NCBI GenBank assembly: GCA_965203355.1
Contig: OZ241889.1
Coordinates: 288,001 to 352,000 of the forward strand
Length of the DNA: 64,000 nt
From: Candidatus Latescibacterota bacterium
GTDB lineage: Bacteria; Latescibacterota; UBA2968; UBA8231
Direction: 5' to 3'
Every line of letters begins with the position of its first letter. The first letter of the stretch is position 1. The notes below the pieces were generated by a model. That model was not told where the DNA came from. It saw only the letters and a program-made list of their open reading frames with translations, and did no database searches. Positions 1 through 64,000 of this stretch are shown here, in pieces. The position numbers and the translations under genes are program-made.

Positions 1-2721
1 CGCATCGTCTTCCTCGCTTATCGTTTGCGGATCCACCGACAACTCAATGGACGTACTAGGGGCGTCGTCGTCGGAGATCTCAATGTTCTTCAATAGCTTC
101 GCACCGGATGCAAACCCAGCCTGCACACCTAACACTCTCGAGCCATCTACCTGGGTGTTGTTAAGGGGAGTGATCGTGAGCCTCGCGGTCCCAACGGTAG
201 CCCCGGCCGGAATGGTGATGACCGCCTCCAGTTCCGCCGCGTAGTCTATATCGCGCACGGCCAGCTTGCCTTCGCTTGGACCTACAATCGCGATTCTCAC
301 GTGCTCGGTCGTAGCCTTAGCAGCGGCCAAGGTCAAGGTCAGCAAAACCTGCGTCGCCCCGGCGTCTTCGCGGACGGACGAAGGAGCCGCCGTCAGTTCA
401 GCGTCCACCGTCTGGGACGGCAGATCGACCCCGGTAACTTTGATGGAGAAGAGCAACGTGGCCGAGTCATTGTCTCTGTCAATTACCGCGTAGACCATGT
501 TGACCGCGCCCTCGGTCGCTACCGAAGGCGTACCCGAAATCGTGCGTGTTGAATCGTCAAACGCCAAGCCGGCTGGCAGAGTCGAAATGCTGTACGTCAG
601 GTCGCCATCGCCGCCCGTCGCTTTCGGCAGTACGAGCGAGTCAATCGCCGTTCCAACCACGTACTCTTGGTCGGCAATCGTATCGTTAGCGGCAAAAACA
701 GGGGAACCCGGATCCCGCGGCTTGGGCGGCGTACTTCCCGCTTTAGTATCTTTCAGCATTATCGTCGCGGAATTGACCGTCAGCACCCGGATGTTCCCGT
801 CGTCGTCTTTGGCTTTGGGCGGGTTATTCGTCGTACTCACCAAGTGGATCTTCTCGTCGTCTTCCTCGTCGCTGTCGGCAAAAGGGGTGATGGTGAGCGT
901 CGTCGTCCCGGTTGTCGAGCCGCCCGGAATCACCAAAGCGGACAAGGAGGCTTTGTAATCTACATCGCGCGTCGCCGCCTTATCGTCATCGTTCACCTCA
1001 CCATCGCCATTAATGTCTTCATCAATGGTCAAGGCCACGACCAGGTTACCGGCGAACTCCTTACCATTCAAGGTCCCGGTCACCGTAACCTCGCTTGTAC
1101 CCGCCCCCTCGGCAATCTCGGTAGTGCTCACTTCTAACGTGACCACATCGCTCGGCGTGTCGTCGTCGGTAATCAGGATTCCGGCGACAAAGGGAGGGTT
1201 GTCTCGCACCTTGGCATTCACCTTGAAAGCCCGCGTAATGTTCTTTTTTGTGTTGTTTATGGGCGTGACCGTGATCGTCGTCGTCCCTTTTGTCTTGCCC
1301 TTCGGGATGCGGATTGTCTGCACTTGTACCCTGTAATCCACATCGCGCGTTGCATCCACCGCGCCCGCAAACGGACAATCGGACGTCGATGCCTCATCCT
1401 CACACAGGCCATCGCTGTCGTCCGTAACCGTGATCTGCACCGTCTCGTCAGTCGACAAGGCGTTCTGTAGGGAAAGATTCAGCGTGACCTCCTTTGGCCC
1501 GGCGTCCTCGCGTATCGAGAAAGGAGCCGCTGTCAGCCCTTCAATCACTGTGGTAGGAACGGTCGTTATCTCGATTGAGTTAGGAATAACTGGTATGGTA
1601 TTTCCCTCTCCATCAGTCGGGTCGCTATTAGCTTTCAACCAAATCTTGCCGGTTCCTGCGTTCTTGGGGACGATGGTAATCGTCGCCCTCCCCGACACCC
1701 TGCGGTCTGGAATAGTTATCGTGGCCAGTGCCGCAGTATAGTCTGCGTCGCGATCCGCGCTATCTTCACCATCCTTATCAACAACTAAAGAAAAACGCAG
1801 GTCTCTTGTTAGCGTCCTTCCGTTTAGGGTAGCCGTCACGACGATATTGGTCGCCCGATCGTTCTTGCTTACATCGGCATCCGAAAACGAGAGGGTGATC
1901 TGGGTGCTTTTCTTATCGTTGTCCGTTAGCGTAATATCAGCACTCTTGACACTCTTACCACTACCGACGATACCCGTGATCGTAATCGTAAGATCCGTTG
2001 TGATGGTGTTGTCTTCAATGGGGGTGAAGGTGATCGTCCCGCTCGCCTCTTTCTGGTTTTTCGGAATCCTGAGCGTGGGCAGTTCTATTCTATAGCGGCT
2101 ATTGAGCAAAGCCGAATCTTGGAGCTGCAAATTCACCTGCGTTTCGGACGTTCGCGCCTCCTTAGCTTGGACCCTCACCGTGATCTTGGTCTTCCCAGCG
2201 TCCTCGCGCACACTATTAGGATTCACCGACAGCGTGTAATCATACGCATACGGTACCGTCATCTCCACGGAGAAGGAGCTTTTATTGTCAAACGTCATAA
2301 CCTCACCACCTTGAAGCGTGTGCCCCGTGCCCAACGGCAGCACGAAAGTCTCGCTAGCGTCGAGGGAGCCGCTGGTGAAGTTGAACCTCCAGAAGTCGTT
2401 GGCTTTGTTTGTGTTAAAATTCGCGGTAGAGGCACCATTATCCCACTTAAGCGGGCCAGGATTCGTCCCGAGACTCTCACTTCTATAATCCGGTTTGAAC
2501 TTGAACTTCAAACGATTTTTTGCACTTCCTGAGAGGCCTGCGGGGATACCTTCAAGCGTAAAAGTCAGGGTATCCTTATTACTGCTCAGTTCAATGCTCT
2601 TCACTGTCACCGCCGCTTCCGCCGCGCCACTCGTCATCAGGAGGCCGACTGCCAACAAGATAACACGCAGGCTACCTCTATCAGGCAGCATCGACATGGG
2701 TGAAAGAAGGTTCGCGTTCAT
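1..2721 (-). CDS. Large secreted surface protein with Calx-beta-like and putative-Ig repeats (partial, runs off the left edge)
   Basis: Not in the ORF track because it has no stop in the window. ATG at 2721 follows GGAGG. Reads MNANLLSPMSMLPDRGSLRVILLAVGLLMTSGAAEA (signal peptide), then modules such as LSVNPNSVREDAG, ITLTDND and IEISDDD. Frame spot-checked at the start, around 2.1 kb and at base 1. Paralogous to 2821..8496. Confidence 0.85.
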   Translation of the reverse strand, partial: MNANLLSPMSMLPDRGSLRVILLAVGLLMTSGAAEAAVTVKSIELSSNKDTLTFTLEGIPAGLSGSAKNRLKFKFKPDYRSESLGTNPGPLKWDNGASTANFNTNKANDFWRFNFTSGSLDASETFVLPLGTGHTLQGGEVMTFDNKSSFSVEMTVPYAYDYTLSVNPNSVREDAGKTKITVRVQAKEARTSETQVNLQLQDSALLNSRYRIELPTLRIPKNQKEASGTITFTPIEDNTITTDLTITITGIVGSGKSVKSADITLTDNDKKSTQITLSFSDADVSKNDRATNIVVTATLNGRTLTRDLRFSLVVDKDGEDSADRDADYTAALATITIPDRRVSGRATITIVPKNAGTGKIWLKANSDPTDGEGNTIPVIPNSIEITTVPTTVIEGLTAAPFSIREDAGPKEVTLNLSLQNALSTDETVQITVTDDSDGLCEDEASTSDCPFAGAVDATRDVDYRVQVQTIRIPKGKTKGTTTITVTPINNTKKNITRAFKVNAKVRDNPPFVAGILITDDDTPSDVVTLEVSTTEIAEGAGTSEVTVTGTLNGKEFAGNLVVALTIDEDINGDGEVNDDDKAATRDVDYKASLSALVIPGGSTTGTTTLTITPFADSDEEDDEKIHLVSTTNNPPKAKDDDGNIRVLTVNSATIMLKDTKAGSTPPKPRDPGSPVFAANDTIADQEYVVGTAIDSLVLPKATGGDGDLTYSISTLPAGLAFDDSTRTISGTPSVATEGAVNMVYAVIDRDNDSATLLFSIKVTGVDLPSQTVDAELTAAPSSVREDAGATQVLLTLTLAAAKATTEHVRIAIVGPSEGKLAVRDIDYAAELEAVITIPAGATVGTARLTITPLNNTQVDGSRVLGVQAGFASGAKLLKNIEISDDDAPSTSIELSVDPQTISEEDDA

Positions 2722-2759
2722 AATAAGTCCTCCTTCGGGACAGTACCGCTTAAATTAGA

Positions 2760-2789
2760 AATGGGACCCCAATGTTCTGGGGTCCCATT
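2760..2789 (-). terminator. 12-bp perfect stem-loop between two surface-protein genes (terminator or mRNA processing/stabilising hairpin)
   Basis: AATGGGACCCCA-atgttc-TGGGGTCCCATT, with only a weak U tail on the minus strand. Confidence 0.5.
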
Positions 2790-2820
2790 CCCTAGCTCGC
2801 TGTACGCTGTATCGCGGATG

Positions 2821-3100
2821 CTACTTGAGCAGCAACATCTTCTTGATGTCGAGGAAATCGCCGCCCGCCTGCAAGCGGTAGAAGTACATCCCCGACGACA
2901 CGCTCTGGCCGCTGTCGTTGGTCGCGTCCCACTCCACCGCGTAGCGACCGGCACTCTGATGCTCGGCGACCAGCGTCCGAATCGGCTGACCCAACACGTT
3001 ATACACGGTCAGCCCCACGTCCGCCGCCTGCGGCAACGCATACTGAATCGTCGTCTGCGGGTTGAACGGGTTGGGATAGTTGGCTGCCAGCGAGAACACG
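2821..3100. repeat. Copy 1 of a 280-bp direct repeat encoding the C-terminal sorting domain (copy 2 at 8609..8888)
   Basis: Near-identical DNA at offset 5788. Confidence 0.9.
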
Positions 3101-6100
3101 GCCGGGCGCGTCTGCACCGAAATCGGCGCGGGCAATGCCAGCCGGTTGAAGCCCAACGCCCGGTCATACGTCTGGCTGTCGGTGATTTCGAGCGTCGTGT
3201 GCTCGATCTCGGTCGTCGGCCGGAAGACTAAGCGCAATATCAACTCGCCGTCCGAAACGACATCGCCGTGAGCCGCTACCGTCAACACGCCCGCTTGGTC
3301 GGCCAGCACCTGCGGCGTAGCGAATGCGCTGCCACCCAGCGGCTGATCGGTCCGCGCTTCAACGAAGGTTAGCTGGTCAGCGTCGTAGGCCACCTGCAAG
3401 CCGTAGCCCTTGACCGCCACGAAGTCGGCCAGTCGCACATTAACGACGAACTCTTCTCCCACGCTCGGCAGGGCGGCTGGCGCGTCCAGATACAGTCGCG
3501 CGTCCCCGTTCAACCCGGTCCGCAGTGGCACCGGCTTGCCCGCCGCAGCCACGCTGCGACCGAAATGGTCGGCCAACACGAAGAAATCGTCGAAGTCAAT
3601 CGTCCCATTCGGGGCCAAGTCAAACGCTGGATCAAAACCAGCGTCGCCCGCCGTCAAACCGAAGCGGTCCGCCAATACGAAGAAATCGTCGAACCCAATG
3701 CGCGCGTCCGCACCGAACAGCCCCAACAGAGCCTGCCCTTGGCTATCGGTCACCCGATTGCGCACGGCCAATGCGGTATGCTCGACCGAACCGGTCTCGT
3801 TGTCTAAGTCGAAAGCCCGCACCTGATAGGTGTAATGTACGCCATGCTGCGCGGTCTCATCGACAAAGGACGCGACCCCGGCCTCCACCTCGGCGACCAC
3901 GGAGAACGTTTCGTCTCCCACGGCGCGGCGATAGATGCGGTAGCCATGTACGCCCACGACCGGCTCGACCGGCGCCGGGCCTAGTGCGCCGGCCACGACC
4001 CCTTGCAGCACCTGATCCGACGGCGACAGCGTCCACGTCAGCGCGATGCGACCGCCTTGATCGTCCGGCGCATCCAACACCTGCAACGCCGACACGGCCA
4101 ACGGCGCGATGTCGTCAGTCGCCCGCACGGCCTCAGCCGTCCAAGTAATCGACGAACTCAGTACGCTACTGACGACATTCAACTTCGGCGCCACGCCGCG
4201 AGCGTAGGCTAACGCTTCCGGCAGCAACGACGCCAGCACTGGTCCTTCCTGCGCGGCAGCGCGGCTGGCTTGCAGCGTCGCCGCCATCTGCGCGTAAGGC
4301 GCGGTCAAATCACCCGCCTCGACGAACACGGCTTTGGCCATCTCGTGCGTGGTGCGCCCATCTTTTTCGGCGGCAATGCCCCAGCGCGTCGAGACGTTGT
4401 CCAGCGTCGCCACGATGGCGCGGCCCATCGCCACGCCGGGCACGGCATCCACTCGCGCCCACGGCACCATCTCATTTTCCAGCACCGGCAACGCGCGGAA
4501 GATGCGATAGCCGTCCAGCGACTTATGATCCGCCGATAGCTCCCAAGACAGCATTACGAAACCGCCTTGGTCGCCTTGGCCGTCCGCGCCTTTGTAGTCT
4601 TCGGCGACCAGGTTGGTCGGTGCCGACAGCGGCGGCTCCACCACCGCCATGCTCAACGGCAGCGATTGACTCGCGCCGCTAGCATCCATGACCGTGTAGG
4701 TCGCGACTGTCTCGCCCATCGTCGTCGGCGTCCCGGAAATCGTCCGGGTGGCCGGGTCAAACGACAGCCCGGTCGGCAAACCCGACACGCTGTACGTCAG
4801 CGGCGGAGTGCCCCCGGAGACGGCCGGCAACGTCAGGTTTGCCGGCACACCCACGGTGAATTGAATCATACTGTTGTCGTGCGAATCGGCCGGATTGGCT
4901 TTGCCGGCTCCGCCGCCGCCGAACAACGAACCCAGGTCGCCCCAGTCCAGCATCGCGTTGATGGTAATCGTGAACGTCAGCGAGACGCTTTCGGCGCCAG
5001 CCATCGCCGTGTAAGTGACTTCCGTGCTGCCCTCGGCTTCCGGCGTCCCGGAAATCGTCCGGGTGGCCGCGTCAAACGACAGCCCCGCCGGCAGACCCGA
5101 CACGCTATACGTGATGGCCCCCTCGCCGCCCAACGCCACCGGCAGGACCAACGGCGTAATCGCCGTGCCCGCCGTATAGGCATGTGCGTCGATCGAAGTG
5201 CCCTCGACGAAAGACAAGGGGATCATCATCTTCTCATCGCCGTCATTATCGTCCGTCATGCCGCTGTCCGTGTCCGTCAGCACCAGCGTCGCCGAACCCG
5301 CCGTCAAGCCGGGCAGCATCGCGTTGAGCATGATCGTCTCGTCGCCCTCGGCCATGCCGTCGGCCGTCGGATCGATCAACAGGCGGGTCGAACCCATAAT
5401 CGAACCGGCGGCAATGGTAATGGTCGGATTGAACAGGGCCGAGTAGTCCAAATCGCGCGCGGCACTCGAAGCCGCGTCAATCGAAACGGAGACCGTCGCG
5501 TTCTCGGCCAACGGCTTGCCGTCCAGCGCGGCCATGATCATCACTTCCGTCAATTCCGCCGACTCGCTGAGCGCACTCGGCCGCACCGACAGCACCAAAG
5601 ACGTGCTTGGCGTCTCGTCGTCGGAAATGCGGATGTCCACCTGCCCCCAACCGCCCGAAGCCGCCGCCCGAACCCCCAAGTGTTTATGGCCGTCCGCCGA
5701 AGCGTTGTCAATCGGCGACAGGAAAAGCGTCGTCCAACCTGCCTTTTCCCCGGCCGCAATCGTGATCGTCCCCGCTAATGTCGCGGTGTAATCCACGTCG
5801 CGGGTGGCCGCCGCTCCGCTAGTCGGCGGCACAATCGTAAAGCGGACCCGCTCCGCCGCCGGAGCCGCCTCCGACAGAGTCGCCGTAACTCGGATTTCAG
5901 CGGTCTCGCCGTTTTCGCGCACCGCCGATTGCGAAGCTATCACGCTCGCGATGCCGACCGTCACCGGCGCGGCTTCACCCACCGTGATGGTGAAGGTCTT
6001 TGCGCCGCTGTCGCCATCGCTATCGAGCGCCGTATAGACGACCGAGGCCATGCCCGCCAGCGTCGGCGTCCCGGAAATCGTCCGCGTTCCCGCGTCGAAC

Positions 6101-8496
6101 GACAGACCCAGCGGCAAGGTCGACGAAACGCTGTACGAGAGCGTTCCTTGGCCGCCCGTGGCCGCGGGCAAAACCTCGCTGAACGCTTGGCCAACCGTCG
6201 CTTCAAAGGCTAACGCCCCAGCACCAAAGTTCGGTCGGCCCGTGTCCGCGGTCGTATCCGAAGAACCAGAATCGTCCATCTTCGCCGCGTCTTTCAGCGT
6301 GATCGTCACGGAGCCGACCGTGATCTTGTCGTCGTCTTGATTCTTGAGATTGTCCGTGAGCTGCTTGATCGTGATCGTCTTGTCGTTGGCGGGTTTGCCA
6401 TCGTTGATCGGCGTGATCGTGATCGTCGTCGAGCCGGTGATCTCGCCGCGCGGAATCGTCAGCGAGCCAAGCACCGCCGTGTATTCTATATCCCGCGTCG
6501 CCTTCTTGTCCGGCGTCCGATCTACGACCAGCGTGATCGTCGCCGCCGCGTCCAGCACCTTGCCGTCCAACGTGCCGGTCACCGTCACCGTCGTCGCCCC
6601 GGCGTCCTTTTTGATTTCGCTCGGATTGACCGACAGCGTGATGTCATCGCTCAGCGTCTCATCGTCCGTGATCTTGAACTCCACCGTATCCATCTGAGAC
6701 GCTTCGGTGCCGACCTTCGCTATCACCTCGAACGTCCGCGCCCCATTCTTAACGCTGTTGTCCACCGGCGTGACGCGCAGCGTCGCCGTGCCCTTCGTAT
6801 CACCCGCCGGAATCGTCAACCCCTCAGTCACCTCCACCTCGTAATGCACGTCGCGCGTCCCCGTGCTATTCGTAAGAATCTGAAAGTCCACCGCCTTCGC
6901 GCCGGTTAAGGCTTTCTTCAATTCAACGTTCATCGCAATGTCGGTCGCCCCGGCGGCCTCGCGGATCATCTTCGGACTCAGCGTAAAGTCCTTGATCTCC
7001 GCCACCGCAACGTCCTCAACCGTGATGGTGCCCCGGTTGACCTTAATATCAGGCAAGATAAAAGATTCCACGTACTTAATGGTGTCCCCAACACCGAACG
7101 TATCATCAAAGTCGCCATCGCCGTTAAGGTCGATACGGGCATGCCAGAGATATGAAGGTACGGCTCGAAAACCCACTTCACTTATCGCCGCTTCGGGCAC
7201 AAGGGTGTCCAAATAATCACCATCATGCTTGCGATCCTGACCGTCATTTCGACCTGAAAGGACGATACGCTGCTGAAGGTCGACCCCCAACTCGCTTTCT
7301 ACCAAGGCGGGGCTGCCCACAGGTATGGAGTCGACTCGATCCAAAGTTGCAAGATTTCCCAAAACGTAGGATATAGTACCTCCAAGGGAAAAATCACCAT
7401 CGCCGTTGAGGTCAAAGCAGATCCAGGCATCTCGCCTATTAACGCCATCACCGGTTTCGTTCGTTTCTTTGACACTTGATCTGGAACCGGCAGGTATGAC
7501 AAAATTATCGGAGTCCCACGTACCATCGCAGTTGATGTCTAGCCGGAGCTGCTTACCATTATACATCCGTTTCTTGACCTGCCCCTTCAGCAACGTATCC
7601 CTGGCCCCCACCACGATCTTGCCCGCCTTATTATTCGGATCGACGGTGAACGTCGTCGTCCCTTCGATCTTCCGCTTTGGAATGCTCAACTTCCCCAGCC
7701 CCCTAAGCGAGTAATCCACATCGCGCGTCAACGTATCGGCAGCACCGCTAACAACAACCAACTGGGTTTCAAGCTTTTTGCTCGTCAACGCGGGGCCATC
7801 CAACGTGCCTGTCACTTCAATTGAAGTCTCATCCGCCTGCTTGCTGAGCTTGGACGGCTTAAAAGAAAGGTCAATCTCCTGCGGATACTGATCGCCGTCA
7901 ATCAGCTCCACATACAGGTACTTCAAATTACTGCCGCTCTCCTTTACATATCTTTGCTGAGGACGATATGTTATGTCTGCATTACCCAGCGTAAAACGAA
8001 TAGGGACAAGAATATTAGGGAGTACACGCAGCAAATCTTGAGAAACCGCCTTTTCCGTTTCCGGCGTACTCCAGAGGTCGTTTCGATCAAGATCAACGGG
8101 CGCCGTCGGGCTGGCTGGGGTAGGTCCGATCCGATCGTTGGGAATCGGAGTTATGGTGATAGTCCCAGTCGCCTTTTTCTCCCCCGCCTTAATCACGAGA
8201 CTGGAGGGGAAGGATACTCTGAATAAGTCATTGAGATACTTTGCGGAGGCACTTGCTACGGGGACACCCATTGCAATCTGAATGTCTTCGTCCGCCGCCT
8301 CGTCGTCTTCCACGACGGCTTCGACCGTAATATCTTGCGCTCCACCGTCCTCGTGGACGAAAAGCGGGTCAAGGGTAACATGAACATTCTTCTTCTGCTG
8401 ACCCTTGGCCTCCCCGGCCCAGCCCAACACCAAAATGGCCGCCAGCAAACAAGGCACAAAAGCCAACCTCGACAGGAACAACTTCGCGTTTGTCAT
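2821..8496 (-). CDS. 1891-aa secreted multidomain surface protein: Calx-beta-like and putative-Ig repeats, dockerin-like EF-hand pair, cohesin-like domain, FlgD-Ig/T9SS-like C-terminal domain
   Basis: Signal peptide (GEAKG/QQ). DLNGDGD Ca-binding motifs, repeated LPxGLSFDxxTRTISGTP, FDDFFVLAD twice, VGEEFVVNVRL..GYGLQVAYD, and C-terminal NYPNPFNP...SSGMYFYRL...KKMLLLK. Confidence 0.9.
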   Translation of the reverse strand: MTNAKLFLSRLAFVPCLLAAILVLGWAGEAKGQQKKNVHVTLDPLFVHEDGGAQDITVEAVVEDDEAADEDIQIAMGVPVASASAKYLNDLFRVSFPSSLVIKAGEKKATGTITITPIPNDRIGPTPASPTAPVDLDRNDLWSTPETEKAVSQDLLRVLPNILVPIRFTLGNADITYRPQQRYVKESGSNLKYLYVELIDGDQYPQEIDLSFKPSKLSKQADETSIEVTGTLDGPALTSKKLETQLVVVSGAADTLTRDVDYSLRGLGKLSIPKRKIEGTTTFTVDPNNKAGKIVVGARDTLLKGQVKKRMYNGKQLRLDINCDGTWDSDNFVIPAGSRSSVKETNETGDGVNRRDAWICFDLNGDGDFSLGGTISYVLGNLATLDRVDSIPVGSPALVESELGVDLQQRIVLSGRNDGQDRKHDGDYLDTLVPEAAISEVGFRAVPSYLWHARIDLNGDGDFDDTFGVGDTIKYVESFILPDIKVNRGTITVEDVAVAEIKDFTLSPKMIREAAGATDIAMNVELKKALTGAKAVDFQILTNSTGTRDVHYEVEVTEGLTIPAGDTKGTATLRVTPVDNSVKNGARTFEVIAKVGTEASQMDTVEFKITDDETLSDDITLSVNPSEIKKDAGATTVTVTGTLDGKVLDAAATITLVVDRTPDKKATRDIEYTAVLGSLTIPRGEITGSTTITITPINDGKPANDKTITIKQLTDNLKNQDDDKITVGSVTITLKDAAKMDDSGSSDTTADTGRPNFGAGALAFEATVGQAFSEVLPAATGGQGTLSYSVSSTLPLGLSFDAGTRTISGTPTLAGMASVVYTALDSDGDSGAKTFTITVGEAAPVTVGIASVIASQSAVRENGETAEIRVTATLSEAAPAAERVRFTIVPPTSGAAATRDVDYTATLAGTITIAAGEKAGWTTLFLSPIDNASADGHKHLGVRAAASGGWGQVDIRISDDETPSTSLVLSVRPSALSESAELTEVMIMAALDGKPLAENATVSVSIDAASSAARDLDYSALFNPTITIAAGSIMGSTRLLIDPTADGMAEGDETIMLNAMLPGLTAGSATLVLTDTDSGMTDDNDGDEKMMIPLSFVEGTSIDAHAYTAGTAITPLVLPVALGGEGAITYSVSGLPAGLSFDAATRTISGTPEAEGSTEVTYTAMAGAESVSLTFTITINAMLDWGDLGSLFGGGGAGKANPADSHDNSMIQFTVGVPANLTLPAVSGGTPPLTYSVSGLPTGLSFDPATRTISGTPTTMGETVATYTVMDASGASQSLPLSMAVVEPPLSAPTNLVAEDYKGADGQGDQGGFVMLSWELSADHKSLDGYRIFRALPVLENEMVPWARVDAVPGVAMGRAIVATLDNVSTRWGIAAEKDGRTTHEMAKAVFVEAGDLTAPYAQMAATLQASRAAAQEGPVLASLLPEALAYARGVAPKLNVVSSVLSSSITWTAEAVRATDDIAPLAVSALQVLDAPDDQGGRIALTWTLSPSDQVLQGVVAGALGPAPVEPVVGVHGYRIYRRAVGDETFSVVAEVEAGVASFVDETAQHGVHYTYQVRAFDLDNETGSVEHTALAVRNRVTDSQGQALLGLFGADARIGFDDFFVLADRFGLTAGDAGFDPAFDLAPNGTIDFDDFFVLADHFGRSVAAAGKPVPLRTGLNGDARLYLDAPAALPSVGEEFVVNVRLADFVAVKGYGLQVAYDADQLTFVEARTDQPLGGSAFATPQVLADQAGVLTVAAHGDVVSDGELILRLVFRPTTEIEHTTLEITDSQTYDRALGFNRLALPAPISVQTRPAVFSLAANYPNPFNPQTTIQYALPQAADVGLTVYNVLGQPIRTLVAEHQSAGRYAVEWDATNDSGQSVSSGMYFYRLQAGGDFLDIKKMLLLK

Positions 8497-8608
8497 TACT
8501 TAACTCCTTGGGGAAGCACCCCCAGTGATGAAAGTGAAAGTGAGAAAAAGAACGAATGAAAGATCGGATTTACCACAATAGGTACTCCGTAATCGTCGTG
8601 ATTGAAGG

Positions 8609-8888
8609 CTACTTGAGCAGCAGCATCTTCTTGATGTCGAGGAAATCGCCGCCCGCTTGCAAGCGGTAGAAGTACATCCCGGACGACACACTGTGGCCGC
8701 TGTCATTGGTCGCGTCCCACTCCACCGCGTAGCGACCCGCCGCCTGATGCTCGGCCACCAACGTCCGCACTGGCTGGCCGACCACGTTATACACCGTCAG
8801 CATCACATCCGCCGCCTGCGGCAACGCATACTGAATCGTCGTCTGCGGGTTAAACGGGTTCGGATAGTTGTCCGCCAGCGAGAACACG
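8609..8888. repeat. Copy 2 of the 280-bp C-terminal-domain repeat
   Basis: Near-identical to 2821..3100. Confidence 0.9.
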
Positions 8889-9250
8889 ACCGGCTGCGGC
8901 GGCAGAACCACCGACACCGTAAAAGGCACCGACCGACTCGCGCCGTTGGCGTCCGTAACCGTGTACACGACCTCCGACAGACCAACCGCCATCGGCATAC
9001 CCGAAATCGTCCGTATGTCCGCGTCAAAAGACAGCCCCTCCGGCAAACCCGAGACGCTATACGTCAACGGCGGGGTACCCCCATTGGCCACCGGCAACAC
9101 GAGGGCGGCGAGGGGATCACCCACCACCACCTCGCGCACCCGGCTATTTTCGCCGTCGCGCTCAGTCGCCAAGGCGGCGTGAGCACCGGGAAAGAGGAAA
9201 CTCGCCCCAAAAAGGGCCAGCAAGGTAACGATCGAAAACTTTTGCTTCAT
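8609..9250 (-). CDS. Small secreted protein: one putative-Ig domain plus FlgD-Ig/T9SS-like C-terminal domain
   Basis: Signal peptide AHA/A, LPEGLSFDADIRTISG, NYPNPFNPQTTI...KKMLLLK; RBS AAGGA. Confidence 0.9.
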   Translation of the reverse strand: MKQKFSIVTLLALFGASFLFPGAHAALATERDGENSRVREVVVGDPLAALVLPVANGGTPPLTYSVSGLPEGLSFDADIRTISGMPMAVGLSEVVYTVTDANGASRSVPFTVSVVLPPQPVVFSLADNYPNPFNPQTTIQYALPQAADVMLTVYNVVGQPVRTLVAEHQAAGRYAVEWDATNDSGHSVSSGMYFYRLQAGGDFLDIKKMLLLK

Positions 9251-9406
9251 AATTCCTTCTCTCTAGCCTTAACTGCTAAAATTTAGCGGACACTTGCTCG
9301 CCGAGGAGCAAATTGACTATTTAAAATAAAGCACACCGCAATCATATAAGCAAATACATTTTTCGGAAGTGGGTAGTGGTGCGTTTTGAAATCTAGATCT
9401 ATCACC

Positions 9407-9419
9407 GGGGGGGGGGGGG
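9407..9419. repeat. G13 homopolymer in a divergent promoter region
   Basis: atcacc-G13-taaatc read directly, in AT-rich intergenic DNA. Confidence 0.85.
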
Positions 9420-9476
9420 TAAATCATTGTTTTTTTAACGACTTACGGCAATAAAGATTTGCAGTCTGGCGACCGC

Positions 9477-10322
9477 ATGATCATCGATATCCACAGCCAC
9501 GCTTGGCAATACCCCGAGCACTTCACCGACCCATTTCGCCAACAAGCGGCCCAAGTGGCCAAACCCGACGAATCCCTCGACCTAACCGTGAACTATGCCG
9601 CCTATCGGGCGGGAGCGCAAAACTGCGACAAAACCATCGTTTTCGGCGGCAAGGCCCGGCGCGCTGGCCTGTGGGTAGAAGACCGCTATGTCGCCGATTA
9701 TGTCGCCGCTCACCCAGAGGCACTAATCGGCTTCCTCTCGCTCGACCCGACCCAAGACGGCTGGGAGCAAGAAATGGCTTACGGGCACCAACAGCTCGGC
9801 CTCAAAGGCATCAAGCTACTCTCCATGTACGCCGGCTTCTATCCACACGACCAACGCCTCGACCCGCTGTGGCACTACGCGGCCGAGCACGGCCTACCCG
9901 TGCTACTACACACCGGCACCACTTTCGTCGCCCAAGCCCCGCTTGACTGCACCTTGCCGCGCCATCTCGATCCGGTAGCCATTCGCTTCCCGGAGGTCAA
10001 AATCATCATGGCCCACCTAGCGCATCCCTACGAAGGCGAGTGCGTAGCCGTCATTCGCAAACATCCCAACGTGTACGCCGATGTCAGTGCCCTCCACTAT
10101 CGGCCGTTCCAGCTCTACCACAGCTTGATGCTGGTGCAAGAATACGGAGTCTGGCACAAGTTGCTCTTTGGCAGCGACTATCCCTTTACCACTATGGACG
10201 CCTCGATTGAGGGCCTGTACGGATTGAACAAGATGCTTGATGGCACGGCACTACCGCGCTTGAACGAGCGCGAAATCCACGCCTTAATTCACCGCGACAG
10301 CCTCGGCATCTTGGGGCTTTAA
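9477..10322 (+). CDS. Amidohydrolase family protein (Amidohydro_2 type)
   Basis: IIDIHSH metal motif, LHTG, AHLAHP, YADVSA, LFGSDYP; ATG 9477 preferred over TTG 9459. Confidence 0.9.
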   Translation: MIIDIHSHAWQYPEHFTDPFRQQAAQVAKPDESLDLTVNYAAYRAGAQNCDKTIVFGGKARRAGLWVEDRYVADYVAAHPEALIGFLSLDPTQDGWEQEMAYGHQQLGLKGIKLLSMYAGFYPHDQRLDPLWHYAAEHGLPVLLHTGTTFVAQAPLDCTLPRHLDPVAIRFPEVKIIMAHLAHPYEGECVAVIRKHPNVYADVSALHYRPFQLYHSLMLVQEYGVWHKLLFGSDYPFTTMDASIEGLYGLNKMLDGTALPRLNEREIHALIHRDSLGILGL

Positions 10323-10374
10323 TCTGCCGCCCTCGCGCTGGCCGCTGGATTCAGCGGCTACCCCCGCAAGCAGG

Positions 10375-11949
10375 CTACTGCAGCAGCAATTCCACCGCTT
10401 CCTCGCGGTTTGACATCCTCGAGAATTGGCGCAAAACGTCGCGGCGATCTGGCTCGGACAACTTCAGTAGCTCCTCCCGAAAGAGCGCGACCGCATCCAA
10501 CCGACCGCTATCAGACGAGAACGCCCCGAGCAATCGCGCCGCACTTTGCTTCGTGAACCCGCCTTTGAAGTGCGGCGCGACCAGTTTGAGCGTCTCGCTC
10601 CGACCCGCATCATACGAGTTCATCCGCACCAAAGAGAGCAGCGCATCCGCGTCAATCCCATTCAGCTTGGGCAGCAACACCTCCAGCATCTCGTTCCGCC
10701 CCGAATCATACGAGTTCATTCGCACCAAAGAGAGCAGCGCATCCGCGTCTATCGCATCCAACTTGGGCAACAACGCCTCCAGCATCGCTTCTCGACCCGC
10801 ATCATACGAATTCATCCGCACCAAAGAGAGCAACGCATCTGCGTCAATCGCATCCAACTTGGGCAGCAACATCTCCAGCATCTCGTTCCGGCCCGTATCA
10901 TACGAGTTCATCCGCACCAAAGCCAGCAGCGCATCCGCGTCAATCGAGTTCAACTTGGGCAGCAATATCTCCAGCATCGCTTCCCGACCCGAATCAAAAC
11001 CCGCCATCTCCACTAACTCCACCGCGATCATCCCGTCAATCGCCTTCAGCTTGGGCAGCAACGCCTCCAGCATCGCTTCCCGACCCGAATCAAAACCCGC
11101 CGTCTCCACTAACTTCACCGCCAACGATCCAGCTATGCTGTCAATCACGGCGACGCCTTCCTCAACTACATCAATCCTACCGCTATCGAAGCCCTGCAAG
11201 CGCACGTGCCGCAGGAAGGTCTCGGCGTCCAACTCGTCAAGGGATGGGTAGATGGCGCCGATTAGAGCCGTGCGGCCCGAATCAAAACTCATGGACTCAA
11301 TTGCAATGTTGGCACGCTCGTCCTTTAGGTGGCCGCGGGGAATCAGAACCTCAATGCAGAGTTCTCGCCGTACCTCATCCCAAGGGATCTCGCGGAGCAT
11401 CGCCTCTAGGTCGCTCGTGGACCCGGAGTCCGATCGCGCTAGCAGAATATCGCTCAGCGCGACAATGGCCTCCGGTGTCTGCGTAACGGCTACGAGGCGA
11501 CCAAAACTTTGCGGACCGACATCGCTCAGCTTTTTGGCCCCGGCGAGGAGGAGGTCGTCAATGACGTGGGAGAATTCGCCTTCCCCTCGGCTATATACGA
11601 GTTCTCGACCCCCAATCACGGCCTTGAGGATCGACGTTATCGTAGTCTTGACCTCCGTTAGCCGCGGCGGAATAGCAACCGCTTCGGTCAGCAACACAAG
11701 ATGCTCACTGTCTATCGCTTCTACATCGCCGAGTGCCTTCAGCAGCGCGTCGTGGTGTGCATCCGTCTCGGGGAGTTGCACCGTATGGAGCAACGCCCGC
11801 GTTTCCTCAACGTCAGGGGTCGTAATGAGCATCGCCGGATCGGTAAAAACCTCCGCGAAATCCGGGCCGCTCCTCGCACTCGCGATCTCGACCCCATAGC
11901 CGAGAAGGAAGCAGGCGAGGCAGGTGAAAAAGGGAGAGGCGTGGTACAT
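10375..11949 (-). CDS. Secreted alpha-helical repeat protein (DUF4476-like repeats)
   Basis: Signal peptide; repeated [SG][FY]D[SAT]GR...LLPKL units; family name from recall only. Confidence 0.7.
   Translation of the reverse strand: MYHASPFFTCLACFLLGYGVEIASARSGPDFAEVFTDPAMLITTPDVEETRALLHTVQLPETDAHHDALLKALGDVEAIDSEHLVLLTEAVAIPPRLTEVKTTITSILKAVIGGRELVYSRGEGEFSHVIDDLLLAGAKKLSDVGPQSFGRLVAVTQTPEAIVALSDILLARSDSGSTSDLEAMLREIPWDEVRRELCIEVLIPRGHLKDERANIAIESMSFDSGRTALIGAIYPSLDELDAETFLRHVRLQGFDSGRIDVVEEGVAVIDSIAGSLAVKLVETAGFDSGREAMLEALLPKLKAIDGMIAVELVEMAGFDSGREAMLEILLPKLNSIDADALLALVRMNSYDTGRNEMLEMLLPKLDAIDADALLSLVRMNSYDAGREAMLEALLPKLDAIDADALLSLVRMNSYDSGRNEMLEVLLPKLNGIDADALLSLVRMNSYDAGRSETLKLVAPHFKGGFTKQSAARLLGAFSSDSGRLDAVALFREELLKLSEPDRRDVLRQFSRMSNREEAVELLLQ
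10601..11120. repeat. 96-bp (32-aa) intragenic tandem repeat
   Basis: TACGA(G/A)TTCAT recurs at 10613, 10709, 10805 and 10901; two more diverged units follow. Confidence 0.9.
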
Positions 11950-11994
11950 GTGGATACCTCCGATTTTGAGATGTGAAACTTCGCCGCGACTCGT

Positions 11995-13488
11995 TCAGGG
12001 TAGCTGCGTACTGCCCATCAGATAGCGGTCCACTTCGCGGGCAGCACCCCGGCCTTCGTTGATCGCCCACACGACCAAGCTCTGACCGCGCCGCATGTCG
12101 CCAGCGGCAAAAACGCCCTCGACGCTGGTGGCGTACTGCTCGTGCTCAGCACGGGCGTTGGAGCGTTCATCGCGCTCGACCCCTAGCTGATCGAACATGG
12201 CGTCCTCTGGCCCGCGAAACCCCATCGCCAACAGCACCAAATCGGCCGGCCAGACCTTCTCAGTGCCCTCAATCGGCACGGGCGTAAAGCGACCGTTTTC
12301 ATCTCTATCCCACTCAATATTGACCGTATGTAGCTCTTTGACGCGGCCCTCGTCGTCGCCGACGAATCGCTGGGTCATAATCAGATACGTGCGCGGATCG
12401 TCGCCGAAGCGGGCTTTGGCCTCCTCCTGACCGTAGTCGAGCTTATAGACATTGGGCCACTGGGGCCAAGGATTGTCGGGCGCACGCTCGTCTGGCGGTC
12501 GCGGCATGATCTCGAATTGCGCCAGCGTCTTGCAACCGTGGCGCATCGACGTGCCAACGCAGTCGGTGCCGGTATCGCCGCCGCCGATGACGATCACGTG
12601 CTTGTCCTGGGCCGAAATGTAGTGGCCGTCCGCATGATTGGAATCGAGCAGGCTCTTGGTGTTGGCGCGCAAAAAGTCCATCGCAAAGTAGATGCCCTGC
12701 ATATTCCGCCCCTCAATCGGCAAATCGTTGGGCTTGGTGGCCCCACCGCAGAGCACGAGCGCGTCGTTTTCTGCCACGAGTTGCGTCGCCGGAAGATCCA
12801 CGCCGATCTCCGTGCGGGTGACAAACTGGACGCCCTCGGCCTCCATCAGGTCAATCCGGCGCTGCACCACCTTTTTCTTGTCGAGCTTCATGTTGGGAAT
12901 CCCATACATCAATAGGCCGCCGATGCGATCCGCTCGCTCGTACACAGTCACCCAGTGGCCGGCGCGATTGAGCTGGGCGGCACAGGCCAAGCCCGCAGGG
13001 CCAGAGCCGACGACGGCGACCTTCTTGCCGGTGCGCTTGTCGGGCGGCTCGGGCACAATCCAACCCATCTCAAATCCCTTATCGACAATCGCACACTCGA
13101 CGCTCTTGATCGTCACCGGCGGAGCGTTGATTCCCACCACGCAGGCCCCCTCGCAGGGTGCCGGGCAGACCCGGCCAGTAAACTCGGGGAAATTGTTGGT
13201 CTTGTGCAATCGCTCCAACGCTTCCTGCCACAACCCGCGATAGACTAAGTCGTTCCATTCGGGGATTAGGTTGTTGATCGGGCAACCAGAGCCTTTGTCG
13301 CCCGGACTGACGATGTCGCCCAAATGGCAGAAGGGAATGCCGCAATCCATGCAGCGCGCACCCTGATCGCGCAGGCGATCGTCGGGGAAATGCTCGTGGA
13401 ACTCGTCCCAGTCCACGACGCGCTCTAACGGGTCGCGGTCTTGTGGTAACTCGCGTGCAAATTCGATGAATCCAGTGGGTTTACCCAT
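11995..13488 (-). CDS. gltD: Glutamate synthase small subunit
   Basis: [57 protein letters not shown]. Confidence 0.97.
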
Positions 13489-13502
13489 TGATTTCTTTCC
13501 TA

Positions 13503-16500
13503 TTAGGACGCTTCGGCCATGGCCTCGCGGAAGGCGACTAGCGCGGCTTCGTCGCCGGTCAGTCCGCGTTCCTCAACGCACTTGAAGGCGTTGAGCATTT
13601 TGCGGTAATCGCGCGGCATGACCTTGACGAACCGGGGCCGTGCCGCGCTCCATTGGTCCAAGACCCACTGACCGCGTGCGCTGTGCGTGTGCTGCACGTG
13701 GCGCTCGATCATGGACCGCAACTCGGCGACATCCTCGGCGTCTTCTACCGGCTCCATATCGGCCAACTCGTCGTTAAAGCGGAGCGCAAAGTCGCCCTCT
13801 TCGTCGAACACGTAGGCAATACCGCCCGACATTCCAGCGCCAAAATTGCGGCCCGTGCGGCCCAGCACCACGACCCGCCCGCCCGTCATGTACTCGCAGC
13901 CGTGGTCGCCCACGCCTTCCACTACGGCGTGGACGCCGCTGTTGCGTACGCAAAAGCGTTCGCCAGCAATACCGTGGATATACGCCTCGCCAGCGGTGGC
14001 ACCATAGAAGGCTACGTTGCCGCAAATGATGTTCTCCCACGGCACAAAAGTAGAGCCTTTGGGCGGATAGAGCACCAGCTTGGCACCTGAAAGCCCCTTG
14101 CCGAAGTAGTCGTTGGCATCGCCTTCCACTTCCATGGTCAGGCCCTTGGGCGTGAAGGCGGCAAAGCTCTGGCCAGCGGCACCGGAGAACTTGAGATGAA
14201 TGGTGTCCTCGGGCAGGCCCTCGGGACCGTAACGCCGCGTCACCTCGCTACCGAGAATCGTGCCGGTCACTCGGTTGGTATTTTCGATTGGCAACTCGGC
14301 CGCGACCGGCTCGCCGCTTTCAAGCGCCGGTTTGCACAGCGCCAGCAAGGTGGTGTTGTCGAGGGCCTCGTCCAGCCCGTGATCCTGCGGAATCTGACAG
14401 TAGCGCCCCACTTGCGGGCCGACCTCGGGCTGGTGCAAAATCGGCGTTAAGTCAATGCCGGCTGCCTTCCACAACGCAATGGCCTTCTTCGGCTCGAGCC
14501 GGTCCGTGCGGCCAATCATTTCATCGACCGTGCGGAACCCGAGCGCGGCCATGATCTCGCGCAGGTCCTCGGCGACAAAGCGCAGAAAGTTGACCACGTG
14601 ATCCGGGGTGCCGGTGAATTTGTCGCGCAGGTCGGGGTTTTGAGTCGCCACGCCCACCGGACAGGTGTCGAGGTGGCAGACCCGCATCATAATGCAACCC
14701 ATCGCAACCAGCGCCGTGGTGGCAAAACCGAACTCCTCCGCGCCCAGCAACGCCGCGATAGCCACGTCGCGCCCGGTCTTGAGCTGGCCGTCGGTCTCGA
14801 CGACGATGCGGCTGCGCAAGTCGTTGAGCACCAGCGTCTGATGCGTCTCGGCCAGCCCCAACTCCCAAGGCAGGCCAGCGTGCTTGATCGAAGTCTGCGG
14901 CGAGGCGCCGGTGCCGCCGTCGTGGCCCGAAATCAGCACCACATCCGCGTGGCCTTTCGCCACCCCAGCGGCGACAGTACCGACCCCGAACTCGGAGACC
15001 AGCTTGACGTTGATCCGCGCATGGACGTTTGAATTTTTGAGATCGTGGATTAGCTGCGCCAAGTCTTCAATCGAGTAAATGTCGTGGTGCGGCGGCGGCG
15101 AGATTAGCTCGACGCCTGGGGTTGAGTGGCGCACCTTGGCGATCCAAGGATAGACTTTGGTGCCGGGCAACTCGCCACCCTCGCCCGGCTTGGCACCCTG
15201 CGCCATCTTGATTTGCAGTTCTTTGGCTTGGGTCAGATAGTGGCTCGTCACGCCAAAGCGCCCGGAGGCCACTTGCTTAATCGCGCTATTTTTGGAGTCG
15301 CCGTTAGGCTCCATTACATAGCGGGCCGGGTCTTCGCCGCCTTCGCCGGTATTGCTCTTGCCGCCGAGGCGGTTCATGGCGATGGCCAAGCCTTCGTGCG
15401 CTTCCTTGCTAATCGAGCCGTAGGACATCGCCCCGCTTTTGAAGCGCCGGGTGATCTCCTCGACCGGCTCGACCTCTTCAATGGACACCGGCTCGGCCCC
15501 ACCCTTGAACTCCAACAAGCTCCGCAAGGTCGCCAAGCGCTCGGATTGGTCGTTGATCAATTCGGCGTACTGCTTGTACACCGCGTAGTCATTGGTGCGC
15601 GACGCCCGCTGTAGCAGGTGAATCGTCTTGGGGTTGAAGAGGTGGTGCTCGCCGCCCTTGCGCCATTGATAGTGTCCACCCACATCGAGCGTGCGGCCGT
15701 TGGTCGGGATCCGGGGAAAGGCCGCCTCGTGGCGCGCTAGGGCCTCGCGGGCAATGTCCTCAATGCCCATGCCCTTCACTTGGGTCGTGGTCCAAGTGAA
15801 GTACTGATCTACCACTTCTTGACTGAGCCCCACGGTCTCAAAAATCTGCGCCCCCCGATACGACTTGATCGTCGATATGCCCATCTTGGCCATCACCTTG
15901 ACCGTGCCTTTGATCGCCGCGTAGATGTAGCGCTCCTCGGCCTCCGCATAGGTATAGCCTTCGAGCATGTTTTCGCGGATCATGTCGTTGAGGCTCTCAA
16001 AGGCCATGTAGGGGTTGATCGCCTGTGCGCCGTAGCCCAGCAGCAGGCAGAAGTGATGCACCTCGCGCGGCTCGCCCGACTCGAGCGCCAAGCCAATGCG
16101 CGTACGCGTCTCCAGCCGCACTAAGTGGTGATGCACCCCGGATACGGCCAACAGCGCCGGAATCGGCACGTGGTCGGCATCTACGCCCCGATCGGAGAGG
16201 ATAATCAGGTTGCACCCTTCGGCGATGGCGGCATCGACTTTGGCACACAGCGCGTTCATGGCCTTGGCAAGGCCGGCCTCGCCATCGGCGCGCTCGAACA
16301 GAATCGGGATCGTCTCGGCCTTGTGGCCAAAGAGGTCAACCTGCCGGAGCTTTTCCAACTCGTCGTTTTTGAGGATCGGCCGTTGCAAGGTGATCTGGCG
16401 GCAGCTTGCTGGCTCGGGCACCAGCAAATTGCGCTCGGGGCCGATCTTGGTCTCGGCCGAGGTAATCAATTCCTCGCGCAGCGGGTCAAGCGGCGGATTC

Positions 16501-18089
16501 GTAACTTGGGCGAAGTGCTGCTTGAAGTAGCTGTAGAGAAGCTGCGGTCGCTCCGACAGGGCCGCCAGCGCCGCGTCGTTGCCCATGGAGCCGACTGGAT
16601 CCTTGAGCACCTGGACCATCGGCTTGAGGAAGACGCGCAGGTCCTCAAACGTATAGCCGAAGGCCTGCTGCCAGTGGAGCACGTCCTCGCGACGGTCCAA
16701 CAGGGGCACCCCCTCAACCTCGGGCAGGTCCTCAAGCGCGACTAGGTTGGCGTCGAGCCACGCCTGATAGGGATGCTCGGTGGCGACCTGGTGCTTGATC
16801 TCCTCATCGCTGATGATCCGGCCCTCCGCCGTATCGATCAAGAGCATTCGGCCCGGTTCCAGCCGACCTTTGAAAACCACGTCTTCCGGCGGCATACTCA
16901 GCACACCCGTTTCCGAAGCGAGCACCAGCGTATCGTCTTTGGCAATGTAGTAACGCGAGGGCCGAAAGCCGTTGCGGTCGAGCATGCCGCCGACGACAGT
17001 GCCGTCGGTAAAGGCCACCGAGGCCGGCCCGTCCCACGGCTCCATCAGACAGCTATGATACTCGTAAAAAGCCCGCTTCTCGGCGCTCATGGTCTCGTGG
17101 TTTTCCCACGGCTCGGGAATCATCATCATCACCGCGTGCGCCAACGAGCGCCCCCCCAAAGTCAACAGTTCGAGCACATTGTCGAACTTGGCCGAATCAG
17201 AGCCGTCTTCGTGGATGATGGGGAAGAGCTTGTCGATATCATCGCCGAAGTACTCAGACGCCAGCATCCCCTCGCGCGCGCGCATCCAGTTGCCGTTGCC
17301 GCGCACGGTGTTTATCTCGCCGTTGTGGATGATGTAGCGATAGGGATGCGCCCGCTCCCAGCTCGGGAAGGTGTTGGTGCTAAAGCGCGAATGCACCAGC
17401 GCGAGGGCCGCCTCAAATCGCTCGTCGCTCAAATCGGGAAAGTAGTCCGCGACTTGGTCGGAGATCAGCATGCCCTTATAGACGATGGTGCGGCAAGAGA
17501 GACTAGCCGGATAGAAGAAGTCGCCGCCCAAGACCTCGCCACTGTAGCGAATCGCGTTTTCGGCGCGCTTGCGGATGACGTAGAGCTTGCGCTCAAAGGC
17601 CAGCGCGTCGTCGCCTGGCCCCTGGCCGCGGCCAATAAATACCTGGCGTTGGAACGGCTCGCGCAGCTTGGCGGTGTGGCCCAAGGCCGCATTGTCGGTG
17701 GGCACGTCCCGCCAGCCGAGCAAGTGCTGGCCCTCTTCTGCGACGATGCGGGCGAAGCGTTCCTCGCAAACTTGGCGCTGAGCGGAATCGGGCGGCAAAA
17801 ACAACATACCTACTCCGTACTCGCCTGCTGAGGGCAAGGCAAAGTCGCAGATGGCGCGAAAGAACTTGTGGGGCAACTGCACCAACACACCGGCACCATC
17901 GCCCGTGTTGGCTTCGCAACCGCAGGCACCTCGGTGCTTGAGATGTTCCAAGACCTCTAAGGATTGGCGCACCAACTTGTGCGACTTGTGGCCCTTGATG
18001 TTGACGACAAAACCGATCCCGCAGGCGTCGCTTTCGCGGGCTGGATCATAAAGCCCCTGCTTATGCGGGTATCCGGGTATCCGGGTCAT
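13503..18089 (-). CDS. gltB: Glutamate synthase large subunit
   Basis: E-x-D-A-CGIGF processed N-terminus, [48 protein letters not shown]. Start moved to ATG 18089 (AGGA RBS, promoter at 18130-18157). Confidence 0.97.
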
Positions 18090-18129
18090 TTTAATTTTCC
18101 TTGCTCGATCGGCTAAAAAAAGAAGGGTT

Positions 18130-18157
18130 AATATATGAACTGCGGCTATGTTGTCAA
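18130..18157 (-). promoter_or_regulatory. sigma70-type promoter for gltBD
   Basis: TTGACA-16 bp-TATATT on the minus strand. Confidence 0.65.
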
Positions 18158-18198
18158 ACGCCCTTACGCCAATTTCCACAATTTTCTTGAAACATCCC

Positions 18199-18228
18199 TT
18201 GACAGCATGGCCGTGTATGGCCTAAATT
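18199..18228 (+). promoter_or_regulatory. sigma70-type promoter for the Lrp-like regulator
   Basis: TTGACA-18 bp-TAAATT. Confidence 0.55.
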
Positions 18229-18264
18229 GCGCCAACTTTTACCTTTCAAGGGATAATTTAGGCC

Positions 18265-18840
18265 ATGAGATATTTTGACGAACAAGAGCGGCAGATCGTC
18301 CGCACCCTCATCCGCAACCCCCGCTGCTCGGACAACCGCATCAGCACCTTGACTGGCGTGCCCGTGCGCACCGTCAGCCGCAAGCGCACACGCCTCGAAC
18401 AGGAGAACATCCTCTTCTACTACGCGGCGGTCGATATGCAGGCCCAAGGCACGGGCCGTTTCGCGACCCAGCACATGCTCACCATCAAGTTCAAATTGGG
18501 CATCACCCACAGCCAGATCGTGCGGGAAATCCGCTCTGAACCCAATGTTGCCAATGTATTCAGCGAGCTAATCCGCGACAGCTATATCGCCGAAGTAGAT
18601 GGCCACATCGCGTTGGTGATGGTCGTCGAAGGCGAGTCCGACAGCGATGTGGCCGAAAGTGTCCAGGGCAAGATCATTCCCTCGCTACAGAAAAACCACG
18701 GCGAGGACTCGATCCAAGAGCTACAAACCATCCGCCTGTTGGCCCCCATCAGGCGGCTACACAACTATTTGCCCATGGTAAATACGAAGGCGGGTTTCAT
18801 CGTGGAATCTTGGCCGGACGACGCCATTTTCGTCGAGTAA
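18265..18840 (+). CDS. Lrp/AsnC-like winged-helix transcriptional regulator
   Basis: N-terminal DEQERQIVRTLIRNPRCSDNRISTLTGVPVRTVSRKRTRLE HTH; divergent from gltB. Confidence 0.75.
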   Translation: MRYFDEQERQIVRTLIRNPRCSDNRISTLTGVPVRTVSRKRTRLEQENILFYYAAVDMQAQGTGRFATQHMLTIKFKLGITHSQIVREIRSEPNVANVFSELIRDSYIAEVDGHIALVMVVEGESDSDVAESVQGKIIPSLQKNHGEDSIQELQTIRLLAPIRRLHNYLPMVNTKAGFIVESWPDDAIFVE

Positions 18841-18845
18841 CGGTG

Positions 18846-20219
18846 TTATCCACTTTCCTTTACCGCGGCCACCAAATCCAACACGGCCTCCTTGGCACTG
18901 CCGAAAAACATCAGTGTATTCTCTGCGGCAAAGAGCGGATTGGGCAGACCGGCAAATCCCGGGCTCAGGCTCCGCTTAATCACCACCACGGTGCGTGCAT
19001 GATCCACGTCGAGGATCGGCATCCCGGCAATAGGCCCGGAATCAGCGTCGCGGGCGAGGGGGTTGACCACGTCGTTGGCACCGATGATCAGGGCCACATC
19101 GGTCTGCTGGAAGGTCGGGTTGATCCGGTCCATCTCCACTAGCTTGTCGTAGGGCACTTCGGCCTCGGCCAACAGCACGTTCATGTGGCCCGGCATCCGG
19201 CCAGCCACCGGATGGATGGCGTATTCGACCTCGACGCCGCGCTCTTCGAGCAAATTGGCCAAATCCCGCACGGCGTGCTGCGCTTGAGCCACGGCCATGC
19301 CGTAGCCAGGGACTACCACCACGCGCCGGGCCGTGTCAAACAGCAGCGCGACTTCCTCGGCCGAAGTCGACTTGATCTTACCGGCATAGACCTCGTCATC
19401 GCTGGTTCCGCTTGCGACCTCGGCACCAACGCCGCCGAAGAATACGTTGCCCAGCGAGCGGTTCATGGCCCGGCACATGATCTGCGTCAAAATCAGCCCC
19501 GAGGCCCCTACCAGCGACCCGGCGATAATCAGCACGTTGTTGTCGAGCACAAAGCCGGTAGCTGCTGCCGCCAGACCCGAGCACGAATTGAGCAAGGCAA
19601 TCACCACCGGCATATCGGCTCCGCCTATGGGCAATACGAGCAACAAGCCCAACAGGGACGCCACGCCGACCATGAGCCAGAAGGCGTCCGGCTCGCCCAG
19701 AACCAACCAAGCACCCAAACCCGCACTGCCGAGGGCCAGCACCCCGTTGCAAAACGGCTGGCCGGGAAACCGCACCAAACCCTTTAACACTTCCATCAGC
19801 TTGAGAAAAGCCACGATACTGCCCCAGAAGGTCACCGCGCCGATGATCCCAGAAGCCGCCGTGGCGGCTGTGAATTGGTAGGAAGGAGCCTGCGCCTCAA
19901 TCAGCGCCGCGCCGGCTACCAGCGCGGAGGCACCGCCGCCCAAGCCGTTAAAAACCGCCACCAACTCGGGCATGGAGGTTATGGGAATTTTTACCGCGAG
20001 GACCATGCCAATCAACGCACCGACTACGACCCCGAGCAAAATGTATTCGCCGGCGAGAATCCGCTGATCCAGCAAGGTGGTGACGACGGCCAACAGCATC
20101 CCCAAGGCCCCCAGCAAATTGCCGCGCACAGCCGTGCGCGGGTGCGTCAATCCCTTGAGGCCGAGAATGAAGAGGACCGAAGCGACCAAATAGGCGAAAT
20201 TAATCAGGGTCGCGCTCAT
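18846..20219 (-). CDS. pntB: NAD(P) transhydrogenase beta subunit
   Basis: GGADMPVVIALLNS, PGYGMAVAQAQ, HPVAGRMPGHMNVLLAEA, GANDVVNP. Confidence 0.97.
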   Translation of the reverse strand: MSATLINFAYLVASVLFILGLKGLTHPRTAVRGNLLGALGMLLAVVTTLLDQRILAGEYILLGVVVGALIGMVLAVKIPITSMPELVAVFNGLGGGASALVAGAALIEAQAPSYQFTAATAASGIIGAVTFWGSIVAFLKLMEVLKGLVRFPGQPFCNGVLALGSAGLGAWLVLGEPDAFWLMVGVASLLGLLLVLPIGGADMPVVIALLNSCSGLAAAATGFVLDNNVLIIAGSLVGASGLILTQIMCRAMNRSLGNVFFGGVGAEVASGTSDDEVYAGKIKSTSAEEVALLFDTARRVVVVPGYGMAVAQAQHAVRDLANLLEERGVEVEYAIHPVAGRMPGHMNVLLAEAEVPYDKLVEMDRINPTFQQTDVALIIGANDVVNPLARDADSGPIAGMPILDVDHARTVVVIKRSLSPGFAGLPNPLFAAENTLMFFGSAKEAVLDLVAAVKESG

Positions 20220-20222
20220 GCG

Positions 20223-20504
20223 CTAGTCCCGCCTCCTAAACATCCCCAACATGCGGTGCGTCACCATGAATCCACCTACCACGTTGATGGTGGCGAAGAT
20301 GACAGCCGCCACCCCCAAATAGGTCGCCAAGGCTGAGTGCTCAGAACCAGCCGAGAGCAGCGCGCCGATCAGGGTGATACCGGAGATGGCGTTGGAGCCG
20401 GACATCAGCGGCGTGTGCAGAGTCGGCGGGATCTTGGTGATGATTTCAAAACCGACGAAGACAGCGAGTGCAAATACCGTCAGCGCGGCCACTAAGACAT
20501 CCAC
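20223..20504 (-). CDS. pntAB: NAD(P) transhydrogenase alpha subunit, membrane part
   Basis: PTLHTPLMSGSNAISG, INVVGGFMVTHRML. Confidence 0.95.
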   Translation of the reverse strand: MDVLVAALTVFALAVFVGFEIITKIPPTLHTPLMSGSNAISGITLIGALLSAGSEHSALATYLGVAAVIFATINVVGGFMVTHRMLGMFRRRD

Positions 20505-21652
20505 TATGAGCTTCCTTTGCGAATGCGCGGATGGACGATCTCACCGTCGCGCAACACCAAGGTTTCGCGCGTGATTTCGTCCTCCATGTCAAATTGCAAC
20601 GCCCCCTCGCCCGCCAAGTGGCGGAGAAAGGTCGCGATATTGTGCGAGTACATTTGGCTGGCGTGGTGCGGCACCGTGGCTGGCAGATTGAGCGGCCCCA
20701 TGATCTGCACTCCGTCCTCGACGATCGTCTCCCCCAGGCGCGTCAACTCGCAGTTGCCACCGCGCTCAGCGGCCAAATCGACGATGACCGACCCCGGCCC
20801 CATGCTCTGCACGGCATCCGCCGTAATCAACAAAGGGGCTGGTTGCCCCGGGATGGCGGCCGTAGTGATAATTACGTCGCTCTGACCAGCGACCTTGGCC
20901 AGTTCCTCGCGCTGGCGGCGGTAGAACACCTCGTCCTGCGCCCGTGCGTATCCGCCGGCGTCCTCGGAGTCGCCGGTGTCAATGTCCAATTCCACGAATT
21001 CAGCCCCCAGGCTCTCGACCTGTTCTTTGACCGCTGGTCGCACGTCGTACGCCCGGATAACCGCCCCCAGGCGGCGGGCCGTGGCAATGGCTTGGAGACC
21101 AGCGACCCCAGCACCGATGACCAGCACCCGAGACGGAGTCAACGTGCCAGCGGCTGTCATTAAGAGGGGGAACATGCGCGGCAGAGCCGCAGCGGCCAAG
21201 AGCACCGCTTTGTAGCCGGCGATCGTGGCCATGGACGAGAGCACATCCATACTCTGGGCGCGGGTGATGCGCGGCATCAATTCCATGGCGAACAGCGTCG
21301 CTCCGACACCGGCCAGCGCACCCAACTCCGAGCCAGCAGTCAGCGGGTCTGAGGCTCCGATGAGGACTTGACCGGATCGAATCCGGGTCAAGTCGGCGCG
21401 ACCCGCCTCCGGGTTCGCGCCGAGCGTACGCACCTGAAGCATCACCTCGGCACGGGCGAACACCTCGTCGCGATCCGCCGCGATTGCTGCGCCGCGCTCG
21501 GCATAGGCCGCATCGGCATAGCCGGCGGCGGCACCCGCGCCCGACTCTATTAGGATGTCCGCATTGCAGGCCGACAACCCGGACACAGCCTCCGGGACCA
21601 AGGCGACCCGCTGCTCACCCGGGAAGGTCTCTCGTGCGATACCAACGATCAT
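20504..21652 (-). CDS. pntAA: NAD(P) transhydrogenase alpha subunit, NAD(H)-binding part
   Basis: PRITRAQSMDVLSS, GAGVAGLQAIATA, DLAAERGGNCE. Confidence 0.95.
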   Translation of the reverse strand: MIVGIARETFPGEQRVALVPEAVSGLSACNADILIESGAGAAAGYADAAYAERGAAIAADRDEVFARAEVMLQVRTLGANPEAGRADLTRIRSGQVLIGASDPLTAGSELGALAGVGATLFAMELMPRITRAQSMDVLSSMATIAGYKAVLLAAAALPRMFPLLMTAAGTLTPSRVLVIGAGVAGLQAIATARRLGAVIRAYDVRPAVKEQVESLGAEFVELDIDTGDSEDAGGYARAQDEVFYRRQREELAKVAGQSDVIITTAAIPGQPAPLLITADAVQSMGPGSVIVDLAAERGGNCELTRLGETIVEDGVQIMGPLNLPATVPHHASQMYSHNIATFLRHLAGEGALQFDMEDEITRETLVLRDGEIVHPRIRKGSS

Positions 21653-21655
21653 TGC

Positions 21656-21946
21656 TCAGTGGTGGGACACCAGTTTGTCGTGGTGCTTCTTGAGCTGAAT
21701 CTCGATCTTGGACTCGGCTTCGGCGAGGGCCTTGTAGAGATTGTCCGCCGCCCCGGTCGCCGCAAACGTGCGCTGCGGCACCTTGACGATAATTTCCACT
21801 TTGTCGTCGTGCTTTTCCTTGTCGAGGACGACTTCGCAATCCACGATGCGGTCGAAGTAGTTTTCGAATTTAGTACAAGAATTGGCAATGTGCGCTTTGG
21901 TTTCTTCTGAGATCTTTCCTTGACGCACACTGATTTTGGGCTGCAT
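21656..21946 (-). CDS. hpf: Ribosome hibernation promoting factor (short HPF/RaiA)
   Basis: 96 aa; KFENYFDRIVDCEVVL...NLYKALAEAESKIEIQLKKHHDK matches the S30AE pattern. Confidence 0.85.
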   Translation of the reverse strand: MQPKISVRQGKISEETKAHIANSCTKFENYFDRIVDCEVVLDKEKHDDKVEIIVKVPQRTFAATGAADNLYKALAEAESKIEIQLKKHHDKLVSHH

Positions 21947-21994
21947 CTCCTAGTCCTTTCTGTTGACAAAATTTAATCGCTGGCCCGCGCTTAG

Positions 21995-23278
21995 TCAGGG
22001 CCGCTCGGCAAGCGGCTGATAGGTCCGCTGCACTGAGCCGGTGTAAATCTGGCGTGGGCGGCTGATTTTGGTGGCCTTGCTCTCCTCGTACCAATGCGCG
22101 ATCCAGCCCGGCATGCGGCCGATGGCGAAGATCACGGTGAACATCTCCTTGGGAATGCCAAGGGCGCGGAGAATGACGCCGCTGTAGAAATCCACGTTGG
22201 GATAGAGCTTGCGCTGGATAAAGTACTCGTCCCCCAGCGCCGCGGTTTCCAGTTCTTTGGCTAGGTCCAGCAGCGGATCGTCAATGTGGAGCTTGGCCAA
22301 TACTTTCTCGCAGCTTCTTCTGATGATCTTGGCGCGCGGGTCAAAATTCTTGTACACCCGATGCCCAAACCCCATCAAGCGAATCCCGGCCTTCTTGTCT
22401 TTGACCTGCGCCACGTAATCGCCGACCGAGATGTTTTCGTCGCGGATTTTTTCCAGCATATCGACCACCGCCACATTGGCCCCACCGTGCAGCGGCCCCC
22501 ACAAGGCAGAGACGCCCGCCGCCATCGAAGCGAAGAGATTGGCTTCGCTACTGCCGACCATCCGCACCGTAGAGGTGCTGCAATTCTGCTCGTGGTCGGC
22601 GTGGAGGAGGAAAATCAAATCCAGCGCATCGACCAGCACCGGGTCGGCCTCAAACTCGTTGTGCGGCTGGCTGAACATCATGTGCAGAAAATTCTCGGCG
22701 TACCGTTTCTTGGGATGCGGGTACTCGATGTGGTGGCCCTGCTGCTGGCGATAGGAATAGGCGGCAATGGTGCGGACCTTGGACATGATGCGCGCGGCCG
22801 CTTCGATGAAGGTCTCTTCGTCCTGAATTTCCAACAGTTCGGGATAGTAGCAACTCAAGGCGTTGAGCACCGAGGACAACACGGCCATCGGCGGCGAGTT
22901 GGGCGGGAAGAGGCTGAAGTGTTGCTTGAGCTCCTCGCGCAACATCTGGTGCTTGGTCAACAGCGCACTAAATTCGTCTAGCTGGGCGGCGTTAGGCAAC
23001 TCGCCCCAGATCAGCAAATAGGCTACCTCAATGAAGCGGCTGTACTCGGCCAAATCCTCGATCGCGTAACCTCGGTAGCGCAGGATGCCCGCATCGCCAT
23101 CGATAAAGGTGATATCGCTCTGACAAGATCCCGTATTGCCGTAGCCAGGGTCTAGGGCGATATACCCGGTCTCGGCACGCAATCTGGCAATGTCGACCGC
23201 CTTTTCGCCCTCGCTGCCGACGACAACGGGTAACTCGACGCGCTGGTCCCCAACCTGCAAGCGGGCAGTTTCCGCCAT
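21995..23278 (-). CDS. gltA: Citrate synthase
   Basis: LHADHEQNCST, GPLHGGAN, GFGHRVYKNFDPRA, YPNVDFYSG. Confidence 0.97.
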   Translation of the reverse strand: MAETARLQVGDQRVELPVVVGSEGEKAVDIARLRAETGYIALDPGYGNTGSCQSDITFIDGDAGILRYRGYAIEDLAEYSRFIEVAYLLIWGELPNAAQLDEFSALLTKHQMLREELKQHFSLFPPNSPPMAVLSSVLNALSCYYPELLEIQDEETFIEAAARIMSKVRTIAAYSYRQQQGHHIEYPHPKKRYAENFLHMMFSQPHNEFEADPVLVDALDLIFLLHADHEQNCSTSTVRMVGSSEANLFASMAAGVSALWGPLHGGANVAVVDMLEKIRDENISVGDYVAQVKDKKAGIRLMGFGHRVYKNFDPRAKIIRRSCEKVLAKLHIDDPLLDLAKELETAALGDEYFIQRKLYPNVDFYSGVILRALGIPKEMFTVIFAIGRMPGWIAHWYEESKATKISRPRQIYTGSVQRTYQPLAERP

Positions 23279-23350
23279 GTTTCGCTCTCCTATAACTCGG
23301 TCGCCGAGGGCACTGAATCGCGCCCAAGCGAAGTGTGCTGTTTTTATCAG

Positions 23351-23379
23351 ATAGTAGGCCCTAAAATTTGCACTGTCAA
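23351..23379 (-). promoter_or_regulatory. sigma70-type promoter for gltA-hpf-pnt
   Basis: TTGACA-17 bp-TACTAT on the minus strand. Confidence 0.7.
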
Positions 23380-23442
23380 TTGTCGCCGATACGCGCTGGT
23401 AGGTACTCGATACCCGTGAATTGAACGGCGACGACTAGCTGG

Positions 23443-25122
23443 CTACTGGCGCGGAATCACCGGCAAAAGTACGTGAGACGGATGCGCTCTAGCGTGTTGC
23501 ACCGTCTGTTGGGCGCGGCGCATCTCCGCGTCCGTACCGAGGTCGTTGCCGGTGTTGTGGTTTCTGTCGAAGCGCGGAAAATTGGACGAGGATACTTCGA
23601 CTCTGATCCTGTGCCCCTTCTTAAAGACATTGCCGGTGACGGCGAGATCGATCTCGTACTGGTACACTTGCCCCGGCTGGAGCAACTTGGGGGAAGTAAA
23701 TCCTTCGCGATAGCGTGCCCGGACGATGCCGTCGCAGAGATTCTTGGCGTACCCGCTGGTCGACACATCTACCAGCTTGGCGGTCCAGTCGGTATCTAGC
23801 CCGTCTGTAGCCGCATATAGAACGACCTTGATCGGCCCGGTCACCTCGAGATCGGCTACCAAAGGCTCGCTGGTGTAACAGAGCACGTCGGACCGCATCT
23901 CCACGTCGCGCTGGTCGTACGGCCCCCAAGGCACAATATGGGGCGAGCAACAGTTGTTGCCGCCCACAGTCTGCACGGGAAAATCGGGATCGTACGAGAA
24001 GTGATCGGCCGGCTCGTCGCCCGGCTCAACCGGCGACAAGCTACCATCGCCCAACAGCGTGTTGGCATGGCCCGATGAGTGTAGATACCACTTTTGCCAG
24101 TCGGTTCTAGCCAGCGGCCATTCGCGCTCGTCTCTCCATTCATTGATCCCCATGATGAAGAGCCGCAGTGGGGCCTCGCCGACGATGCCGTTGTCCATGC
24201 CCTTCAGCCAATAATCAAACCAGCGCGCCTCCAACGCCTCCAAGTCGTACAGCGAGTTCGCTCCAAAGTCGATGTCGCCCGTCTTAGTAGAAGCGCTGAG
24301 CGCGTGCGGCCAAGGACCGACGATGAGTTGACTTTGCCTAGCTTCGGGCGTCCGCCCGTGCAGCCTTAGACCGTTGAAGTTGATGAAGGTGTTGTGAGCG
24401 TAGAGGTCGTACCAGCCTCCCATCACTAGCGCGGGGGCTGCGATTTCGCCCCACTTGTTTTCGACGTTGACCGCGTCCCAATAGGAATCGTACTCGGTGT
24501 GCGTCACCCAATCCTGCCAAAACTGTAGCGTGCGGCCCGCCTGTCGGTCCATGTCGAGGAGCGGGACCAAGCGGAAAGCCTCGGTCCAGTCGTGGTATTC
24601 AATGCTCTGAGCGGTGCGGCCATTAGTCCGCATTCCCCACGTGAGGGCGACGTTGAGTTGGAACGCCCCGCCGGGGTGGATGAGACCCGAATATAGATCA
24701 CCGCACATGACCCTTGGCGCCATGCACGTCAGGTACTGGCTGCGGTGTGGCGCACTCTGCCACTGCACCCAGCCGAGGTAGGAGCCACCTGCCATGCCGA
24801 TCTTGCCGTCGCTCCACTCCTGCTGGCCAATCCATTCCTGCGTATCAAAACCGTCCGGGCCGTGGCCGAACAGCGCGTAGTGAACGCCGTCGGAGTCCCA
24901 GCGCCCCCGCACGTCTTGGATGACGCAGGCATAGCCGTTGTTGGCCAGCCGCATGGCCTTCTCGATCATCGGCGGCGCGTTGTTGTCGTACGGTGTGCGC
25001 ATCAACACGGTCGGGAACTTGCCCGATGCCTTCGGCAGATAGATGTCGGCAGAAAGATCGACGCCGTCCCGCATAGGCGTTCGGACGTTCAACCTCATAT
25101 CGACTGCGTAGTTTGGCTGCAT
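23443..25122 (-). CDS. CocE/NonD family serine hydrolase (peptidase S15-like)
   Basis: MRDGVDLSADIY, RTPY, QDVRGR, GGSYLG nucleophile, GGWYD, GPWPH, SSNFPRFDRN. Confidence 0.93.
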   Translation of the reverse strand: MQPNYAVDMRLNVRTPMRDGVDLSADIYLPKASGKFPTVLMRTPYDNNAPPMIEKAMRLANNGYACVIQDVRGRWDSDGVHYALFGHGPDGFDTQEWIGQQEWSDGKIGMAGGSYLGWVQWQSAPHRSQYLTCMAPRVMCGDLYSGLIHPGGAFQLNVALTWGMRTNGRTAQSIEYHDWTEAFRLVPLLDMDRQAGRTLQFWQDWVTHTEYDSYWDAVNVENKWGEIAAPALVMGGWYDLYAHNTFINFNGLRLHGRTPEARQSQLIVGPWPHALSASTKTGDIDFGANSLYDLEALEARWFDYWLKGMDNGIVGEAPLRLFIMGINEWRDEREWPLARTDWQKWYLHSSGHANTLLGDGSLSPVEPGDEPADHFSYDPDFPVQTVGGNNCCSPHIVPWGPYDQRDVEMRSDVLCYTSEPLVADLEVTGPIKVVLYAATDGLDTDWTAKLVDVSTSGYAKNLCDGIVRARYREGFTSPKLLQPGQVYQYEIDLAVTGNVFKKGHRIRVEVSSSNFPRFDRNHNTGNDLGTDAEMRRAQQTVQHARAHPSHVLLPVIPRQ

Positions 25123-25137
25123 AGTTGGTAGCCGCTC

Positions 25138-25431
25138 CTATTGATTGCGAATCGCCTCGATTTTGGCGTCGCGCTCGGCAAAGAGTTCGTTGCGGACCTG
25201 GCTCATTTGCTCCTGCACTTGGCGACGCGCCTCGACGAGGGCCTGCGGGTCCGCCCCCGCGGCCTGCGCTAGCTGCCCCTTGAGCGCGATCTCTTGCTCG
25301 GCCCACTTGGCCTCGTACTGCTTGCGCACCTCGTCAATGGCCTCTTTCTGCTCATCCGTCAGCTTAATCCCGGCGGCGCTCCCGACCGCGGCGTCGGCCT
25401 TTTCCATGGCCAGTTCAAGTGCCGATTTCAT
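25138..25431 (-). CDS. Small helical hypothetical protein
   Basis: MKSALELAMEK N-terminus; RBS AGGAGG. Confidence 0.75.
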   Translation of the reverse strand: MKSALELAMEKADAAVGSAAGIKLTDEQKEAIDEVRKQYEAKWAEQEIALKGQLAQAAGADPQALVEARRQVQEQMSQVRNELFAERDAKIEAIRNQ

Positions 25432-25608
25432 GGCAAACCTCCTGTTGTCAGTTGGGAATCAAAGGCAACGACGTTGATTAGCCTTAATTTTTGATTCTTC
25501 ATTACCTTAACATCTTAACATCGCAAAAAAGATAGCGGCTGGCCGCAATCGCGACAAACGGCGGCGTCCGCCCTCTACTATCCCACTCACCACGCCAAAA
25601 GGAACCCC

Positions 25609-26052
25609 ATGTCCAAACAGTGGAAGGTCTATCTATCCGGCGAGATCCACAGCGACTGGCGCGAGCGCATCGTCCAAACGGCGCGCGACTTGCCGATCGA
25701 GTTCACCGCTCCGGTCGCGGATCACGCGGCCAGCGACAACTGCGGCATCGACATTCTCGGGCCGGAGGAAAGTAGCTTTTGGCAGGATCGCAAAGGCGCA
25801 CAGCTCAACGCCATCCGCACCCGCACCCTAATCCGCGACGCCGACGTAGTGGTGGTGCGCTTCGGCGACCAATATCGCCAGTGGAACGCGGCTTTTGACG
25901 CGGGGTTTGCCGCCGCCTGCAACAAACCGCTAATCGTCCTCCACCCACCCGAGTTGCAACACGCGCTCAAGGAGGTGGACGCGGCCGCGCTCGCCGTAGC
26001 CAGCGAGCCCGCACAGGTCGCGGCCATCCTGCGCTATGTCATCGAAAAGTAG
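25609..26052 (+). CDS. ytoQ: YtoQ family protein (nucleoside deoxyribosyltransferase-like)
   Basis: VYLSGEIHSDWR, VVRFGDQYRQWNAAFDAG, HALKEVD. Confidence 0.9.
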   Translation: MSKQWKVYLSGEIHSDWRERIVQTARDLPIEFTAPVADHAASDNCGIDILGPEESSFWQDRKGAQLNAIRTRTLIRDADVVVVRFGDQYRQWNAAFDAGFAAACNKPLIVLHPPELQHALKEVDAAALAVASEPAQVAAILRYVIEK

Positions 26053-28590
26053 TCAGCGCAGCAGGAGCATCTTGTGCTGTGCGCGGTAGGAATCGGCTTT
26101 GAGCACGTAGAAGTAGAGACCGCTCCGGTGGCCGAGCGCGTCCCATTCCACCTCGTGTCGTCCCGGCGGCATCCGCCTCGCCACCAGCCGCTCGATCTCC
26201 TGCCCCAGCACATTGTACACCGTTAGTTGCACCAAGCTAGCAGTGGGCAAATCGAAGCGGATTTTGGTCGTCGAATTGAACGGGTTGGGCGCGTTGGGGT
26301 GCAAAGTGTAGCGGGCGGGACGCGGCCGCGCGGCGACGCGCTGGTCAGTGCCCAATTCCAGCGTCCCCTCGCCCGCTAGCTCCAGCGCGATCATCTCACC
26401 GTCAACAACTATATCCAGCCACGCGCCGCCGAGGAAGCGCGCCGCGGTCCACTCGTTCCCGGCGTGGGGCATCCTCAACTGATAGCCCGCGTCGGGGCCG
26501 CGCACGAAGCCCATAGCGTCGCCTCGCTCCATGCTCACGTCTATCACTTCACTGGCGCGGAACACCGGCTCTCCGTCGGCCAAAAGATAGGTCGCGTCTT
26601 GCGCCACAAAGCGGGTGAGTTGTCCGGCGACATAGCGGACATAGCCAAAGCGGGCGTCGCTGACCAAGTGCGCCGCCGGCCCGGACACAGCCGCCTCAGC
26701 CGCCTTGCCATTGCGCAGCCAAGCCAAATCCCGCACGCCAGCCAACGATACTAAAATCGCCTCGGCTCCTTGTGCGAATACAGTCTCAAACGCTGGCTCG
26801 TCGCCGCCCATCGCCCGCGGGTACAACGCCGCTAGGTATCTCCCGTTGACGCCCTCTTGCTGTACTCGCAACACCGCGTGGGTCTGCTCTTGGCGATAGT
26901 CAAAGGAGTGGAGCGCCTCGCTCTCGAGCGCGACCCGCCCGGGCTGATCGGGCAAAAACGCCAGCAACTCGGCCTTCGCCCGCGTCCACCGCGCCAAATT
27001 GCCGGTGCGCGCATACGTGCCCCCACTGGTGCCGCCCCCGTTGCCGTGCAGCCGCCACTCGTAGGCGTGGCGACGGCCCGGATCGTCGATTTCGTCGGCT
27101 ACGAAGAAATAGCTATGGTCGGCAAAAAAGACCCGCCGCCTCAGCTCGACACCCCGGTAGGCCGTGCGAACTTCCGCGTAGTCGCCAGCGGTACTCGCGA
27201 AGAATCCCTCGATAAAAGCATCATTGCGGTCGCCGATGGTCCCTATTACAGGCAAGATCCGGCGCGACGGCCCTTTGCCATTGACCAGCACCACGTTGTG
27301 ATTGCGGCCTTTGTTGACCTTGTCGCGGTTGTCAAAATTGATGTAACCTGCATCTAGGGCCAGCATTTCGCCGCCAGCGTAAAGCACAAAGCTGGTCCCG
27401 TCCGGGTGTTCGTGCGCCAACCCGTGCGCGCGAGCCGGGCCGTTTTCGCCGCGCAAGAGCATGTAGGTAGCCGCGGCCGACCAGTTGCTGCGGAAGACGG
27501 CGTCTCCAGCACCCGGCATAAAAACCGACGGGCCGTGCGTTGGCTCTTGCGCGGGCACGCTGTCGTCGTATAGGGCAATGGCATCCATCTCGGAAAACTG
27601 GCGCACGTACAGGCCGCGCTCGTTGTGCTCCCAGTCCCAGCGATGGACTCCGCCGTTGGCTTGCACGGCCGCTAGGTAATGCCCGTAGAAATCGTCTAAG
27701 TGGCCGTCGTCGATGTTGGGCCGCCGGCCATTGGGCAGCCGCAGATTCAGGGACCACTCGTGCATTTTCTCGATCTTGGGATCGGCAAACAGGTCCAAGC
27801 CGGTGCGGTTCTTGAGCGCGAACAAGTAGGGTAAATAGACATCTGCAGCATAGCGGCTATAGAACGGCCCCTCCGCGTACCCCCCGTCCCTTGCTTCGAT
27901 CTGGAAGTCGAGGCTGCTGGTTACCATTTCCAAGGCGCGATCCGCCCATTCCTGCGGCGTGCCTTCGCCGCTGGTGTATTCGCTCAAGGCCATGGCCGCC
28001 AGCCCAAGCCCACCGTACGCGCGGATGTGCCAATTGCCGAGATTCGGAGTCTCGTGCAAGCGAATTTTGACCGGGAATAGCCCAAACCCTACCTCGCCAA
28101 TCACAATGCCCTTCCACAGCCGGTCGGCTTCCTCGCCGAGGATCGACCGCATCGCCTGTAGGGCCTGGGGGTCGTTGGCCGCAGCATAGGGGTGCAGGAT
28201 GTCGTACGCCACGGCGTACTGGGCCACGACCTCGCCCTCGTTGTGCGGCTCGCCCAAGTCGCCTCCTCGCGGCGGGAACGCCACCCCCTGCATCACCGCC
28301 AACGCACGCTCGGCAAACGCGGCATCGTCGGTCATCTGCCAAGCGAAGGCCAAGGATTTGGCGTAGCGGACCTCGGCGCGCTCGTCGACAAAGGTCGCCG
28401 GGGGGTTCCGCGCCCGCTGCAATACAACCTGCCACCACGTGGCATACGGTTCGCGCTGGATGCGCTCTTTGAGTAGGGGAATATCTGCGGCGGAAAAAAG
28501 CAGGCCCGGATGCACTTCAGCAGACAGCGTCTGCGCGGCAGCACCCACAGGCGCGAGGGCCAAGGCGGCGCAAAAGGCCAACGCGATCAT
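26053..28590 (-). CDS. Secreted heparinase II/III-like polysaccharide lyase with FlgD-Ig/T9SS-like C-terminal domain
   Basis: Signal peptide AAA/Q, HPGLLF, NWH, DGGYAEGPFY, HEHPDGTSF..DAGY..HNVVLVNG, PNPFNSTT C-terminal domain. Confidence 0.85.
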   Translation of the reverse strand: MIALAFCAALALAPVGAAAQTLSAEVHPGLLFSAADIPLLKERIQREPYATWWQVVLQRARNPPATFVDERAEVRYAKSLAFAWQMTDDAAFAERALAVMQGVAFPPRGGDLGEPHNEGEVVAQYAVAYDILHPYAAANDPQALQAMRSILGEEADRLWKGIVIGEVGFGLFPVKIRLHETPNLGNWHIRAYGGLGLAAMALSEYTSGEGTPQEWADRALEMVTSSLDFQIEARDGGYAEGPFYSRYAADVYLPYLFALKNRTGLDLFADPKIEKMHEWSLNLRLPNGRRPNIDDGHLDDFYGHYLAAVQANGGVHRWDWEHNERGLYVRQFSEMDAIALYDDSVPAQEPTHGPSVFMPGAGDAVFRSNWSAAATYMLLRGENGPARAHGLAHEHPDGTSFVLYAGGEMLALDAGYINFDNRDKVNKGRNHNVVLVNGKGPSRRILPVIGTIGDRNDAFIEGFFASTAGDYAEVRTAYRGVELRRRVFFADHSYFFVADEIDDPGRRHAYEWRLHGNGGGTSGGTYARTGNLARWTRAKAELLAFLPDQPGRVALESEALHSFDYRQEQTHAVLRVQQEGVNGRYLAALYPRAMGGDEPAFETVFAQGAEAILVSLAGVRDLAWLRNGKAAEAAVSGPAAHLVSDARFGYVRYVAGQLTRFVAQDATYLLADGEPVFRASEVIDVSMERGDAMGFVRGPDAGYQLRMPHAGNEWTAARFLGGAWLDIVVDGEMIALELAGEGTLELGTDQRVAARPRPARYTLHPNAPNPFNSTTKIRFDLPTASLVQLTVYNVLGQEIERLVARRMPPGRHEVEWDALGHRSGLYFYVLKADSYRAQHKMLLLR

Positions 28591-28598
28591 GCGGCCCG

Positions 28599-29216
28599 CT
28601 AAAAGACGCGGCGCAAGTCAAAGCCCCACACCAGCCCCAAGGTGACGTACCCCTTGCCGACTAGAATCTTGAAACTGCTGACGGTTCGGCCTGGCGCGTC
28701 GAAAAACAGCCCCAAAGTGCCATACACCGTCGCTGGGCCTAGATGGCGGTAGCCCAACCCGGCAAACAGTTTGCCCGGTCGGCCGGTGATCCACACCTCC
28801 TCGAGGACAATATAGGCCAGATCCGCACTGAGCGAGCGCAGCCAATCCGTGCCGCCCGAGCAGCGGTAGTCCGCCACGCGGTATCCAGTCCGCGTCTCAA
28901 GGCAGTAACTGCGAGTGGGATAGGGCCGGAAGTAACGCGGGTCGCGATCGTCGCCTTCGTGAAAGCTCACATCGAGCACATTGGCCGAGCCGATCAAGCG
29001 CAAGCGGTTGAAGACCGCCCTAAACCCCAAGGGGACGCGCACCCCGGCGCCGCGATGATCTAAGTTGATAAAACCCAAGCCGACCGCAGCATAGTAGCCA
29101 TCGCGCTGCCGCTTGGGCACCTCTTCGAGCACGGCGTCTTGGATGCGCACGGCCTCGGCCCCGCTCGCCAACAGCAAGCCCATCCAGATGAGGTGTATAT
29201 ATGCGCGCTGTATCAC
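28599..29216 (-). CDS. Hypothetical exported protein, probably an outer-membrane beta-barrel
   Basis: Likely GTG start at 29216; signal peptide AEA/V; amphipathic strands; C-terminal Phe. Confidence 0.6.
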   Translation of the reverse strand: MIQRAYIHLIWMGLLLASGAEAVRIQDAVLEEVPKRQRDGYYAAVGLGFINLDHRGAGVRVPLGFRAVFNRLRLIGSANVLDVSFHEGDDRDPRYFRPYPTRSYCLETRTGYRVADYRCSGGTDWLRSLSADLAYIVLEEVWITGRPGKLFAGLGYRHLGPATVYGTLGLFFDAPGRTVSSFKILVGKGYVTLGLVWGFDLRRVF

Positions 29217-29448
29217 CCGTTCACTCTCTAGTTTATAACGACAGATGCTGTTCTTTAACAGTATATGAATGAGACGATTGATGTCCAACGTCACGGCATC
29301 AGGGCGAGAGCATAGGATTAAAGAAATTCCCCAATCTCAGCTTGCTCAATGCCGCCACAAATTGCCCCGGGCCCATGATCTATTCTCCATTCAAAAGCGC
29401 CGTCTCCCCTACCTTGCCCTCTCTTCTCCGCCCCGTATTTTACCCTAC

Positions 29449-30285
29449 ATGATCCGCAGAGTACAATCCACGGCCATCGCCCTGCTCTTGGCGACCCATG
29501 CCAGTTGTCTAGCCCCATCGAACGACAGCCCTGAATCTACCGCTCTCCAGCCGCAACAGCCCCCTGAAATACCCACGTATTCTTACCGAATCGTCCACTC
29601 CTTCCCCCACGACCCCACAGCCTTCACCCAAGGGCTGCTCTACGACGACGGCTTTCTCTACGAAAGCACCGGCCAGTATGGCCAGTCGTCCCTGCGCAAG
29701 GTCGAGCTCGAAACAGGAGCCGTTGTGCAGTTCCACCCGCTAGACGCCCGCTTCTTCGCCGAGGGACTCGCCCTGTTCGGCAATCGCCTGCTCCAGCTAA
29801 CTTGGCGGGCCAACAAGGGCTTTGCCTATCGCCTCGATTCTTTTGAGCAGCTAGCCGAGTTCGCCTATCCCACCGAGGGCTGGGGGCTGACGTGCGACGG
29901 CGAGCTACTCATTATGAGCGACGGCAGTTCGACGCTGTACTTCCACGACCCATTTACCTTTGCCGAAGTGAGCCGGGTCGCCGTGGTGGCCCAAGGCAGC
30001 CCGGTATTGCATCTCAATGAACTCGAATGGATCGGCGGCGAAATTTTTGCCAATATCTGGCAGACTGACACCATCGCCCGCATTGACCCGGCGAGCGGCC
30101 AAGTCGTGGGGTGGATCGACCTGACCGGGCTGTTGAGCGACGCAGACCGCCGCGGCTCTAACGCCGAAGTGCTCAATGGCATTGCCTACGACCCCGAGGG
30201 CGAGCGGCTCTTCGTCACCGGCAAGTGGTGGCCCAAGCTCTACCAAATCGAACTCGTATTCCCTTCACCGAAAGGTACCCCATGA
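29449..30285 (+). CDS. Glutaminyl-peptide cyclotransferase (bacterial/plant-type), probable lipoprotein
   Basis: HDPTAFTQGL, ESTGQYG, FAEGL, EGWGL, LNELE, VLNGIAYD, TGKWWP; lipobox-like HASC. Confidence 0.92.
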   Translation: MIRRVQSTAIALLLATHASCLAPSNDSPESTALQPQQPPEIPTYSYRIVHSFPHDPTAFTQGLLYDDGFLYESTGQYGQSSLRKVELETGAVVQFHPLDARFFAEGLALFGNRLLQLTWRANKGFAYRLDSFEQLAEFAYPTEGWGLTCDGELLIMSDGSSTLYFHDPFTFAEVSRVAVVAQGSPVLHLNELEWIGGEIFANIWQTDTIARIDPASGQVVGWIDLTGLLSDADRRGSNAEVLNGIAYDPEGERLFVTGKWWPKLYQIELVFPSPKGTP

Positions 30286-30797
30286 CCCAAGACCGCGTCC
30301 CCGTGTGCATCGCCGTGCTCACGGTATCCGACACCCGAGACGAATCAACCGACAAGTCCGGCAAGCTGCTAGTCGAGCGTCTCGAAGCGGCCGGCCACAT
30401 CCTGTACGAAAAGCAAATCCTGCCCGATGACATCTATCCGCTCCGCGCCCAAGTCTCGCAGTGGATCGCCGAGCCTCGCGTCCAAGCCATCATCACCACC
30501 GGCGGCACCGGCCTCACCGGCCGCGACGGCACACCCGAGGCCGTCCGCGTCCTCTTCGACAAGGAAATCGAGGGCTTTGGCGAGGTCTTTCGCGTGCTCT
30601 CCTATGAAGAAATCGGCACGGCGACCGTGCAATCGCGCTGCATAGCCGGCGTCGCCAACAGCACCTACATCTTCTGCTTGCCTGGCTCCTCCGGGGCTTG
30701 CGCCACCGGCTGGGACAAGCTCATCGGGCCGCAGCTAGATTCCACCAACCAGCCCTGCAACCTCGTCGATCTGATGCCGAGATTGTCCGAAACTTGA
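30282..30797 (+). CDS. moaB: Molybdenum cofactor biosynthesis protein B
   Basis: VLTVSDTR, TTGGTGLTGRDGTPEA, CLPGSSGAC. Confidence 0.93.
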   Translation: MTQDRVPVCIAVLTVSDTRDESTDKSGKLLVERLEAAGHILYEKQILPDDIYPLRAQVSQWIAEPRVQAIITTGGTGLTGRDGTPEAVRVLFDKEIEGFGEVFRVLSYEEIGTATVQSRCIAGVANSTYIFCLPGSSGACATGWDKLIGPQLDSTNQPCNLVDLMPRLSET

Positions 30798-30848
30798 CGA
30801 TTGGTGTTGGCGCACCGACTGCGTTCAGTGTGTCAGTATGACAGATGT

Positions 30849-33722
30849 TCAGGCTAGGTAGTTCTTGAGGAATTGCCCGGTGTACGACTCGCTCACTTGG
30901 GCGAGCTCCTCTGGAGTGCCCTGCCCGACGATCTGACCACCGTTGTGGCCGCCTTCGGGACCTAAGTCAATGATGTAGTCCGCGGTCTTGATGACGTCGA
31001 GGTGGTGTTCAATGACCAAGACCGTATGGCCGGCCTCGACTAGGCGGTTGAGGCTGTCGAGCAGGCGCTGAATGTCGGCCAAGTGCAGCCCGGTGGTAGG
31101 CTCGTCAAGCAGGTAGAGGTTGCTCTTGCCGCGCTTGAGCTTGCCCAGCTCGTCGGCCAGCTTGACGCGCTGGGCCTCGCCACCCGACAGCAGCGGAGCC
31201 GGGTGGCCAATTTGCAAATAACCCAGCCCCAAATCGTCAAGCACACCCAATTTGTGGGCGATGAGCCGCTGGTTGGCGAAAAAGTCCACCCCTTCCTCTA
31301 TGGTCATCGCCAAAACCTCGGCGATATTCTTGCCTTGATAGGTAACGTCGAGCGTGTCCTGATTGTAGCGCGCCCCCTTGCAGGTGGGGCAGGACACCTC
31401 CACATCGGCCATCAGATGCAGCTTGGTGGTGACCGCGCCCTCGCCGCCGCACTCCTCGCAGCGGCCTCCCTTGACATTGAAGCTAAAGCGCGAGGCCGTA
31501 TAGCCGCGTTTCTCGGCTTCGGGCGTCCCGGCAAAGAGGCGGCGGATGTTGTCGTAGAAACCGATGTACGTGGCTGGGTTGGAGCGGGGCGAGCGACCGA
31601 TGGGGGATTGGTCAATGTTGATCACATCGCTTATGTGCTCGATCCCGTCGAGGCGGTCGTGCGCGCCCGACAGCACGCGGCTGTCGTGGAAGATGGAGTA
31701 GAGCTTCTTGTAGAGAATGTCGTGGACGAGGGAGCTCTTGCCCGAGCCAGAAGCCCCACTGACGCAGACGAAGCCCCCCAAGGGGATCTTGACGTCGAGG
31801 TCGTCGAGATTGTTGGCGCGGGCACCACAAACGCGCAAGCTGTGGCCGTTGAGCGGGCGGCGCTCGGCCGGCACGCTAATGCGCTGGCGACCGGTGAGAA
31901 ACTGGCCGGTCAGGGAGTCGGGATTTTTCAATATCTGGCCAATGGGGCCCTCGGCGGCGATGCGGCCACCGTGTACGCCCGGCCCGGGGCCGAGCTCAAT
32001 GACGTGATCGGCCGCGCGAATGGTCTCCTCGTCGTGCTCCACCACAATGACCGTGTTGCCCACATCGCGCAGGCGGCGGAGCGTCTCTATCATCTTGACG
32101 TTGTCTTTGGGATGGAGGCCAATGGAAGGCTCGTCGAGCACGTAGAGCATGCCCATCAGGCCGGAGCCGATCTGCGTAGAAAGGCGAATGCGCTGGGCCT
32201 CGCCGCCGGAGAGCGTCCCCGCCCGGCGCGTGAGGCTGAGATAATCCAAGCCAATGCCCATGATGAGATCGAGCCGCAGCACCAACTCGCGTGCGATCTG
32301 CTCGCCGGCCTGCTTCCGCTGCACCGGCATGGGAACGCTCTTGAGGAAATCGCGCAGCTCTTGCAGGTGCATCTCGCACAGGTCGTGGATGGTGCGGCCG
32401 GCCACGGTGACGAGCAGGCGCGTGGCCTTGAGCCGCGTACCGCCGCAGTCCGGGCAGTCGTATTCGACCATGACCTTGCGCAGGTAGTCCTCCATCCCCG
32501 AGTGCGCCACTCCTTGGCGGCGATAGCGGCGGTAGCGGCGATCGATTTGATTGATGATCCCGTCAAAAGAGACCCGACGCCCTTTGTAGCGACCGCCCTC
32601 GGTCGCACCCGGCGGCAGCACAATGGTGAAGCGCTCGCCTTTGGTGCCGTAGAACAGCACTTCTACAATGCGGTCGGACAGCTCGGCAAAGGGCGTGTCC
32701 AAACCGAAGCCGTAGTGTTGGGCCAAACTGTAAAAGATGCGACCACCCCATCCATTGCGGTCGCAGTTAATCGCCTCGCGCACAAAGGCACCGTCGATAA
32801 TGCTCCGGCTCTTGTCGGGTACCAGCAGATCGGGATGGACTTGGAGATAGGTGCCCAAGCCCGAACAAGTGACGCAGGCCGAGAGCGGCTCGTTGAAGGT
32901 GAAGTAGCCTTGAGTCAACTCGGCCATGCTGAGGCGGTGTTCGGGGCAACCGAAACCTTCGTAGAAGGCCGCGACCTCTGGAGCGGAGGCCATTTCAGGA
33001 TTAAGCAAGTGGAAGCTGAGAAAGTTCTCGCCCACCACTAGGCCGTGCTCAATAGACGCGAGGAGTTGCTTTTGCAGCTCGCCGCCGAGGACGAAGCGGT
33101 CAATGACCGCCTCAATGTGGAAATTCTCGTTTTCGTCGAGTTCGGGCTCCTCGCTCAGGTCGCATAGCTCGCCGTCGATGCGCACGCGCCGATAGCCCTT
33201 GGTGCGAATGTCGTCAAACAGGAATGCGTAGTCTTCGCCGTAGATCTTATATACTGGCGCGCGGATTTCTACCTCGGCCCCGTCCGGCAGGGACAGCACG
33301 TGTTCGGCCATCTGGTAGGGCGTGCGGTAGGCGATGGGGCGGCGGCAATAGGGGCAGTGGGCTTGGCCCACCGTGGCGTAGAGCATTCGCAGATATTCGT
33401 ACAAATCGGTCATGGTGCCGACGGTTGAGCGCGGATTGTTGAAGATGGTCTTCTGCTCAATGGAAATGACCGGCGAAAGCCCGGTGACAAAATCGACATC
33501 CGGCTTCTTCATCTGCTCGACGAAGCGCTTGGCATAGGTGGACATGGACTCCATGAAGCGCCGCTGGCCTTCGGCGTACACCGTGTCGAAGGCCAGCGAG
33601 GATTTGCCCGAGCCGCTGATGCCGGTGACGACGACCAGTTTATCGCGCGGAATGCTAACGTCGATGTTTTGCAGGTTGTTTTCGCGTGCGCCCTTGATGG
33701 TGATCGCGTCTTTCATTGCCAC
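30849..33722 (-). CDS. uvrA: Excinuclease ABC subunit A
   Basis: Two Walker A motifs ([18 protein letters not shown]), LSGGEAQR twice, zinc fingers. Confidence 0.95.
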
Positions 33723-33740
33723 AGCGTGTGTCCTCCTGCG

Positions 33741-34703
33741 TTAGTGCAGGCCCCAATCGGACCCGTCGTCGTAGTGATAGGCTGCTTCCTGTAGCTCTGT
33801 GCGGCTTTTTTCGGTGAGACGCAGCGGCGCTGACATCTTTTGCAACAGGCCCTTTTCAACCAGCCACTCACAAGCGAAGTCCGCGCCTTCCATCTTAAAG
33901 TGTTCCTCTATTTCCGACACCGTGCGCATGGCCTCGGCCTCTTCCAAATAGCCGAGCAGAGGCCGGAACAGATCCCAAAGGTGATCGTCGAGGTAGCTTT
34001 CTACGCGCTGGAGAGCGGCCTGGAGGGTGCGGGCGTTTTTGGGTGCGGCGATGAGATCCGTGTAGATGGCGTTGAAGAACGCGGGATTGAAGGCGAGGGC
34101 TTGATGAATGACCTCGCGGCCCGGGGCCTGGCCGTTGAGTATGCACTCGACGCTGGCGAGCTGATCGGCCACGTTGAGCAGCCACAGGAAGCTATAGTTG
34201 TAGTCCTTCTTCACCTGATACCACTTTTGGGCTTTGGTCAAGGTGGCCAACAGCGGCAGGGCACGCCGCAGCAACTGGTAGTCGCGGTCGCGTGCGCCAA
34301 CGCGCTCGGCGTCTTTGTACCATGCGACAATGGACTCGTCCTTGGAAAATAGGAGGGTGCTGTGGGCAAAGGTAAAGTCGAGCCAACCGCCTTGGCGCGA
34401 GCCTTCTATGTTCAACTGGAAGCGTTTGCGCGGGATGAGATTGGCGTGGATGATGACGCCTTCCTCGGTGAGGCAGTGGTCTTTGTAGCGTCGCACCTTG
34501 GGGTCGTCGGCCATGACGATCCACAAGTCAATGTCGGACTTCTCCCAAACCTGATCGTACGAATAGGAGCCATAGACGATGGCGGCCAAAACCGTGCGGT
34601 CTTGTTGGAGCTTTTGAGTCAAGGCGTCGAGCGCCCGGCGATAGCGTTGTTGGACGGCTTGCTGCGAGCGAGACATGACATTTCCTGACGAGGCGATTAA
34701 CAT
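33741..34703 (-). CDS. Nucleotidyltransferase-fold protein co-transcribed with uvrA
   Basis: [12 protein letters not shown] motif (GS-x-DxD); start may be 34676. Confidence 0.75.
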
Positions 34704-34716
34704 GTGAGCGGCCTAA

Positions 34717-34745
34717 AATATACTGAACATACGTGTAGCTGTCAA
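34717..34745 (-). promoter_or_regulatory. sigma70-type promoter for the NTase-uvrA operon
   Basis: TTGACA-17 bp-TATATT. Confidence 0.7.
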
Positions 34746-34834
34746 GCTACCGCAAAGCCCAACTGCGTGGCAGATTCCGGGGCGTCCGTGAGCCGCTTAG
34801 AAGCTGTTTTCTGAGCCGCCCGCTGACAAAATTG

Positions 34835-34862
34835 TTGACAACGAAAATCGCCGCTATATTTT
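34835..34862 (+). promoter_or_regulatory. sigma70-type promoter upstream of the candidate structured RNA
   Basis: TTGACA-16 bp-TATTTT. Confidence 0.55.
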
Positions 34863-34864
34863 AT

Positions 34865-35040
34865 CCGTGCCTTCATCAAACAGAGTGCCCGCACTACGTC
34901 GGGTTATCTGTTGAATAAAACAGCCTTGTATTCGGCACAGGGTAGCTCCCTGAAGCCCGGCGAATAGGCAGAACTTCTCAATTACTCTGTGAGATGGAGG
35001 CATGGCCCGGCACCTTGCTGGGTCGTTGGCCCTTTATACT
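34865..35040 (+). ncRNA. Candidate structured RNA or leader (fold-back; family unassigned)
   Basis: 34865-34886 pairs with 34984-35005 (22 positions, two G.U pairs and a 2x2 loop). Internal hairpins, a promoter directly upstream, and no ORF. Confidence 0.45.
34988..35020. repeat. 33-bp inverted repeat, left copy (partner at 39673..39705)
   Basis: TGTGAGATGGAGGCATGGCCCGGCACCTTGCTG; 31/33 identical to the reverse complement of the right copy. Confidence 0.85.
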
Positions 35041-35563
35041 TAGCAGAGGAGCGGCGAGCAAGTTCTGATTCAACGAATTATCCCCAACATCCCAACGTAA
35101 CTAAGTGTCTTTTCTTGAGCGTTTTTGGGTCTACCTGAAAACGTATATGGAGTTCTCTGATCATCGTATTTTTGGGACTCTGACGATCAGGTGTACGGAC
35201 TTCCAATTGTATCACGGCAGATCAACCTATTGAAAGGGAGGGAAATATTTGCCATGAACAAAATTCTTGTAGTCGTTTGCTTTGTTATAACGCTGTTCTC
35301 GGCGCGAGGTGTCGAAGCCCAGAGCGTCGAGAAGAAGAACTGGGAGATACACATTAAGCTCGGTTCTCAAAGCTACTTAAACGAGCTAAATCCTGACCCC
35401 GGGAGTGCCGCACTAGGTGGCGTCCTCATTGGATATAATCTATCCGATCGATCCATGGTCGGACTACATTCCGCCTCCGCTAGCTACCAGATCCAATATC
35501 TAGACGGAACCACTGACGAAGAATACGTCAACTCCTTTTTACTTCTTTACCGCTATCGCTTTA

Positions 35564-36490
35564 GAAGCGTTTTTAAAATTCATTTTTTTTAGCGATTCGC
35601 TTGAGTATCAAATGGATCATCGCGATTTGGATAAAGGCTTCACTATTGCAAGTTAGGTGCTCGTAGTCTTTGGCATGGACTCGATAGTTGAGTAGCCAAG
35701 CAAACGTTCGTTCGACGACCCAACGACGAGGGAGCACCTCAAAGCCGGAGCCTTGTTTGGATACGACTTCAAGGTCTATTTTGTGCGTTTTTTTTTGAGC
35801 CACCCATTGCCTAAGCGGCGCGCCTTTATAGGCTCCATCCACCCACAGCTTGCGTAACCTTTGTACCGTGGGTGAAAAGTAGGTTTTCAACAAGGTCTTC
35901 AAGCCGTCGGCATCCGAGGTCGAAGCGGCGGTCACCACACATTCAATCAGACGACCCTCGGTGTCGACCAACAGATGGCGTTTGCGTCCTTTAACCTTCT
36001 TGCCGGCATCGTATCCAACACTTTTACCTTGGGTGGCCGTGGTAACGCTCTGCGCGTCCACGATCCCCGCCGACGGGGTCGGTGCCCGGCCGTGCTGGAT
36101 GCGATCCTGCTTGGTTAGGGCGTCGAGTATCTGTGGCCAAACCCCTTGTTGACGCCAGCGATTGAAGTAGCCATACACCGTTTGCCAAGGCCCAAAACAC
36201 CGCGGCAGCATCGGCCAAGGACACCCGGTTTTAGCCCGATACAGCAGCCCATTCATCACCAAACGCACCGCCCGAGGTGGCCGACCCGGACCCCCTTGAC
36301 GCCAACGGCCCCGAGGCAGCAGACGAGCAAGTAACAGCCATTGTGCATCGGTCAAATCCGTCGCATATTCTACACCGGGCGTACCCATATATAACCCCCC
36401 TTTCAGGCTTTGTGATGAAACCTAAAGGTCGGTTCATGGGTACGTCCTTTCAAGGGAAAATCAACTAAAAGTGAATTTTAAAAAGGCTTC
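35564..36490 (-). mobile_element. IS5-family insertion sequence (IS1031-like), 927 bp
   Basis: Terminal inverted repeats GAAGC(G/C)TTTTTAAAATTCA; 3-bp TTA target duplication at 35561-35563 and 36491-36493. Confidence 0.95.
35573..36388 (-). CDS. IS5-family DDE transposase
   Basis: YATDLTDAQW, TGCPW..LP..FGPWQTVY, IVDAQS, VDTEG, VDGAY, RWVVERTFAWL. Confidence 0.95.
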   Translation of the reverse strand: MGTPGVEYATDLTDAQWLLLARLLPRGRWRQGGPGRPPRAVRLVMNGLLYRAKTGCPWPMLPRCFGPWQTVYGYFNRWRQQGVWPQILDALTKQDRIQHGRAPTPSAGIVDAQSVTTATQGKSVGYDAGKKVKGRKRHLLVDTEGRLIECVVTAASTSDADGLKTLLKTYFSPTVQRLRKLWVDGAYKGAPLRQWVAQKKTHKIDLEVVSKQGSGFEVLPRRWVVERTFAWLLNYRVHAKDYEHLTCNSEAFIQIAMIHLILKRIAKKNEF

Positions 36491-36840
36491 TTAGAGTTCA
36501 AAAAGCACTCAAGCCCTATCTTGAAGCTGGCCTCGGATCAGCTGATCCCATCATCGGCTATGACACAGGCTCCAAGCCCGCTGTTACCTTCGCTCTCGGT
36601 GCGCTATGGCACTTCCATGACAAATGGGCCGTCTCCCTTGAAAGCCGAGGCGTCTCTTGGTCTCAAGACAACACCACTGATGTTGCCGAAGTATTCGGGG
36701 CAGTCGGAGAGTCTATTACCGTAAGTTCCAATGAGTTCACTTTGGGAATTGGATATCTCTTCTAGAACTGTCTAATAACAGCTTCTAGACGCTGGAATGC
36801 TATACTCATTAAGGGTGTATTTATTTGGTTTTCAATAGCA

Positions 36841-37254
36841 ATGAGGTGCAACATGATTTACCTAGTCCTTCTCATATCACTTACTCTGTTAGCGGCCTGC
36901 GACACGGTGAAGCAGCTAGCAGGACAAGTAGTTGTGTCAGTCGAAAATGCAACTGAAATAGACGACTTTGAGATTTATGCACACGGCAAAAGGAGATTCA
37001 GTCTTGATGCAGGAGAGAAGAAATCCTTCTCAGTCAGTGGATCAGGTACAAGTCCTATAAGGATAATTGTAAGACATCAAAGGCTATTCTCCGATGTAGT
37101 CTTTGAGCTTGGAAAATCCGAAGATGGAGATGGTGTAGGGGGCAGTGCAAATTTAGTGATCGCTACCGAAATCAGGTTGGGACAAGAGGTAGTAATCGTA
37201 ACTTGTACGAACTGTAACCGATCTAGTGCAAAGTCTAACCCAATAAGCCATTAA
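36841..37254 (+). CDS. Hypothetical lipoprotein
   Basis: Lipobox LAAC; AT-rich; start may be 36853. Confidence 0.65.
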   Translation: MRCNMIYLVLLISLTLLAACDTVKQLAGQVVVSVENATEIDDFEIYAHGKRRFSLDAGEKKSFSVSGSGTSPIRIIVRHQRLFSDVVFELGKSEDGDGVGGSANLVIATEIRLGQEVVIVTCTNCNRSSAKSNPISH

Positions 37255-37295
37255 CACCTAATAAGTGAAGCGTTTCTTTTTGTAAGGAGTGTAAA

Positions 37296-38303
37296 ATGAA
37301 AAGAATACTATGCCCTATCATCCTCGCAGCTATATTCGCGTGTAGTAGCGAGGATCCAATGTCGGCTCCTATCGCCTCCAAGCTGACTCAGGCCCCCGAG
37401 GACGAGCCCATCGAGTGTGACCTTACCGAGATAGACAGCTTGCGGCAAAACTATGACGAGCAGATCGATGAATTGGAAAGGATCATCGAAGCTTTTGAAA
37501 TCAAAGAGCCAATAAGAGGTCTTGCGGGCACATGGATAGCTACGTCCACGTCAGAGAACAGGAACGCGGTATCCTCCATCATTAATCTCATTCTCGTAGT
37601 GAGATGGCAAAAGAGCAATATCTACGAACGCGAAATTTGGGCGGTGCTGGATGGAAAGACTGTACTCCACGCATTCGGCGAACTACATATCACCAATAGG
37701 GAGGAAAATATCTCTGTTTTCTACGAGAGCTATCAGTATGGGGGGTGGACGAGAGACACGTATGGCGAGCGGCAGTCTCTACCTTATTTATATAGCGAAT
37801 GGAATTACGATACACTCGTTTTTTCTGAAGATTACCTTGAACTGAAGTGGGAAAGGGCTCAATACCAGCGAGTAACCAGTGGCCAAAAGCCGACCCAAGT
37901 CGCTATCGATCCTGTGGGCACCGAGCCGGTACTAGGTCTTGCGGGCACATGGATAGCCACGTCAGAGGACCCCACAGGCAACACTATTGCATTAGCATAC
38001 AAAGAGAACAACATATATGAATACGAAATTTGGTCGGTGGAGGACGGAAAGACTGTCGGCTTACTGTATGGCGAATGGCACATTCTTCGCGAGCAGTCAA
38101 CCAATACTTGGAGCTTCTACAACTACCAACATGGAGGGTCGGTGATGGACACGTACGGCGAGTGGCAGACCGTTCCACGAACTGATTTCGCGAGTCTTGC
38201 CTCCACATTAGTTCTTTCCAACGACCACCTTGATTTAGGGACATCTCAATACCGGCGTGATATGGCTGGAGATCTTCCGACGAACGACGCCGACGGGGCT
38301 TGA
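37296..38303 (+). CDS. Hypothetical lipoprotein with two tandem beta-rich (lipocalin-like) domains
   Basis: RBS AAGGAG, lipobox IFAC, duplicated GLAGTWIATS...NIYExEIW..DGKTV...DTYGE. Confidence 0.8.
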   Translation: MKRILCPIILAAIFACSSEDPMSAPIASKLTQAPEDEPIECDLTEIDSLRQNYDEQIDELERIIEAFEIKEPIRGLAGTWIATSTSENRNAVSSIINLILVVRWQKSNIYEREIWAVLDGKTVLHAFGELHITNREENISVFYESYQYGGWTRDTYGERQSLPYLYSEWNYDTLVFSEDYLELKWERAQYQRVTSGQKPTQVAIDPVGTEPVLGLAGTWIATSEDPTGNTIALAYKENNIYEYEIWSVEDGKTVGLLYGEWHILREQSTNTWSFYNYQHGGSVMDTYGEWQTVPRTDFASLASTLVLSNDHLDLGTSQYRRDMAGDLPTNDADGA

Positions 38304-38402
38304 CCGAAGACGGAAAGGACGATAGCTTGTCTTCGGTTAGGGACCACACCCAACAACATCAACGACTTACTTAACAACACCCAGACAAAGAAGGAGGCGA
38401 CC

Positions 38403-39422
38403 ATGTCGCGAGCTTATGTTGTGAGAACAACGGAATACTCCGGGGAGCCGATTCCCGGCGTTTTTGAGGAACTGCAAGCTGGCCGAGCGAGGATAGGCTG
38501 GTCCTATAGAGATGATCTCGACTTGCGCAAGATTCAGGAAAAGCTCAAACAGGGAAGTCCACTGAATGGAGACGAACAAGCAGCCCAGCGATGCTTGGGA
38601 TTCCTCACTAAACCGGCTTTGGACGACTATCTCCTCTATCCTCATCAGCCAACTAGACGGAAGTTCTGTGTCGTTCAGGTCAAGGGCGAATACGACTATT
38701 CGGCTGCGGAAGACAGCCTCAATGGAGATTTCAGGTCATTCAGACCCTGCTCTCTTATGACATCGAAGCCGGTTGATATGTACGACGAGATCGTACCCTC
38801 TCAACTCCGGCGGAGTCTCGGAATTCAAGGACGCTTTTATGGTATTAGTGATACTAGCCCGTTATCCATCTTTTTAGAGGATCTACCTGAAGCAGGACGC
38901 ACCCAAGGTGATTCAAACCGGACGAGTTTGCTGAGAATCAACAAAGAGCTTCGAGAGAAACTCCCTGACGCGCTCCGCAGGGAATTCAGTAGAGACGATC
39001 TATCTAGGAAATTCTGTCCAGACCTCTTCGATCGAATGGGCTATTCTTATGTTTTGCAGGAAGGCCCTTCCGAATGCGGCTCCGATCTCGTCGTATCTAT
39101 AGGTTCTCCCTTCTTGCTAGATTCGGTTGATATTCGAATTGGCGTACAGGTTTTTGCCTACGAAGGAACCGTTGAAGAATCGGCTCTTCAATGCAAACTG
39201 GACCAGTTACTTAAAGGTTGGGAAACTAACTGTCTTGACTACGGAGTTTTACTCACAACGGGACTATGTAGCGATGAGGCCAAGGAAGCACTAGACAGGC
39301 ACAATAAGAATGATAAGAATGAGCCGAATCGGCTTGTGAACCTAATTGACGGTAACGACCTCGCTGATCTTTTTCTTAAGTACTTCCTACCGGCAGCGGA
39401 TGAGTATCCAAAGGCGAGATAG
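38403..39422 (+). CDS. Mrr-like restriction endonuclease domain protein
   Basis: RBS AGGAGG; N-terminal ARIGW domain; C-terminal LFDRMGY..GSDLVV..GVQV..GVLLTTG..LIDGNDL typical of the Mrr catalytic domain. Confidence 0.75.
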   Translation: MSRAYVVRTTEYSGEPIPGVFEELQAGRARIGWSYRDDLDLRKIQEKLKQGSPLNGDEQAAQRCLGFLTKPALDDYLLYPHQPTRRKFCVVQVKGEYDYSAAEDSLNGDFRSFRPCSLMTSKPVDMYDEIVPSQLRRSLGIQGRFYGISDTSPLSIFLEDLPEAGRTQGDSNRTSLLRINKELREKLPDALRREFSRDDLSRKFCPDLFDRMGYSYVLQEGPSECGSDLVVSIGSPFLLDSVDIRIGVQVFAYEGTVEESALQCKLDQLLKGWETNCLDYGVLLTTGLCSDEAKEALDRHNKNDKNEPNRLVNLIDGNDLADLFLKYFLPAADEYPKAR

Positions 39423-39672
39423 ATAGTGATGTGACGGGAATATCATATCCGAAAATGTATTAAGCCTTTGTCAATGTCGCCTATCTGACGATTATACTCA
39501 GAGGGTTACGAAACCGCTTCTACTCAATTACCGCCCAACACCCAATAGCTCCTATCCCGGTCTGGTAGTCTTGGCCGCAAACCGTCCTTGGCAGAGCTGA
39601 TTCCCTCAAAAAAAATTTCTACCTGCGACGCGATCTGTCGCACCTCTCAGGTAAATTTCCTTTTATCACAAT

Positions 39673-39705
39673 CAGCAGGGTGCCGAGCCATGCCTCCATC
39701 TCACA
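39673..39705. repeat. 33-bp inverted repeat, right copy
   Basis: CAGCAGGGTGCCGAGCCATGCCTCCATCTCACA. Confidence 0.85.
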
Positions 39706-39745
39706 AATTCCAACGCGCCCTGCCGAGGATTATCTATCGCGTACC

Positions 39746-39858
39746 GCTTCCGGCTCGGCGGCACTAGCCCCTATCGCGCTGCCGCCGGGCACTTATGCCG
39801 TCCCAGACTAGCTCAAGCCCTGCCTTCCAAGCTCTCGTTGATGCCATCCGCGTGGTAT
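39746..39858 (+). pseudogene. Decayed duplicate of the leader and 5' end of the methionine-synthase-like gene (40764-40941)
   Basis: Aligns by eye in two blocks, with an internal deletion and small indels. Confidence 0.75.
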
Positions 39859-39900
39859 CTTCCGGCGGCATCTGCTGACGTCGTAATAAAGCGGATGAAC

Positions 39901-40290
39901 TTACCGCGTCTTTACATGCGCGTACTGTAGTATTTTTTGATCAACCGTGAGCAGTTCACAGTCGTACTCGCGGGCGGTTGCAACGATGATTTGATCGGCC
40001 GGATCGCGGTGAAATTCACCCGGCAATTTGGTCGCAGTAATGGCAATCCTTGGAGTGAGTTCAATATATTGAATACCGGGTAAGGCCAGTGCTGTGTCCA
40101 TCCATTCCTCAATAGGGCAGGCCAATTTCAGTCTTTTGTATTCCACCAACTTGGCGATCTCCCAGCAAGAAATTGCCGATACCCCAAGACCGGTCGGCCG
40201 CTCTTGCTCAATTACATTCCTATAGTACTCGGTTAGTCGCTCGTTTTCATCGGCCAGCCAGACCCACAGGTGAGTATCCAGAATAATCAC
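39901..40290 (-). CDS. vapC: PIN-domain (VapC family) toxin
   Basis: IILDTHLWVW, SAISCWEI, HRDPADQIIVATA, LLTVD. Confidence 0.92.
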   Translation of the reverse strand: MIILDTHLWVWLADENERLTEYYRNVIEQERPTGLGVSAISCWEIAKLVEYKRLKLACPIEEWMDTALALPGIQYIELTPRIAITATKLPGEFHRDPADQIIVATAREYDCELLTVDQKILQYAHVKTR

Positions 40291-40505
40291 TTTAATAGTT
40301 CCCAGTCATCTTCAGCGACAGGCTCCGTCGGCTCCACATATTCAATGACTTTGCCGCGCAGCGGCGAAGGTGTCACAGAGTGGAGGCCGGTTCCATACGA
40401 CAATATAATTACTTCTACCTTGTCTCCTTCTTTAAAAGGAAGAGCACTCAGCTTTAGTTCTCCGTTTGCGGCGATCTGTTTCTCGACGCGATAGGCTTTC
40501 ATCAC
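40287..40505 (-). CDS. Putative antitoxin of the adjacent PIN toxin
   Basis: 72 aa, overlaps the toxin start by 4 bp; LPFKEGDKVEVII..LRGKVIEY..P.EPVAEDDW. Confidence 0.8.
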   Translation of the reverse strand: MMKAYRVEKQIAANGELKLSALPFKEGDKVEVIILSYGTGLHSVTPSPLRGKVIEYVEPTEPVAEDDWELLK

Positions 40506-40694
40506 TCAGCTAACTCCTCTCGGATCACTTTACGCAAGGTTTCCTCTAAGACAATCCTGAACTTGGATATATTGACGCAATGCCTCGTTGATCAAGGTCT
40601 GGTAATCGTCAAAGACTCCGACAGCATCGGCAAAGTCGATTCCATGTTTTTGCAGATTGAATCGAGCTTTGGCGGCGTCCCACTGATAATCCAT
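40502..40694 (-). pseudogene. Collapsed BrnT/BrnA toxin-antitoxin remnant
   Basis: MDYQWDAAKARFNLQKHGIDFADAVGVFDD (BrnT N-terminus) joined to YQTLINEALRQYI, with a frameshifted LEETLRKVIREELAE tail (BrnA C-terminus). Confidence 0.8.
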
Positions 40695-40829
40695 CTTTTA
40701 ATTTATGCACAAATGATGCACAATCAAAGAGTTCACCCTTCAGCTTTTGGGTATAAGACTCCGGCTTCCGCGCTCGGCGGCTCTAGCCTCTGTTGCGCTG
40801 CCGCCACCGAACACTTATCGTAGCCAGCC

Positions 40830-41843
40830 ATGTCCAACGCACCTGCCATCCAAACCACGACCGTCGGCTCCTATCCCATCCCGGACTGGCTCCAAGCCCT
40901 GCCCTCCGAGCAGGCCCTCGTCGATGCCACCCGCGTAGTATTCGACACCCAGCGCCAAGCGGGCATCGACCTGCCCACCGACGGCGAGCTGTACCGCTTC
41001 GACATCAACCACCCGGACACCAACGGCATGATCGAATACTTCGTGCGGCCCATGGGCGGCACCCGCGCGGAATTCGGTCGCCGCGAGCGAGAGGAGTTCG
41101 CCGCCCAACAAAGCATGGGCTTCCGGGCCAAACCCGCGGCCGTGGTAGAAGCCGAACTCGGCGCAGGTAGCCTCGATCTGTTCGCCGACTGTGCCCGCGC
41201 CGCGGCCGTGGCCGGCGGCCCCTTCAAGTTCACTCTCACCAGCCCCTACATGCTGGCCCGCACCCTCCTCGATCACCACTATGGCGATTTTGCCGCGCTC
41301 TTGATGGCTGTTGCCCAAGTTCTCGCGGACCAAGTCCGCGGCCTGCCCTGCGCCTGCGTCCAAATCGACGAGGCCAACATCCCCGGCAACCCAGCCGATG
41401 GCCCCCTCGCAGCTCGCGCCATCAACGCCGTACTCGACCGCGTCGACACCGGCACCCAAAAGGCCGTCCACTTCTGCTTTGGCAACTACGGCGGCCAGAC
41501 CATCCAGCAGGGCGAGTGGCGCGCCCTGATCGACTTTCTCAACGAGTTGCACGCCGATCACTTGGTGCTCGAACTGGCCCACCGCCCCGCCAGCGACCTA
41601 GACGCCCTACGGCAAATCGACGCACGCCTCGGTATCGGCATCGGCGTGATCGACATCAAGGTCAACCACATCGAGACAGCCGAAGAGGTCGCTCGCCGCA
41701 TAGAAGCCGCGACCACCGCCGTTGGCCCAGAGCGCGTCCGCTTCATCCACCCAGACTGCGGCTTTTGGATGCTCAAACGCTCCATCGCCGACCGCAAAAT
41801 TGCGGCCCTAGCGAAAGGGCGGGATCTGTTCTTGGGGATTTAG
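40830..41843 (+). CDS. Cobalamin-independent methionine synthase II family protein (short MetE-like)
   Basis: TTTVGSYP, TDGELYR, VQIDEA, HFCFGN, HPDCG zinc ligands. Confidence 0.88.
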   Translation: MSNAPAIQTTTVGSYPIPDWLQALPSEQALVDATRVVFDTQRQAGIDLPTDGELYRFDINHPDTNGMIEYFVRPMGGTRAEFGRREREEFAAQQSMGFRAKPAAVVEAELGAGSLDLFADCARAAAVAGGPFKFTLTSPYMLARTLLDHHYGDFAALLMAVAQVLADQVRGLPCACVQIDEANIPGNPADGPLAARAINAVLDRVDTGTQKAVHFCFGNYGGQTIQQGEWRALIDFLNELHADHLVLELAHRPASDLDALRQIDARLGIGIGVIDIKVNHIETAEEVARRIEAATTAVGPERVRFIHPDCGFWMLKRSIADRKIAALAKGRDLFLGI

Positions 41844-41849
41844 GAAAAA

Positions 41850-42833
41850 CTACGGGCTAGGTCCGTCGCGCAAGTACCCGGCGACTTCTTTGGCGAAATA
41901 AGTCAAGATCATGTCTGCGCCAGCCCGTTTGATTCCGGTCAACACCTCCACAACGGCCTGCTCGCGCTGGACCCATCCCCGCTCCACAGCCGCCACAATC
42001 ATTGCGTATTCGCCAGAGACATTGTACGCGGCAATCGGCACGTCAAAGGCTTGGCGGGCGGCGGCGATTACGTCGAGATAGGCCAGCGCCGGCTTGACCA
42101 TCACCACATCGGCCCCTTCCTCAATGTCGAGCGCAATCTCCTTGAGTGCCTCTCGGCCATTGGCCGGATCCATCTGATAGGTCTTCTTGTCGCCTTTTTG
42201 GGGTGCCGACTGGAGCGCGTCGCGGAACGGGCCGTAAAAGCACGAGGCATATTTAGCTGAATACGCCAAGATGCCGACGTTTTTATACCCAGCCGCGTCG
42301 AGTGCTCGGCGGATGCCGCCGACCCGGCCGTCCATCATGTCTGAGGGCGCGACCCAATCGACACCCGCTTCGGCGTGCGAAAGAGCCATTTTGCACAGCA
42401 CCTCAATGGTCTCGTCGTTTACTACTTCGCCATCTACTACCAAGCCGTCGTGGCCGTGGTGGGTATAGGGGTCGAGAGCCACATCGGTCTGCACGCATAG
42501 TTCGGGCACCGCGGCTTTAAGGCGGCGGATCGCTCGTTGGATCAAGCCCTGCGGGTCGTAAGACTGAGTAGCCAGATCGTCCTTTTGCGTCGAGTAGCCA
42601 AAGAGATTAACCGCCGGGATGCCTAAATCCCATAGCTCTCGGCATTCATCGACCAGCTCGTCAACCGAGAAGCGGTATTGGCCGGGCATGTCGTCAATGG
42701 GTGTACGCGTTTTTTCGCCTTCGGTAACAAACAGCGGATGGATCAGATCATCAACGCGCACATGGGTCTCGCGCACCAAGCTGCGCACCGCTTCTGAGCA
42801 CCTGAGTCGTCGGGGCCTTTTGGTCAATTCCAC
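41850..42833 (-). CDS. hemB: Porphobilinogen synthase (Asp-rich metal site)
   Basis: RPRRLR, DVALDPYTHHGHDG, PSDMMDGR, SCFYGPFRDA, VMVKPAL, AYNVSGEY. Confidence 0.97.
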   Translation of the reverse strand: MELTKRPRRLRCSEAVRSLVRETHVRVDDLIHPLFVTEGEKTRTPIDDMPGQYRFSVDELVDECRELWDLGIPAVNLFGYSTQKDDLATQSYDPQGLIQRAIRRLKAAVPELCVQTDVALDPYTHHGHDGLVVDGEVVNDETIEVLCKMALSHAEAGVDWVAPSDMMDGRVGGIRRALDAAGYKNVGILAYSAKYASCFYGPFRDALQSAPQKGDKKTYQMDPANGREALKEIALDIEEGADVVMVKPALAYLDVIAAARQAFDVPIAAYNVSGEYAMIVAAVERGWVQREQAVVEVLTGIKRAGADMILTYFAKEVAGYLRDGPSP

Positions 42834-42974
42834 GGCAGTCTCCTAGTCAAAATACGGTATGAGATGCGGAGCGAAGCATCTCATACCTGAGTGTCCATCT
42901 ATAAAAACTTCGGTCTGGCTCGGCATAGCCGCGACTCACCGGCCTCCGGCTGTCGAAGCGTCTGCAACCGGCGG

Positions 42975-43165
42975 CGAGCATAGAGGCCATCCGACGCTTG
43001 ATCGGCAAGTTGCTCTAATTTTGCTGATTTCACATCTTTTTCAATCGGCATCAAACGCATCAAACCATTCCCTTAAACGGACAAGTTCATCCGCCAAATA
43101 CAGCTTGCACGACTCAATCCTCCTTTTTACTACGATCTCTTCGACTTGAGGATTTTCACCCGACA
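42975..43165 (-). pseudogene. Degraded small antitoxin-like gene
   Basis: ELVRLREWFDAFDA followed, after a frameshift, by IEKDVKSAKLEQLADQA; resembles a widespread F..WF.EFD...WD.QIE.D...GKLD.LA small-protein family (from recall). Confidence 0.5.
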
Positions 43166-43237
43166 TCTCTTCTGATCGTCTCACGGCCATCCGGCTGGGG
43201 ATAACGACCCAAACGCAACGACAGCCACCACACAACA

Positions 43238-43921
43238 ATGGCCCACTCCGTCCGACGCCACTTGCGCCTTGAAATCGAGGCGTACGATAAGACCATCCGC
43301 GCTTTCATTCCCGCGTATGAGGAAATGCTGGCGCGAGCCGCAGATGCCGTTGCCGCAGCCAAGCCGAAAAAAGTAATCGACCTCGGCGCTGGCACGGGCG
43401 CATTGGCGCAAGCCGTATTGCAGCGATGCGAGGAAACGACGGTCGAGCTGATCGACGCCGACGCCGAGATGCTCGATCAGGCCCGCGAGCGGCTCGCGTC
43501 TTTTGCTTCGAGAGTGCAGTACACTGTGCGAGTATTCCAAGGCACGCTACCTGCCTGCGACGCCGTAGTCGCCTCCCTCGCACTACACCACGTTCCCACC
43601 CTAGCCGAAAAACGGACCGTCTTCGGCGCAATTCACACGGCGTTGCGCCCAAGCGGCGTATTCGTCAACGCGGATGCAACCATGCCCGCCGACCCGTCTG
43701 CTCGCCAAGCCGAGTACGAAACTTGGGCGGCCCACCTCGTCTCCTGCGGCATCGCCGAGGAACGCGCCTACAGCCATTTCGCAGAATGGGCCGACGAAGA
43801 CACTTACTTTCCCGTGGAAGACGAACTCGCCGCGCTGACCGACGCCGGTTTTGCTGCGGCCTGCCTATGGCGCGTCACACCCGTCACAGTCGTAAAAGCG
43901 GTCAAAGCCGCAGCAGCTTAG
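43238..43921 (+). CDS. Class I SAM-dependent methyltransferase
   Basis: VIDLGAGTG, ASLALHH, LRPSGVFVNAD. Confidence 0.9.
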   Translation: MAHSVRRHLRLEIEAYDKTIRAFIPAYEEMLARAADAVAAAKPKKVIDLGAGTGALAQAVLQRCEETTVELIDADAEMLDQARERLASFASRVQYTVRVFQGTLPACDAVVASLALHHVPTLAEKRTVFGAIHTALRPSGVFVNADATMPADPSARQAEYETWAAHLVSCGIAEERAYSHFAEWADEDTYFPVEDELAALTDAGFAAACLWRVTPVTVVKAVKAAAA

Positions 43922-43992
43922 GCCGCGACGAGTTGCGTAAGAGAAATCCCGGCGGCTTAGCGTTGGCGAGCCTTAGAAGCCGCGCCGCATAG

Positions 43993-44943
43993 CTACAGCA
44001 GCAGGGCGAGAGCGACGCTGACGACGAGGCCGGCGAAAACCTTCGCGCAGTCAGAGAGCAACAGCCGCGACACCTCCTGACGGCTGCGGTGTCTCTCGTT
44101 CCAAGCGACGGCGATCTCGCGTCCAGCCAGCAGACCGACGAAAACCCAAGTTGTGCTCATCGGGATGTTGCTGAGCTCCTTGAACACAAACAGCACGATG
44201 CCGTAGATCAGGTCCACAAACGTCGCCGAGCGGATGTCGGTGGTGTTCGTCTTCGTCAGCACTACCTTCTGAATGGCACCGCCGTGATTGTAGAAGATGA
44301 AGGCCAGCAAGCCCAGGATGGTGGCGATGCTGGCTATGAACCAGTCAACAGGTAAATCTGGGGTCCCACTGACCGGATTTCGCGGCAGGAAAACATAGAT
44401 ATTGGCCAAGTCCTGTATCAGCCACTGGCTCCAGAGAAAACCGGTCGAGCACCACTGCGCCACAACCCACCAAGGGCTCGTCGGTCCGTCCGTCCAGTTA
44501 AAGCGCGACTCGAGGCTCCGAGTGATCAACTTGTACACGATAATGGCGACCACAAAAGCCGTCGCATATCCCAGCAACGACTTGAGCAACATTTTCGGCA
44601 ACGCTTTTTGTGAAAACACCGTCAAGGTCAGGAAGGTGGTGCTAACCGGGATGCCCCAGCGAGTTAGCAAGAGCAGGACGAGGGGGGGGACGCAGTAAGT
44701 CCAACTAAAGTGAACCGGCACTGGAATCGTCTTTAATCTCCCATAAGAAACATCCCCACTATGCTCCACCCAACCATACACCAAGACCACCGTTATGATG
44801 CTGCCGGCAAAGAGCCAAAGCACCCACCACGGACGGTGGGAGTTGGAACTAAGAAAGGTCCCCAAAGTCTGAATTGCGTCGTTGCCAACAATCGAATACG
44901 CGCCGAGTGCAAATCCGATGACCATCAAAACTTCCTGACTCAT
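43993..44943 (-). CDS. Polytopic membrane protein related to PiT-type phosphate transporters
   Basis: GNDAIQTLGTF, GIPVSTT and IPMSTTW duplicated signature; many transmembrane segments. Confidence 0.7.
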   Translation of the reverse strand: MSQEVLMVIGFALGAYSIVGNDAIQTLGTFLSSNSHRPWWVLWLFAGSIITVVLVYGWVEHSGDVSYGRLKTIPVPVHFSWTYCVPPLVLLLLTRWGIPVSTTFLTLTVFSQKALPKMLLKSLLGYATAFVVAIIVYKLITRSLESRFNWTDGPTSPWWVVAQWCSTGFLWSQWLIQDLANIYVFLPRNPVSGTPDLPVDWFIASIATILGLLAFIFYNHGGAIQKVVLTKTNTTDIRSATFVDLIYGIVLFVFKELSNIPMSTTWVFVGLLAGREIAVAWNERHRSRQEVSRLLLSDCAKVFAGLVVSVALALLL

Positions 44944-45197
44944 GCTTACTCCTCGGGAAATTCCGCTAATGTGCTAAAGACCACCTCGGCCAAGAATGTA
45001 TATACCCAACCACAGGCGAGCAACGACCGAACCTTGCTTGCCGCAGGGTATGCACAAGGCGTTTTTAAGACATTTTCGCGACGCTTCCATTTCCGCGGAT
45101 AGACCGCACTTCTTCTGCGCGCGGCAAAGCAATTTGGCCTCAGCTTGTCGCGCCATTATTTTCTCAAGCCACCCTTCACCGCAGCCCCGAGCTAAGT

Positions 45198-47018
45198 ATG
45201 ACCGCTAAAATCCTCGTTGTCCTCCTCCTCTTCGCCTTACCCATTCAAGCCAAAACTCAGATCGAAGCAGCCTATGAAGTCGGCGAACTCGACTTGGAGA
45301 CGGCCCTGATCTACCAAGTCCTCAGCGTGCGCTCACCCAATCAACTGCCGGCGATCTACCGAGAGTCCAGCGGGCCAGCGGTTTGCGGGACCCCGCATCT
45401 AGTCCAAGCCATGAGCGCCGCTCCCGACCTGAGTGCCGAGTTCCAAGCGCGCTTGGGCAAGCTGGCGCAGCGTCGGCCAGACGCCCAACATGACATCCTC
45501 TCGCCATCGGGGCGCTTTCGCGTCCACTACGATACCGAAGGACGCCACGCGGTTTCGCCTACGGACGACGACGCCAACGGCATCCCGGACTACATCGACC
45601 GCACCATGGCCGTGCTCGACAGCGTTTGGGTACTCGAAATCGATCAATTAGGCTACAATCCGCCGCCTTCGGACAACGGCTTGGGCGGAGGCGACGAATA
45701 CGACGCGTATGTTATCGAGCTAAACGGCGGATATTATGGATACGCCTATCCTGCGAGTAACAGTACCGAAACCACGCACAGCTACCTCGAAATCGACAAC
45801 AACTTTACCGATCCGGGCTACAAGCAAACTCGCGGGTTAGACGCCCTGCGCGTAGCTATTGCCCACGAGTTCCACCACGCCATCCAGTTTGGCTACTACG
45901 CAAAATTCGACGGCAGTTGGTGGCAGGAGTCCACCTCGACGTGGATGGAAGAAGTGGCCTATCCGCCCATCGACGATTACCTCCAGTACTTGACCTACTT
46001 CCTCGGCGAACCCCAACGCGCCCTCAACTCCGGCGTTTATCGCAGTCTCCACACCTACGGCTCGGCGATTTTTTCGCTCTTCCTCGATCAGCGCTACGGC
46101 CCCGATCTCAAATCCCTGATCCGGGCGGAGCTGAAACAGCACTCACCAGATGTCATCGCGCTACGGGCGCGGGCGCATCTCAACCGCTTGATCTGGGAAG
46201 AAATCAAGGCGCGCAAAAGCGTCCATCTCGATCACTTCGACCGCGTCATCCGCCAAGTCGAGCCGGGCGGGCTCGGCGTTGCTATGAGCGAGTTTGCCGT
46301 GTGGAACTATTTCACCGGCAATCGCCACCGAGGCTCATACTATGCCGAAGCAGACAAATACCCGACCGTCCCCACCCGCGACCTCGCCATCAACGCCGAA
46401 GCGGTCGTCCGCGACACCAGCCTCGTCGATGCCACCGGCAGCGTCTATCTGCGCCTTCAGCCGCAACTGCGCACGGGCGGAGTCGATCTCTTCTTCGACG
46501 CCAATCAAGGAGCGTGGCGGCGGCACTTGCTCTTAATCGGCCCGGACCGCGTTTCCGTGCAACTCGTCTCCGAGCCGACCATCCGCGTCACGAGTTGGGA
46601 CCAGTTCGACGAAATCGTCCTCGTCGCCACTGCCGCCGAGCGCACGGGTCTCGCCCATCAGCACTTCTTCACCGCGCAGTTCGATCCTAGTCTAATCGAG
46701 TCCGACCGGCCCGCCGCCCTCGCCACCCGGCTCAAACCCAACTATCCCAATCCCTTCCGCCCCCCTTACCATTCACACACCCGGCTGGCGTTTGACTTAG
46801 CCGTCCCCAGCCGAGAAACGCGCCTTGCACTGTTTACGGCCAACGGTACGCTCGTATGGGAGCAAGACTTAGGCGAGCGGGCGGCACGCCCAGACCACGC
46901 CGTGCGATGGGATGGCCGCAACCTCGCTGGCAACCTCGTAGCCAGCGGCATCTATCACCTGCTTCTCGAAGCCGACGGCATCGCCGCTAAACGATCACTC
47001 GCGGTGGTGCGCGATTGA
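45198..47018 (+). CDS. Secreted zinc metalloprotease (MXAN_6640-like) with FlgD-Ig C-terminal domain, copy 1
   Basis: Signal peptide, CGT, FRVHY, AHEFHHAIQFGY, WWQESTSTWME, NYPNPF. Confidence 0.85.
   Translation: MTAKILVVLLLFALPIQAKTQIEAAYEVGELDLETALIYQVLSVRSPNQLPAIYRESSGPAVCGTPHLVQAMSAAPDLSAEFQARLGKLAQRRPDAQHDILSPSGRFRVHYDTEGRHAVSPTDDDANGIPDYIDRTMAVLDSVWVLEIDQLGYNPPPSDNGLGGGDEYDAYVIELNGGYYGYAYPASNSTETTHSYLEIDNNFTDPGYKQTRGLDALRVAIAHEFHHAIQFGYYAKFDGSWWQESTSTWMEEVAYPPIDDYLQYLTYFLGEPQRALNSGVYRSLHTYGSAIFSLFLDQRYGPDLKSLIRAELKQHSPDVIALRARAHLNRLIWEEIKARKSVHLDHFDRVIRQVEPGGLGVAMSEFAVWNYFTGNRHRGSYYAEADKYPTVPTRDLAINAEAVVRDTSLVDATGSVYLRLQPQLRTGGVDLFFDANQGAWRRHLLLIGPDRVSVQLVSEPTIRVTSWDQFDEIVLVATAAERTGLAHQHFFTAQFDPSLIESDRPAALATRLKPNYPNPFRPPYHSHTRLAFDLAVPSRETRLALFTANGTLVWEQDLGERAARPDHAVRWDGRNLAGNLVASGIYHLLLEADGIAAKRSLAVVRD
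46179..47018. repeat. 840-bp near-identical direct repeat, copy 1 (copy 2 at 50712..51551)
   Basis: Constant offset of 4533 bp at both ends; only scattered substitutions. Confidence 0.95.
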
Positions 47019-47067
47019 AAAACGCAAACGGCGTGGGTAGCACTCACCTAAAAGTACGTAATGATGC

Positions 47068-47116
47068 AAAAAAATAGCCGGATTCTCCTATAATTACCTC
47101 TAGGAAAATCCGGCTA
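47068..47116 (-). terminator. Intrinsic terminator of the minus-strand peptide operon
   Basis: TAGCCGGATT(T/C)TCCTA stem followed by T7 on the minus strand. Confidence 0.7.
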
Positions 47117-47174
47117 AATTGCCTCGCCGGTAAGATCGCAGCCAGTGGCGTTTATCGTCTCTTACAGGAAGCCA

Positions 47175-47205
47175 ACGGCTAGCAGGCGTTGCGCTTGCTA
47201 GCCGT
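47175..47205. other. 14-bp stem-loop just 3' of the cysteine-rich peptide gene
   Basis: ACGGCTAGCAGGCG-ttg-CGCTTGCTAGCCGT. Confidence 0.6.
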
Positions 47206-47232
47206 CTTACGAGACTAGGGACCCATAGATCG

Positions 47233-47553
47233 CTAGCAGGCCCCTCCGTTCCAACAACGATTGCACTCGTCGTATACTTGATACCCCCCCGTCCCGTCCG
47301 GACAGAACATTCGGATATACTTAGCCCTATATCCGGGGGCTATGTCGCAACATGTGGATAGGACTTGGGAACTGCATCCCCCCCAAGCAGGTTTGCATGC
47401 CCACGCTTCTTTGGGCGTGAGGAACAAAACCCCTGCGGTGAGCAGAAGCACAAAACCCACGACGGGCAACCTGAGCGACTTTTGAGCAGAACCGCTCTCG
47501 TCGTGCAAAAAGTTCTGCGCCTTGACCAAGGCCATCTTGATCATCGTTTTCAT
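47233..47553 (-). CDS. Precursor with Flp-prepilin-like leader, signal peptide and 8-Cys core
   Basis: RBS AAGGAG; NFLHDESG, hydrophobic helix, AWA, then C-x6-C-x7-CC-x14-C-x12-C-x2-C-x5-C. Confidence 0.8.
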   Translation of the reverse strand: MKTMIKMALVKAQNFLHDESGSAQKSLRLPVVGFVLLLTAGVLFLTPKEAWACKPAWGGCSSQVLSTCCDIAPGYRAKYIRMFCPDGTGGYQVYDECNRCWNGGAC

Positions 47554-47660
47554 CCCTACTTCTCCTTGTTAGATATTATGAGAGACTACTTTTGACCTAC
47601 TCGCGGGCGATTCTCTATCCTCCTTTCTGGCCCTACGGACACGAGTATCGTCGTGGCTAT

Positions 47661-48224
47661 CTATAGAGATAACCCGAACGAGATTATAATACTCCCCTTC
47701 ATAAAAACCGTACAGATGCTAGATGCTACAATTATGGGACCAAAGGGAATTGTTCCCGTAAGTTTCTTGCTATTCTTAGAGGAATCGGAGATACCAAGTC
47801 TCTTAAAAATCCAACCCAATCCCAAGACTATCAGGTATATGCAGATCGCATTGAGTAAGAACACAGCAGGGGCCGTCCATATAGGGACCGCCTTTAGATG
47901 TGTAAATAAAGTTGGCGGTAAGGATATAGATGCCGAGACAAATAATTTAGCGTCGCCAGGCCCCCAAAAATTCAGTATATATAAAAGCACACCTATAACC
48001 ATGGCCACACCCAATATAGTAGAAAACAACTTATACCCTATCGCATTTTCATAGATAAGAATAAGGTTGCCTAACAAACCGGTAAGAAAAATTATAAAAT
48101 TATACCTGTTCGGGACTAAACGACTCTTCAAATCAACATATCCTGCATAGATGCCAATAGTTAGAAGAACGGCAAGCATGATAAATTCGGTAACAAATGT
48201 GGTATCGTACACTTTGAACCCCAA
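47661..48224 (-). CDS. Prepilin peptidase, A24 family (CpaA/TadV-like, no methyltransferase domain)
   Basis: YVDLKSRLVPN and WGPGDAKL catalytic aspartates, C-terminal IPFGP, multiple transmembrane helices. Confidence 0.88.
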   Translation of the reverse strand: MGFKVYDTTFVTEFIMLAVLLTIGIYAGYVDLKSRLVPNRYNFIIFLTGLLGNLILIYENAIGYKLFSTILGVAMVIGVLLYILNFWGPGDAKLFVSASISLPPTLFTHLKAVPIWTAPAVFLLNAICIYLIVLGLGWIFKRLGISDSSKNSKKLTGTIPFGPIIVASSICTVFMKGSIIISFGLSL

Positions 48225-48228
48225 GTGG

Positions 48229-48768
48229 CTAATTCAAACTGTCCAAGATATTCTCTATACAACTACTGCCTCGCTCAACTTCCACTATTACTCCTTCACT
48301 GTTCACTAATATAGCGGTAGGAAAAGTATCAATTGAGTACATTTGAGTCACACCGAAATCTCTATCCCAGCCTATCGCTTCCCTTATTCCATATTGGTCA
48401 ACTTTTTCCTTAATAATCTGCTTATTGCCAGAAATGACTACAAGAATAGGCATAGAGACCGCCTGAAGATCGACATACATGCTGTCACAAGCAGAGCACC
48501 CTGCACTACTAAACACGAGCATATTGGGGAGGCGATCATTTGCGGAACCGAATTCAATTCGATTCCCGTCAATTGTCTCTATCTCGAAAGGCTGCACCTT
48601 AGTGTTCTTCAATGACTCGGCCAGCGAATTCGTCAATCTGACGGCGTTACTGTTTCTCGTCATGTGCAAGTCGGCCATTAAAAGGAACGCCAAGAGCAGT
48701 CCATTAATAATAGATATTGGTTTAATAAGCGAATTCAGTTTCATTGTAACTTCAAGGCGGTCATTCAT
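48229..48768 (-). CDS. Membrane-anchored thioredoxin-fold protein (TlpA/ResA/MauD-like)
   Basis: N-terminal TM helix, PFEIETIDG, LVFSSAGCSAC, cis-Pro motif TFPTAILVNSEGVI. Confidence 0.85.
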   Translation of the reverse strand: MNDRLEVTMKLNSLIKPISIINGLLLAFLLMADLHMTRNSNAVRLTNSLAESLKNTKVQPFEIETIDGNRIEFGSANDRLPNMLVFSSAGCSACDSMYVDLQAVSMPILVVISGNKQIIKEKVDQYGIREAIGWDRDFGVTQMYSIDTFPTAILVNSEGVIVEVERGSSCIENILDSLN

Positions 48769-49342
48769 TAGTGTGAGAATTCGTCCAGTTGTATAGCAAG
48801 TCCAATCCTCTAACTAGAGCCTCTACGGACTTTGTCGCCCCCGTAACTCCGTCAACTTGTAATAGAGTATTACTGTTGTCGGATTCCAATAGTCCAAATT
48901 GAGATAGAATCGGCTGAGGGTCGAACGGCTCTCCCTGAAGTTCCCAAGGCTCAAGAGGAACAATGTCTTGTATTTCCCTTGTCAGACAATTAAAAACGAC
49001 CGCGACTAGCAAATCCCTACAGACATCACAAGCTATATCCTCCCTTAAAATAGCTGCGTACATATCGCCATATTCTAAGACTTCTATTATTCCAGAAGCC
49101 GGAACTCGATTGGGGAAAAAAATTGATCTCAACGTTGGGACATCCTGACCAAGGGTTTCATTCAACTTTACCAATAATTCTTGTGGAGGGGGATGCCAAG
49201 GGAGCGAAGGATTATAGCTCGACCTCTGCTCTTCAAATGCTATTAAGCGACTGCTTGCAGACCATGCCATTAGCGTCAAGAGCAAACAAACAATAGCTAG
49301 CACAATAAAAATGGGGTCTAATAAGTCAGCTTTACGAAACAT
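48761..49342 (-). CDS. Membrane-anchored CxxC protein with a C-terminal FMN-attachment motif
   Basis: N-terminal TM helix, CDVC, VDGVTGATKS. Confidence 0.72.
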   Translation of the reverse strand: MFRKADLLDPIFIVLAIVCLLLTLMAWSASSRLIAFEEQRSSYNPSLPWHPPPQELLVKLNETLGQDVPTLRSIFFPNRVPASGIIEVLEYGDMYAAILREDIACDVCRDLLVAVVFNCLTREIQDIVPLEPWELQGEPFDPQPILSQFGLLESDNSNTLLQVDGVTGATKSVEALVRGLDLLYNWTNSHTNE

Positions 49343-49679
49343 AATTGGTACCAGTCAAGGCAGTATTCCATTCGGCTAGAACCGAGCGATCTACTTGGCG
49401 ATGATCTTCTATCAAATGAACGGTCGGCGAGAAGCGATATACCGCAGAGTAAGCATCGTGGTCGTATGCGCGTACCATTAAGCCAACCAGTCCGAGCACA
49501 ACGCTGATCGGGTAGGCGATCAACGACTTCCGCTCATCGGTAGTGCCTACGAGCCCAGTACAGAATGTACTGACCAGAATTGCTATCTCATTGGGGGCTA
49601 AAAAGGAAGAGTTCGGCAATAGCCATAATGCGTTTGTCATCAACGGCTCGTTTGACCAAGAGGCGGTATCGAAACTCAA
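49332..49679 (-). CDS. Hypothetical membrane protein, possibly truncated
   Basis: Hydrophobic segments; stop overlaps the next start by 11 bp; start uncertain. Confidence 0.4.
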   Translation of the reverse strand: MSFDTASWSNEPLMTNALWLLPNSSFLAPNEIAILVSTFCTGLVGTTDERKSLIAYPISVVLGLVGLMVRAYDHDAYSAVYRFSPTVHLIEDHRQVDRSVLAEWNTALTGTNYVS

Positions 49680-49689
49680 AGATGACGTA

Positions 49690-49720
49690 AGTCTAATAAA
49701 AAAAAAAACTTAGCTGTCAA
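49690..49720 (-). promoter_or_regulatory. Candidate promoter of the peptide operon with T11 in the spacer
   Basis: TTGACA-gctaag-T11-at-TAGACT. Confidence 0.55.
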
Positions 49721-49904
49721 GTACTTTTTGCAACTTTTTGCAAAAAAAATGCGGACGGGAGGACCAGTCCCTTCGCCCGCGTTGGGTTTAACCGTTGTTT
49801 TCGGCAGTTCATTATCCTATAATTCTGCTGTACGGAGATTTGTGGCTGTTAGAATTCTGGCGCGACAACTCCCAATTTTTTTGATGACCTAGGAGAATTA
49901 TTCT

Positions 49905-51551
49905 ATGATCTTGACGCTAGCTATCGGAATACTGCTATCTACGGCACACGACAATCATGCAGAAACACCGCCGCAGCACACCTCGACCGCACTGCGCTGC
50001 GGCACCCCCTACGTGCTCCAAGCCATGGACGCGAGCACCGAACACCCGCGTCTAAAACTCGTGCAGCACCCCCGGCCTGGCACTCAGCACAGCCTGATAA
50101 CGCCCTCCGGTCTTTTCCGCGTCCACTACGACACCGAGGGACGCAATGCGGTTGATTCGGACGACGACGATGGCAACGGCGTCCCGGATTACATCGACCT
50201 AGCCGCTACCGTTCTCGATAGCATTTGGGTGTTGGAAGTCGAGCAACTCGGCTACAATCCGCCCCCTTCGGACAATGGCTTGGGCGGAGGAGACGAATAC
50301 GACGTTTATGTTGTCGAATTAGGAATCGGCAATAGGACTTTTTATGGGTTCGCCTATCCTGGAACACCCAGCGCGATCACCTACAGCCATCTCAAAATCG
50401 ACAACAACTTTACCGACCCAAGCTACAAGCAGACCCGCGGGCTGGACGCCCTGCGCGTGACCATCGCCCACGAGTTCCACCACGCCATCCAGTTTGGCTA
50501 CTACGCAAAATTCGACGGCAGTTGGTGGCAGGAGTCCACCTCGACGTGGATGGAGGAAGTGGCCTATCCACACATCGACGATTACCTCCAGTATTTGACC
50601 CACTTCCTCGGCGAACCTCAACGCGCCCTCAACTCCGGGCCTTGTGGTAGCAACCACACCTACGGGAGTGCGATCTTTTCTTTGTTCCTCGATCAGCACT
50701 ACGGCCGCGAGCTCAACCGCTTGATCTGGGAAGAAATCAAGGCACGCAAAAGCGTCCATCTCGACCACTTCGACCGCGTCATCCGCCAAGTCGAGCCGGG
50801 CGGGCTCGGCGTTGCTATGAGCGAGTTTGCCGTGTGGAACTATTTCACCGGCATTCGCCACCGAGACCAATACTATGCCGAAGCAGACAAATACCCGACC
50901 GTCCCCACCCGCGACATCGCCATCGACGCCGAAGCAGTCGCCCGCGACACCAGCCTCGTCGATGCCACCGGCAGCGTCTATCTGCGCCTTCAGCCGCAAC
51001 TGCGCCCGGGCGGAGTCGATCTCTTCTTCGACGCCAACCAAGGAGCGTGGCGGCGGCACTTGCTCTTAATCGGCCCGGACCGCGTTTCCGTGCAACTCGT
51101 CTCCGAGCCGACCATCCGCGTCACGAGTTGGGACCAGTTCGACGAAATCGTCCTCGTCGCCACTGCCGCCGAGCGCACGGGTCTCGCGCACCAGCACTTC
51201 TTCACCGCGCAGTTCGATCCTAGTCTGATCGAGTCCGACCGGCCCGCCGCCCTCGCCACCCGGCTCAAACCCAACTACCCCAATCCCTTCCGCCCCCCTT
51301 ACCATTCACACACCCGGCTGGCGTTTGACTTAGCCGTCCCCAGCCGAGAAACGCGCCTTGCGCTGTTTACGGCCAACGGCACGCTCGTATGGGAGCAAGA
51401 CTTAGGCGAGCGGGCGGCACGCCCAGACCACGCCGTGCGATGGGATGGCCGCAACCTCGCTGGCAACCTCGTAGCCAGCGGCATCTATCACCTGCTTCTC
51501 GAAGCCGACGGCATCGCCGCTAAACGATCACTTGCGGTGCTGCGCGATTGA
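49905..51551 (+). CDS. Secreted zinc metalloprotease (MXAN_6640-like) with FlgD-Ig C-terminal domain, copy 2
   Basis: RBS AGGAG; RCGTP, AHEFHHAIQFGY; C-terminal half nearly identical to copy 1. Confidence 0.85.
   Translation: MILTLAIGILLSTAHDNHAETPPQHTSTALRCGTPYVLQAMDASTEHPRLKLVQHPRPGTQHSLITPSGLFRVHYDTEGRNAVDSDDDDGNGVPDYIDLAATVLDSIWVLEVEQLGYNPPPSDNGLGGGDEYDVYVVELGIGNRTFYGFAYPGTPSAITYSHLKIDNNFTDPSYKQTRGLDALRVTIAHEFHHAIQFGYYAKFDGSWWQESTSTWMEEVAYPHIDDYLQYLTHFLGEPQRALNSGPCGSNHTYGSAIFSLFLDQHYGRELNRLIWEEIKARKSVHLDHFDRVIRQVEPGGLGVAMSEFAVWNYFTGIRHRDQYYAEADKYPTVPTRDIAIDAEAVARDTSLVDATGSVYLRLQPQLRPGGVDLFFDANQGAWRRHLLLIGPDRVSVQLVSEPTIRVTSWDQFDEIVLVATAAERTGLAHQHFFTAQFDPSLIESDRPAALATRLKPNYPNPFRPPYHSHTRLAFDLAVPSRETRLALFTANGTLVWEQDLGERAARPDHAVRWDGRNLAGNLVASGIYHLLLEADGIAAKRSLAVLRD
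50712..51551. repeat. 840-bp direct repeat, copy 2
   Basis: Matches 46179..47018. Confidence 0.95.
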
Positions 51552-51570
51552 GAAGTTCCAGCGTTGCCAA

Positions 51571-51602
51571 GTCGCCCCTCGCGTGGGGGCGTGGATTGAG
51601 GC
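51571..51602 (+). repeat. Solitary type I-C-like CRISPR repeat (not an array)
   Basis: GTCGCCCCTCGCGTGGGGGCGTGGATTGAggc versus the I-C pattern GTCGCCCC..CGCGGGGGCGTGGATTGAAAC. Confidence 0.65.
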
Positions 51603-51635
51603 GCGATTGAAAAACGCCATATACCAGTTCCAGCG

Positions 51636-51687
51636 TTGACAGTTGCGCTGCGATGACGTATGGTAACGACCCAAATCATACGTCATC
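51636..51687 (+). promoter_or_regulatory. TA promoter with overlapping palindromic operator
   Basis: TTGACA-17 bp-TATGGT; GATGACGTATG-N14-CATACGTCATC perfect inverted repeat. Confidence 0.75.
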
Positions 51688-51701
51688 TGTGGAGACAACT
51701 G

Positions 51702-52046
51702 ATGCAAACCAAGCTCACGCTGCGCTTAGAGGCGCAATTAATCGAACGCGCTAAGGCCCATGCCAAAAAGCAGGGCAAGTCCGTATCGCAGATGGTGGCT
51801 GACTATTTTGCGTTGCTGGATCGAGACGATCTGCTAGAGACGCTACCACCGATCACTCGCTCTTTATACGGTGTCTTGAAAGGCTCTGCGGTTGATGAGG
51901 ATACATACCGCGAACATCTCAATGTCCAGCTACAGGGCCGTCCTACTCACCGCACCAAGGAAGTCCAACTGGGACGTTGCCTGATCGATAGCATGGACGA
52001 TGTTTCTCAGGCACTGTCCATAGCTGAGGAAGAAGACGCTCGGTGA
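51702..52046 (+). CDS. Ribbon-helix-helix antitoxin (DUF6364-like) with an extra C-terminal tail
   Basis: MQTKLTLRLE..IERAKAHAKKQGKSVSQMVADYF..LPPITRSL.G; RBS GGAG. Confidence 0.8.
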   Translation: MQTKLTLRLEAQLIERAKAHAKKQGKSVSQMVADYFALLDRDDLLETLPPITRSLYGVLKGSAVDEDTYREHLNVQLQGRPTHRTKEVQLGRCLIDSMDDVSQALSIAEEEDAR

Positions 52047-52483
52047 GGCTGGTCGATGCTAACCTCTTGGTATATGCCCACGTCGCCGACTTTGACCAAC
52101 ACCGGGCTGCACACGCTTGGCTCGACGACAAGCTAAACGAAACAATTCCACTCGGCCTGCCGTGGTCCAGCCTGTTGGCCTTCGCTCGTTTAGTATCTAA
52201 TCCCCGCATTTTTGAACGCCCGGAACCCATAGCAACAGCTTGGCAACAGGTTGAGTTCTGGCTCGACGCTCCCGCAAGCTGGATACCGCTGGCCACGGAT
52301 CGCCATCGGCAAGTCCTGGCCCCGTTGCTTAAAACCCCAAACCTGCGTGCCGATCACATACCTGACGCTCATCTCGCTGCACTCGCCATTGAGCACGACT
52401 TACTCCTTTGTTCTACCGACACTGATTTCGCCCGCTTCCCCAAGTTGAGTTGGGAAAATCCCCTCGTCAACGTAGAGTTCTAA
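52043..52483 (+). CDS. vapC: PIN-domain (VapC family) toxin
   Basis: LVDANLLVYA, PDAHLAALAIEH, STDTDFARF. Confidence 0.92.
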   Translation: MRLVDANLLVYAHVADFDQHRAAHAWLDDKLNETIPLGLPWSSLLAFARLVSNPRIFERPEPIATAWQQVEFWLDAPASWIPLATDRHRQVLAPLLKTPNLRADHIPDAHLAALAIEHDLLLCSTDTDFARFPKLSWENPLVNVEF

Positions 52484-52486
52484 GTC

Positions 52487-54418
52487 TTGTCAGCGCCTCC
52501 GCGCCGCGTCTCTCTCCGCGCCATTGCCATCGGGGCCATCGGCTGCCTCGTCATCGCCGTGGGCGAGCCTTTTGGCGTCTTGGTGATGCACAGCTCGCCC
52601 ATGGCCGCCGATTACTCAACCGGCGCGGCCCTGTTCTTGTTTTTTCTCGTCACCTTGCTCGTCAATCCGCTCGCCAAATTGCTCACCGGCACCAGCCTGC
52701 ACACCGGCGAGTTGGCCACCGTGTACATCATGATGATCGTGGGGGCCGCCATTCCCTCTTGGGGCCTGACCATGAACCTGATCCCGCTGCTCGGCGGGTT
52801 CTTTTATTACGCCACCCCGGAAAACGACTGGGTCAACACCATCCAGCCCTATATCTCGCGGCTTCTCGTGCCGCAAGACAGCGCGGCCATCCAAAAGCTG
52901 TTTGAAGGCAAAGCCCAAGGCGAACGCATCCCTTGGGGAGCTTGGGCGACGCCGCTGATGGCGTGGAGCCTGTTTGTCGTCAACATGTACTTCACCACGC
53001 TGTGCGTACTCGTCGTACTCCGCAAGCAATGGGTCGAGCGCGAGCGGCTCAACTTCCCGCTGGCCACCTTGCCCATAGCCATGAGCACCCGCGCCAACGA
53101 CCAAGCCATCGCGCCTTTTTACCGCAATTACCTGACTTGGATCGGCTTTGCCATTCCCGCGCTCATCGGCTCTATCAACGCCTTACACCGCTATTTCAAC
53201 TTCATCCCAGGGATTGACCTCAACCTGTGGGTGCCTTTTTTGCGCCACTCCATTTGGGTCAACTTTCGCCCGCACTTCGAGGTGGTTGGCCTCTCCTACT
53301 TGCTCAACCTCGACATCTCTATGGGCGTGTGGGTCTTTGCCTTGCTCAACATGTTGGCCATCGGCTTGTGCCGCATGACCGGGTGGAACATCGGCCCGGA
53401 GCAACCCTATTCTTCGCCCTCCCCACCCAGCATCGCCCACATCGCCCTCGGTGCGTTGTTCTTCTTAGTGCTGTCCAGTTTGTGGAGCGGGCGGCAGCAT
53501 TTGCGCCAAGTCTGGCGCAAGGCTCTGCGCGGCGACGACGCCATCGACGACAGCGGGGAATTGCTTCCGTACCGGGTCGCGGTCTTTGGCTTTATAGCCA
53601 GCTTTCTGCTCGGCCTGTTCGCGCTCTACGCCACCAACATGAACTTGCCGACCGCCTTTGTCTTTCAGCTTTCGGCTCTCGTGATCTTCGTCGGCTTGGC
53701 CCGCATCATCTCGCAGGCCGGGTTGGCCTATTGCCGCGCTCCGGTGGCTCCGGCCGTGTTCACTGTCAACACGCTCGGGTCGTCGTCGGTGGGTGCCCCG
53801 GGCCTGACGGCACTGGCACTCAACTTCCCGTGGTCGGCCGACATCCGCACCTTCGTCATGGCCTCAGCCGCCACCGGCCTCAAGCTGGCGGAAGTAACGC
53901 GCCTAGAGTACCGGCGCGTGTTCTGGGCCATTGCCGCGGCCATCGTCGTCACCCTCGCCGGCTCCATCGCCGCGGTCATCTACCTCGCGTACACCTATGG
54001 GGGCATCAACCTGAGCAGTTGGCAATTCGGCTATATGACGACCTATACCGGCAATTGGATCACCAACAACCTCAACAACATGCAGCCCACCTACGGCTGG
54101 CACTTGTCCTTTGCCGGCCTCGGCGCGTTCTTGATGGGCCTGTTGACCTTCATCAAAAACCGCTTCGTCGGCTTTCCCATTCATCCCATCGGCTTGGCCA
54201 TCGGGCTGCCGCATCCGGTGCAGCTAATCTGGCCGTCGGTCTTTCTCGCTTGGCTGCTCAAGGCGCTCATTCTCAAGTACGGCGGCCCCCGGCTTTACAC
54301 GCGCTTGCGTCCGTTCTTTTTGGGGCTGGTGCTGGGCGCGTTTGGCACCGCTGGATTGTGGCTCATCATCGACTCCTTCACCGGCCTGACCGGCAACCGG
54401 CTGATCAACATCGGGTGA
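52487..54418 (+). CDS. Polytopic membrane protein (DUF6785/DUF6784-like, possible transporter)
   Basis: ELATVY, PWGAW..PL..W, RKQWVERERLNFPL, FPIHPIG, LILKYGG..LY. Confidence 0.75.
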   Translation: MSAPPRRVSLRAIAIGAIGCLVIAVGEPFGVLVMHSSPMAADYSTGAALFLFFLVTLLVNPLAKLLTGTSLHTGELATVYIMMIVGAAIPSWGLTMNLIPLLGGFFYYATPENDWVNTIQPYISRLLVPQDSAAIQKLFEGKAQGERIPWGAWATPLMAWSLFVVNMYFTTLCVLVVLRKQWVERERLNFPLATLPIAMSTRANDQAIAPFYRNYLTWIGFAIPALIGSINALHRYFNFIPGIDLNLWVPFLRHSIWVNFRPHFEVVGLSYLLNLDISMGVWVFALLNMLAIGLCRMTGWNIGPEQPYSSPSPPSIAHIALGALFFLVLSSLWSGRQHLRQVWRKALRGDDAIDDSGELLPYRVAVFGFIASFLLGLFALYATNMNLPTAFVFQLSALVIFVGLARIISQAGLAYCRAPVAPAVFTVNTLGSSSVGAPGLTALALNFPWSADIRTFVMASAATGLKLAEVTRLEYRRVFWAIAAAIVVTLAGSIAAVIYLAYTYGGINLSSWQFGYMTTYTGNWITNNLNNMQPTYGWHLSFAGLGAFLMGLLTFIKNRFVGFPIHPIGLAIGLPHPVQLIWPSVFLAWLLKALILKYGGPRLYTRLRPFFLGLVLGAFGTAGLWLIIDSFTGLTGNRLINIG

Positions 54419-54429
54419 AAGGCAGGGGT

Positions 54430-54501
54430 TAGTGGCCGGTGACCTGTCCCAACCCACCCCCGGAAGCGATCGGGGGACTGACCACTGACCACTGACCACT
54501 G
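54430..54501. repeat. CTGACCA heptamer repeat element, left of the FitAB-like module
   Basis: ttagtggccggtg ... ctgaccactgaccactgaccactg. Confidence 0.7.
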
Positions 54502-54516
54502 GATTGCATCGCAATC
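54502..54516 (+). promoter_or_regulatory. Palindromic operator candidate for the FitAB-like TA
   Basis: GATTGC-atc-GCAATC about 55 bp upstream of the antitoxin start. Confidence 0.45.
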
Positions 54517-54569
54517 ATGGCGTAATTTGGGACCGGACGACCAACAAGGACCAACAAGGACCATATATC

Positions 54570-54812
54570 ATGGCGAGCATCACGATCCGCAATCTCGACG
54601 ACGACGTGAAGACCCAGCTTCGCATGAGGGCGGCGGGAAATGGCCGCTCTATGGAAGAAGAGGCGCGGGTGATCCTGCGCGAAGCCGTCGGACGCAAGCC
54701 GGCTTCGCAAGATCTCGCGAGCATCATCCACACCCATTTCGGACCTGCCAATGGCGTGGACTTAGAGCTACCGCCGCGCGAGCCCGTACGCGAGCCGCCT
54801 CGGTTCGATTGA
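54570..54812 (+). CDS. FitA/StbC-like ribbon-helix-helix antitoxin
   Basis: MASITIRNLDDDVKTQLRMRAAGNGRSMEEEARVIL. Confidence 0.9.
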   Translation: MASITIRNLDDDVKTQLRMRAAGNGRSMEEEARVILREAVGRKPASQDLASIIHTHFGPANGVDLELPPREPVREPPRFD

Positions 54813-54822
54813 AGTAACCGCC

Positions 54823-55245
54823 ATGTTCCTTCTTGATACCAACGTCGTGTCTGAATTGATGCGCCGGGTGCCCGAACCCGCTGTGGCAGCTTGGGCCGCC
54901 AGACATGCTTTGGAGACTCTCTTCTTTTCGGCAGTCAGCGAAGCCGAACTGCGCTACGGTGCCGCCATCATGCCAGAAGGACGCCGCCGGGATACGTTGG
55001 CCGCGGACATCGAGACGATGCTGCGTGCGGCGTTCGATAACCGCGTTCTGCCGTTCGACAGCGATGCGGCACGTGCTTATGCGAGCATTGCCGCCGGGCG
55101 CCGTCTCGCCGGGCGTCCGGTCGCGTCGGCTGATTGCCAGATCGCGGCCATCGCACACTCCCAAGGTATGACTGTGGCAACGCGGAACGTTCGGGATTTC
55201 TCGGACATGGGCATCGACGTGATCGACCCATGGGAGAACGTGTGA
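54823..55245 (+). CDS. vapC: FitB/VapC PIN-domain toxin
   Basis: LLDTNVVSELMR, ELRYG, DCQIAAIA, ATRNVRDF, IDPW. Confidence 0.93.
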   Translation: MFLLDTNVVSELMRRVPEPAVAAWAARHALETLFFSAVSEAELRYGAAIMPEGRRRDTLAADIETMLRAAFDNRVLPFDSDAARAYASIAAGRRLAGRPVASADCQIAAIAHSQGMTVATRNVRDFSDMGIDVIDPWENV

Positions 55246-55431
55246 ACGCCTGATGCCGTGAACTGCTTTAGTGGCCTCTATGGCCCAGCCACCCGCTACG
55301 CCAGTTCGTGGTCAATGCCGAGTTTGATCGAACTGATTGATCTCCATGTAGGCGTCAGCGGCCAGGCTGTCGGCTTGCAAGCTCTTTGCGGACGCGAGCA
55401 AAATCCCAACTCGCCTGCGGCAATGGCTCGC

Positions 55432-55473
55432 TCAGTGGTTAGTGGTCAGTGGCCACTGACCACTGACCACCGA
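55432..55473. repeat. Palindromic heptamer repeat element, right of the FitAB-like module
   Basis: tcagtggttagtggtcagtgg-ccactgaccactgaccaccga. Confidence 0.8.
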
Positions 55474-55484
55474 CCACCATCTTA

Positions 55485-56594
55485 ATGAACGCATACCAAC
55501 GCTTCGTCCGTCCCCTCCTGTTCCGCTGCGACCCAGAGCGCATCCACGAACAAACCCTCGCGCTCGGCGAGCGAGTCGGCTCTGTCGCGCTTGGCCGCCA
55601 TCTGCTTGCCAGTCTCTTTGCCTTTGCGGACGCACGGCTTTCTACCCAAGTGGGCGGCTTGCACTTTGCCAATCCGCTGGGCATGGCCGCGGGGTTCGAC
55701 AAAAATGGCCGGGCGATCCAAGCGTTGGCGGCCATGGGCTTTGGGTTTGTGGAAGTGGGGTCGGTATCGGCGCATCCTTCGGCGGGCAATCCCCGGCCGC
55801 GCTTGTTCCGCTTGCCGTTGGACGAGGCCATTGTGGTCAACTATGGAGTGCCCAATGACGGGGCCGCGGTCGTGGCCGAGCGCGTGGCCCAGCGGCCGAC
55901 GCCCGTGCCCTTGGGAGTCAATCTCGTCGAAACCAATACCGGGCAGGCCATGACGCCCGATGCGGTCGTGGCCGAGCTGGCCGCGGCCCTTGTCCCCTTT
56001 GTCGGGCGCGCCTCCTACATCGCGTTCAACCTCAACTGTCCGAACACGACCGGCGGCGTCAGTCCATTCACCAGCGGGGAGCACCTGCACAACTTGCTGC
56101 GGGAATGCGCGGCCATCGACGACCTGCCGCCGATCTTTCTCAAGCTCACCGCACACACCAACCCGGCGCGGCTGGACTGGATGCTGGAGACGGTCGATCC
56201 GTTTGCCTGCGTCAAGGGCTTCATCTTCAACCTGCCGCCGGGCGCGAACTATTCGCTCAAGTCGCCAGCCCATCTTGTGGGTCCGCTGCCCGGGACCTTG
56301 TGCGGGCGGCCCGTTCAGGCCCTGATCGACGAAACCGTGCGCTTCTGGTATAAGCGCATCGACCGCCAGCGGCATGCGATCATTGGCGTGGGAGGGATTT
56401 CATCGGCCCGCGACGCCTACCGCAAAATTCGCCTCGGCGCTTCGCTGGTGCAGCTATACTCAGCGTTGGTTTTCAGGGGGCCGGGCCTCGTGCGGCAAAT
56501 CAACGCGGGGTTAGCGCATCTATTGGAGCGCGATGGGTTTGCCCGGGTGGGCGACGCGGTTGGCATCGACAATCAAGCAAAAGCTGCGGTGTAG
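55485..56594 (+). CDS. pyrD: Quinone-type dihydroorotate dehydrogenase homologue (divergent)
   Basis: DPERIH, NPLGMAAGFDKNG, GNPRPRLFRL, IIGVGGI, GASLVQLYS. Confidence 0.8.
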   Translation: MNAYQRFVRPLLFRCDPERIHEQTLALGERVGSVALGRHLLASLFAFADARLSTQVGGLHFANPLGMAAGFDKNGRAIQALAAMGFGFVEVGSVSAHPSAGNPRPRLFRLPLDEAIVVNYGVPNDGAAVVAERVAQRPTPVPLGVNLVETNTGQAMTPDAVVAELAAALVPFVGRASYIAFNLNCPNTTGGVSPFTSGEHLHNLLRECAAIDDLPPIFLKLTAHTNPARLDWMLETVDPFACVKGFIFNLPPGANYSLKSPAHLVGPLPGTLCGRPVQALIDETVRFWYKRIDRQRHAIIGVGGISSARDAYRKIRLGASLVQLYSALVFRGPGLVRQINAGLAHLLERDGFARVGDAVGIDNQAKAAV

Positions 56595-56598
56595 CCAC

Positions 56599-57486
56599 CT
56601 ACCGAATTCGCGCGTTGACCTGCAAATCCCACGCCCTCCAGTAGTACTTGAGCGGATCGTCCGCGCTCCACTGGGCGTAAATGTCCTCCCAATCCGCAAA
56701 GTGCATGTGCGGCTCCAGCGAATCTTCGCGCACGGGGTGGCTCATGGGCTGGTAGCGATAGTCGAGCGAGATGCGCAGGCGGTCGCCGCTTTGGTTGTCT
56801 TGGCCCTGATGCGCGGTGAGACTGTGGCATATCAGCACGTCTCCAGCACAAAAGTCGCCGCCCGCCCACAGCGTGTCCTCGGGCAGCGCGATGGCGTGGC
56901 CGCCCGCGCCGGTCGCCTTATGCACGTCTAGCTTGCCCAGCGTGTGGCTACCCGGTGCCACCGCCAAGCTGCCCAGCGTGGCCGGACAGTCGCCAGCCGG
57001 AATCCACGCGGTCCACGTCTCGTCCGTGCCGCCGATGTAGAAATTGTCCTGATGCGGCGGGGTGGTGTGCGCTAAGGCGTTGGGGAAAATCACCCGGCAG
57101 ATATTGCGGCTGTGGGGCAAAGCCTCCTCGCCAAAGAGCGTGGCAAACATCGCCAAGATCGCCGGATGCAGGGCCAAAGCGTTGAAGGCACGCAACCGCT
57201 GAACATCAACGTAAAAGGCGATCCACTCGGGCGAATTGCCTTCGACGAAAAGCTGCCCGTCGCGAGCGACTCCGTCCATCAAGGGCGCGCTGTCGTCAAG
57301 CCAGCCGTGCTGCTGACAAACTTCGAGGATCTGGCGGCGCAGGTCGAGCACCGACGCTACATCCAACAGCGAGCGGAAGAACAAATAGCCCTGCTCGGCC
57401 GCGCGCTCGCGCAATGCCTCGGGCGCGTCAAGCAGGGGGGTGGAATCGACGAAAGGTTCGAGGTTAATCATAGTCTGCTGGGCCAT
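56599..57486 (-). CDS. Phytanoyl-CoA dioxygenase family (Fe/2OG) protein
   Basis: TPPHQD, WTAWIP, PGSH, GDVLICHSLTAH, RISLDYRYQ; ATG 57486 after AGGAG. Confidence 0.9.
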   Translation of the reverse strand: MAQQTMINLEPFVDSTPLLDAPEALRERAAEQGYLFFRSLLDVASVLDLRRQILEVCQQHGWLDDSAPLMDGVARDGQLFVEGNSPEWIAFYVDVQRLRAFNALALHPAILAMFATLFGEEALPHSRNICRVIFPNALAHTTPPHQDNFYIGGTDETWTAWIPAGDCPATLGSLAVAPGSHTLGKLDVHKATGAGGHAIALPEDTLWAGGDFCAGDVLICHSLTAHQGQDNQSGDRLRISLDYRYQPMSHPVREDSLEPHMHFADWEDIYAQWSADDPLKYYWRAWDLQVNARIR

Positions 57487-57490
57487 TAAT

Positions 57491-57943
57491 TCACTCCTCT
57501 GGTCTGTCTCTGATGGCGCGTAAGGTTTGAATGTATGCTGCGGAAAGTCCGTGTTCGGTCGCCCCCTTAATGACCGCGTGGAGGTATTCTTCCGAGGGCG
57601 GATAGTGGTGTCCGGCGTCGAGGCGGGAGAGATACGTCCAAACTTCGCCAAACTTAGGGATGGTTATCGTGTCCCGCCGATATTTAGTGCCCTCGCTTTC
57701 GTAGTGATCGAGGCGTCTGAAGTCGTCCGGCGTCACGGCATAGATAACGCCTTCGACGGACGTTTCTTCGTTGGGCCGGATGCTGGCCACGCCCATGCCG
57801 CTGCGCGTAAAGGAGATCATCGGAAAACACAGCTCGTACCCTGCTAGGCACACCACAGAGTGGACGCGGGCACCCGGGCAACGAGCCTGCATCTGGCTCC
57901 AGAGCAAATTGGACCCATAGGCAAAGTAGAGCATTTCGGTCAC
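57491..57943 (-). CDS. Gamma-glutamylcyclotransferase family protein
   Basis: LYFAYGSNL, VEGVIY, LDHYE, PSEEYL; GTG 57943 (or ATG 57934). Confidence 0.88.
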   Translation of the reverse strand: MTEMLYFAYGSNLLWSQMQARCPGARVHSVVCLAGYELCFPMISFTRSGMGVASIRPNEETSVEGVIYAVTPDDFRRLDHYESEGTKYRRDTITIPKFGEVWTYLSRLDAGHHYPPSEEYLHAVIKGATEHGLSAAYIQTLRAIRDRPEE

Positions 57944-57963
57944 GACCCGATCTCCTGTGGATT

Positions 57964-57991
57964 TTGACAAGAAGTGCGGATATAGTACCAT
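57964..57991 (+). promoter_or_regulatory. sigma70-type promoter for the AAA ATPase gene
   Basis: TTGACA-16 bp-TACCAT. Confidence 0.55.
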
Positions 57992-58039
57992 TCAGGCTTG
58001 CCGCACGCAAACACGGCCCAACAACGCTTTCAGGCGTCC

Positions 58040-59587
58040 ATGAACAGACGCAAACTGCCCATCGGCATTCAGACCTTCCGCAAAATTCGCGAAGAAGACT
58101 ACTACTACGTCGATAAAACCGCCTACGTCCGCCGACTGCTCAACGAGGGTACGCACTATTTCCTGTCGCGTCCCCGGCGCTTTGGCAAGAGTCTATTCTT
58201 GGACACGCTCAAGGAGGTGTTCGAGGGCAACGAGCCGCTGTTTGAAGGGCTTTACATCCGCGACCACTGGGATTGGTCGGTGCGCTATCCGGTCCTGCGG
58301 CTCGACTTCAGCAGCGGCAACTACCAAGGGCCGGACGACTTGCGGAAGGAAGTTGCGGCGCAATTAAACGTCTTGGAGAACGAAGCGGAAGTCGTCCCGC
58401 ACGACGACGAAGCACCCGCCCGCTTCCGCTACTTGATGCAGGTGCTGCACGAGCGCAGCGGTCAGCGCGTTGCGGTGCTGATCGACGAATACGACAAGCC
58501 GATACTGGATGCGCTAGAGGCGCCGGAAATAGCCCGCGCCAACCGCGACTTTCTGCGCGGCCTGTATTCGACCGTGAAGTTTGCCGACGCGCATATCCAC
58601 TTCACGTTCATTACCGGAGTCAGCAAATTTTCCAAGGTCAGTTTGTTTTCTGGCCTCAATAACCTGAAGGACATCACGCTAGACCCTCGCTACTCAGCCC
58701 TCGGCGGCTATACCGACGCGGACTTGGATACCGTGTTCGCACCGGAGCTGCCCGGCTTGGACCGGAATCAAATCCGCGACTGGTACAACGGCTACCGTTG
58801 GCGGGGCCACGAGAAGGTGTACAATCCCTTTGACATCCTGCTGCTGTTCGACAGCCGCGAGTTCAGGGCTTATTGGTTTGAGACCGGTACGCCGACGTTC
58901 TTGGTCGAGACGCTATTCGAGCGCCGCGTCAGTTCCCTCGCCCTCGGCGAGATGGTTGGGAGCGATGAATTGCTCTCAACCTTTGACGTCGATTACATCG
59001 CAACCGAAGCGCTCCTGTTCCAGACTGGCTACCTGACGATAACCGACGAGGAAGATGTCGGCGGCGAGCTTGTTTATCGCTTGGGCTACCCCAACCGGGA
59101 GGTGCGGCAAAGCCTGAACCGCAGCTTGCTGCGCTACCTCGTGCGCGATGCCACGCAGCAGATGGCCAACAGCGTCCGGCTGTATCGGCTGCTAGAAGCC
59201 AACGACTTCGCCGGGCTGGAGACGCTGTTCCACGCGTTCTTTGCCAGCATTCCCTACGAGTGGTACACCAACAACGACATCGCCCGTTACGAGGGCTACT
59301 ACGCCAGCGTGTTCTACTCCTATTTCGCGGGGTTGGGACTGAATATCGCGGTGGAAGATAGCAGCAGCCACGGCCGACTGGACATGGCCGTTTTGTTCAA
59401 CAACCACGTCTATCTGTTTGAGTTCAAGGTGGTCGAAATGGCGTCGGCGGGTGCGGCGATGGCGCAGTTGCAGGAGCGGCGCTACGCGGATAAGTATCGC
59501 GCCTTGGAGCAGCCGATCTACCTGATCGCCGTCGAGTTCAGCAAGGACGAGCGCAACCTAGCGGCGTTTGCCGTGGAACGCGCCTAA
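58040..59587 (+). CDS. AAA-ATPase-like protein with C-terminal PD-(D/E)XK nuclease domain
   Basis: LPIGIQTF, YYVDKT, RPRRFGKS, LIDEYDKP, WYNGY, GRLDM..FEFK. Confidence 0.92.
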   Translation: MNRRKLPIGIQTFRKIREEDYYYVDKTAYVRRLLNEGTHYFLSRPRRFGKSLFLDTLKEVFEGNEPLFEGLYIRDHWDWSVRYPVLRLDFSSGNYQGPDDLRKEVAAQLNVLENEAEVVPHDDEAPARFRYLMQVLHERSGQRVAVLIDEYDKPILDALEAPEIARANRDFLRGLYSTVKFADAHIHFTFITGVSKFSKVSLFSGLNNLKDITLDPRYSALGGYTDADLDTVFAPELPGLDRNQIRDWYNGYRWRGHEKVYNPFDILLLFDSREFRAYWFETGTPTFLVETLFERRVSSLALGEMVGSDELLSTFDVDYIATEALLFQTGYLTITDEEDVGGELVYRLGYPNREVRQSLNRSLLRYLVRDATQQMANSVRLYRLLEANDFAGLETLFHAFFASIPYEWYTNNDIARYEGYYASVFYSYFAGLGLNIAVEDSSSHGRLDMAVLFNNHVYLFEFKVVEMASAGAAMAQLQERRYADKYRALEQPIYLIAVEFSKDERNLAAFAVERA

Positions 59588-59681
59588 CGGAGATCCAACC
59601 GTCGTTTTTGTGCCAACCCCCGGAATTGCACACTCAAAGCCGCCGCGCCAACAAGCCCGCATTGTCTCAAGCGATACGCAA

Positions 59682-60836
59682 TTACCCCGCGCGCTCGTCC
59701 CCGACAAAATCTAGGTTAGCCACCCCAACGCCCCGCTGGTATGCATACGCCTCGTCTACCGGCGCAATGATCCAAGCATTTTCCGGTTGCAAATCGCCGA
59801 CCAACTCAAAGAATCCCCGCGACGGCTTAGGGGCCTTTGAGAACTTACATTCAAAAACCACCGCCCGGCCCCCGCGCTCCATGACCAAGTCGATCTCCGC
59901 TCCGTTGCCCGTGCGAATAAACGATGGTCGCCAGCGAGGCCACGCAGCAATCAGATGCTCCAGCACCAAACCCTCCCATGAGGCACCGACTATCGGGTGG
60001 CCGAGCAATTGGTCGTACCTTTCGATTTCGAGCAGCGCATGCAAGATACCGCTGTCCCTTACATACACTTTGGCAGAGCGGACCAAGCGTTTCTTTAGAT
60101 TCGCCTCGTAGGGAGGCAATAGGCGAATCATGTACGTTTGCTCGAGAATGGCTAGATACTTCTTTAGAGTCGGCACTGATACATCAACCACTCCAGCCAG
60201 TTTGCTATAGTTGATCGTCTGGCCGTGGCAATGCGCCAACATCTGCCATAGCCGCTGCACCACGGGCACTGGGAGGTTCAGGCCGAGCGCGGGAATATCT
60301 CGCTCTAAAAAGGTCTGAATAAAATCCAGCCGCCAAGCGAAGCTGTCCTCTGCATCCCCAGCGAGCAGGCTATCGGGAAACCCTCCGCGGACCCACAACG
60401 TCTGCCAATCGGCAACGCGCCTTGTCTCCGACCGCAAAAATGGCGTCAACCGCAAATAGGCGATGCGACCGGCCAGCGATTCGCTCGACTGCTGGATCAA
60501 CGCCCGTGATGCCGACCCGAGCATCAAAAATCGCCCCGGACGCCGGTCGCGATCAATTTCCGAGCGCAACACGGCAAAGAATTCCGGCAGGCGCTGAATC
60601 TCATCCAGACACACTAGTTCCTGGCGATGTTGTTCGAGAAAGAGTTCGGGTTCGGCGAGTCTGTTGCGATCAATGCGGCTCTGTAAATCCAAATAGGCCG
60701 CTGGCTGGCCTTTTAGATATTGACGGGCCAGTGTTGATTTACCGCATTGACGAGGACCAAGGACGGCAACGGCGGGGGAACGTCCTAAGGCTCGTCTTAA
60801 CTCAGATTCGGCCTTTCTCGGCAAATATCCATGCAA
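59682..60836 (-). CDS. AAA_14 ATPase with DUF4143 domain
   Basis: GPRQCGKSTL, LDEIQ, ESLAGR, RGGFP, DSG, EIDLV..ECK. Confidence 0.92.
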   Translation of the reverse strand: MHGYLPRKAESELRRALGRSPAVAVLGPRQCGKSTLARQYLKGQPAAYLDLQSRIDRNRLAEPELFLEQHRQELVCLDEIQRLPEFFAVLRSEIDRDRRPGRFLMLGSASRALIQQSSESLAGRIAYLRLTPFLRSETRRVADWQTLWVRGGFPDSLLAGDAEDSFAWRLDFIQTFLERDIPALGLNLPVPVVQRLWQMLAHCHGQTINYSKLAGVVDVSVPTLKKYLAILEQTYMIRLLPPYEANLKKRLVRSAKVYVRDSGILHALLEIERYDQLLGHPIVGASWEGLVLEHLIAAWPRWRPSFIRTGNGAEIDLVMERGGRAVVFECKFSKAPKPSRGFFELVGDLQPENAWIIAPVDEAYAYQRGVGVANLDFVGDERAG

Positions 60837-61123
60837 TTTATTAACTTTCTTTATGGTTTTACATGGATAATAGCCAAGTTAAGACAAACCTTCAAATAGA
60901 ATCGTTGCAAATTCTCCTTGTCGCTATACTCCTTATATATTTATCTGCGTCTTTTTAATCGGAAATCAAGCGAAGGTAATGGTAGCTTTACTACCGGCCC
61001 CGCGCCCGACCGAGAACGCACCGCGACAATTGGAGATTGCAAAATGTACCATTACCCAAGCGAAGGGGCGCGCCTCTTGTTGATAGTCCAGGCACGCAAC
61101 GGCGGCAAACGGTTCGGCCGACC

Positions 61124-62527
61124 GTGACTCCGCCTCTATCCCACCGCACCAAACTCGGCTACGGGGCCGCCGATTGGGGCTTGGCCGCCGTGGAGTCGAT
61201 GGTGCAGATCTATCTGTTCAAGTTCTACAACATTGTCGTCGGCCTACCCGCGCTCTACACCGGCCTAGCGTTGGCCTTGGCCATTGTTTGGGACGCGATC
61301 ACGGATCCCCTCATGGGCGGCCTCTCCGACCGCTCCCGCTGGTCCGGCGGGCGACGACGGCCCTACTTGCTGCCCGGGGCCGGGCTGTTGGCCGTTTCCT
61401 TCATCTGGATTTTCAACCCTCCGCCCCTCGACAGCAACGCCGCCCGCTTCGCCTTTTTGCTGATCTCGTTCATCCTGCTCAATACCGCTATGACCGTGGT
61501 CGGCGTACCGCATTCGGCCCTGGGCAGCGAATTGAGCTTTGACCGCGACCAGCGCACCCAACTTTTCGCCTACAAACGGCTTTTCGGCACCGTGGGTGCG
61601 CTAGTCGGCTTGTGGCTACCTGGCCTCATCTTGGCCCAACTGGACGGCCAAGCCGACCCGACCGGTGCCCAAGCACGCGGCTTGGCCAGTTGGTGGCTGG
61701 CCACCCCCATCGTGCTATGTGCTTGGGTCACTTTGCGGGCCACTCGTGGCCTCGACCGGCCCACCGACCACGCCCAACCCCAAAAACCGCTCCATCTCTG
61801 GCGTCTATTGGCCGACCAGCGAAGCACGTGGGCCAATCCCTTTTTCCGCGTCCTGTTGCTGGCCTTTCTAGTCGCCACAATCGGCCGCACGCTCAACGCC
61901 TCCACCGCGCTCTACTACTACGAATATCGCTTGCAGCTAACCGAGCAAGAGACCATCGGCTGGATCTTATTGCCCTTTTTCTTCAGCTTCCTCGCCTCTT
62001 TGCCGGGCTGGATCTGGGCTGCTCGCCGCTGGGGCAAAAAAACAGCCGGGGTCATCGGCGTCTGCGGCTTGGGGGTCTCCACCGCCGTGGCCTATCCGCT
62101 CTTTCCCATTGGCGAATTGACCGCGCCCCTGCTCTACGCTCTAGCGGGCGGGGCCTTGGCCGGGGCCGTCATCTTGCTCGACGCTTTGGTCGCCGATACC
62201 ATTGACTACGACAAACTCAAGACGGGCCTCGACCGCGAGGGACTCTACTTTGGCGTCTGGCGCATGGGCACCAAGCTAGCCCGCGCCTTGGGGCTGGGAT
62301 TCAACGGCATCGCGCTGTGGCTGATCGGCTTTTCCGCCGCGTCAGCAGCACAGACCCCCGAGATAGGTTGGCGCTTAGCGTTGCTCTTTGGACCAGCGGT
62401 GGGTATCCTGTTCGTTGGTGCTGGACTCATCCTGTGGCACGTGCCTTTGACCGACGAGCGGCACCAGCGCATTCAGCACCTATTGCGCCGCCGCCGTCAA
62501 AGGCTGCACATTTCACAAGGGGATTAA
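61124..62527 (+). CDS. MFS transporter, glycoside-pentoside-hexuronide (MelB-like) family
   Basis: KLGYG, WDAITDPLMGGLSDR, RRRPY, ADTIDYD..TG..REGLYFG; GTG start inferred. Confidence 0.9.
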   Translation: MTPPLSHRTKLGYGAADWGLAAVESMVQIYLFKFYNIVVGLPALYTGLALALAIVWDAITDPLMGGLSDRSRWSGGRRRPYLLPGAGLLAVSFIWIFNPPPLDSNAARFAFLLISFILLNTAMTVVGVPHSALGSELSFDRDQRTQLFAYKRLFGTVGALVGLWLPGLILAQLDGQADPTGAQARGLASWWLATPIVLCAWVTLRATRGLDRPTDHAQPQKPLHLWRLLADQRSTWANPFFRVLLLAFLVATIGRTLNASTALYYYEYRLQLTEQETIGWILLPFFFSFLASLPGWIWAARRWGKKTAGVIGVCGLGVSTAVAYPLFPIGELTAPLLYALAGGALAGAVILLDALVADTIDYDKLKTGLDREGLYFGVWRMGTKLARALGLGFNGIALWLIGFSAASAAQTPEIGWRLALLFGPAVGILFVGAGLILWHVPLTDERHQRIQHLLRRRRQRLHISQGD

Positions 62528-62618
62528 GGGACAATCGCTGTCGCGGTTGCGCGGGGACTAAAGTTCAGATTTGTATGTCGCGTACCGAGCAATCGCCCGG
62601 CGACAAAAAGGTACCGCC

Positions 62619-64000
62619 ATGAAAATCCATCCCTTCAGCGCTAGAGACCTTTCGCGCTGCATCTTAGCCACCCTCGTCACCAGCCTAGCCGCCATGCCCC
62701 ACGCCCAAGCCGATTCCGACCGCATCCAGCCCTACGCCGCTAATCCGCGCTATTGGCAGTACAAAGGCCAGCCCGTGCTCCTACTCGGCGGCACGATCAA
62801 GGACTGTCTCTTCCAGATACCCGATCTCAAAGCCCATCTCGACCTGCTGCAATCGGTCGGCGGCAACTACGTGCGCAATACCATGAGCGACCGCCGCTCC
62901 TACGGCTATGAGATCAAAGCGTTCCACCAAGCGGCCGACGGCCTGTACAACCTCAACCGCTGGAACCCGGCTTATTGGCAGCGCTTTGCCGATCTTTTGC
63001 GCTGGACCGCCGAGCGCGACATCATCGTCCAGATAGAAATGTGGGATCGCTTTGACCACAGCCGACAACCCTGGCAAGAAAGCCCTTTCAACCCGGCCAA
63101 CAACATCAACTACACCGTCGAGGAGTCGGGCCTCGCAACGGACTATCCCGCTCACCCGGGCGGCAACGAGCAGCCCTTTTTCTACACCGTCCCCACCTCG
63201 CGCAACAACCCAGTCGTGCTGCCCTACCAACAAGCCTTCGTCGATCAAGTCCTCGAGCATTCCCTCGCCTACGACCACGTGCTCTACTGCATGGACAACG
63301 AAACCAGCGGCGATCCAGCGTGGGGGGCCTATTGGAACGGCTACATCAAGGAACGGGCGCAGCGAGCGGGCAAGACCGTTGAAACCACTGAAATGTGGGA
63401 CGAGTGGGACGTGCGCGGGCCGACGCATCGCGCCACCTTCGACCACCCAGCGCAGTACTCTTTCATTGACATTTCGCAGAATAGCTGGCAGCGCGAACAG
63501 ACCAACTGGGATCACGCCCAGTGGGTGTGGCAATACATCGTCGCGCAGCCTCGGCCAATCAATTCGACCAAGATCTACGGTGCCCAGACGCATAAAAGCG
63601 GCATTGACGACCGCCACGCCACCGAATGCTTTTGGCGCAACCTCATCGGCGGCTTTGCCTCCAGCCGCTTTCACCGACCGCCCTCTGGCCTAGGACTAAG
63701 CCCCCAAGCCCAAGCCCACATCCGCAGCGCGCGCATGCTGGCCGAGCGCTTTGGCTTTTTCAACGCCGAGCCGGATTCCGACAGCACCTTGCTGCGCGAT
63801 CGCGCCGCCAACGAAGCCTATCTCAGCCGCGTCCCCAGCCGCCAGTACGCGCTTTACTTTACCGATGGCGGTGCCGTAGGTCTCGACCTGAGCAGAGCAG
63901 CAGGCACCTTCCAAGTCCAATGGCTCGGCCTTGCCACCAGCACTTGGACATCTGCCGCCGACTTGGATGGCGACGCCGTAGTGCAACTAGCTCCGCCCGA
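62619..64000 (+). CDS. Secreted glycoside-hydrolase-like (TIM-barrel) protein (partial, runs off the right edge)
   Basis: Not in the ORF track because it has no stop. Signal peptide AQA/D, then RIQPYAANPRYWQYKGQPVLLLGG, GGNYVRNTMS, IIVQIEMWD and YCMDNET (NE motif). Confidence 0.75.
   Translation, partial: MKIHPFSARDLSRCILATLVTSLAAMPHAQADSDRIQPYAANPRYWQYKGQPVLLLGGTIKDCLFQIPDLKAHLDLLQSVGGNYVRNTMSDRRSYGYEIKAFHQAADGLYNLNRWNPAYWQRFADLLRWTAERDIIVQIEMWDRFDHSRQPWQESPFNPANNINYTVEESGLATDYPAHPGGNEQPFFYTVPTSRNNPVVLPYQQAFVDQVLEHSLAYDHVLYCMDNETSGDPAWGAYWNGYIKERAQRAGKTVETTEMWDEWDVRGPTHRATFDHPAQYSFIDISQNSWQREQTNWDHAQWVWQYIVAQPRPINSTKIYGAQTHKSGIDDRHATECFWRNLIGGFASSRFHRPPSGLGLSPQAQAHIRSARMLAERFGFFNAEPDSDSTLLRDRAANEAYLSRVPSRQYALYFTDGGAVGLDLSRAAGTFQVQWLGLATSTWTSAADLDGDAVVQLAPP

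Follow-up and report, generated by a model that had tools for sequence, protein, structure and literature searches.

A small gene island of a sponge-associated Latescibacterota bacterium looks like an undescribed route to a disulfide-rich exported peptide

What does a prepilin peptidase process when its gene lies beside those of a small cysteine-rich protein and two putative redox proteins? To our knowledge, type IV filament systems are almost the only setting in which prepilin peptidases have been described. The question is raised by a cassette on the minus strand of a 64,000-nt stretch of DNA (the window, with positions counted from its first letter) of a marine, sponge-associated Candidatus Latescibacterota bacterium. 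An earlier description made from the DNA alone, hereafter the sequence-only reading, had listed an AT-richer set of minus-strand genes in the order membrane ORF, anchored CDVC/DGVTGAT protein, anchored CSAC thioredoxin, A24 peptidase and 106-aa precursor, and had proposed that pilin processing is repurposed there to mature a disulfide-rich miniprotein. The gene order was borne out, the five minus-strand ORFs being tightly packed or overlapping. So was the low G+C content, which is 0.39-0.45 over positions 47500-49749 compared to 0.57-0.65 in the flanks; the bin 48001-49000 (0.415) is the minimum of the 64 1-kb bins of the window.

The limits of the cassette, a small gene island, could be drawn from relatives. 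The whole island (47034..49903, minus strand) is a 2,870-bp indel in the spacer of two paralogous plus-strand metalloprotease genes. An empty site is present in contig X9 (253 bp, depth 32.7, about 87% alike), which joins position 47033 to 49904 and carries 36 other letters where the window has the island. In contrast, the 3,764-bp contig X7 of a relative covers 46941-50321 and contains the island, and the island was found at the same location in other relatives too. GC3 is 0.39-0.46 in the enzyme genes compared to 0.73 in flanking host genes. Judged on these features, the island is a discrete, foreign-looking and self-contained cassette, probably acquired horizontally. The precursor gene has a GC3 of 0.65 (0.73 in its leader part), which is host-like, unlike that of the enzyme genes, and counts against the explanation of the island that we favour below. 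A functional link between the island and the flanking metalloproteases was considered and rejected because one relative carries both paralogues and no island.

The genes had also been credited with their own promoter and terminator, of which the terminator stood. A terminator-like hairpin followed by a U run (47068..47114, minus strand) is predicted 3' of the precursor gene; the hairpin (47077-47114) has a 16-bp stem and a 10-nt loop, the U run occupies 47068-47074, and the hairpin is the dominant 3' structure in fold prediction (z -4.4 for a 186-nt stretch). A simple terminator scan passed over it, probably because of the 10-nt loop. At the other end, a TTGACA hexamer (49720-49715, minus strand) follows a direct repeat without mismatch, TTGCAAAAAG twice at 49743-49724, for which 100 shuffles gave no chance match. 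The whole element (49715..49743) is a candidate promoter and operator only; no acceptable -10 follows TTGACA, the promoter scan returned no minus-strand sigma-70 site there, and no match to a sigma-54 site was found near the island. The first gene of the set fared similarly. The membrane ORF (49332-49679, minus strand, 115 aa) exists and has one clear hydrophobic segment (53-71), but its reality as a gene is doubtful. It has a TTG start and no family, its 3' half is not conserved in relatives (109 nt replace 189 nt in X7), and its conserved part ends, in two relatives, in codons that continue in frame into the next gene. Its exact sequence is absent from the protein collection searched.

The identity of the peptidase is clearer. 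The gene (47661-48212, minus strand) encodes an A24 aspartic peptidase of the short TadV/CpaA type, 183 aa long when counted from a GTG start (the ORF caller instead gives a TTG at 48224). The product scored 37.9 bits with Peptidase_A24 (PF01478; cut-off 26.5) over model positions 2-102 of 104, and its six homologues are all annotated with PF01478. It has about five hydrophobic segments, with D27 placed after the first membrane segment and a G84-P-G-D87 motif further on, both invariant in 7/7 peptidases. In a BLASTP comparison with a Ralstonia TadV-like protein (32% over 75 aa, E 9e-5 for this pair), D27 and G-P-G-D87 align on D24 and G-A-G-D of that protein. A prepilin peptidase of the A24 family in the gene set is thus confirmed by a Pfam score above cut-off and by both catalytic Asp motifs; a PDB sequence search with the peptidase profile returned nothing. 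As in the Flp prepilin/TadV (CpaA, FppA) pairs of Tad (type IVc) pili, the enzyme is short, has both Asp motifs and no N-terminal PilD domain, and its gene adjoins that of the presumed substrate; in the Ralstonia reference locus the reference Flp adjoins a 183-aa TadV-like gene.

The presumed substrate is encoded by the last gene (47233-47553, minus strand), where the expected 106-aa precursor with 8 Cys was found as an ORF preceded by AAGGAG, 8-9 nt before the ATG. A Flp-like leader occupies residues 1-21 (F15-L16-x-D-E19-x-G21) and is followed by a basic and hydrophobic segment (22-45), by T46-P47-x-x-A50-W51-A52/C53 (the slash marking a presumed cut) and by a 54-aa core that holds the 8 Cys. 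E19, G21, S22 and A23 are invariant in 12/12 precursors, as are T46, P47, A50, W51, A52 and C53 in the same 12-sequence alignment. When the precursor was aligned by hhalign with an Flp verified by Pfam (63 bits), QNFLHDESGSAQ fell on LQFLRDEQGATA, precursor residues 13-24 lying on Flp residues 6-17 with Gly on Gly; this covers 12 columns at a probability of 15%, and the E of 0.0018 is the value for a single pairwise comparison. The leader of the island, F-L-x-D-E-x-G and then a small residue, is hence of the Flp type. A complex prediction for the peptidase with leader residues 1-56 gave a score of 0.01 and was counted for neither side.

Such a leader and such a peptidase could belong to an atypical Flp or type IV pilin, or to a pseudopilin, with a disulfide-rich head; the protein, cut by the TadV-type peptidase of the island, would be polymerised, or serve as a tip or minor subunit of a Tad/T4P machine encoded elsewhere, and the redox pair would only fold the head. 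The leader aligned on the processing Gly and the TadV-type enzyme argue for a pilin, and so does the distribution of variation, mean pairwise identity being 93.5% over residues 22-52 and 50.9% in the core (43% without the Cys). Type IV pilins, too, classically combine a conserved N-terminal segment with a C-terminal part that is hypervariable and disulfide-bonded. Yet no match to Flp_Fap (PF04964) was obtained for the precursor at E <= 1, and no Flp was among the matches of its profile to 1.84 billion representatives. Assembling Flp pilins are defined, in passages of PMC3244431 and PMC10934763, by GXXXXEY with Glu at +5 and Tyr at +6. In the precursors, +5 is Ser26 (12/12) and +6 is Leu27 (11/12; Phe in the remaining one), and the invariant Lys25 (+4) and Arg28 (+7), placed ahead of the hydrophobic stretch, would keep the N-terminus at the cytoplasmic face. 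The leader therefore looks like the Flp-type recognition part up to the Gly, kept without the residues that define assembly. Unlike Flp prepilins, the island precursor has no hydrophobic mature N-terminus and adds an invariant A-x-A/C site of the signal-peptidase-I type after the hydrophobic stretch as well as the 8-Cys domain, and the island adds two redox genes. Nor were assembly genes found: as the sequence-only reading had stated, Tad/Flp assembly families (ATPase, platform, secretin) have no match in a Pfam scan of 40 window ORFs, a set that outside the island comprised ORFs of about 128 aa or more. The existence of the island as a free-standing indel also speaks against a pilus locus. 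Combined, these features weaken the case for a pilin, which we consider unlikely, the search for assembly genes covering the window ORFs.

A24 enzymes with substrates other than pilins are known from archaea, where class III signal peptidases such as PibD cut the sugar-binding proteins of Sulfolobus. The island resembles these in having an A24 enzyme with an exported protein outside the classical pilus subunits. The Sulfolobus proteins differ in that they keep a hydrophobic N-terminus, are believed to assemble by means of pilus-like machinery, and are not Cys-rich, hypervariable or tied to a redox pair.

The second presumed cut concerns the A-W-A/C junction. Signal peptidase I sites follow a -3/-1 rule, and Pro at -6 fits; directly before the first Cys, A-W-A/C looks like a canonical signal peptidase I site. 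A lipoprotein reading of A-W-A-C was rejected on motif grounds, since Trp at -2 and the charges ahead of the Cys are a poor fit to a lipobox. Residues 25-52 by themselves resemble a complete n/h/c signal peptide. The precursor may then be a Cys-rich protein exported in the ordinary way by Sec, its signal peptide being extended, in which the A24-like protein makes no cut after Gly21 and may clear the released signal peptide in the membrane or serve another substrate. The position of the putative A24 site agrees with this, as Gly21 is nine residues before the hydrophobic segment; in known A24 substrates the cleavage site abuts that segment, according to a passage in PMC3244431, and the difference also counts against the explanation favoured here. 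Ordinary Sec export would however leave unexplained why E19, G21, S22 and A23 are invariant and why the leader is in register with a true Flp leader, and the precursor and peptidase genes occur together on at least five other contigs. We regard it as quite improbable.

Within the core, the frame of 8 invariant Cys is identical in 12/12 precursors and the rest varies fast. By comparison, mean pairwise identity is 84-89% for the neighbouring peptidase and FMN-like protein, and the thioredoxins are 89-95% identical to the window copy; at the DNA level the thioredoxin and FMN-like genes of X7 are about 95% alike the window copies, and the precursor core is too diverged for an 80% alignment in X5 and X7. 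The core was modelled by AlphaFold with a pLDDT of 87-91 (residues 61-100, three strands). Foldseek with this precursor model returned nothing at E <= 0.001, the VIA wide fold search gave a best Z of 3.4 (2.4 for laterosporulin3, a disulfide bacteriocin) and no fold assignment, ESM Atlas gave no usable match and a PDB sequence search with the precursor profile found nothing. The organisation, a conserved leader and a variable core with adjacent maturation genes, is RiPP- or bacteriocin-like. The precursor is placed in no RiPP class because, beyond proteolysis and presumed disulfides, the island has no modifying enzyme.

Both remaining genes encode candidate redox proteins. The thioredoxin-like gene (48229-48768, minus strand), whose 5' end overlaps the stop of the gene that precedes it, encodes a membrane-anchored thioredoxin-fold protein of TlpA/ResA type (179 aa) with an N-terminal hydrophobic segment, CSAC at 91-94 and a cis-Pro region at F149-P150-T151. 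C91, C94 and P150 are invariant in 8/8 such proteins, and in an alignment with B. subtilis ResA (2h1b; E 3.4e-5) CSAC lies on CEPC and F-P-T on L-P-T. Of the thioredoxin claimed before, the CSAC motif, the anchor and the ResA register hold, and the curated family cut-offs are not reached. The NCBIfam ResA match (E 9e-9) scores 35.4 bits against an equivalog cut-off of 170, StoA 19.2 against 210 and MauD 16.1 against 188.6; in Pfam, Thioredoxin_2 scores 19.6 against 27, AhpC-TSA 15.4 against 26 and Redoxin 13.9 against 26.6. By profile and motif, the protein is a thioredoxin-fold protein outside every named equivalog. Dedicated periplasmic thioredoxins are exemplified by ResA/CcmG for apocytochrome c and MauD for the small subunit of methylamine dehydrogenase. 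The island protein shares with them an anchored TlpA/ResA-like fold, CxxC and cis-Pro, and a gene beside that of a presumed client; unlike ResA and MauD, it is far below the equivalog cut-offs, its CSAC motif differs and its client is unrelated.

The second protein (48761-49342, minus strand, 193 aa) has a single N-terminal hydrophobic segment that would place it outside the cytosol, CDVC at 105-108 and DGVTGAT at 164-170 (D-G-[VI]-T-G-A-T in the family). The CDVC and the flavinylation-type motif (T167-G-A-T170) are invariant in 8/8 homologues; a passage in PMC8238504 defines the flavinylation motif as [S/T]GA[S/T]. The anchor and the motifs attributed to this protein were recovered, and FMN_bind (PF04205) remained below its curated cut-off (14.6 bits vs 22), matching only model positions 52-72 of 77. 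When the family was aligned by hhalign with a true FMN_bind protein, the motif region was in register over only 18 columns (E 0.089), and the language-model neighbours of the protein are FMN_bind clusters (0.85-0.87), which we take as a lead only. A PDB profile search with the family found nothing, and the AlphaFold model (pLDDT 46) is unusable. The FMN_bind assignment, below the Pfam cut-off, is a lead drawn from a motif region of about 20 residues and from the language-model neighbours.

Hybrid clusters of thioredoxin-like and flavinylation type have been described (Meheust et al. [quoted passage not shown] They resemble the island in that genes for a flavinylated extracytosolic protein, for a thioredoxin-like one and for a small Cys protein that is secreted lie together. 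The cassette might accordingly be an extracytosolic electron-transfer module of this hybrid type, in which the small Cys protein is a redox carrier or substrate like the DUF4266 CXC protein and not a bioactive product, and the invariance of the [S/T]GA[S/T] motif would suit this role. But a housekeeping carrier should be conserved, and within the island variation is highest in the core. Moreover, ApbE, DsbD, DUF3570 and DUF4266 have no match in the window ORFs scanned, none of the Pfam families of the described clusters matched in the island, and, unlike these clusters, the island has an A24 peptidase, a pilin-like leader and a hypervariable small protein; the enzyme and the leader would be left unexplained. 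An electron-transfer module appears very unlikely to us.

Whether the genes belong together was assessed from their recurrence, matches of different genes from contigs of equal size being taken as one contig. The precursor gene was found with those of the peptidase and thioredoxin (contig of length 5337, the other contigs likewise being given by length), of the FMN-like protein and thioredoxin (3210), of the peptidase and FMN-like protein (3004) or of the peptidase (4762 and 1983), and the peptidase gene with that of the FMN-like protein (40827); the relatives' contigs X5, X7 and X9 together cover all four genes. The combination therefore recurs elsewhere, as the sequence-only reading requires, but within a narrow clade whose accessory proteins are 81-95% identical and which was found in one sponge and one marine metagenome run. 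All searches combined, no homologue was found outside close relatives. The precursor profile retrieved, from the 1.84 billion representatives, only its own cluster and a 1,590-aa repeat protein (P0027), rejected as a homologue since a F-C-P-D-G-x-G-G-Y stretch matched six times and was judged a motif-level chance match. Scans of genome contigs, JGI metagenome contigs and viral contigs, run with alignments of the precursor, the peptidase, the FMN-like protein and the thioredoxin, revealed no relative; in tblastn against plasmids, the precursor had chance-level matches only (E >= 6) and the peptidase had no match; PADLOC, PHROGs and Rfam gave no matches. The 40 window ORFs scanned yielded no gene for ApbE, DsbD/CcdA or export, which counts against the explanation favoured below. 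In literature listings, no paper was found that links an A24 peptidase to a thioredoxin, to an FMN-binding protein or to a Cys-rich peptide.

We give an even chance to the explanation that a Flp-leader/TadV pair was taken over to mature an exported, hypervariable peptide with four disulfides, assisted by a private redox pair. All computable features fit this repurposing; the steps that we infer are A24 cleavage, release of the 54-aa peptide, the making of its disulfides by the thioredoxin and the flavinylation of Thr in TGAT. The precursor would descend from a Flp-type prepilin and would keep F-L-x-D-E-x-G/S-A as seen by a TadV-type A24 peptidase. It would insert N-in/C-out via its hydrophobic segment (30-45), and the peptidase of the cassette would take off residues 1-21 at the cytoplasmic face. 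On the outer face, the anchored CSAC thioredoxin would fold the Cys-rich domain and swap electrons with the anchored CxxC/FMN-motif protein, the two forming a private relay, DsbA/DsbB-like or similar to a flavin-linked sulfhydryl oxidase. Signal peptidase I would finally cut at A-W-A/C, releasing 54 aa with four disulfides as the peptide; failing this cut, the Cys domain would remain tethered to the membrane. The peptide would act outside the cell, its diversification being driven by its target, which may be a competitor, a phage or the sponge host. Against this explanation, residues 22-52 are conserved to a very high degree, which is uncommon in a signal peptide that is discarded, and this segment could belong to the final product. 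Thioredoxins of TlpA/ResA type are usually reductants and not oxidants; this usual role, the FMN_bind score and the restriction of homologues to close relatives weigh against the explanation.

We put forward more tentatively, as possible, that the island is a mobile four-part maturation kit in which a Flp-leader/TadV pair works outside pilus biogenesis, leader removal serving hypervariable four-disulfide exported peptides of sponge-associated bacteria, and in which DsbB/VKOR is replaced in disulfide formation by a CxxC membrane protein carrying covalently bound flavin. The cassette looks like an undescribed route to a disulfide-rich exported peptide. If this is true, the known role of the A24 family would be widened to an exported peptide that does not assemble, and the two redox proteins might provide a route to periplasmic disulfides that is linked to flavin. 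Cysteine-bridged peptides and knottins are obtained from sponges according to a review (PMC12426817), and the product family of the island, with a fixed 8-Cys frame and fast-changing loops, may be a plausible source of stable bioactive miniproteins.

The minus-strand cassette at 47034-49903 would, on a reading that we hold with about even confidence, encode an exported, disulfide-rich and hypervariable peptide processed by an A24 peptidase. Five ORFs lie head-to-tail on the minus strand from 47233 to 49679. The stop of the first, 115-aa ORF (49332-49679) overlaps the start of a 193-aa ORF (48761-49342), whose stop in turn overlaps the start of a 179-aa ORF (48229-48768); 16 nt separate the latter from the peptidase ORF (47661-48212), and a further 107 nt separate the peptidase from the precursor ORF (47233-47553), which has AAGGAG ahead of it. 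3' of the precursor, a 16-bp hairpin (47077-47114, minus strand) is the main element of the predicted fold and is accompanied by a U run (47068-47074, minus strand). 5' of the operon, TTGACA (49720-49715, minus strand) is preceded by a perfect tandem repeat, TTGCAAAAAG; no acceptable -10 element was found downstream of it, and neither a sigma-70 scan nor a sigma-54 pattern search returned an operon promoter. Thus, of the compact operon described in the sequence-only reading, the ORFs, the low G+C content and the hairpin with its U run were recovered, but the promoter was not. The first ORF is doubtful as a gene: its 3' half is swapped for a shorter unrelated stretch in X7, one of the sequencing runs whose Logan contigs were compared with the region, and two relatives show the final codons that can still be recognised reading in frame into the next gene.

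Two other features were seen at this end of the island. By eye, a hairpin rich in G+C, with a T run after it (49744-49785, minus strand), lies just 5' of TTGACA and the tandem repeat and could shield the operon from read-through. In runs X4 and X5, loose ends and a depth peak show a piece of about 50 nt around the T run and TTGACA (49675-49726) at higher depth and joined to different sequence; it may be a promoter-like element repeated elsewhere in these genomes.

Homologues place the start of the peptidase at a GTG at 48212, giving a protein of 183 aa with about five hydrophobic segments that matches Pfam Peptidase_A24 across the whole model and over the cut-off. D27 and G-P-G-D87 are conserved in 7 of 7 sequences, and in BLASTP both Asp motifs align with a TadV-like protein that a Ralstonia megaplasmid encodes beside a true Flp gene. 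Because the N-terminal PilD-type domain is absent, the enzyme is of the short TadV/CpaA type; by sequence it is intact.

The 179-aa thioredoxin-like protein is anchored at its N-terminus and has a thioredoxin fold, with CSAC and a Pro-Thr loop that align on their counterparts in B. subtilis ResA, CEPC and cis-Pro; it scores far under all curated equivalog cut-offs. ResA-type proteins are reductants as a rule, which we count as a problem for the reading of an A24-processed, disulfide-rich peptide. The 193-aa protein is likewise anchored at its N-terminus; it carries an invariant CDVC and, close to the C-terminus, an invariant D-G-[VI]-T-G-A-T, which agrees with the definition of the flavinylation motif, [S/T]GA[S/T], given in PMC8238504. 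Pfam FMN_bind covers just this motif region, under the cut-off; in hhalign the motif falls in register with a genuine FMN_bind protein of comparable length, without significance; and the closest language-model clusters are FMN_bind families. AlphaFold gave no usable model for this protein, which is probably a divergent, unproven FMN-binding domain. Both anchored proteins, predicted to face outward, carry redox motifs. No electron donor or acceptor, ApbE or exporter was found in the island, a further difficulty for the processed-peptide reading.

Eleven homologues of the precursor, 64-83% identical and all in ENA or Logan assemblies, were aligned with it. Over the 66 pairs of this 12-sequence alignment, mean pairwise identity is 72.6% in the leader (residues 1-21), 93.5% in a basic and hydrophobic segment (residues 22-52) and 50.9% in the core (residue 53 to the end; 43% without Cys). 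The Cys frame C-x5-10-C-x7-CC-x14-18-C-x12-C-x2-3-C-x5-C is common to 12 of 12 precursors, and the body is a hypervariable 8-Cys domain. This hypervariability contradicts the reading of the cassette as a redox-carrier module resembling the DUF4266 clusters in the PMC8238504 extract, which we regard as the least probable of the alternatives. From the 12-row alignment, AlphaFold predicts the core as a three-stranded sheet (pLDDT 87-91), and the model found no convincing match among solved structures.

The leader reads F15-L16-x-D-E19-x-G21-S22-A23 and in hhalign falls on L-Q-F-L-R-D-E-Q-G-A-T-A of the Ralstonia Flp, in which the Gly precedes the Flp motif; the likeness to Flp stops after the Gly. 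Flp pilins, in the excerpts of PMC3244431 and PMC10934763, have GXXXXEY and a hydrophobic mature N-terminus as their defining features. Past its Gly the precursor continues with S-A-Q-K-S-L-R-L-P, 15 hydrophobic residues and an invariant T-P-[KQ]-[EA]-A-W-A|C. This layout we take to be that of a Sec signal peptide, with a basic n-region, an h-region, Pro at -6 and Ala at -3 and -1. That the precursor is a plain Sec protein, and the adjoining A24 enzyme does something else, seems to us improbable. The main rival, an odd pilin or pseudopilin using a machine encoded elsewhere, accounts well for the highly conserved segment 22-52 but is at odds with the A-x-A site and with the Lys and Arg that follow the cut; we consider it unlikely, though less so than the other two. 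On sequence, the leader is substrate-like, the pilin-assembly residues are lost and a signal-peptidase-type site is present. For processing by the A24 enzyme, it is a difficulty that the Gly stands 9 residues away from the hydrophobic core.

Genes were taken as linked when their matches came from contigs of equal nucleotide size in the match tables. The precursor is linked to peptidase and thioredoxin on contig 5337, to the FMN-like and thioredoxin genes on contig 3210, to peptidase and the FMN-like gene on contig 3004, and to the peptidase on contigs 4762 and 1983. Peptidase and FMN-like genes occur together on contig 40827, and FMN-like and thioredoxin genes on contigs 3067, 2013 and 1325. 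Gene order is directly borne out by contigs in X5, X7 and X9. Compared with the window's copies, the accessory proteins show 81-95% identity (thioredoxin 89-95%, FMN-like 87-89%, peptidase 81-87%). The earlier proposal had been made to depend on conservation of the gene combination elsewhere: it does recur, but every locus found with the set belongs to a close relative, and searches of genome, metagenome and viral contigs, plasmids and 1.84 billion protein representatives returned no more distant homologues.

The island occupies the spacer between two paralogous plus-strand genes (45198-47018 and 49905-51551) for MXAN_6640-type HExxH metalloproteases of 606 and 548 aa. Long stretches of their DNA are 83-96% identical (3' parts 88-96%), their N-terminal parts differ, and their FlgD_ig C-terminal domains are type IX-like. 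Logan contigs of four runs were placed on 46400-50400 at a likeness of at least 80%. In X9, a 253-bp contig (depth 32.7, about 87% like the flanks) joins 47033 to 49904 with 36 unrelated letters between; it is the empty site in a relative, with both paralogues 36 nt apart. The same run holds the island on a 2,145-bp contig at depth 2. In X7, labelled marine metagenome, a single contig of 3,764 bp has the island bracketed by the end of the first paralogue and part of the second, and therefore the island is at the same site in that relative. In X5, labelled sponge metagenome, four contigs cover the island.

G+C content is 0.39-0.45 over 47500-49749 against 0.57-0.65 in both flanks, and bin 48001-49000 is the lowest among the 64 1-kb bins of the window. 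GC3 is 0.39-0.46 in the three enzyme genes and 0.73 in the flanking paralogues. Over the thioredoxin and FMN-like genes, X7 shows 54 differences in 1,123 positions (about 95% alike), compared with 34 in 243 and 58 in 369 for the host flanks (about 84-86% alike). We read the island as a cassette of lateral origin whose movement or recombination between relatives postdates the divergence of their genomes. No integrase, tRNA or, at the settings used, terminal repeats were found in it. The peptide-core stretch of X7 does not align at 80% or more, 205 nt being skipped and 210 other letters standing instead; X5 has the same gap. Composition is mosaic, as the precursor gene has a GC3 of 0.65 (0.73 in the leader part, equal to the host paralogues); this host-like value, unlike that of its enzymes, is also counted as a problem for the processed-peptide reading.

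Elsewhere in the window, a second stretch of lower G+C (33741-40800, 0.47-0.52) contains a Pol-beta-type nucleotidyltransferase, an IS4/IS5-family DDE transposase (35573-36388), an Mrr-like restriction endonuclease (38403-39422) and ORFs outside any Pfam family, and looks like a mobile or defence patch. Right after the second metalloprotease gene, a DUF6364 gene whose stop overlaps the start of a PIN-domain gene (51660-52483) likely forms a toxin-antitoxin pair with it, and a 643-aa polytopic membrane protein with strong Pfam matches to DUF6785 and DUF6784 follows at 52487-54418. Several large secreted proteins with He_PIG Ig domains and FlgD_ig/Por_Secre_tail C-terminal sorting domains (1-8496, 8609-9250, 26053-28590) suggest that the host employs a type IX-like secretion system.

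A full-text literature search returned no paper in which a thioredoxin, an FMN-binding protein or Cys-rich peptides are connected with an A24 peptidase. Each part of the cassette belongs to a known superfamily, and archaea have A24 enzymes whose substrates are exported proteins other than pilins; for both reasons the system is not categorically new. The case is built wholly on in-silico inference within one narrow clade. In the proposed mechanism, the precursor would be inserted N-in/C-out and residues 1-21 taken off by the A24 enzyme. Four disulfides would be formed or shuffled by the thioredoxin and the CxxC/FMN-motif protein, and signal peptidase I would free a 54-aa peptide; without that cut, the domain would remain tethered. 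The peptide would be active outside the cell, where its target would select for diversity. Such a pathway would be surprising to pilus and disulfide specialists, and is directly testable.

Follow-up and report, generated by a model that had tools for sequence, protein, structure and literature searches.

Several described systems resemble in part the locus analysed here, which lies in a 64-kb stretch of DNA (hereafter the window). The Flp/Tad prepilins and their peptidase TadV combine a short hydrophilic leader ending in Gly with an adjacent short A24 enzyme that has no methyltransferase domain (PMC10191384). As described in passages of the same source, A24 enzymes cut behind Gly or Ala, and in class III signal peptides the cut is followed at once by a mainly hydrophobic stretch of 20–25 residues, in which position +5 is often Glu. 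In the precursor described below, however, the hydrophobic stretch is shorter and is not placed directly after the Gly, Glu5 is missing and an AxA site follows; there is no Flp_Fap match, the window contains no assembly genes, and the nearest genomes are without PF00437. A prepilin-type signal on proteins that are not classical pilins is also found in archaea, in the Sulfolobus sugar-binding proteins of the bindosome (PMC3047682). Their assembly relies on a type IV-like system (Bas), and they lack a second cleavage site of class I type; the cargo here is a small Cys-rich domain and is bacterial.

Two further systems resemble the locus in their gene content. The sublancin operon (sunA-sunT-bdbA-sunS-bdbB) unites a leader-bearing precursor, a dedicated leader remover and disulfide oxidoreductases (passages of PMC6391423). 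However, its leader is removed by an ABC transporter-peptidase and not by an A24 enzyme plus signal peptidase, it contains no flavoprotein, and no immunity gene or exporter is seen in the window cassette. In the hybrid thioredoxin-like/ApbE-flavinylation systems (Méheust et al. 2021, PMC8238504) an extracytoplasmic [S/T]GA[S/T] protein stands beside thioredoxin-like proteins, and ApbE is adjacent in one relative of the locus. The clusters described in passages of that paper use DUF3570, DsbD and DUF4266, whereas the flavoprotein-like family described here adds an invariant CxxC; those of its passages that match the search terms link neither an A24 peptidase nor Cys-rich precursors to flavinylation clusters. 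In the overall pattern of a conserved signal and leader with a hypervariable Cys-rich core, which is shared by the window family and by a paralogue array in one of the nearest genomes (G001), there is a likeness to Cys-bridged venom and sponge precursors such as conotoxin-like peptides and barrettides (passages of PMC12426817). Those are eukaryotic, with ER signal peptides and propeptides, and the searches by sequence and by fold gave no link to them.

No Pfam or NCBIfam family describes the system, and no paper joining a prepilin peptidase to cysteine-rich precursors was found in the openly accessible article texts searched. Queries pairing prepilin peptidase with bacteriocin, leader peptide and disulfide returned plant-pathogen reviews only, and those pairing it with a non-pilin secreted substrate returned papers on pili only. 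Nothing relevant was found for Poribacteria with cysteine-rich proteins, and 'prepilin' is mentioned neither in a review of sponge peptides nor in a genome paper on Latescibacterota.

The cassette and its predicted redox genes

The precursor gene is located at the end of a 2.9-kb cassette in which an FMN-binding-like CxxC protein, a thioredoxin-like protein, an A24 peptidase and the precursor are encoded in that order. The features are as follows.

47034..49903, no strand assigned: cassette, a presence/absence segment; GC 0.448 (whole window 0.582)
47068..47116, minus strand: terminator-like hairpin beyond the precursor; 16-bp stem, 94% complementary, then T7 (inverted repeat I3 and T-run read from the sequence)
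47233..47553, minus strand: precursor gene, 106 aa plus stop; ATG 47553–47551, TAG 47235–47233 (ORF list)
47562..47567, minus strand: Shine-Dalgarno AAGGAG, 8 nt upstream of the precursor ATG, read from the sequence
47661..48224, minus strand: short-form Peptidase_A24 (ORF2), 187 aa from TTG; PF01478, E 2.7e-9, 37.9 bits, cut-off 26.5
48229..48768, minus strand: membrane-anchored thioredoxin-like protein (ORF3) with C-S-A-C; ResA NF002854 E 9e-9 and Thioredoxin_2 E 1.2e-3, both below curated cut-offs
48761..49342, minus strand: membrane-anchored FMN-binding-like protein (ORF4); invariant CxxC (C105, C108) and flavinylation motif D-G-x-[ST]-G-A-T (T170), alignment A3
49332..49679, minus strand: doubtful ORF5, 115 aa, TTG start; no family match and no counterpart in related loci

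The reading frames overlap or almost touch as far as the A24 gene, which lies 108 nt upstream of the precursor. The same gene order occurs at two loci of other Latescibacterota (L145 and L148), the only relatives with a duplicated MacB_PCD/FtsX permease. No exporter or immunity gene is present in the cassette, though the host is presumably diderm. The cassette does show the features of a leader-guided (bacteriocin- or RiPP-like) cluster, namely a conserved leader, a variable core and dedicated processing genes. Rfam on the cassette and PADLOC on its five ORFs gave nothing.

The boundaries of the cassette are set by an empty site: in a contig from run X9, 47033 and 49904 are separated by 36 other letters, and in G001 the two metalloprotease genes that flank the cassette stand 5 bp apart. 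A 14-nt direct repeat (D3) near both ends falls inside these junctions, and was therefore treated as chance. Around ORF5, a contig from run X7 carries 109 other letters in place of 49345–49535.

Six homologues of the A24 peptidase were found at 81–87% identity (81–89% for A24 and ORF4 homologues together), and they start 4 codons after the TTG of the window gene. Both its catalytic residues, D31 and D91 (GPGD), are unchanged in all 12 sequences aligned; a PDB sequence and profile search with ORF2 gave nothing. For 5 of the 11 precursor homologues, the longest contig is equal in size (5337, 4762, 1983, 3004 and 3210) to that of A24 or ORF4 homologues.

In the alignment of ORF3 (A5) the first Cys and a Pro at the expected cis-proline position of the thioredoxin fold are invariant in 9 of 9 members, and its relatives exceed the AhpC-TSA cut-off. 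The ORF4 family retains the CxxC and DGxxGAT (DGVTGAT in the window) throughout, and the latter conforms to the flavinylation motif as defined in PMC8238504, [S/T]GA[S/T]. FMN_bind is matched by all 16 members, each below the cut-off (best E 5e-4), and a PDB sequence and profile search with alignment A3 gave nothing. An ApbE gene stands directly upstream of the ORF4 relative in L148, and one copy is present in each of G001–G005. The ORF4 family was found in none of the five Poribacteria genomes searched, which indicates that the flavoprotein is not a universal part of the system.

The precursor and its leader

The first-pass annotation had placed an ORF with residues 1–21 ending in NFLHDESG at 47233–47553, and this reading holds on the minus strand. 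Eleven metagenomic homologues (64–83% identity) were identified, and G21, A50, W51, A52, C53 and all eight Cys are invariant in 12 of 12 family members (alignment A1). An HMM made from 18 precursors that belong to other subfamilies, with the window ORF left out, was scanned against the 688 window ORFs of at least 50 aa and matched the precursor alone (E 3e-5; next best 0.47). These homologues with their invariant sites, the leave-one-out match and the A24 gene upstream, which the first-pass annotation had not pointed out, indicate that the ORF is more than chance; judged by its sequence conservation, it is a real, conserved gene. No public RNA runs are listed as carrying it, and Pfam and NCBIfam gave nothing significant for 19 precursors. 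Its predicted parts are as follows.

47491..47553, minus strand: leader, residues 1–21, ending FLHDESG; putative A24 cut after Gly21
47398..47490, minus strand: signal-peptide-like part, residues 22–52; putative signal peptidase I site after Ala52
47236..47397, minus strand: mature domain, residues 53–106 (54 aa, 8 Cys), with a conserved hairpin motif FCPDGxGGY; hypervariable between strains

Conservation is uneven along the leader. In the window family the mean pairwise identity is 73% over residues 1–21, where F15 is nearly invariant, and 93% over residues 22–52. The latter part (SAQKSLRLPVVGFVLLLTAGVLFLTPKEAWA) is laid out as a basic spacer SAQKSLR, a hydrophobic stretch of 17 residues and TPKEAWA. 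It had been read as an n/h/c signal peptide ending in AWA, and the comparison agrees, with A-W-A unchanged in 12 of 12 sequences. The Sec/signal peptidase I layout (K25 and R28, h-region L29–L45, A50-W51-A52) is invariant in the family, and a Pro at −6 precedes the putative cut site.

The hydrophilic leader ending in Gly is a class III feature, and the Gly is invariant both in the 12 family members and in 19 of 19 relatives. However, seven polar or basic residues separate Gly21 from the 17-residue hydrophobic stretch, and the same spacer is found in all 19 relatives. The precursor would thus be an atypical A24 substrate.

This arrangement bears on a reading in which the export signal of the precursor is a normal Sec signal peptide whose n-region is extended and conserved. 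The cargo would be freed by signal peptidase I alone; the A24 enzyme would then clear the leftover signal peptide, free an N-terminal fragment as a cytoplasmic signal, or have another role. Extended signal peptides such as YSIRK and ESPR offer a parallel for the long n-region, and the GxGD signal peptide peptidases (SPP) of eukaryotes, which act on leftover signal peptides, one for the A24 enzyme. K25/R28, the 17-residue h-region, the Pro at −6 and AWA make up a complete class I signal, the position of the Gly seven residues from the hydrophobic stretch is atypical for prepilins, and half of the precursor matches are not beside an A24 gene. However, this reading still requires a coupling between A24 and precursor and changes no more than the sequence of the cuts and what they are for, and the invariant Gly after an acidic F-x-x-x-E-x-G matches the A24 preference for cutting behind Gly or Ala described in PMC10191384. 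It is considered rather unlikely. A point against the two-cut reading favoured below is that release of the cargo by signal peptidase I would leave the A24 cut without an evident purpose.

The Cys that follows the small-residue site in 12 of 12 family members could also indicate a lipoprotein, with AWA|C as lipobox and Cys53 acylated. The usual lipobox is L-[AS]-[GA]-C, from which Ala at −3 and Trp at −2 deviate. The residue after AxA in the aligned subfamilies is mostly E, H, D, N, S or G and not Cys (read by eye from alignment A2), and acylation would leave seven Cys. Such a lipoprotein is most improbable.

The adjacent A24 gene and the FLxDESG leader, which we take to resemble Flp leaders, could instead suggest a Flp-like pilin or pseudopilin with a cysteine-rich head that stays membrane-anchored or polymerised after the A24 cut; the predicted beta-sheet head would be compatible with a pilin-like shape. 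Several observations argue against this. The residue at +5 is Ser, and the missing Glu had already been pointed out in the first-pass annotation. The 17-residue hydrophobic stretch is preceded by basic residues, and the AxA site is invariant. Pfam Flp_Fap (PF04964) gave no match for the ORF at E≤0.1, for the 19 relatives at E≤1, or in G001–G005. No filament ATPase, platform or secretin was found among the 31 large ORFs scanned in the window. The PF00437 ATPase had no match at E≤1e-3 in G001–G004, the four nearest genomes searched, where A24 genes are present; G005 has one match, on another contig. Larger members of the precursor family bear T9SS-type C-terminal domains instead. Since A24 genes occur without PF00437 in G001–G004, the peptidases there would need a non-pilin substrate. 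The earlier suggestion that the domain might stay pilus-anchored is therefore unlikely, and a pilin-type identity for the precursor as a whole appears highly improbable.

The variable cysteine-rich domain

The mature domain contains the eight Cys that had been described, spaced C-6-C-7-CC-14-C-12-C-2-C-5-C within 54 aa and thus including one CC and one CxxC. Pairwise identity in the window family is 51% here (43% without the Cys), and in contigs from runs X5, X7 and X9 the 80% DNA similarity is lost at 47389–47395, which corresponds to the codons of Cys53–Pro55. The mature peptides are near neutral (pI 4.9–8.5), in which they differ from many cationic antimicrobial peptides. All 10 pairs in the G001 paralogue array have a core dN/dS of 1.24–4.12, with leader dN of about 0. 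However, an array in G094 gives core values of 0.37–0.56 (three pairs), against a diversifying pattern. A diversity-generating retroelement was considered as the source of the variability and is unlikely, as the 64-kb window has no second copy of the core DNA and a scan of 31 large ORFs showed no reverse transcriptase. The fast diversification between strains fits antagonism or contact with host, phage or neighbouring cells.

The domain had been compared with the inhibitor-cystine-knot (ICK) framework of knottins. The first six Cys do follow the order C-C-CC-C-C, and a three-stranded antiparallel sheet is predicted. However, the C-x6-C spacing taken as a mark of that framework is not conserved, since loop 1 ranges from 5 to 10 residues and loop 4 from 14 to 18 across the 12 family members. 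The ICK consensus has 1–4 residues between Cys IV and V, and the loop of 14–18 residues after the CC lies outside it. With 54 residues, eight Cys, loops of 14–18 and 12 and strands of 11–12 residues, the domain differs from knottins in its dimensions as well. The AF2 model of the precursor has a long three-stranded sheet over about 45 residues (strands 61–72, 75–85 and 91–96), with pLDDT of about 87–91 over residues 61–100 and low confidence for residues 1–52.

The structure prediction and Foldseek comparison proposed as a check did not recover a knottin. Foldseek with the precursor model gave no match in the PDB at E≤0.001, the best match in a wide VIA-align search reached Z 3.4 with no knottin among the matches listed, and a PDB profile search with alignment A1 gave nothing. 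Laterosporulin-3 was set aside, as its Z of only 2.4 is not meaningful. Given the varying loop lengths, the long three-stranded sheet and the lack of any PDB match above Z 3.4, the knottin reading is unsupported. A profile search of 1.84 billion representatives recovered the family's own cluster and P0013 only. The latter is a 1590-aa FG-GAP-like repeat protein that has in common only a hairpin motif, YVFTPDGxGGY, and was judged a motif-level likeness. FG-GAP proteins, as possible partners, are also encoded beside the relatives.

The CxxC and CC, together with the redox proteins encoded nearby, could also point to a metal-binding domain, or to a redox-active carrier that passes electrons outside the cytoplasm together with the flavoprotein and the thioredoxin-like protein; the eight Cys would then form no structural disulfides. 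PMC8238504 describes hybrid systems of thioredoxin and flavinylation that include small proteins with Cys motifs. However, the number and spacing of Cys vary between subfamilies (6–10 Cys), a better fit to scaffolding disulfides than to a fixed metal site; the core is hypervariable, and the Cys count is even in the window family. A metal or electron-carrying role is quite improbable, and the thioredoxin-like and flavoprotein-like CxxC genes of the cassette circumstantially favour disulfides over metal binding.

The precursor family in two phyla

Searches with alignment A1 for related loci in genome and metagenome contigs gave no relative, and the A1 HMM gave no match below E 0.017 in the 5 plus 167 Latescibacterota genomes searched. 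The A1 profile was thus too narrow and a broader one was needed; alignment A2 consists of 19 precursors from 9 subfamilies. The architecture common to these is F-x-x-[SDN]-E-x-G, a basic spacer, a hydrophobic stretch, AxA and a variable Cys-rich cargo. The leader Gly is the sole invariant N-terminal residue, and all 19 have A at −1 with A, V or S at −3 (read by eye). Cys content is 6–10, with widely differing spacing between subfamilies.

The A2 HMM matches 35 of 167 Latescibacterota genomes (142 precursor matches) and 39 of 176 Poribacteria genomes, with up to 20 precursor matches per genome; no matches were found among 251 sampled Planctomycetota or 201 sampled Verrucomicrobiota. Within the 64-kb window the precursor itself is the only precursor-like ORF. 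On the evidence of these alignments, the precursor belongs to a large, so far unnamed family of putative bipartite-leader precursors in Latescibacterota and Poribacteria.

Occurrence of the family is linked to the peptidase. Precursor-like ORFs were found at 15 of 30 loci with A24 homologues and at none of 80 control loci. All 31 genomes with an ORF2-type A24 fall within the 35 precursor-positive Latescibacterota, and none of the 132 precursor-negative genomes has one. Of the precursor matches, 66 of 142 lie within 10 kb of an ORF2-type A24, and the other 76 are either farther than 10 kb from any A24 that was detected or on a different contig. In Poribacteria, long A24 homologues stand about 1–8 kb from precursors in five of five genomes examined.

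The proposal that two stacked leaders are processed in two steps thus gains from the A24 gene with both Asp 108 nt upstream, the invariant Gly, the AxA in 19 of 19 precursors and the A24 linkage in two phyla; cleavage at either site is something we infer. We lean somewhat toward a reading of the window gene as encoding a secreted, disulfide-rich, fast-evolving miniprotein whose bipartite leader would be cut by the A24 enzyme inside and by signal peptidase I outside. All of these processing steps are ones that we infer. Sec would insert the hydrophobic stretch so that the N-terminus stays cytoplasmic. The aspartic A24 peptidase of the cassette itself would recognise F-x-x-x-E-x-G and cut after Gly21 at the cytoplasmic face, and signal peptidase I would cut AWA|C after Ala52 on the outer face, freeing the Cys domain. 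The CSAC thioredoxin-like protein, re-oxidised by the covalently flavinylated CxxC protein, would then install four disulfides.

A broader proposal, that sponge-associated Latescibacterota and Poribacteria share an unrecognised peptide-maturation pathway, is put forward tentatively. In cells whose type IV filaments were lost or never existed, a homologue of prepilin peptidase may have taken on the processing of a bipartite (class III-like plus class I) leader, carried in each genome by dozens of disulfide-rich miniproteins under positive selection. Their folding in Latescibacterota might be the task of a covalently flavinylated CxxC thiol oxidase of a new kind, acting with thioredoxin-like partners; this oxidase would be the periplasmic equivalent of the flavin-dependent sulfhydryl oxidases. 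The window gene would represent a mobile, minimal, self-contained version.

If the proposed model is right, bacterial prepilin-type A24 peptidases would have a substrate class beyond pilins and pseudopilins, and could be retained in cells that have no type IV filament machinery. A possible new route to disulfides outside the cytoplasm would then be the FMN-binding CxxC protein. The 2.9-kb cassette, with four credible genes and its own terminator, would be the smallest unit for testing the model by heterologous expression. Two uncultivated, sponge-dominant phyla would encode large, fast-evolving sets of small disulfide-rich secreted proteins, and such precursor repertoires would be a bacterial counterpart of venom-like or defensin-like gene families. 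The miniproteins would be candidates for interactions of symbionts with one another, with the host and with phage, as well as a source of stable peptide scaffolds.

A polymorphic four-gene cassette

The cassette (47034–49903) consists of four credible genes arranged head to tail on the minus strand, in the order ORF4, ORF3, ORF2 and precursor. A fifth ORF is left out of this count because it matches no family and lies in a region that is replaced in another strain.

Features of the cassette
49332–49679, minus strand: fifth ORF, matching no family; region swapped in another strain
48761–49342, minus strand: ORF4, FMN_bind-like (family profile)
48229–48768, minus strand: ORF3, thioredoxin-like, with a CSAC site (family profile)
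47661–48224, minus strand: ORF2, Peptidase_A24 (37.9 bits against a cut-off of 26.5)
47233–47553, minus strand: precursor ORF, 106 codons, ATG with AAGGAG 8 nt ahead
47116–47068, minus strand: hairpin and T7 run downstream of the precursor (inverted repeat)

Residues 1–21 of the precursor end in NFLHDESG, residues 22–52 consist of SAQKSLR, 17 hydrophobic residues and TPKEAWA, and residues 53–106 carry eight Cys with a spacing of 6-7-0-14-12-2-5. The first-pass annotation had described this ORF in the same terms (position, leader, signal-like stretch and eight Cys), and the ORF list and a re-reading of the sequence bear it out.

The cassette is polymorphic, present in some strains and absent from others. 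In G001, the closest genome found (UvrA 96% identical), the two flanking MXAN_6640-type metalloprotease genes lie 5 bp apart. Contigs from four public sequencing runs were placed on the window region at 80% likeness or more, and one of them, from run X9, joins 47033 directly to 49904 with the cassette absent. The GC content of the cassette segment is 44.8%, versus 58.2% for the window. Among public runs, no RNA run containing the locus was found.

The flanking genes (45198–47018 and 49905–51551, both plus strand) encode paralogous HExxH metalloproteases with FlgD_ig/T9SS-type C-terminal domains, and their last ~230 residues are nearly identical. Just inside the left edge of the cassette is an orphan remnant of such a sorting domain (47129–47182, plus strand; ..GKIAASGVYRLLQEANG*), adjoined by a hairpin at 47175–47205. 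The upstream edge (~49672–49800) carries a ~100-nt element consisting of a hairpin, a T-run and TTGACA. The element recurs at three unlinked sites of G001 and G002 and gives rise to loose contig ends in runs X4 and X5; it could be a small repeated element, regulatory or mobile. The window also contains an IS4/5-family DDE transposase (35573–36388, minus strand) and three PIN-domain toxin-antitoxin-like pairs (39901–40505, minus; 51660–52483 and 54504–55245, plus), one with a FitA-like RHH antitoxin and one with DUF6364.

Strain-level hypervariability and fold of the Cys-rich domain

A word-indexed search of 5.8 billion clusters identified 11 homologues of the precursor (106–132 aa, 64–83% identity), all metagenomic and unnamed. 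Their alignment shows no or almost no variation at G21, the AWA-C junction, all eight Cys and the motif FCPDGxGGY. Mean pairwise identity is 73% for residues 1–21 and 93% for residues 22–52, and falls to 51% in the mature part (43% when Cys columns are removed). The homologues of ORF2 and ORF4 are 81–87% and 87–89% identical to those of the window, so that no part of the locus changes faster than the Cys domain.

The same pattern is seen between strains. In a 3764-nt contig from run X7 the cassette lies between the flanking genes seen in the window, with 47184–47388 swapped for 210 unalignable letters. Similarity stops at 47395 and 47393 in contigs from run X5, and an X9 contig aligns only from 47393 onward. 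As the codon for Cys53 occupies 47395–47397, DNA similarity stops a few codons inside the mature domain.

AlphaFold2 with the family alignment predicts strands at residues 61–72, 75–85 and 91–96 (pLDDT ~87–91 for residues 61–100) and leaves residues 1–52 poorly defined. A Foldseek search of the PDB with this model gave nothing at E ≤ 0.001, and the best Z from VIA-align against 48,161 chains was 3.4, below that tool's own meaningful level. The knottin or inhibitor-cystine-knot framework proposed in the first-pass annotation is thus not upheld; the domain resembles knottins only in the order of its first six Cys, and the size, the predicted strand lengths and the variable loops of 5–10 and 14–18 residues argue against such a fold. 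The mature peptides are near neutral (pI 4.9–8.5).

A profile search of 1.84 billion representatives found nothing beyond the family's own cluster and a motif-level match (E 2.7e-6, six stretches) to P0013, a metagenomic protein of 1590 aa. Its FG-GAP-like blades contain YVFTPDGxGGY, a hairpin motif that the mature domain shares as FCPDGTGGY.

A superfamily of precursors linked to A24 peptidases

Of 167 Latescibacterota species genomes, 31 carry ORF2-type A24 genes (28–40% identity) and 26 carry ORF4 relatives, the two usually lying 1–4 kb from each other. Small ORFs built like the precursor adjoin both. Met stands 11–40 residues ahead of F-[FLIV]-x-[SDN]-E-x-G, and the Gly is followed by a short basic spacer (typically x-x-S-x-R/K-x-G-L-P-V-A-W), ~16 hydrophobic residues and an AxA-type site. 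The cargo of 40–55 residues contains 6–10 Cys in quite different frameworks. An alignment of 19 precursors from nine subfamilies shows an invariant leader Gly and a nearly invariant F at -6; as read from this alignment, position -1 of the putative signal peptidase site is A, and position -3 is A, V or S, in every one of the 19. None has a significant match to Pfam or NCBIfam models.

With a loose pattern, precursor-like ORFs were found at 15 of 30 A24-homologue loci (102 kb) versus none of 80 UvrA loci that are unrelated (300 kb); in the window the precursor was the sole such ORF. Of 688 window ORFs, an HMM built without the window's sequence matches the precursor alone (E 3e-5, versus 0.47 for the runner-up), and it recovers all 11 homologues, so membership in the superfamily is no artefact of the search pattern. 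The full HMM has matches in 35 of the 167 Latescibacterota genomes (up to 20 per genome, often in islands) and 39 of 176 Poribacteria genomes, and in none of 251 Planctomycetota and 201 Verrucomicrobiota genomes sampled. The 31 genomes with the A24 subtype all belong to the 35 precursor-positive ones, and the subtype is missing from all 132 precursor-negative genomes. Among the 142 Latescibacterota matches listed, 66 lie within 10 kb of an ORF2-type A24 gene, where less than 1% would be expected by chance (a rough estimate, from about two A24 loci per 5–6 Mb genome). In all five Poribacteria genomes examined, long A24 homologues lie ~1–8 kb from precursors; ORF4 relatives were not found in these five.

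Core dN/dS (Nei-Gojobori) is 1.24–4.12 in all ten pairs from an array of five paralogues in G001, with leader dN near zero at similar dS, and 0.37–0.56 in a three-gene array in G094. These values, from small samples of sister subfamilies and without a significance test, agree with diversifying selection in the window's family but are no proof of it.

Several related loci are more elaborate. In the islands L144 and L156 (G001:C1:1043000-1074000), L157 (G003) and L158 (G146), each small Cys-rich precursor gene is followed by a gene for a ~700-aa FG-GAP beta-propeller with a T9SS-type C-terminal domain, the pair being repeated up to eight times. This pairing suggests peptide-propeller partnerships. 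The island core comprises an ORF4-like gene, a long A24 gene and a Trx-like gene, or two of the latter in L157 and L158. In G001 and G003 the core is adjoined by genes of the transglutaminase-like and glycosyltransferase kinds, and in G146 a sigma-54 activator stands next to the island. G146 also encodes two larger members (283–330 aa) in which this leader is combined with two or three Cys-rich repeats and a C-terminal domain of the FlgD_ig/T9SS type. Long A24 genes in G107 and G108 (L103, L146, L147; 3–4 identical copies per genome) adjoin secreted proteins of 300–322 aa that all end in a tail of the form ..VESVTW(S/G)RIKA(T/M)F.., which may be a further sorting tag. Duplicated MacB_PCD/FtsX permeases (775–776 aa) directly downstream of precursors in L145 (11235–13562) and L148 (1245–3575) could have a role in export or self-protection; the window's cassette has none. 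Three loci (L094 in G002, L095 in G003, and L145 7115–8434) look decayed or disrupted, with an A24 gene cut to 111 aa beside transposase fragments, another A24 of 145 aa with no precursor near, and a Mutator-family transposase inserted in a Trx-like gene.

Peptidase, redox genes and a possible maturation pathway

By definition, a class III signal peptide has a hydrophilic leader whose last residue is Gly or Ala and, with no gap, 20–25 hydrophobic residues, often with Glu5 (PMC10191384). The precursor has a hydrophilic leader ending in Gly, and lacks both a hydrophobic stretch directly after this Gly and Glu5. Flp_Fap matched neither the precursor nor 19 relatives, nor anything in G001–G005. 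The type IV filament ATPase (PF00437) is absent at E ≤ 1e-3 from the nearest genomes, G001–G004, though each has one or two A24 genes; the same search was positive in 13 of 14 reference genomes, and G005 has one such ATPase, on another contig. No pilus, Tad or type II secretion genes were found among 31 large ORFs scanned in the window. A pilin identity is accordingly unlikely, and so is the earlier suggestion of a pilus-anchored domain. In G001–G004 the A24 enzymes must then act on something other than filament subunits, the linked precursors being the obvious candidates. The two catalytic Asp residues are conserved without exception across the 12 aligned enzymes; that of the window is a short form without the ~150-residue insert of its 356–387-aa relatives.

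Proteins of the ORF4 family (16 sequences) carry a membrane anchor at the N-terminus and share two invariant motifs, C-x-x-C (C105, C108) and D-G-x-[ST]-G-A-T (T170). The second corresponds to the ApbE flavinylation motif [S/T]GA[S/T] as described in PMC8238504. All 16 match Pfam FMN_bind, each below the cut-off. In L148 the gene immediately upstream of the ORF4 relative encodes an ApbE (E 1e-75), and each of G001–G005 has one ApbE. ORF3 (active site CSAC) and its relatives keep the first active-site Cys and have Pro where the cis-proline of the thioredoxin fold is expected. A putatively flavin-linked CxxC protein and a thioredoxin-like partner may form a private disulfide relay for the Cys-rich cargo.

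A literature search covering the main texts of freely accessible papers found no description of A24-linked Cys-rich precursors, and 'prepilin' is not mentioned in a sponge peptide review or a Latescibacterota genome paper. Partial precedents are class III substrates of Sulfolobus that are not pilins, bacteriocin operons that encode disulfide oxidoreductases of their own, and hybrid thioredoxin/flavinylation clusters (PMC8238504).

Sequence comparison establishes the gene structure, the conservation pattern, the linkage and phyletic co-occurrence with A24, the integrity of the catalytic and redox motifs, the hypervariability between strains and the polymorphism of the cassette; the maturation steps are proposed from these. 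In the proposed pathway the precursor would be inserted by Sec with its N-terminus inside, and cut by A24 after Gly21 and by signal peptidase I after Ala52. The need for two cuts is its weak point, and the main rival, built from these same components, has A24 act either as a signal-peptide peptidase once cleavage has taken place or as a regulator. Under the two-cut pathway, ORF3 and ORF4 would then make four disulfides, and the mature peptide would have an extracytoplasmic role under diversifying pressure.
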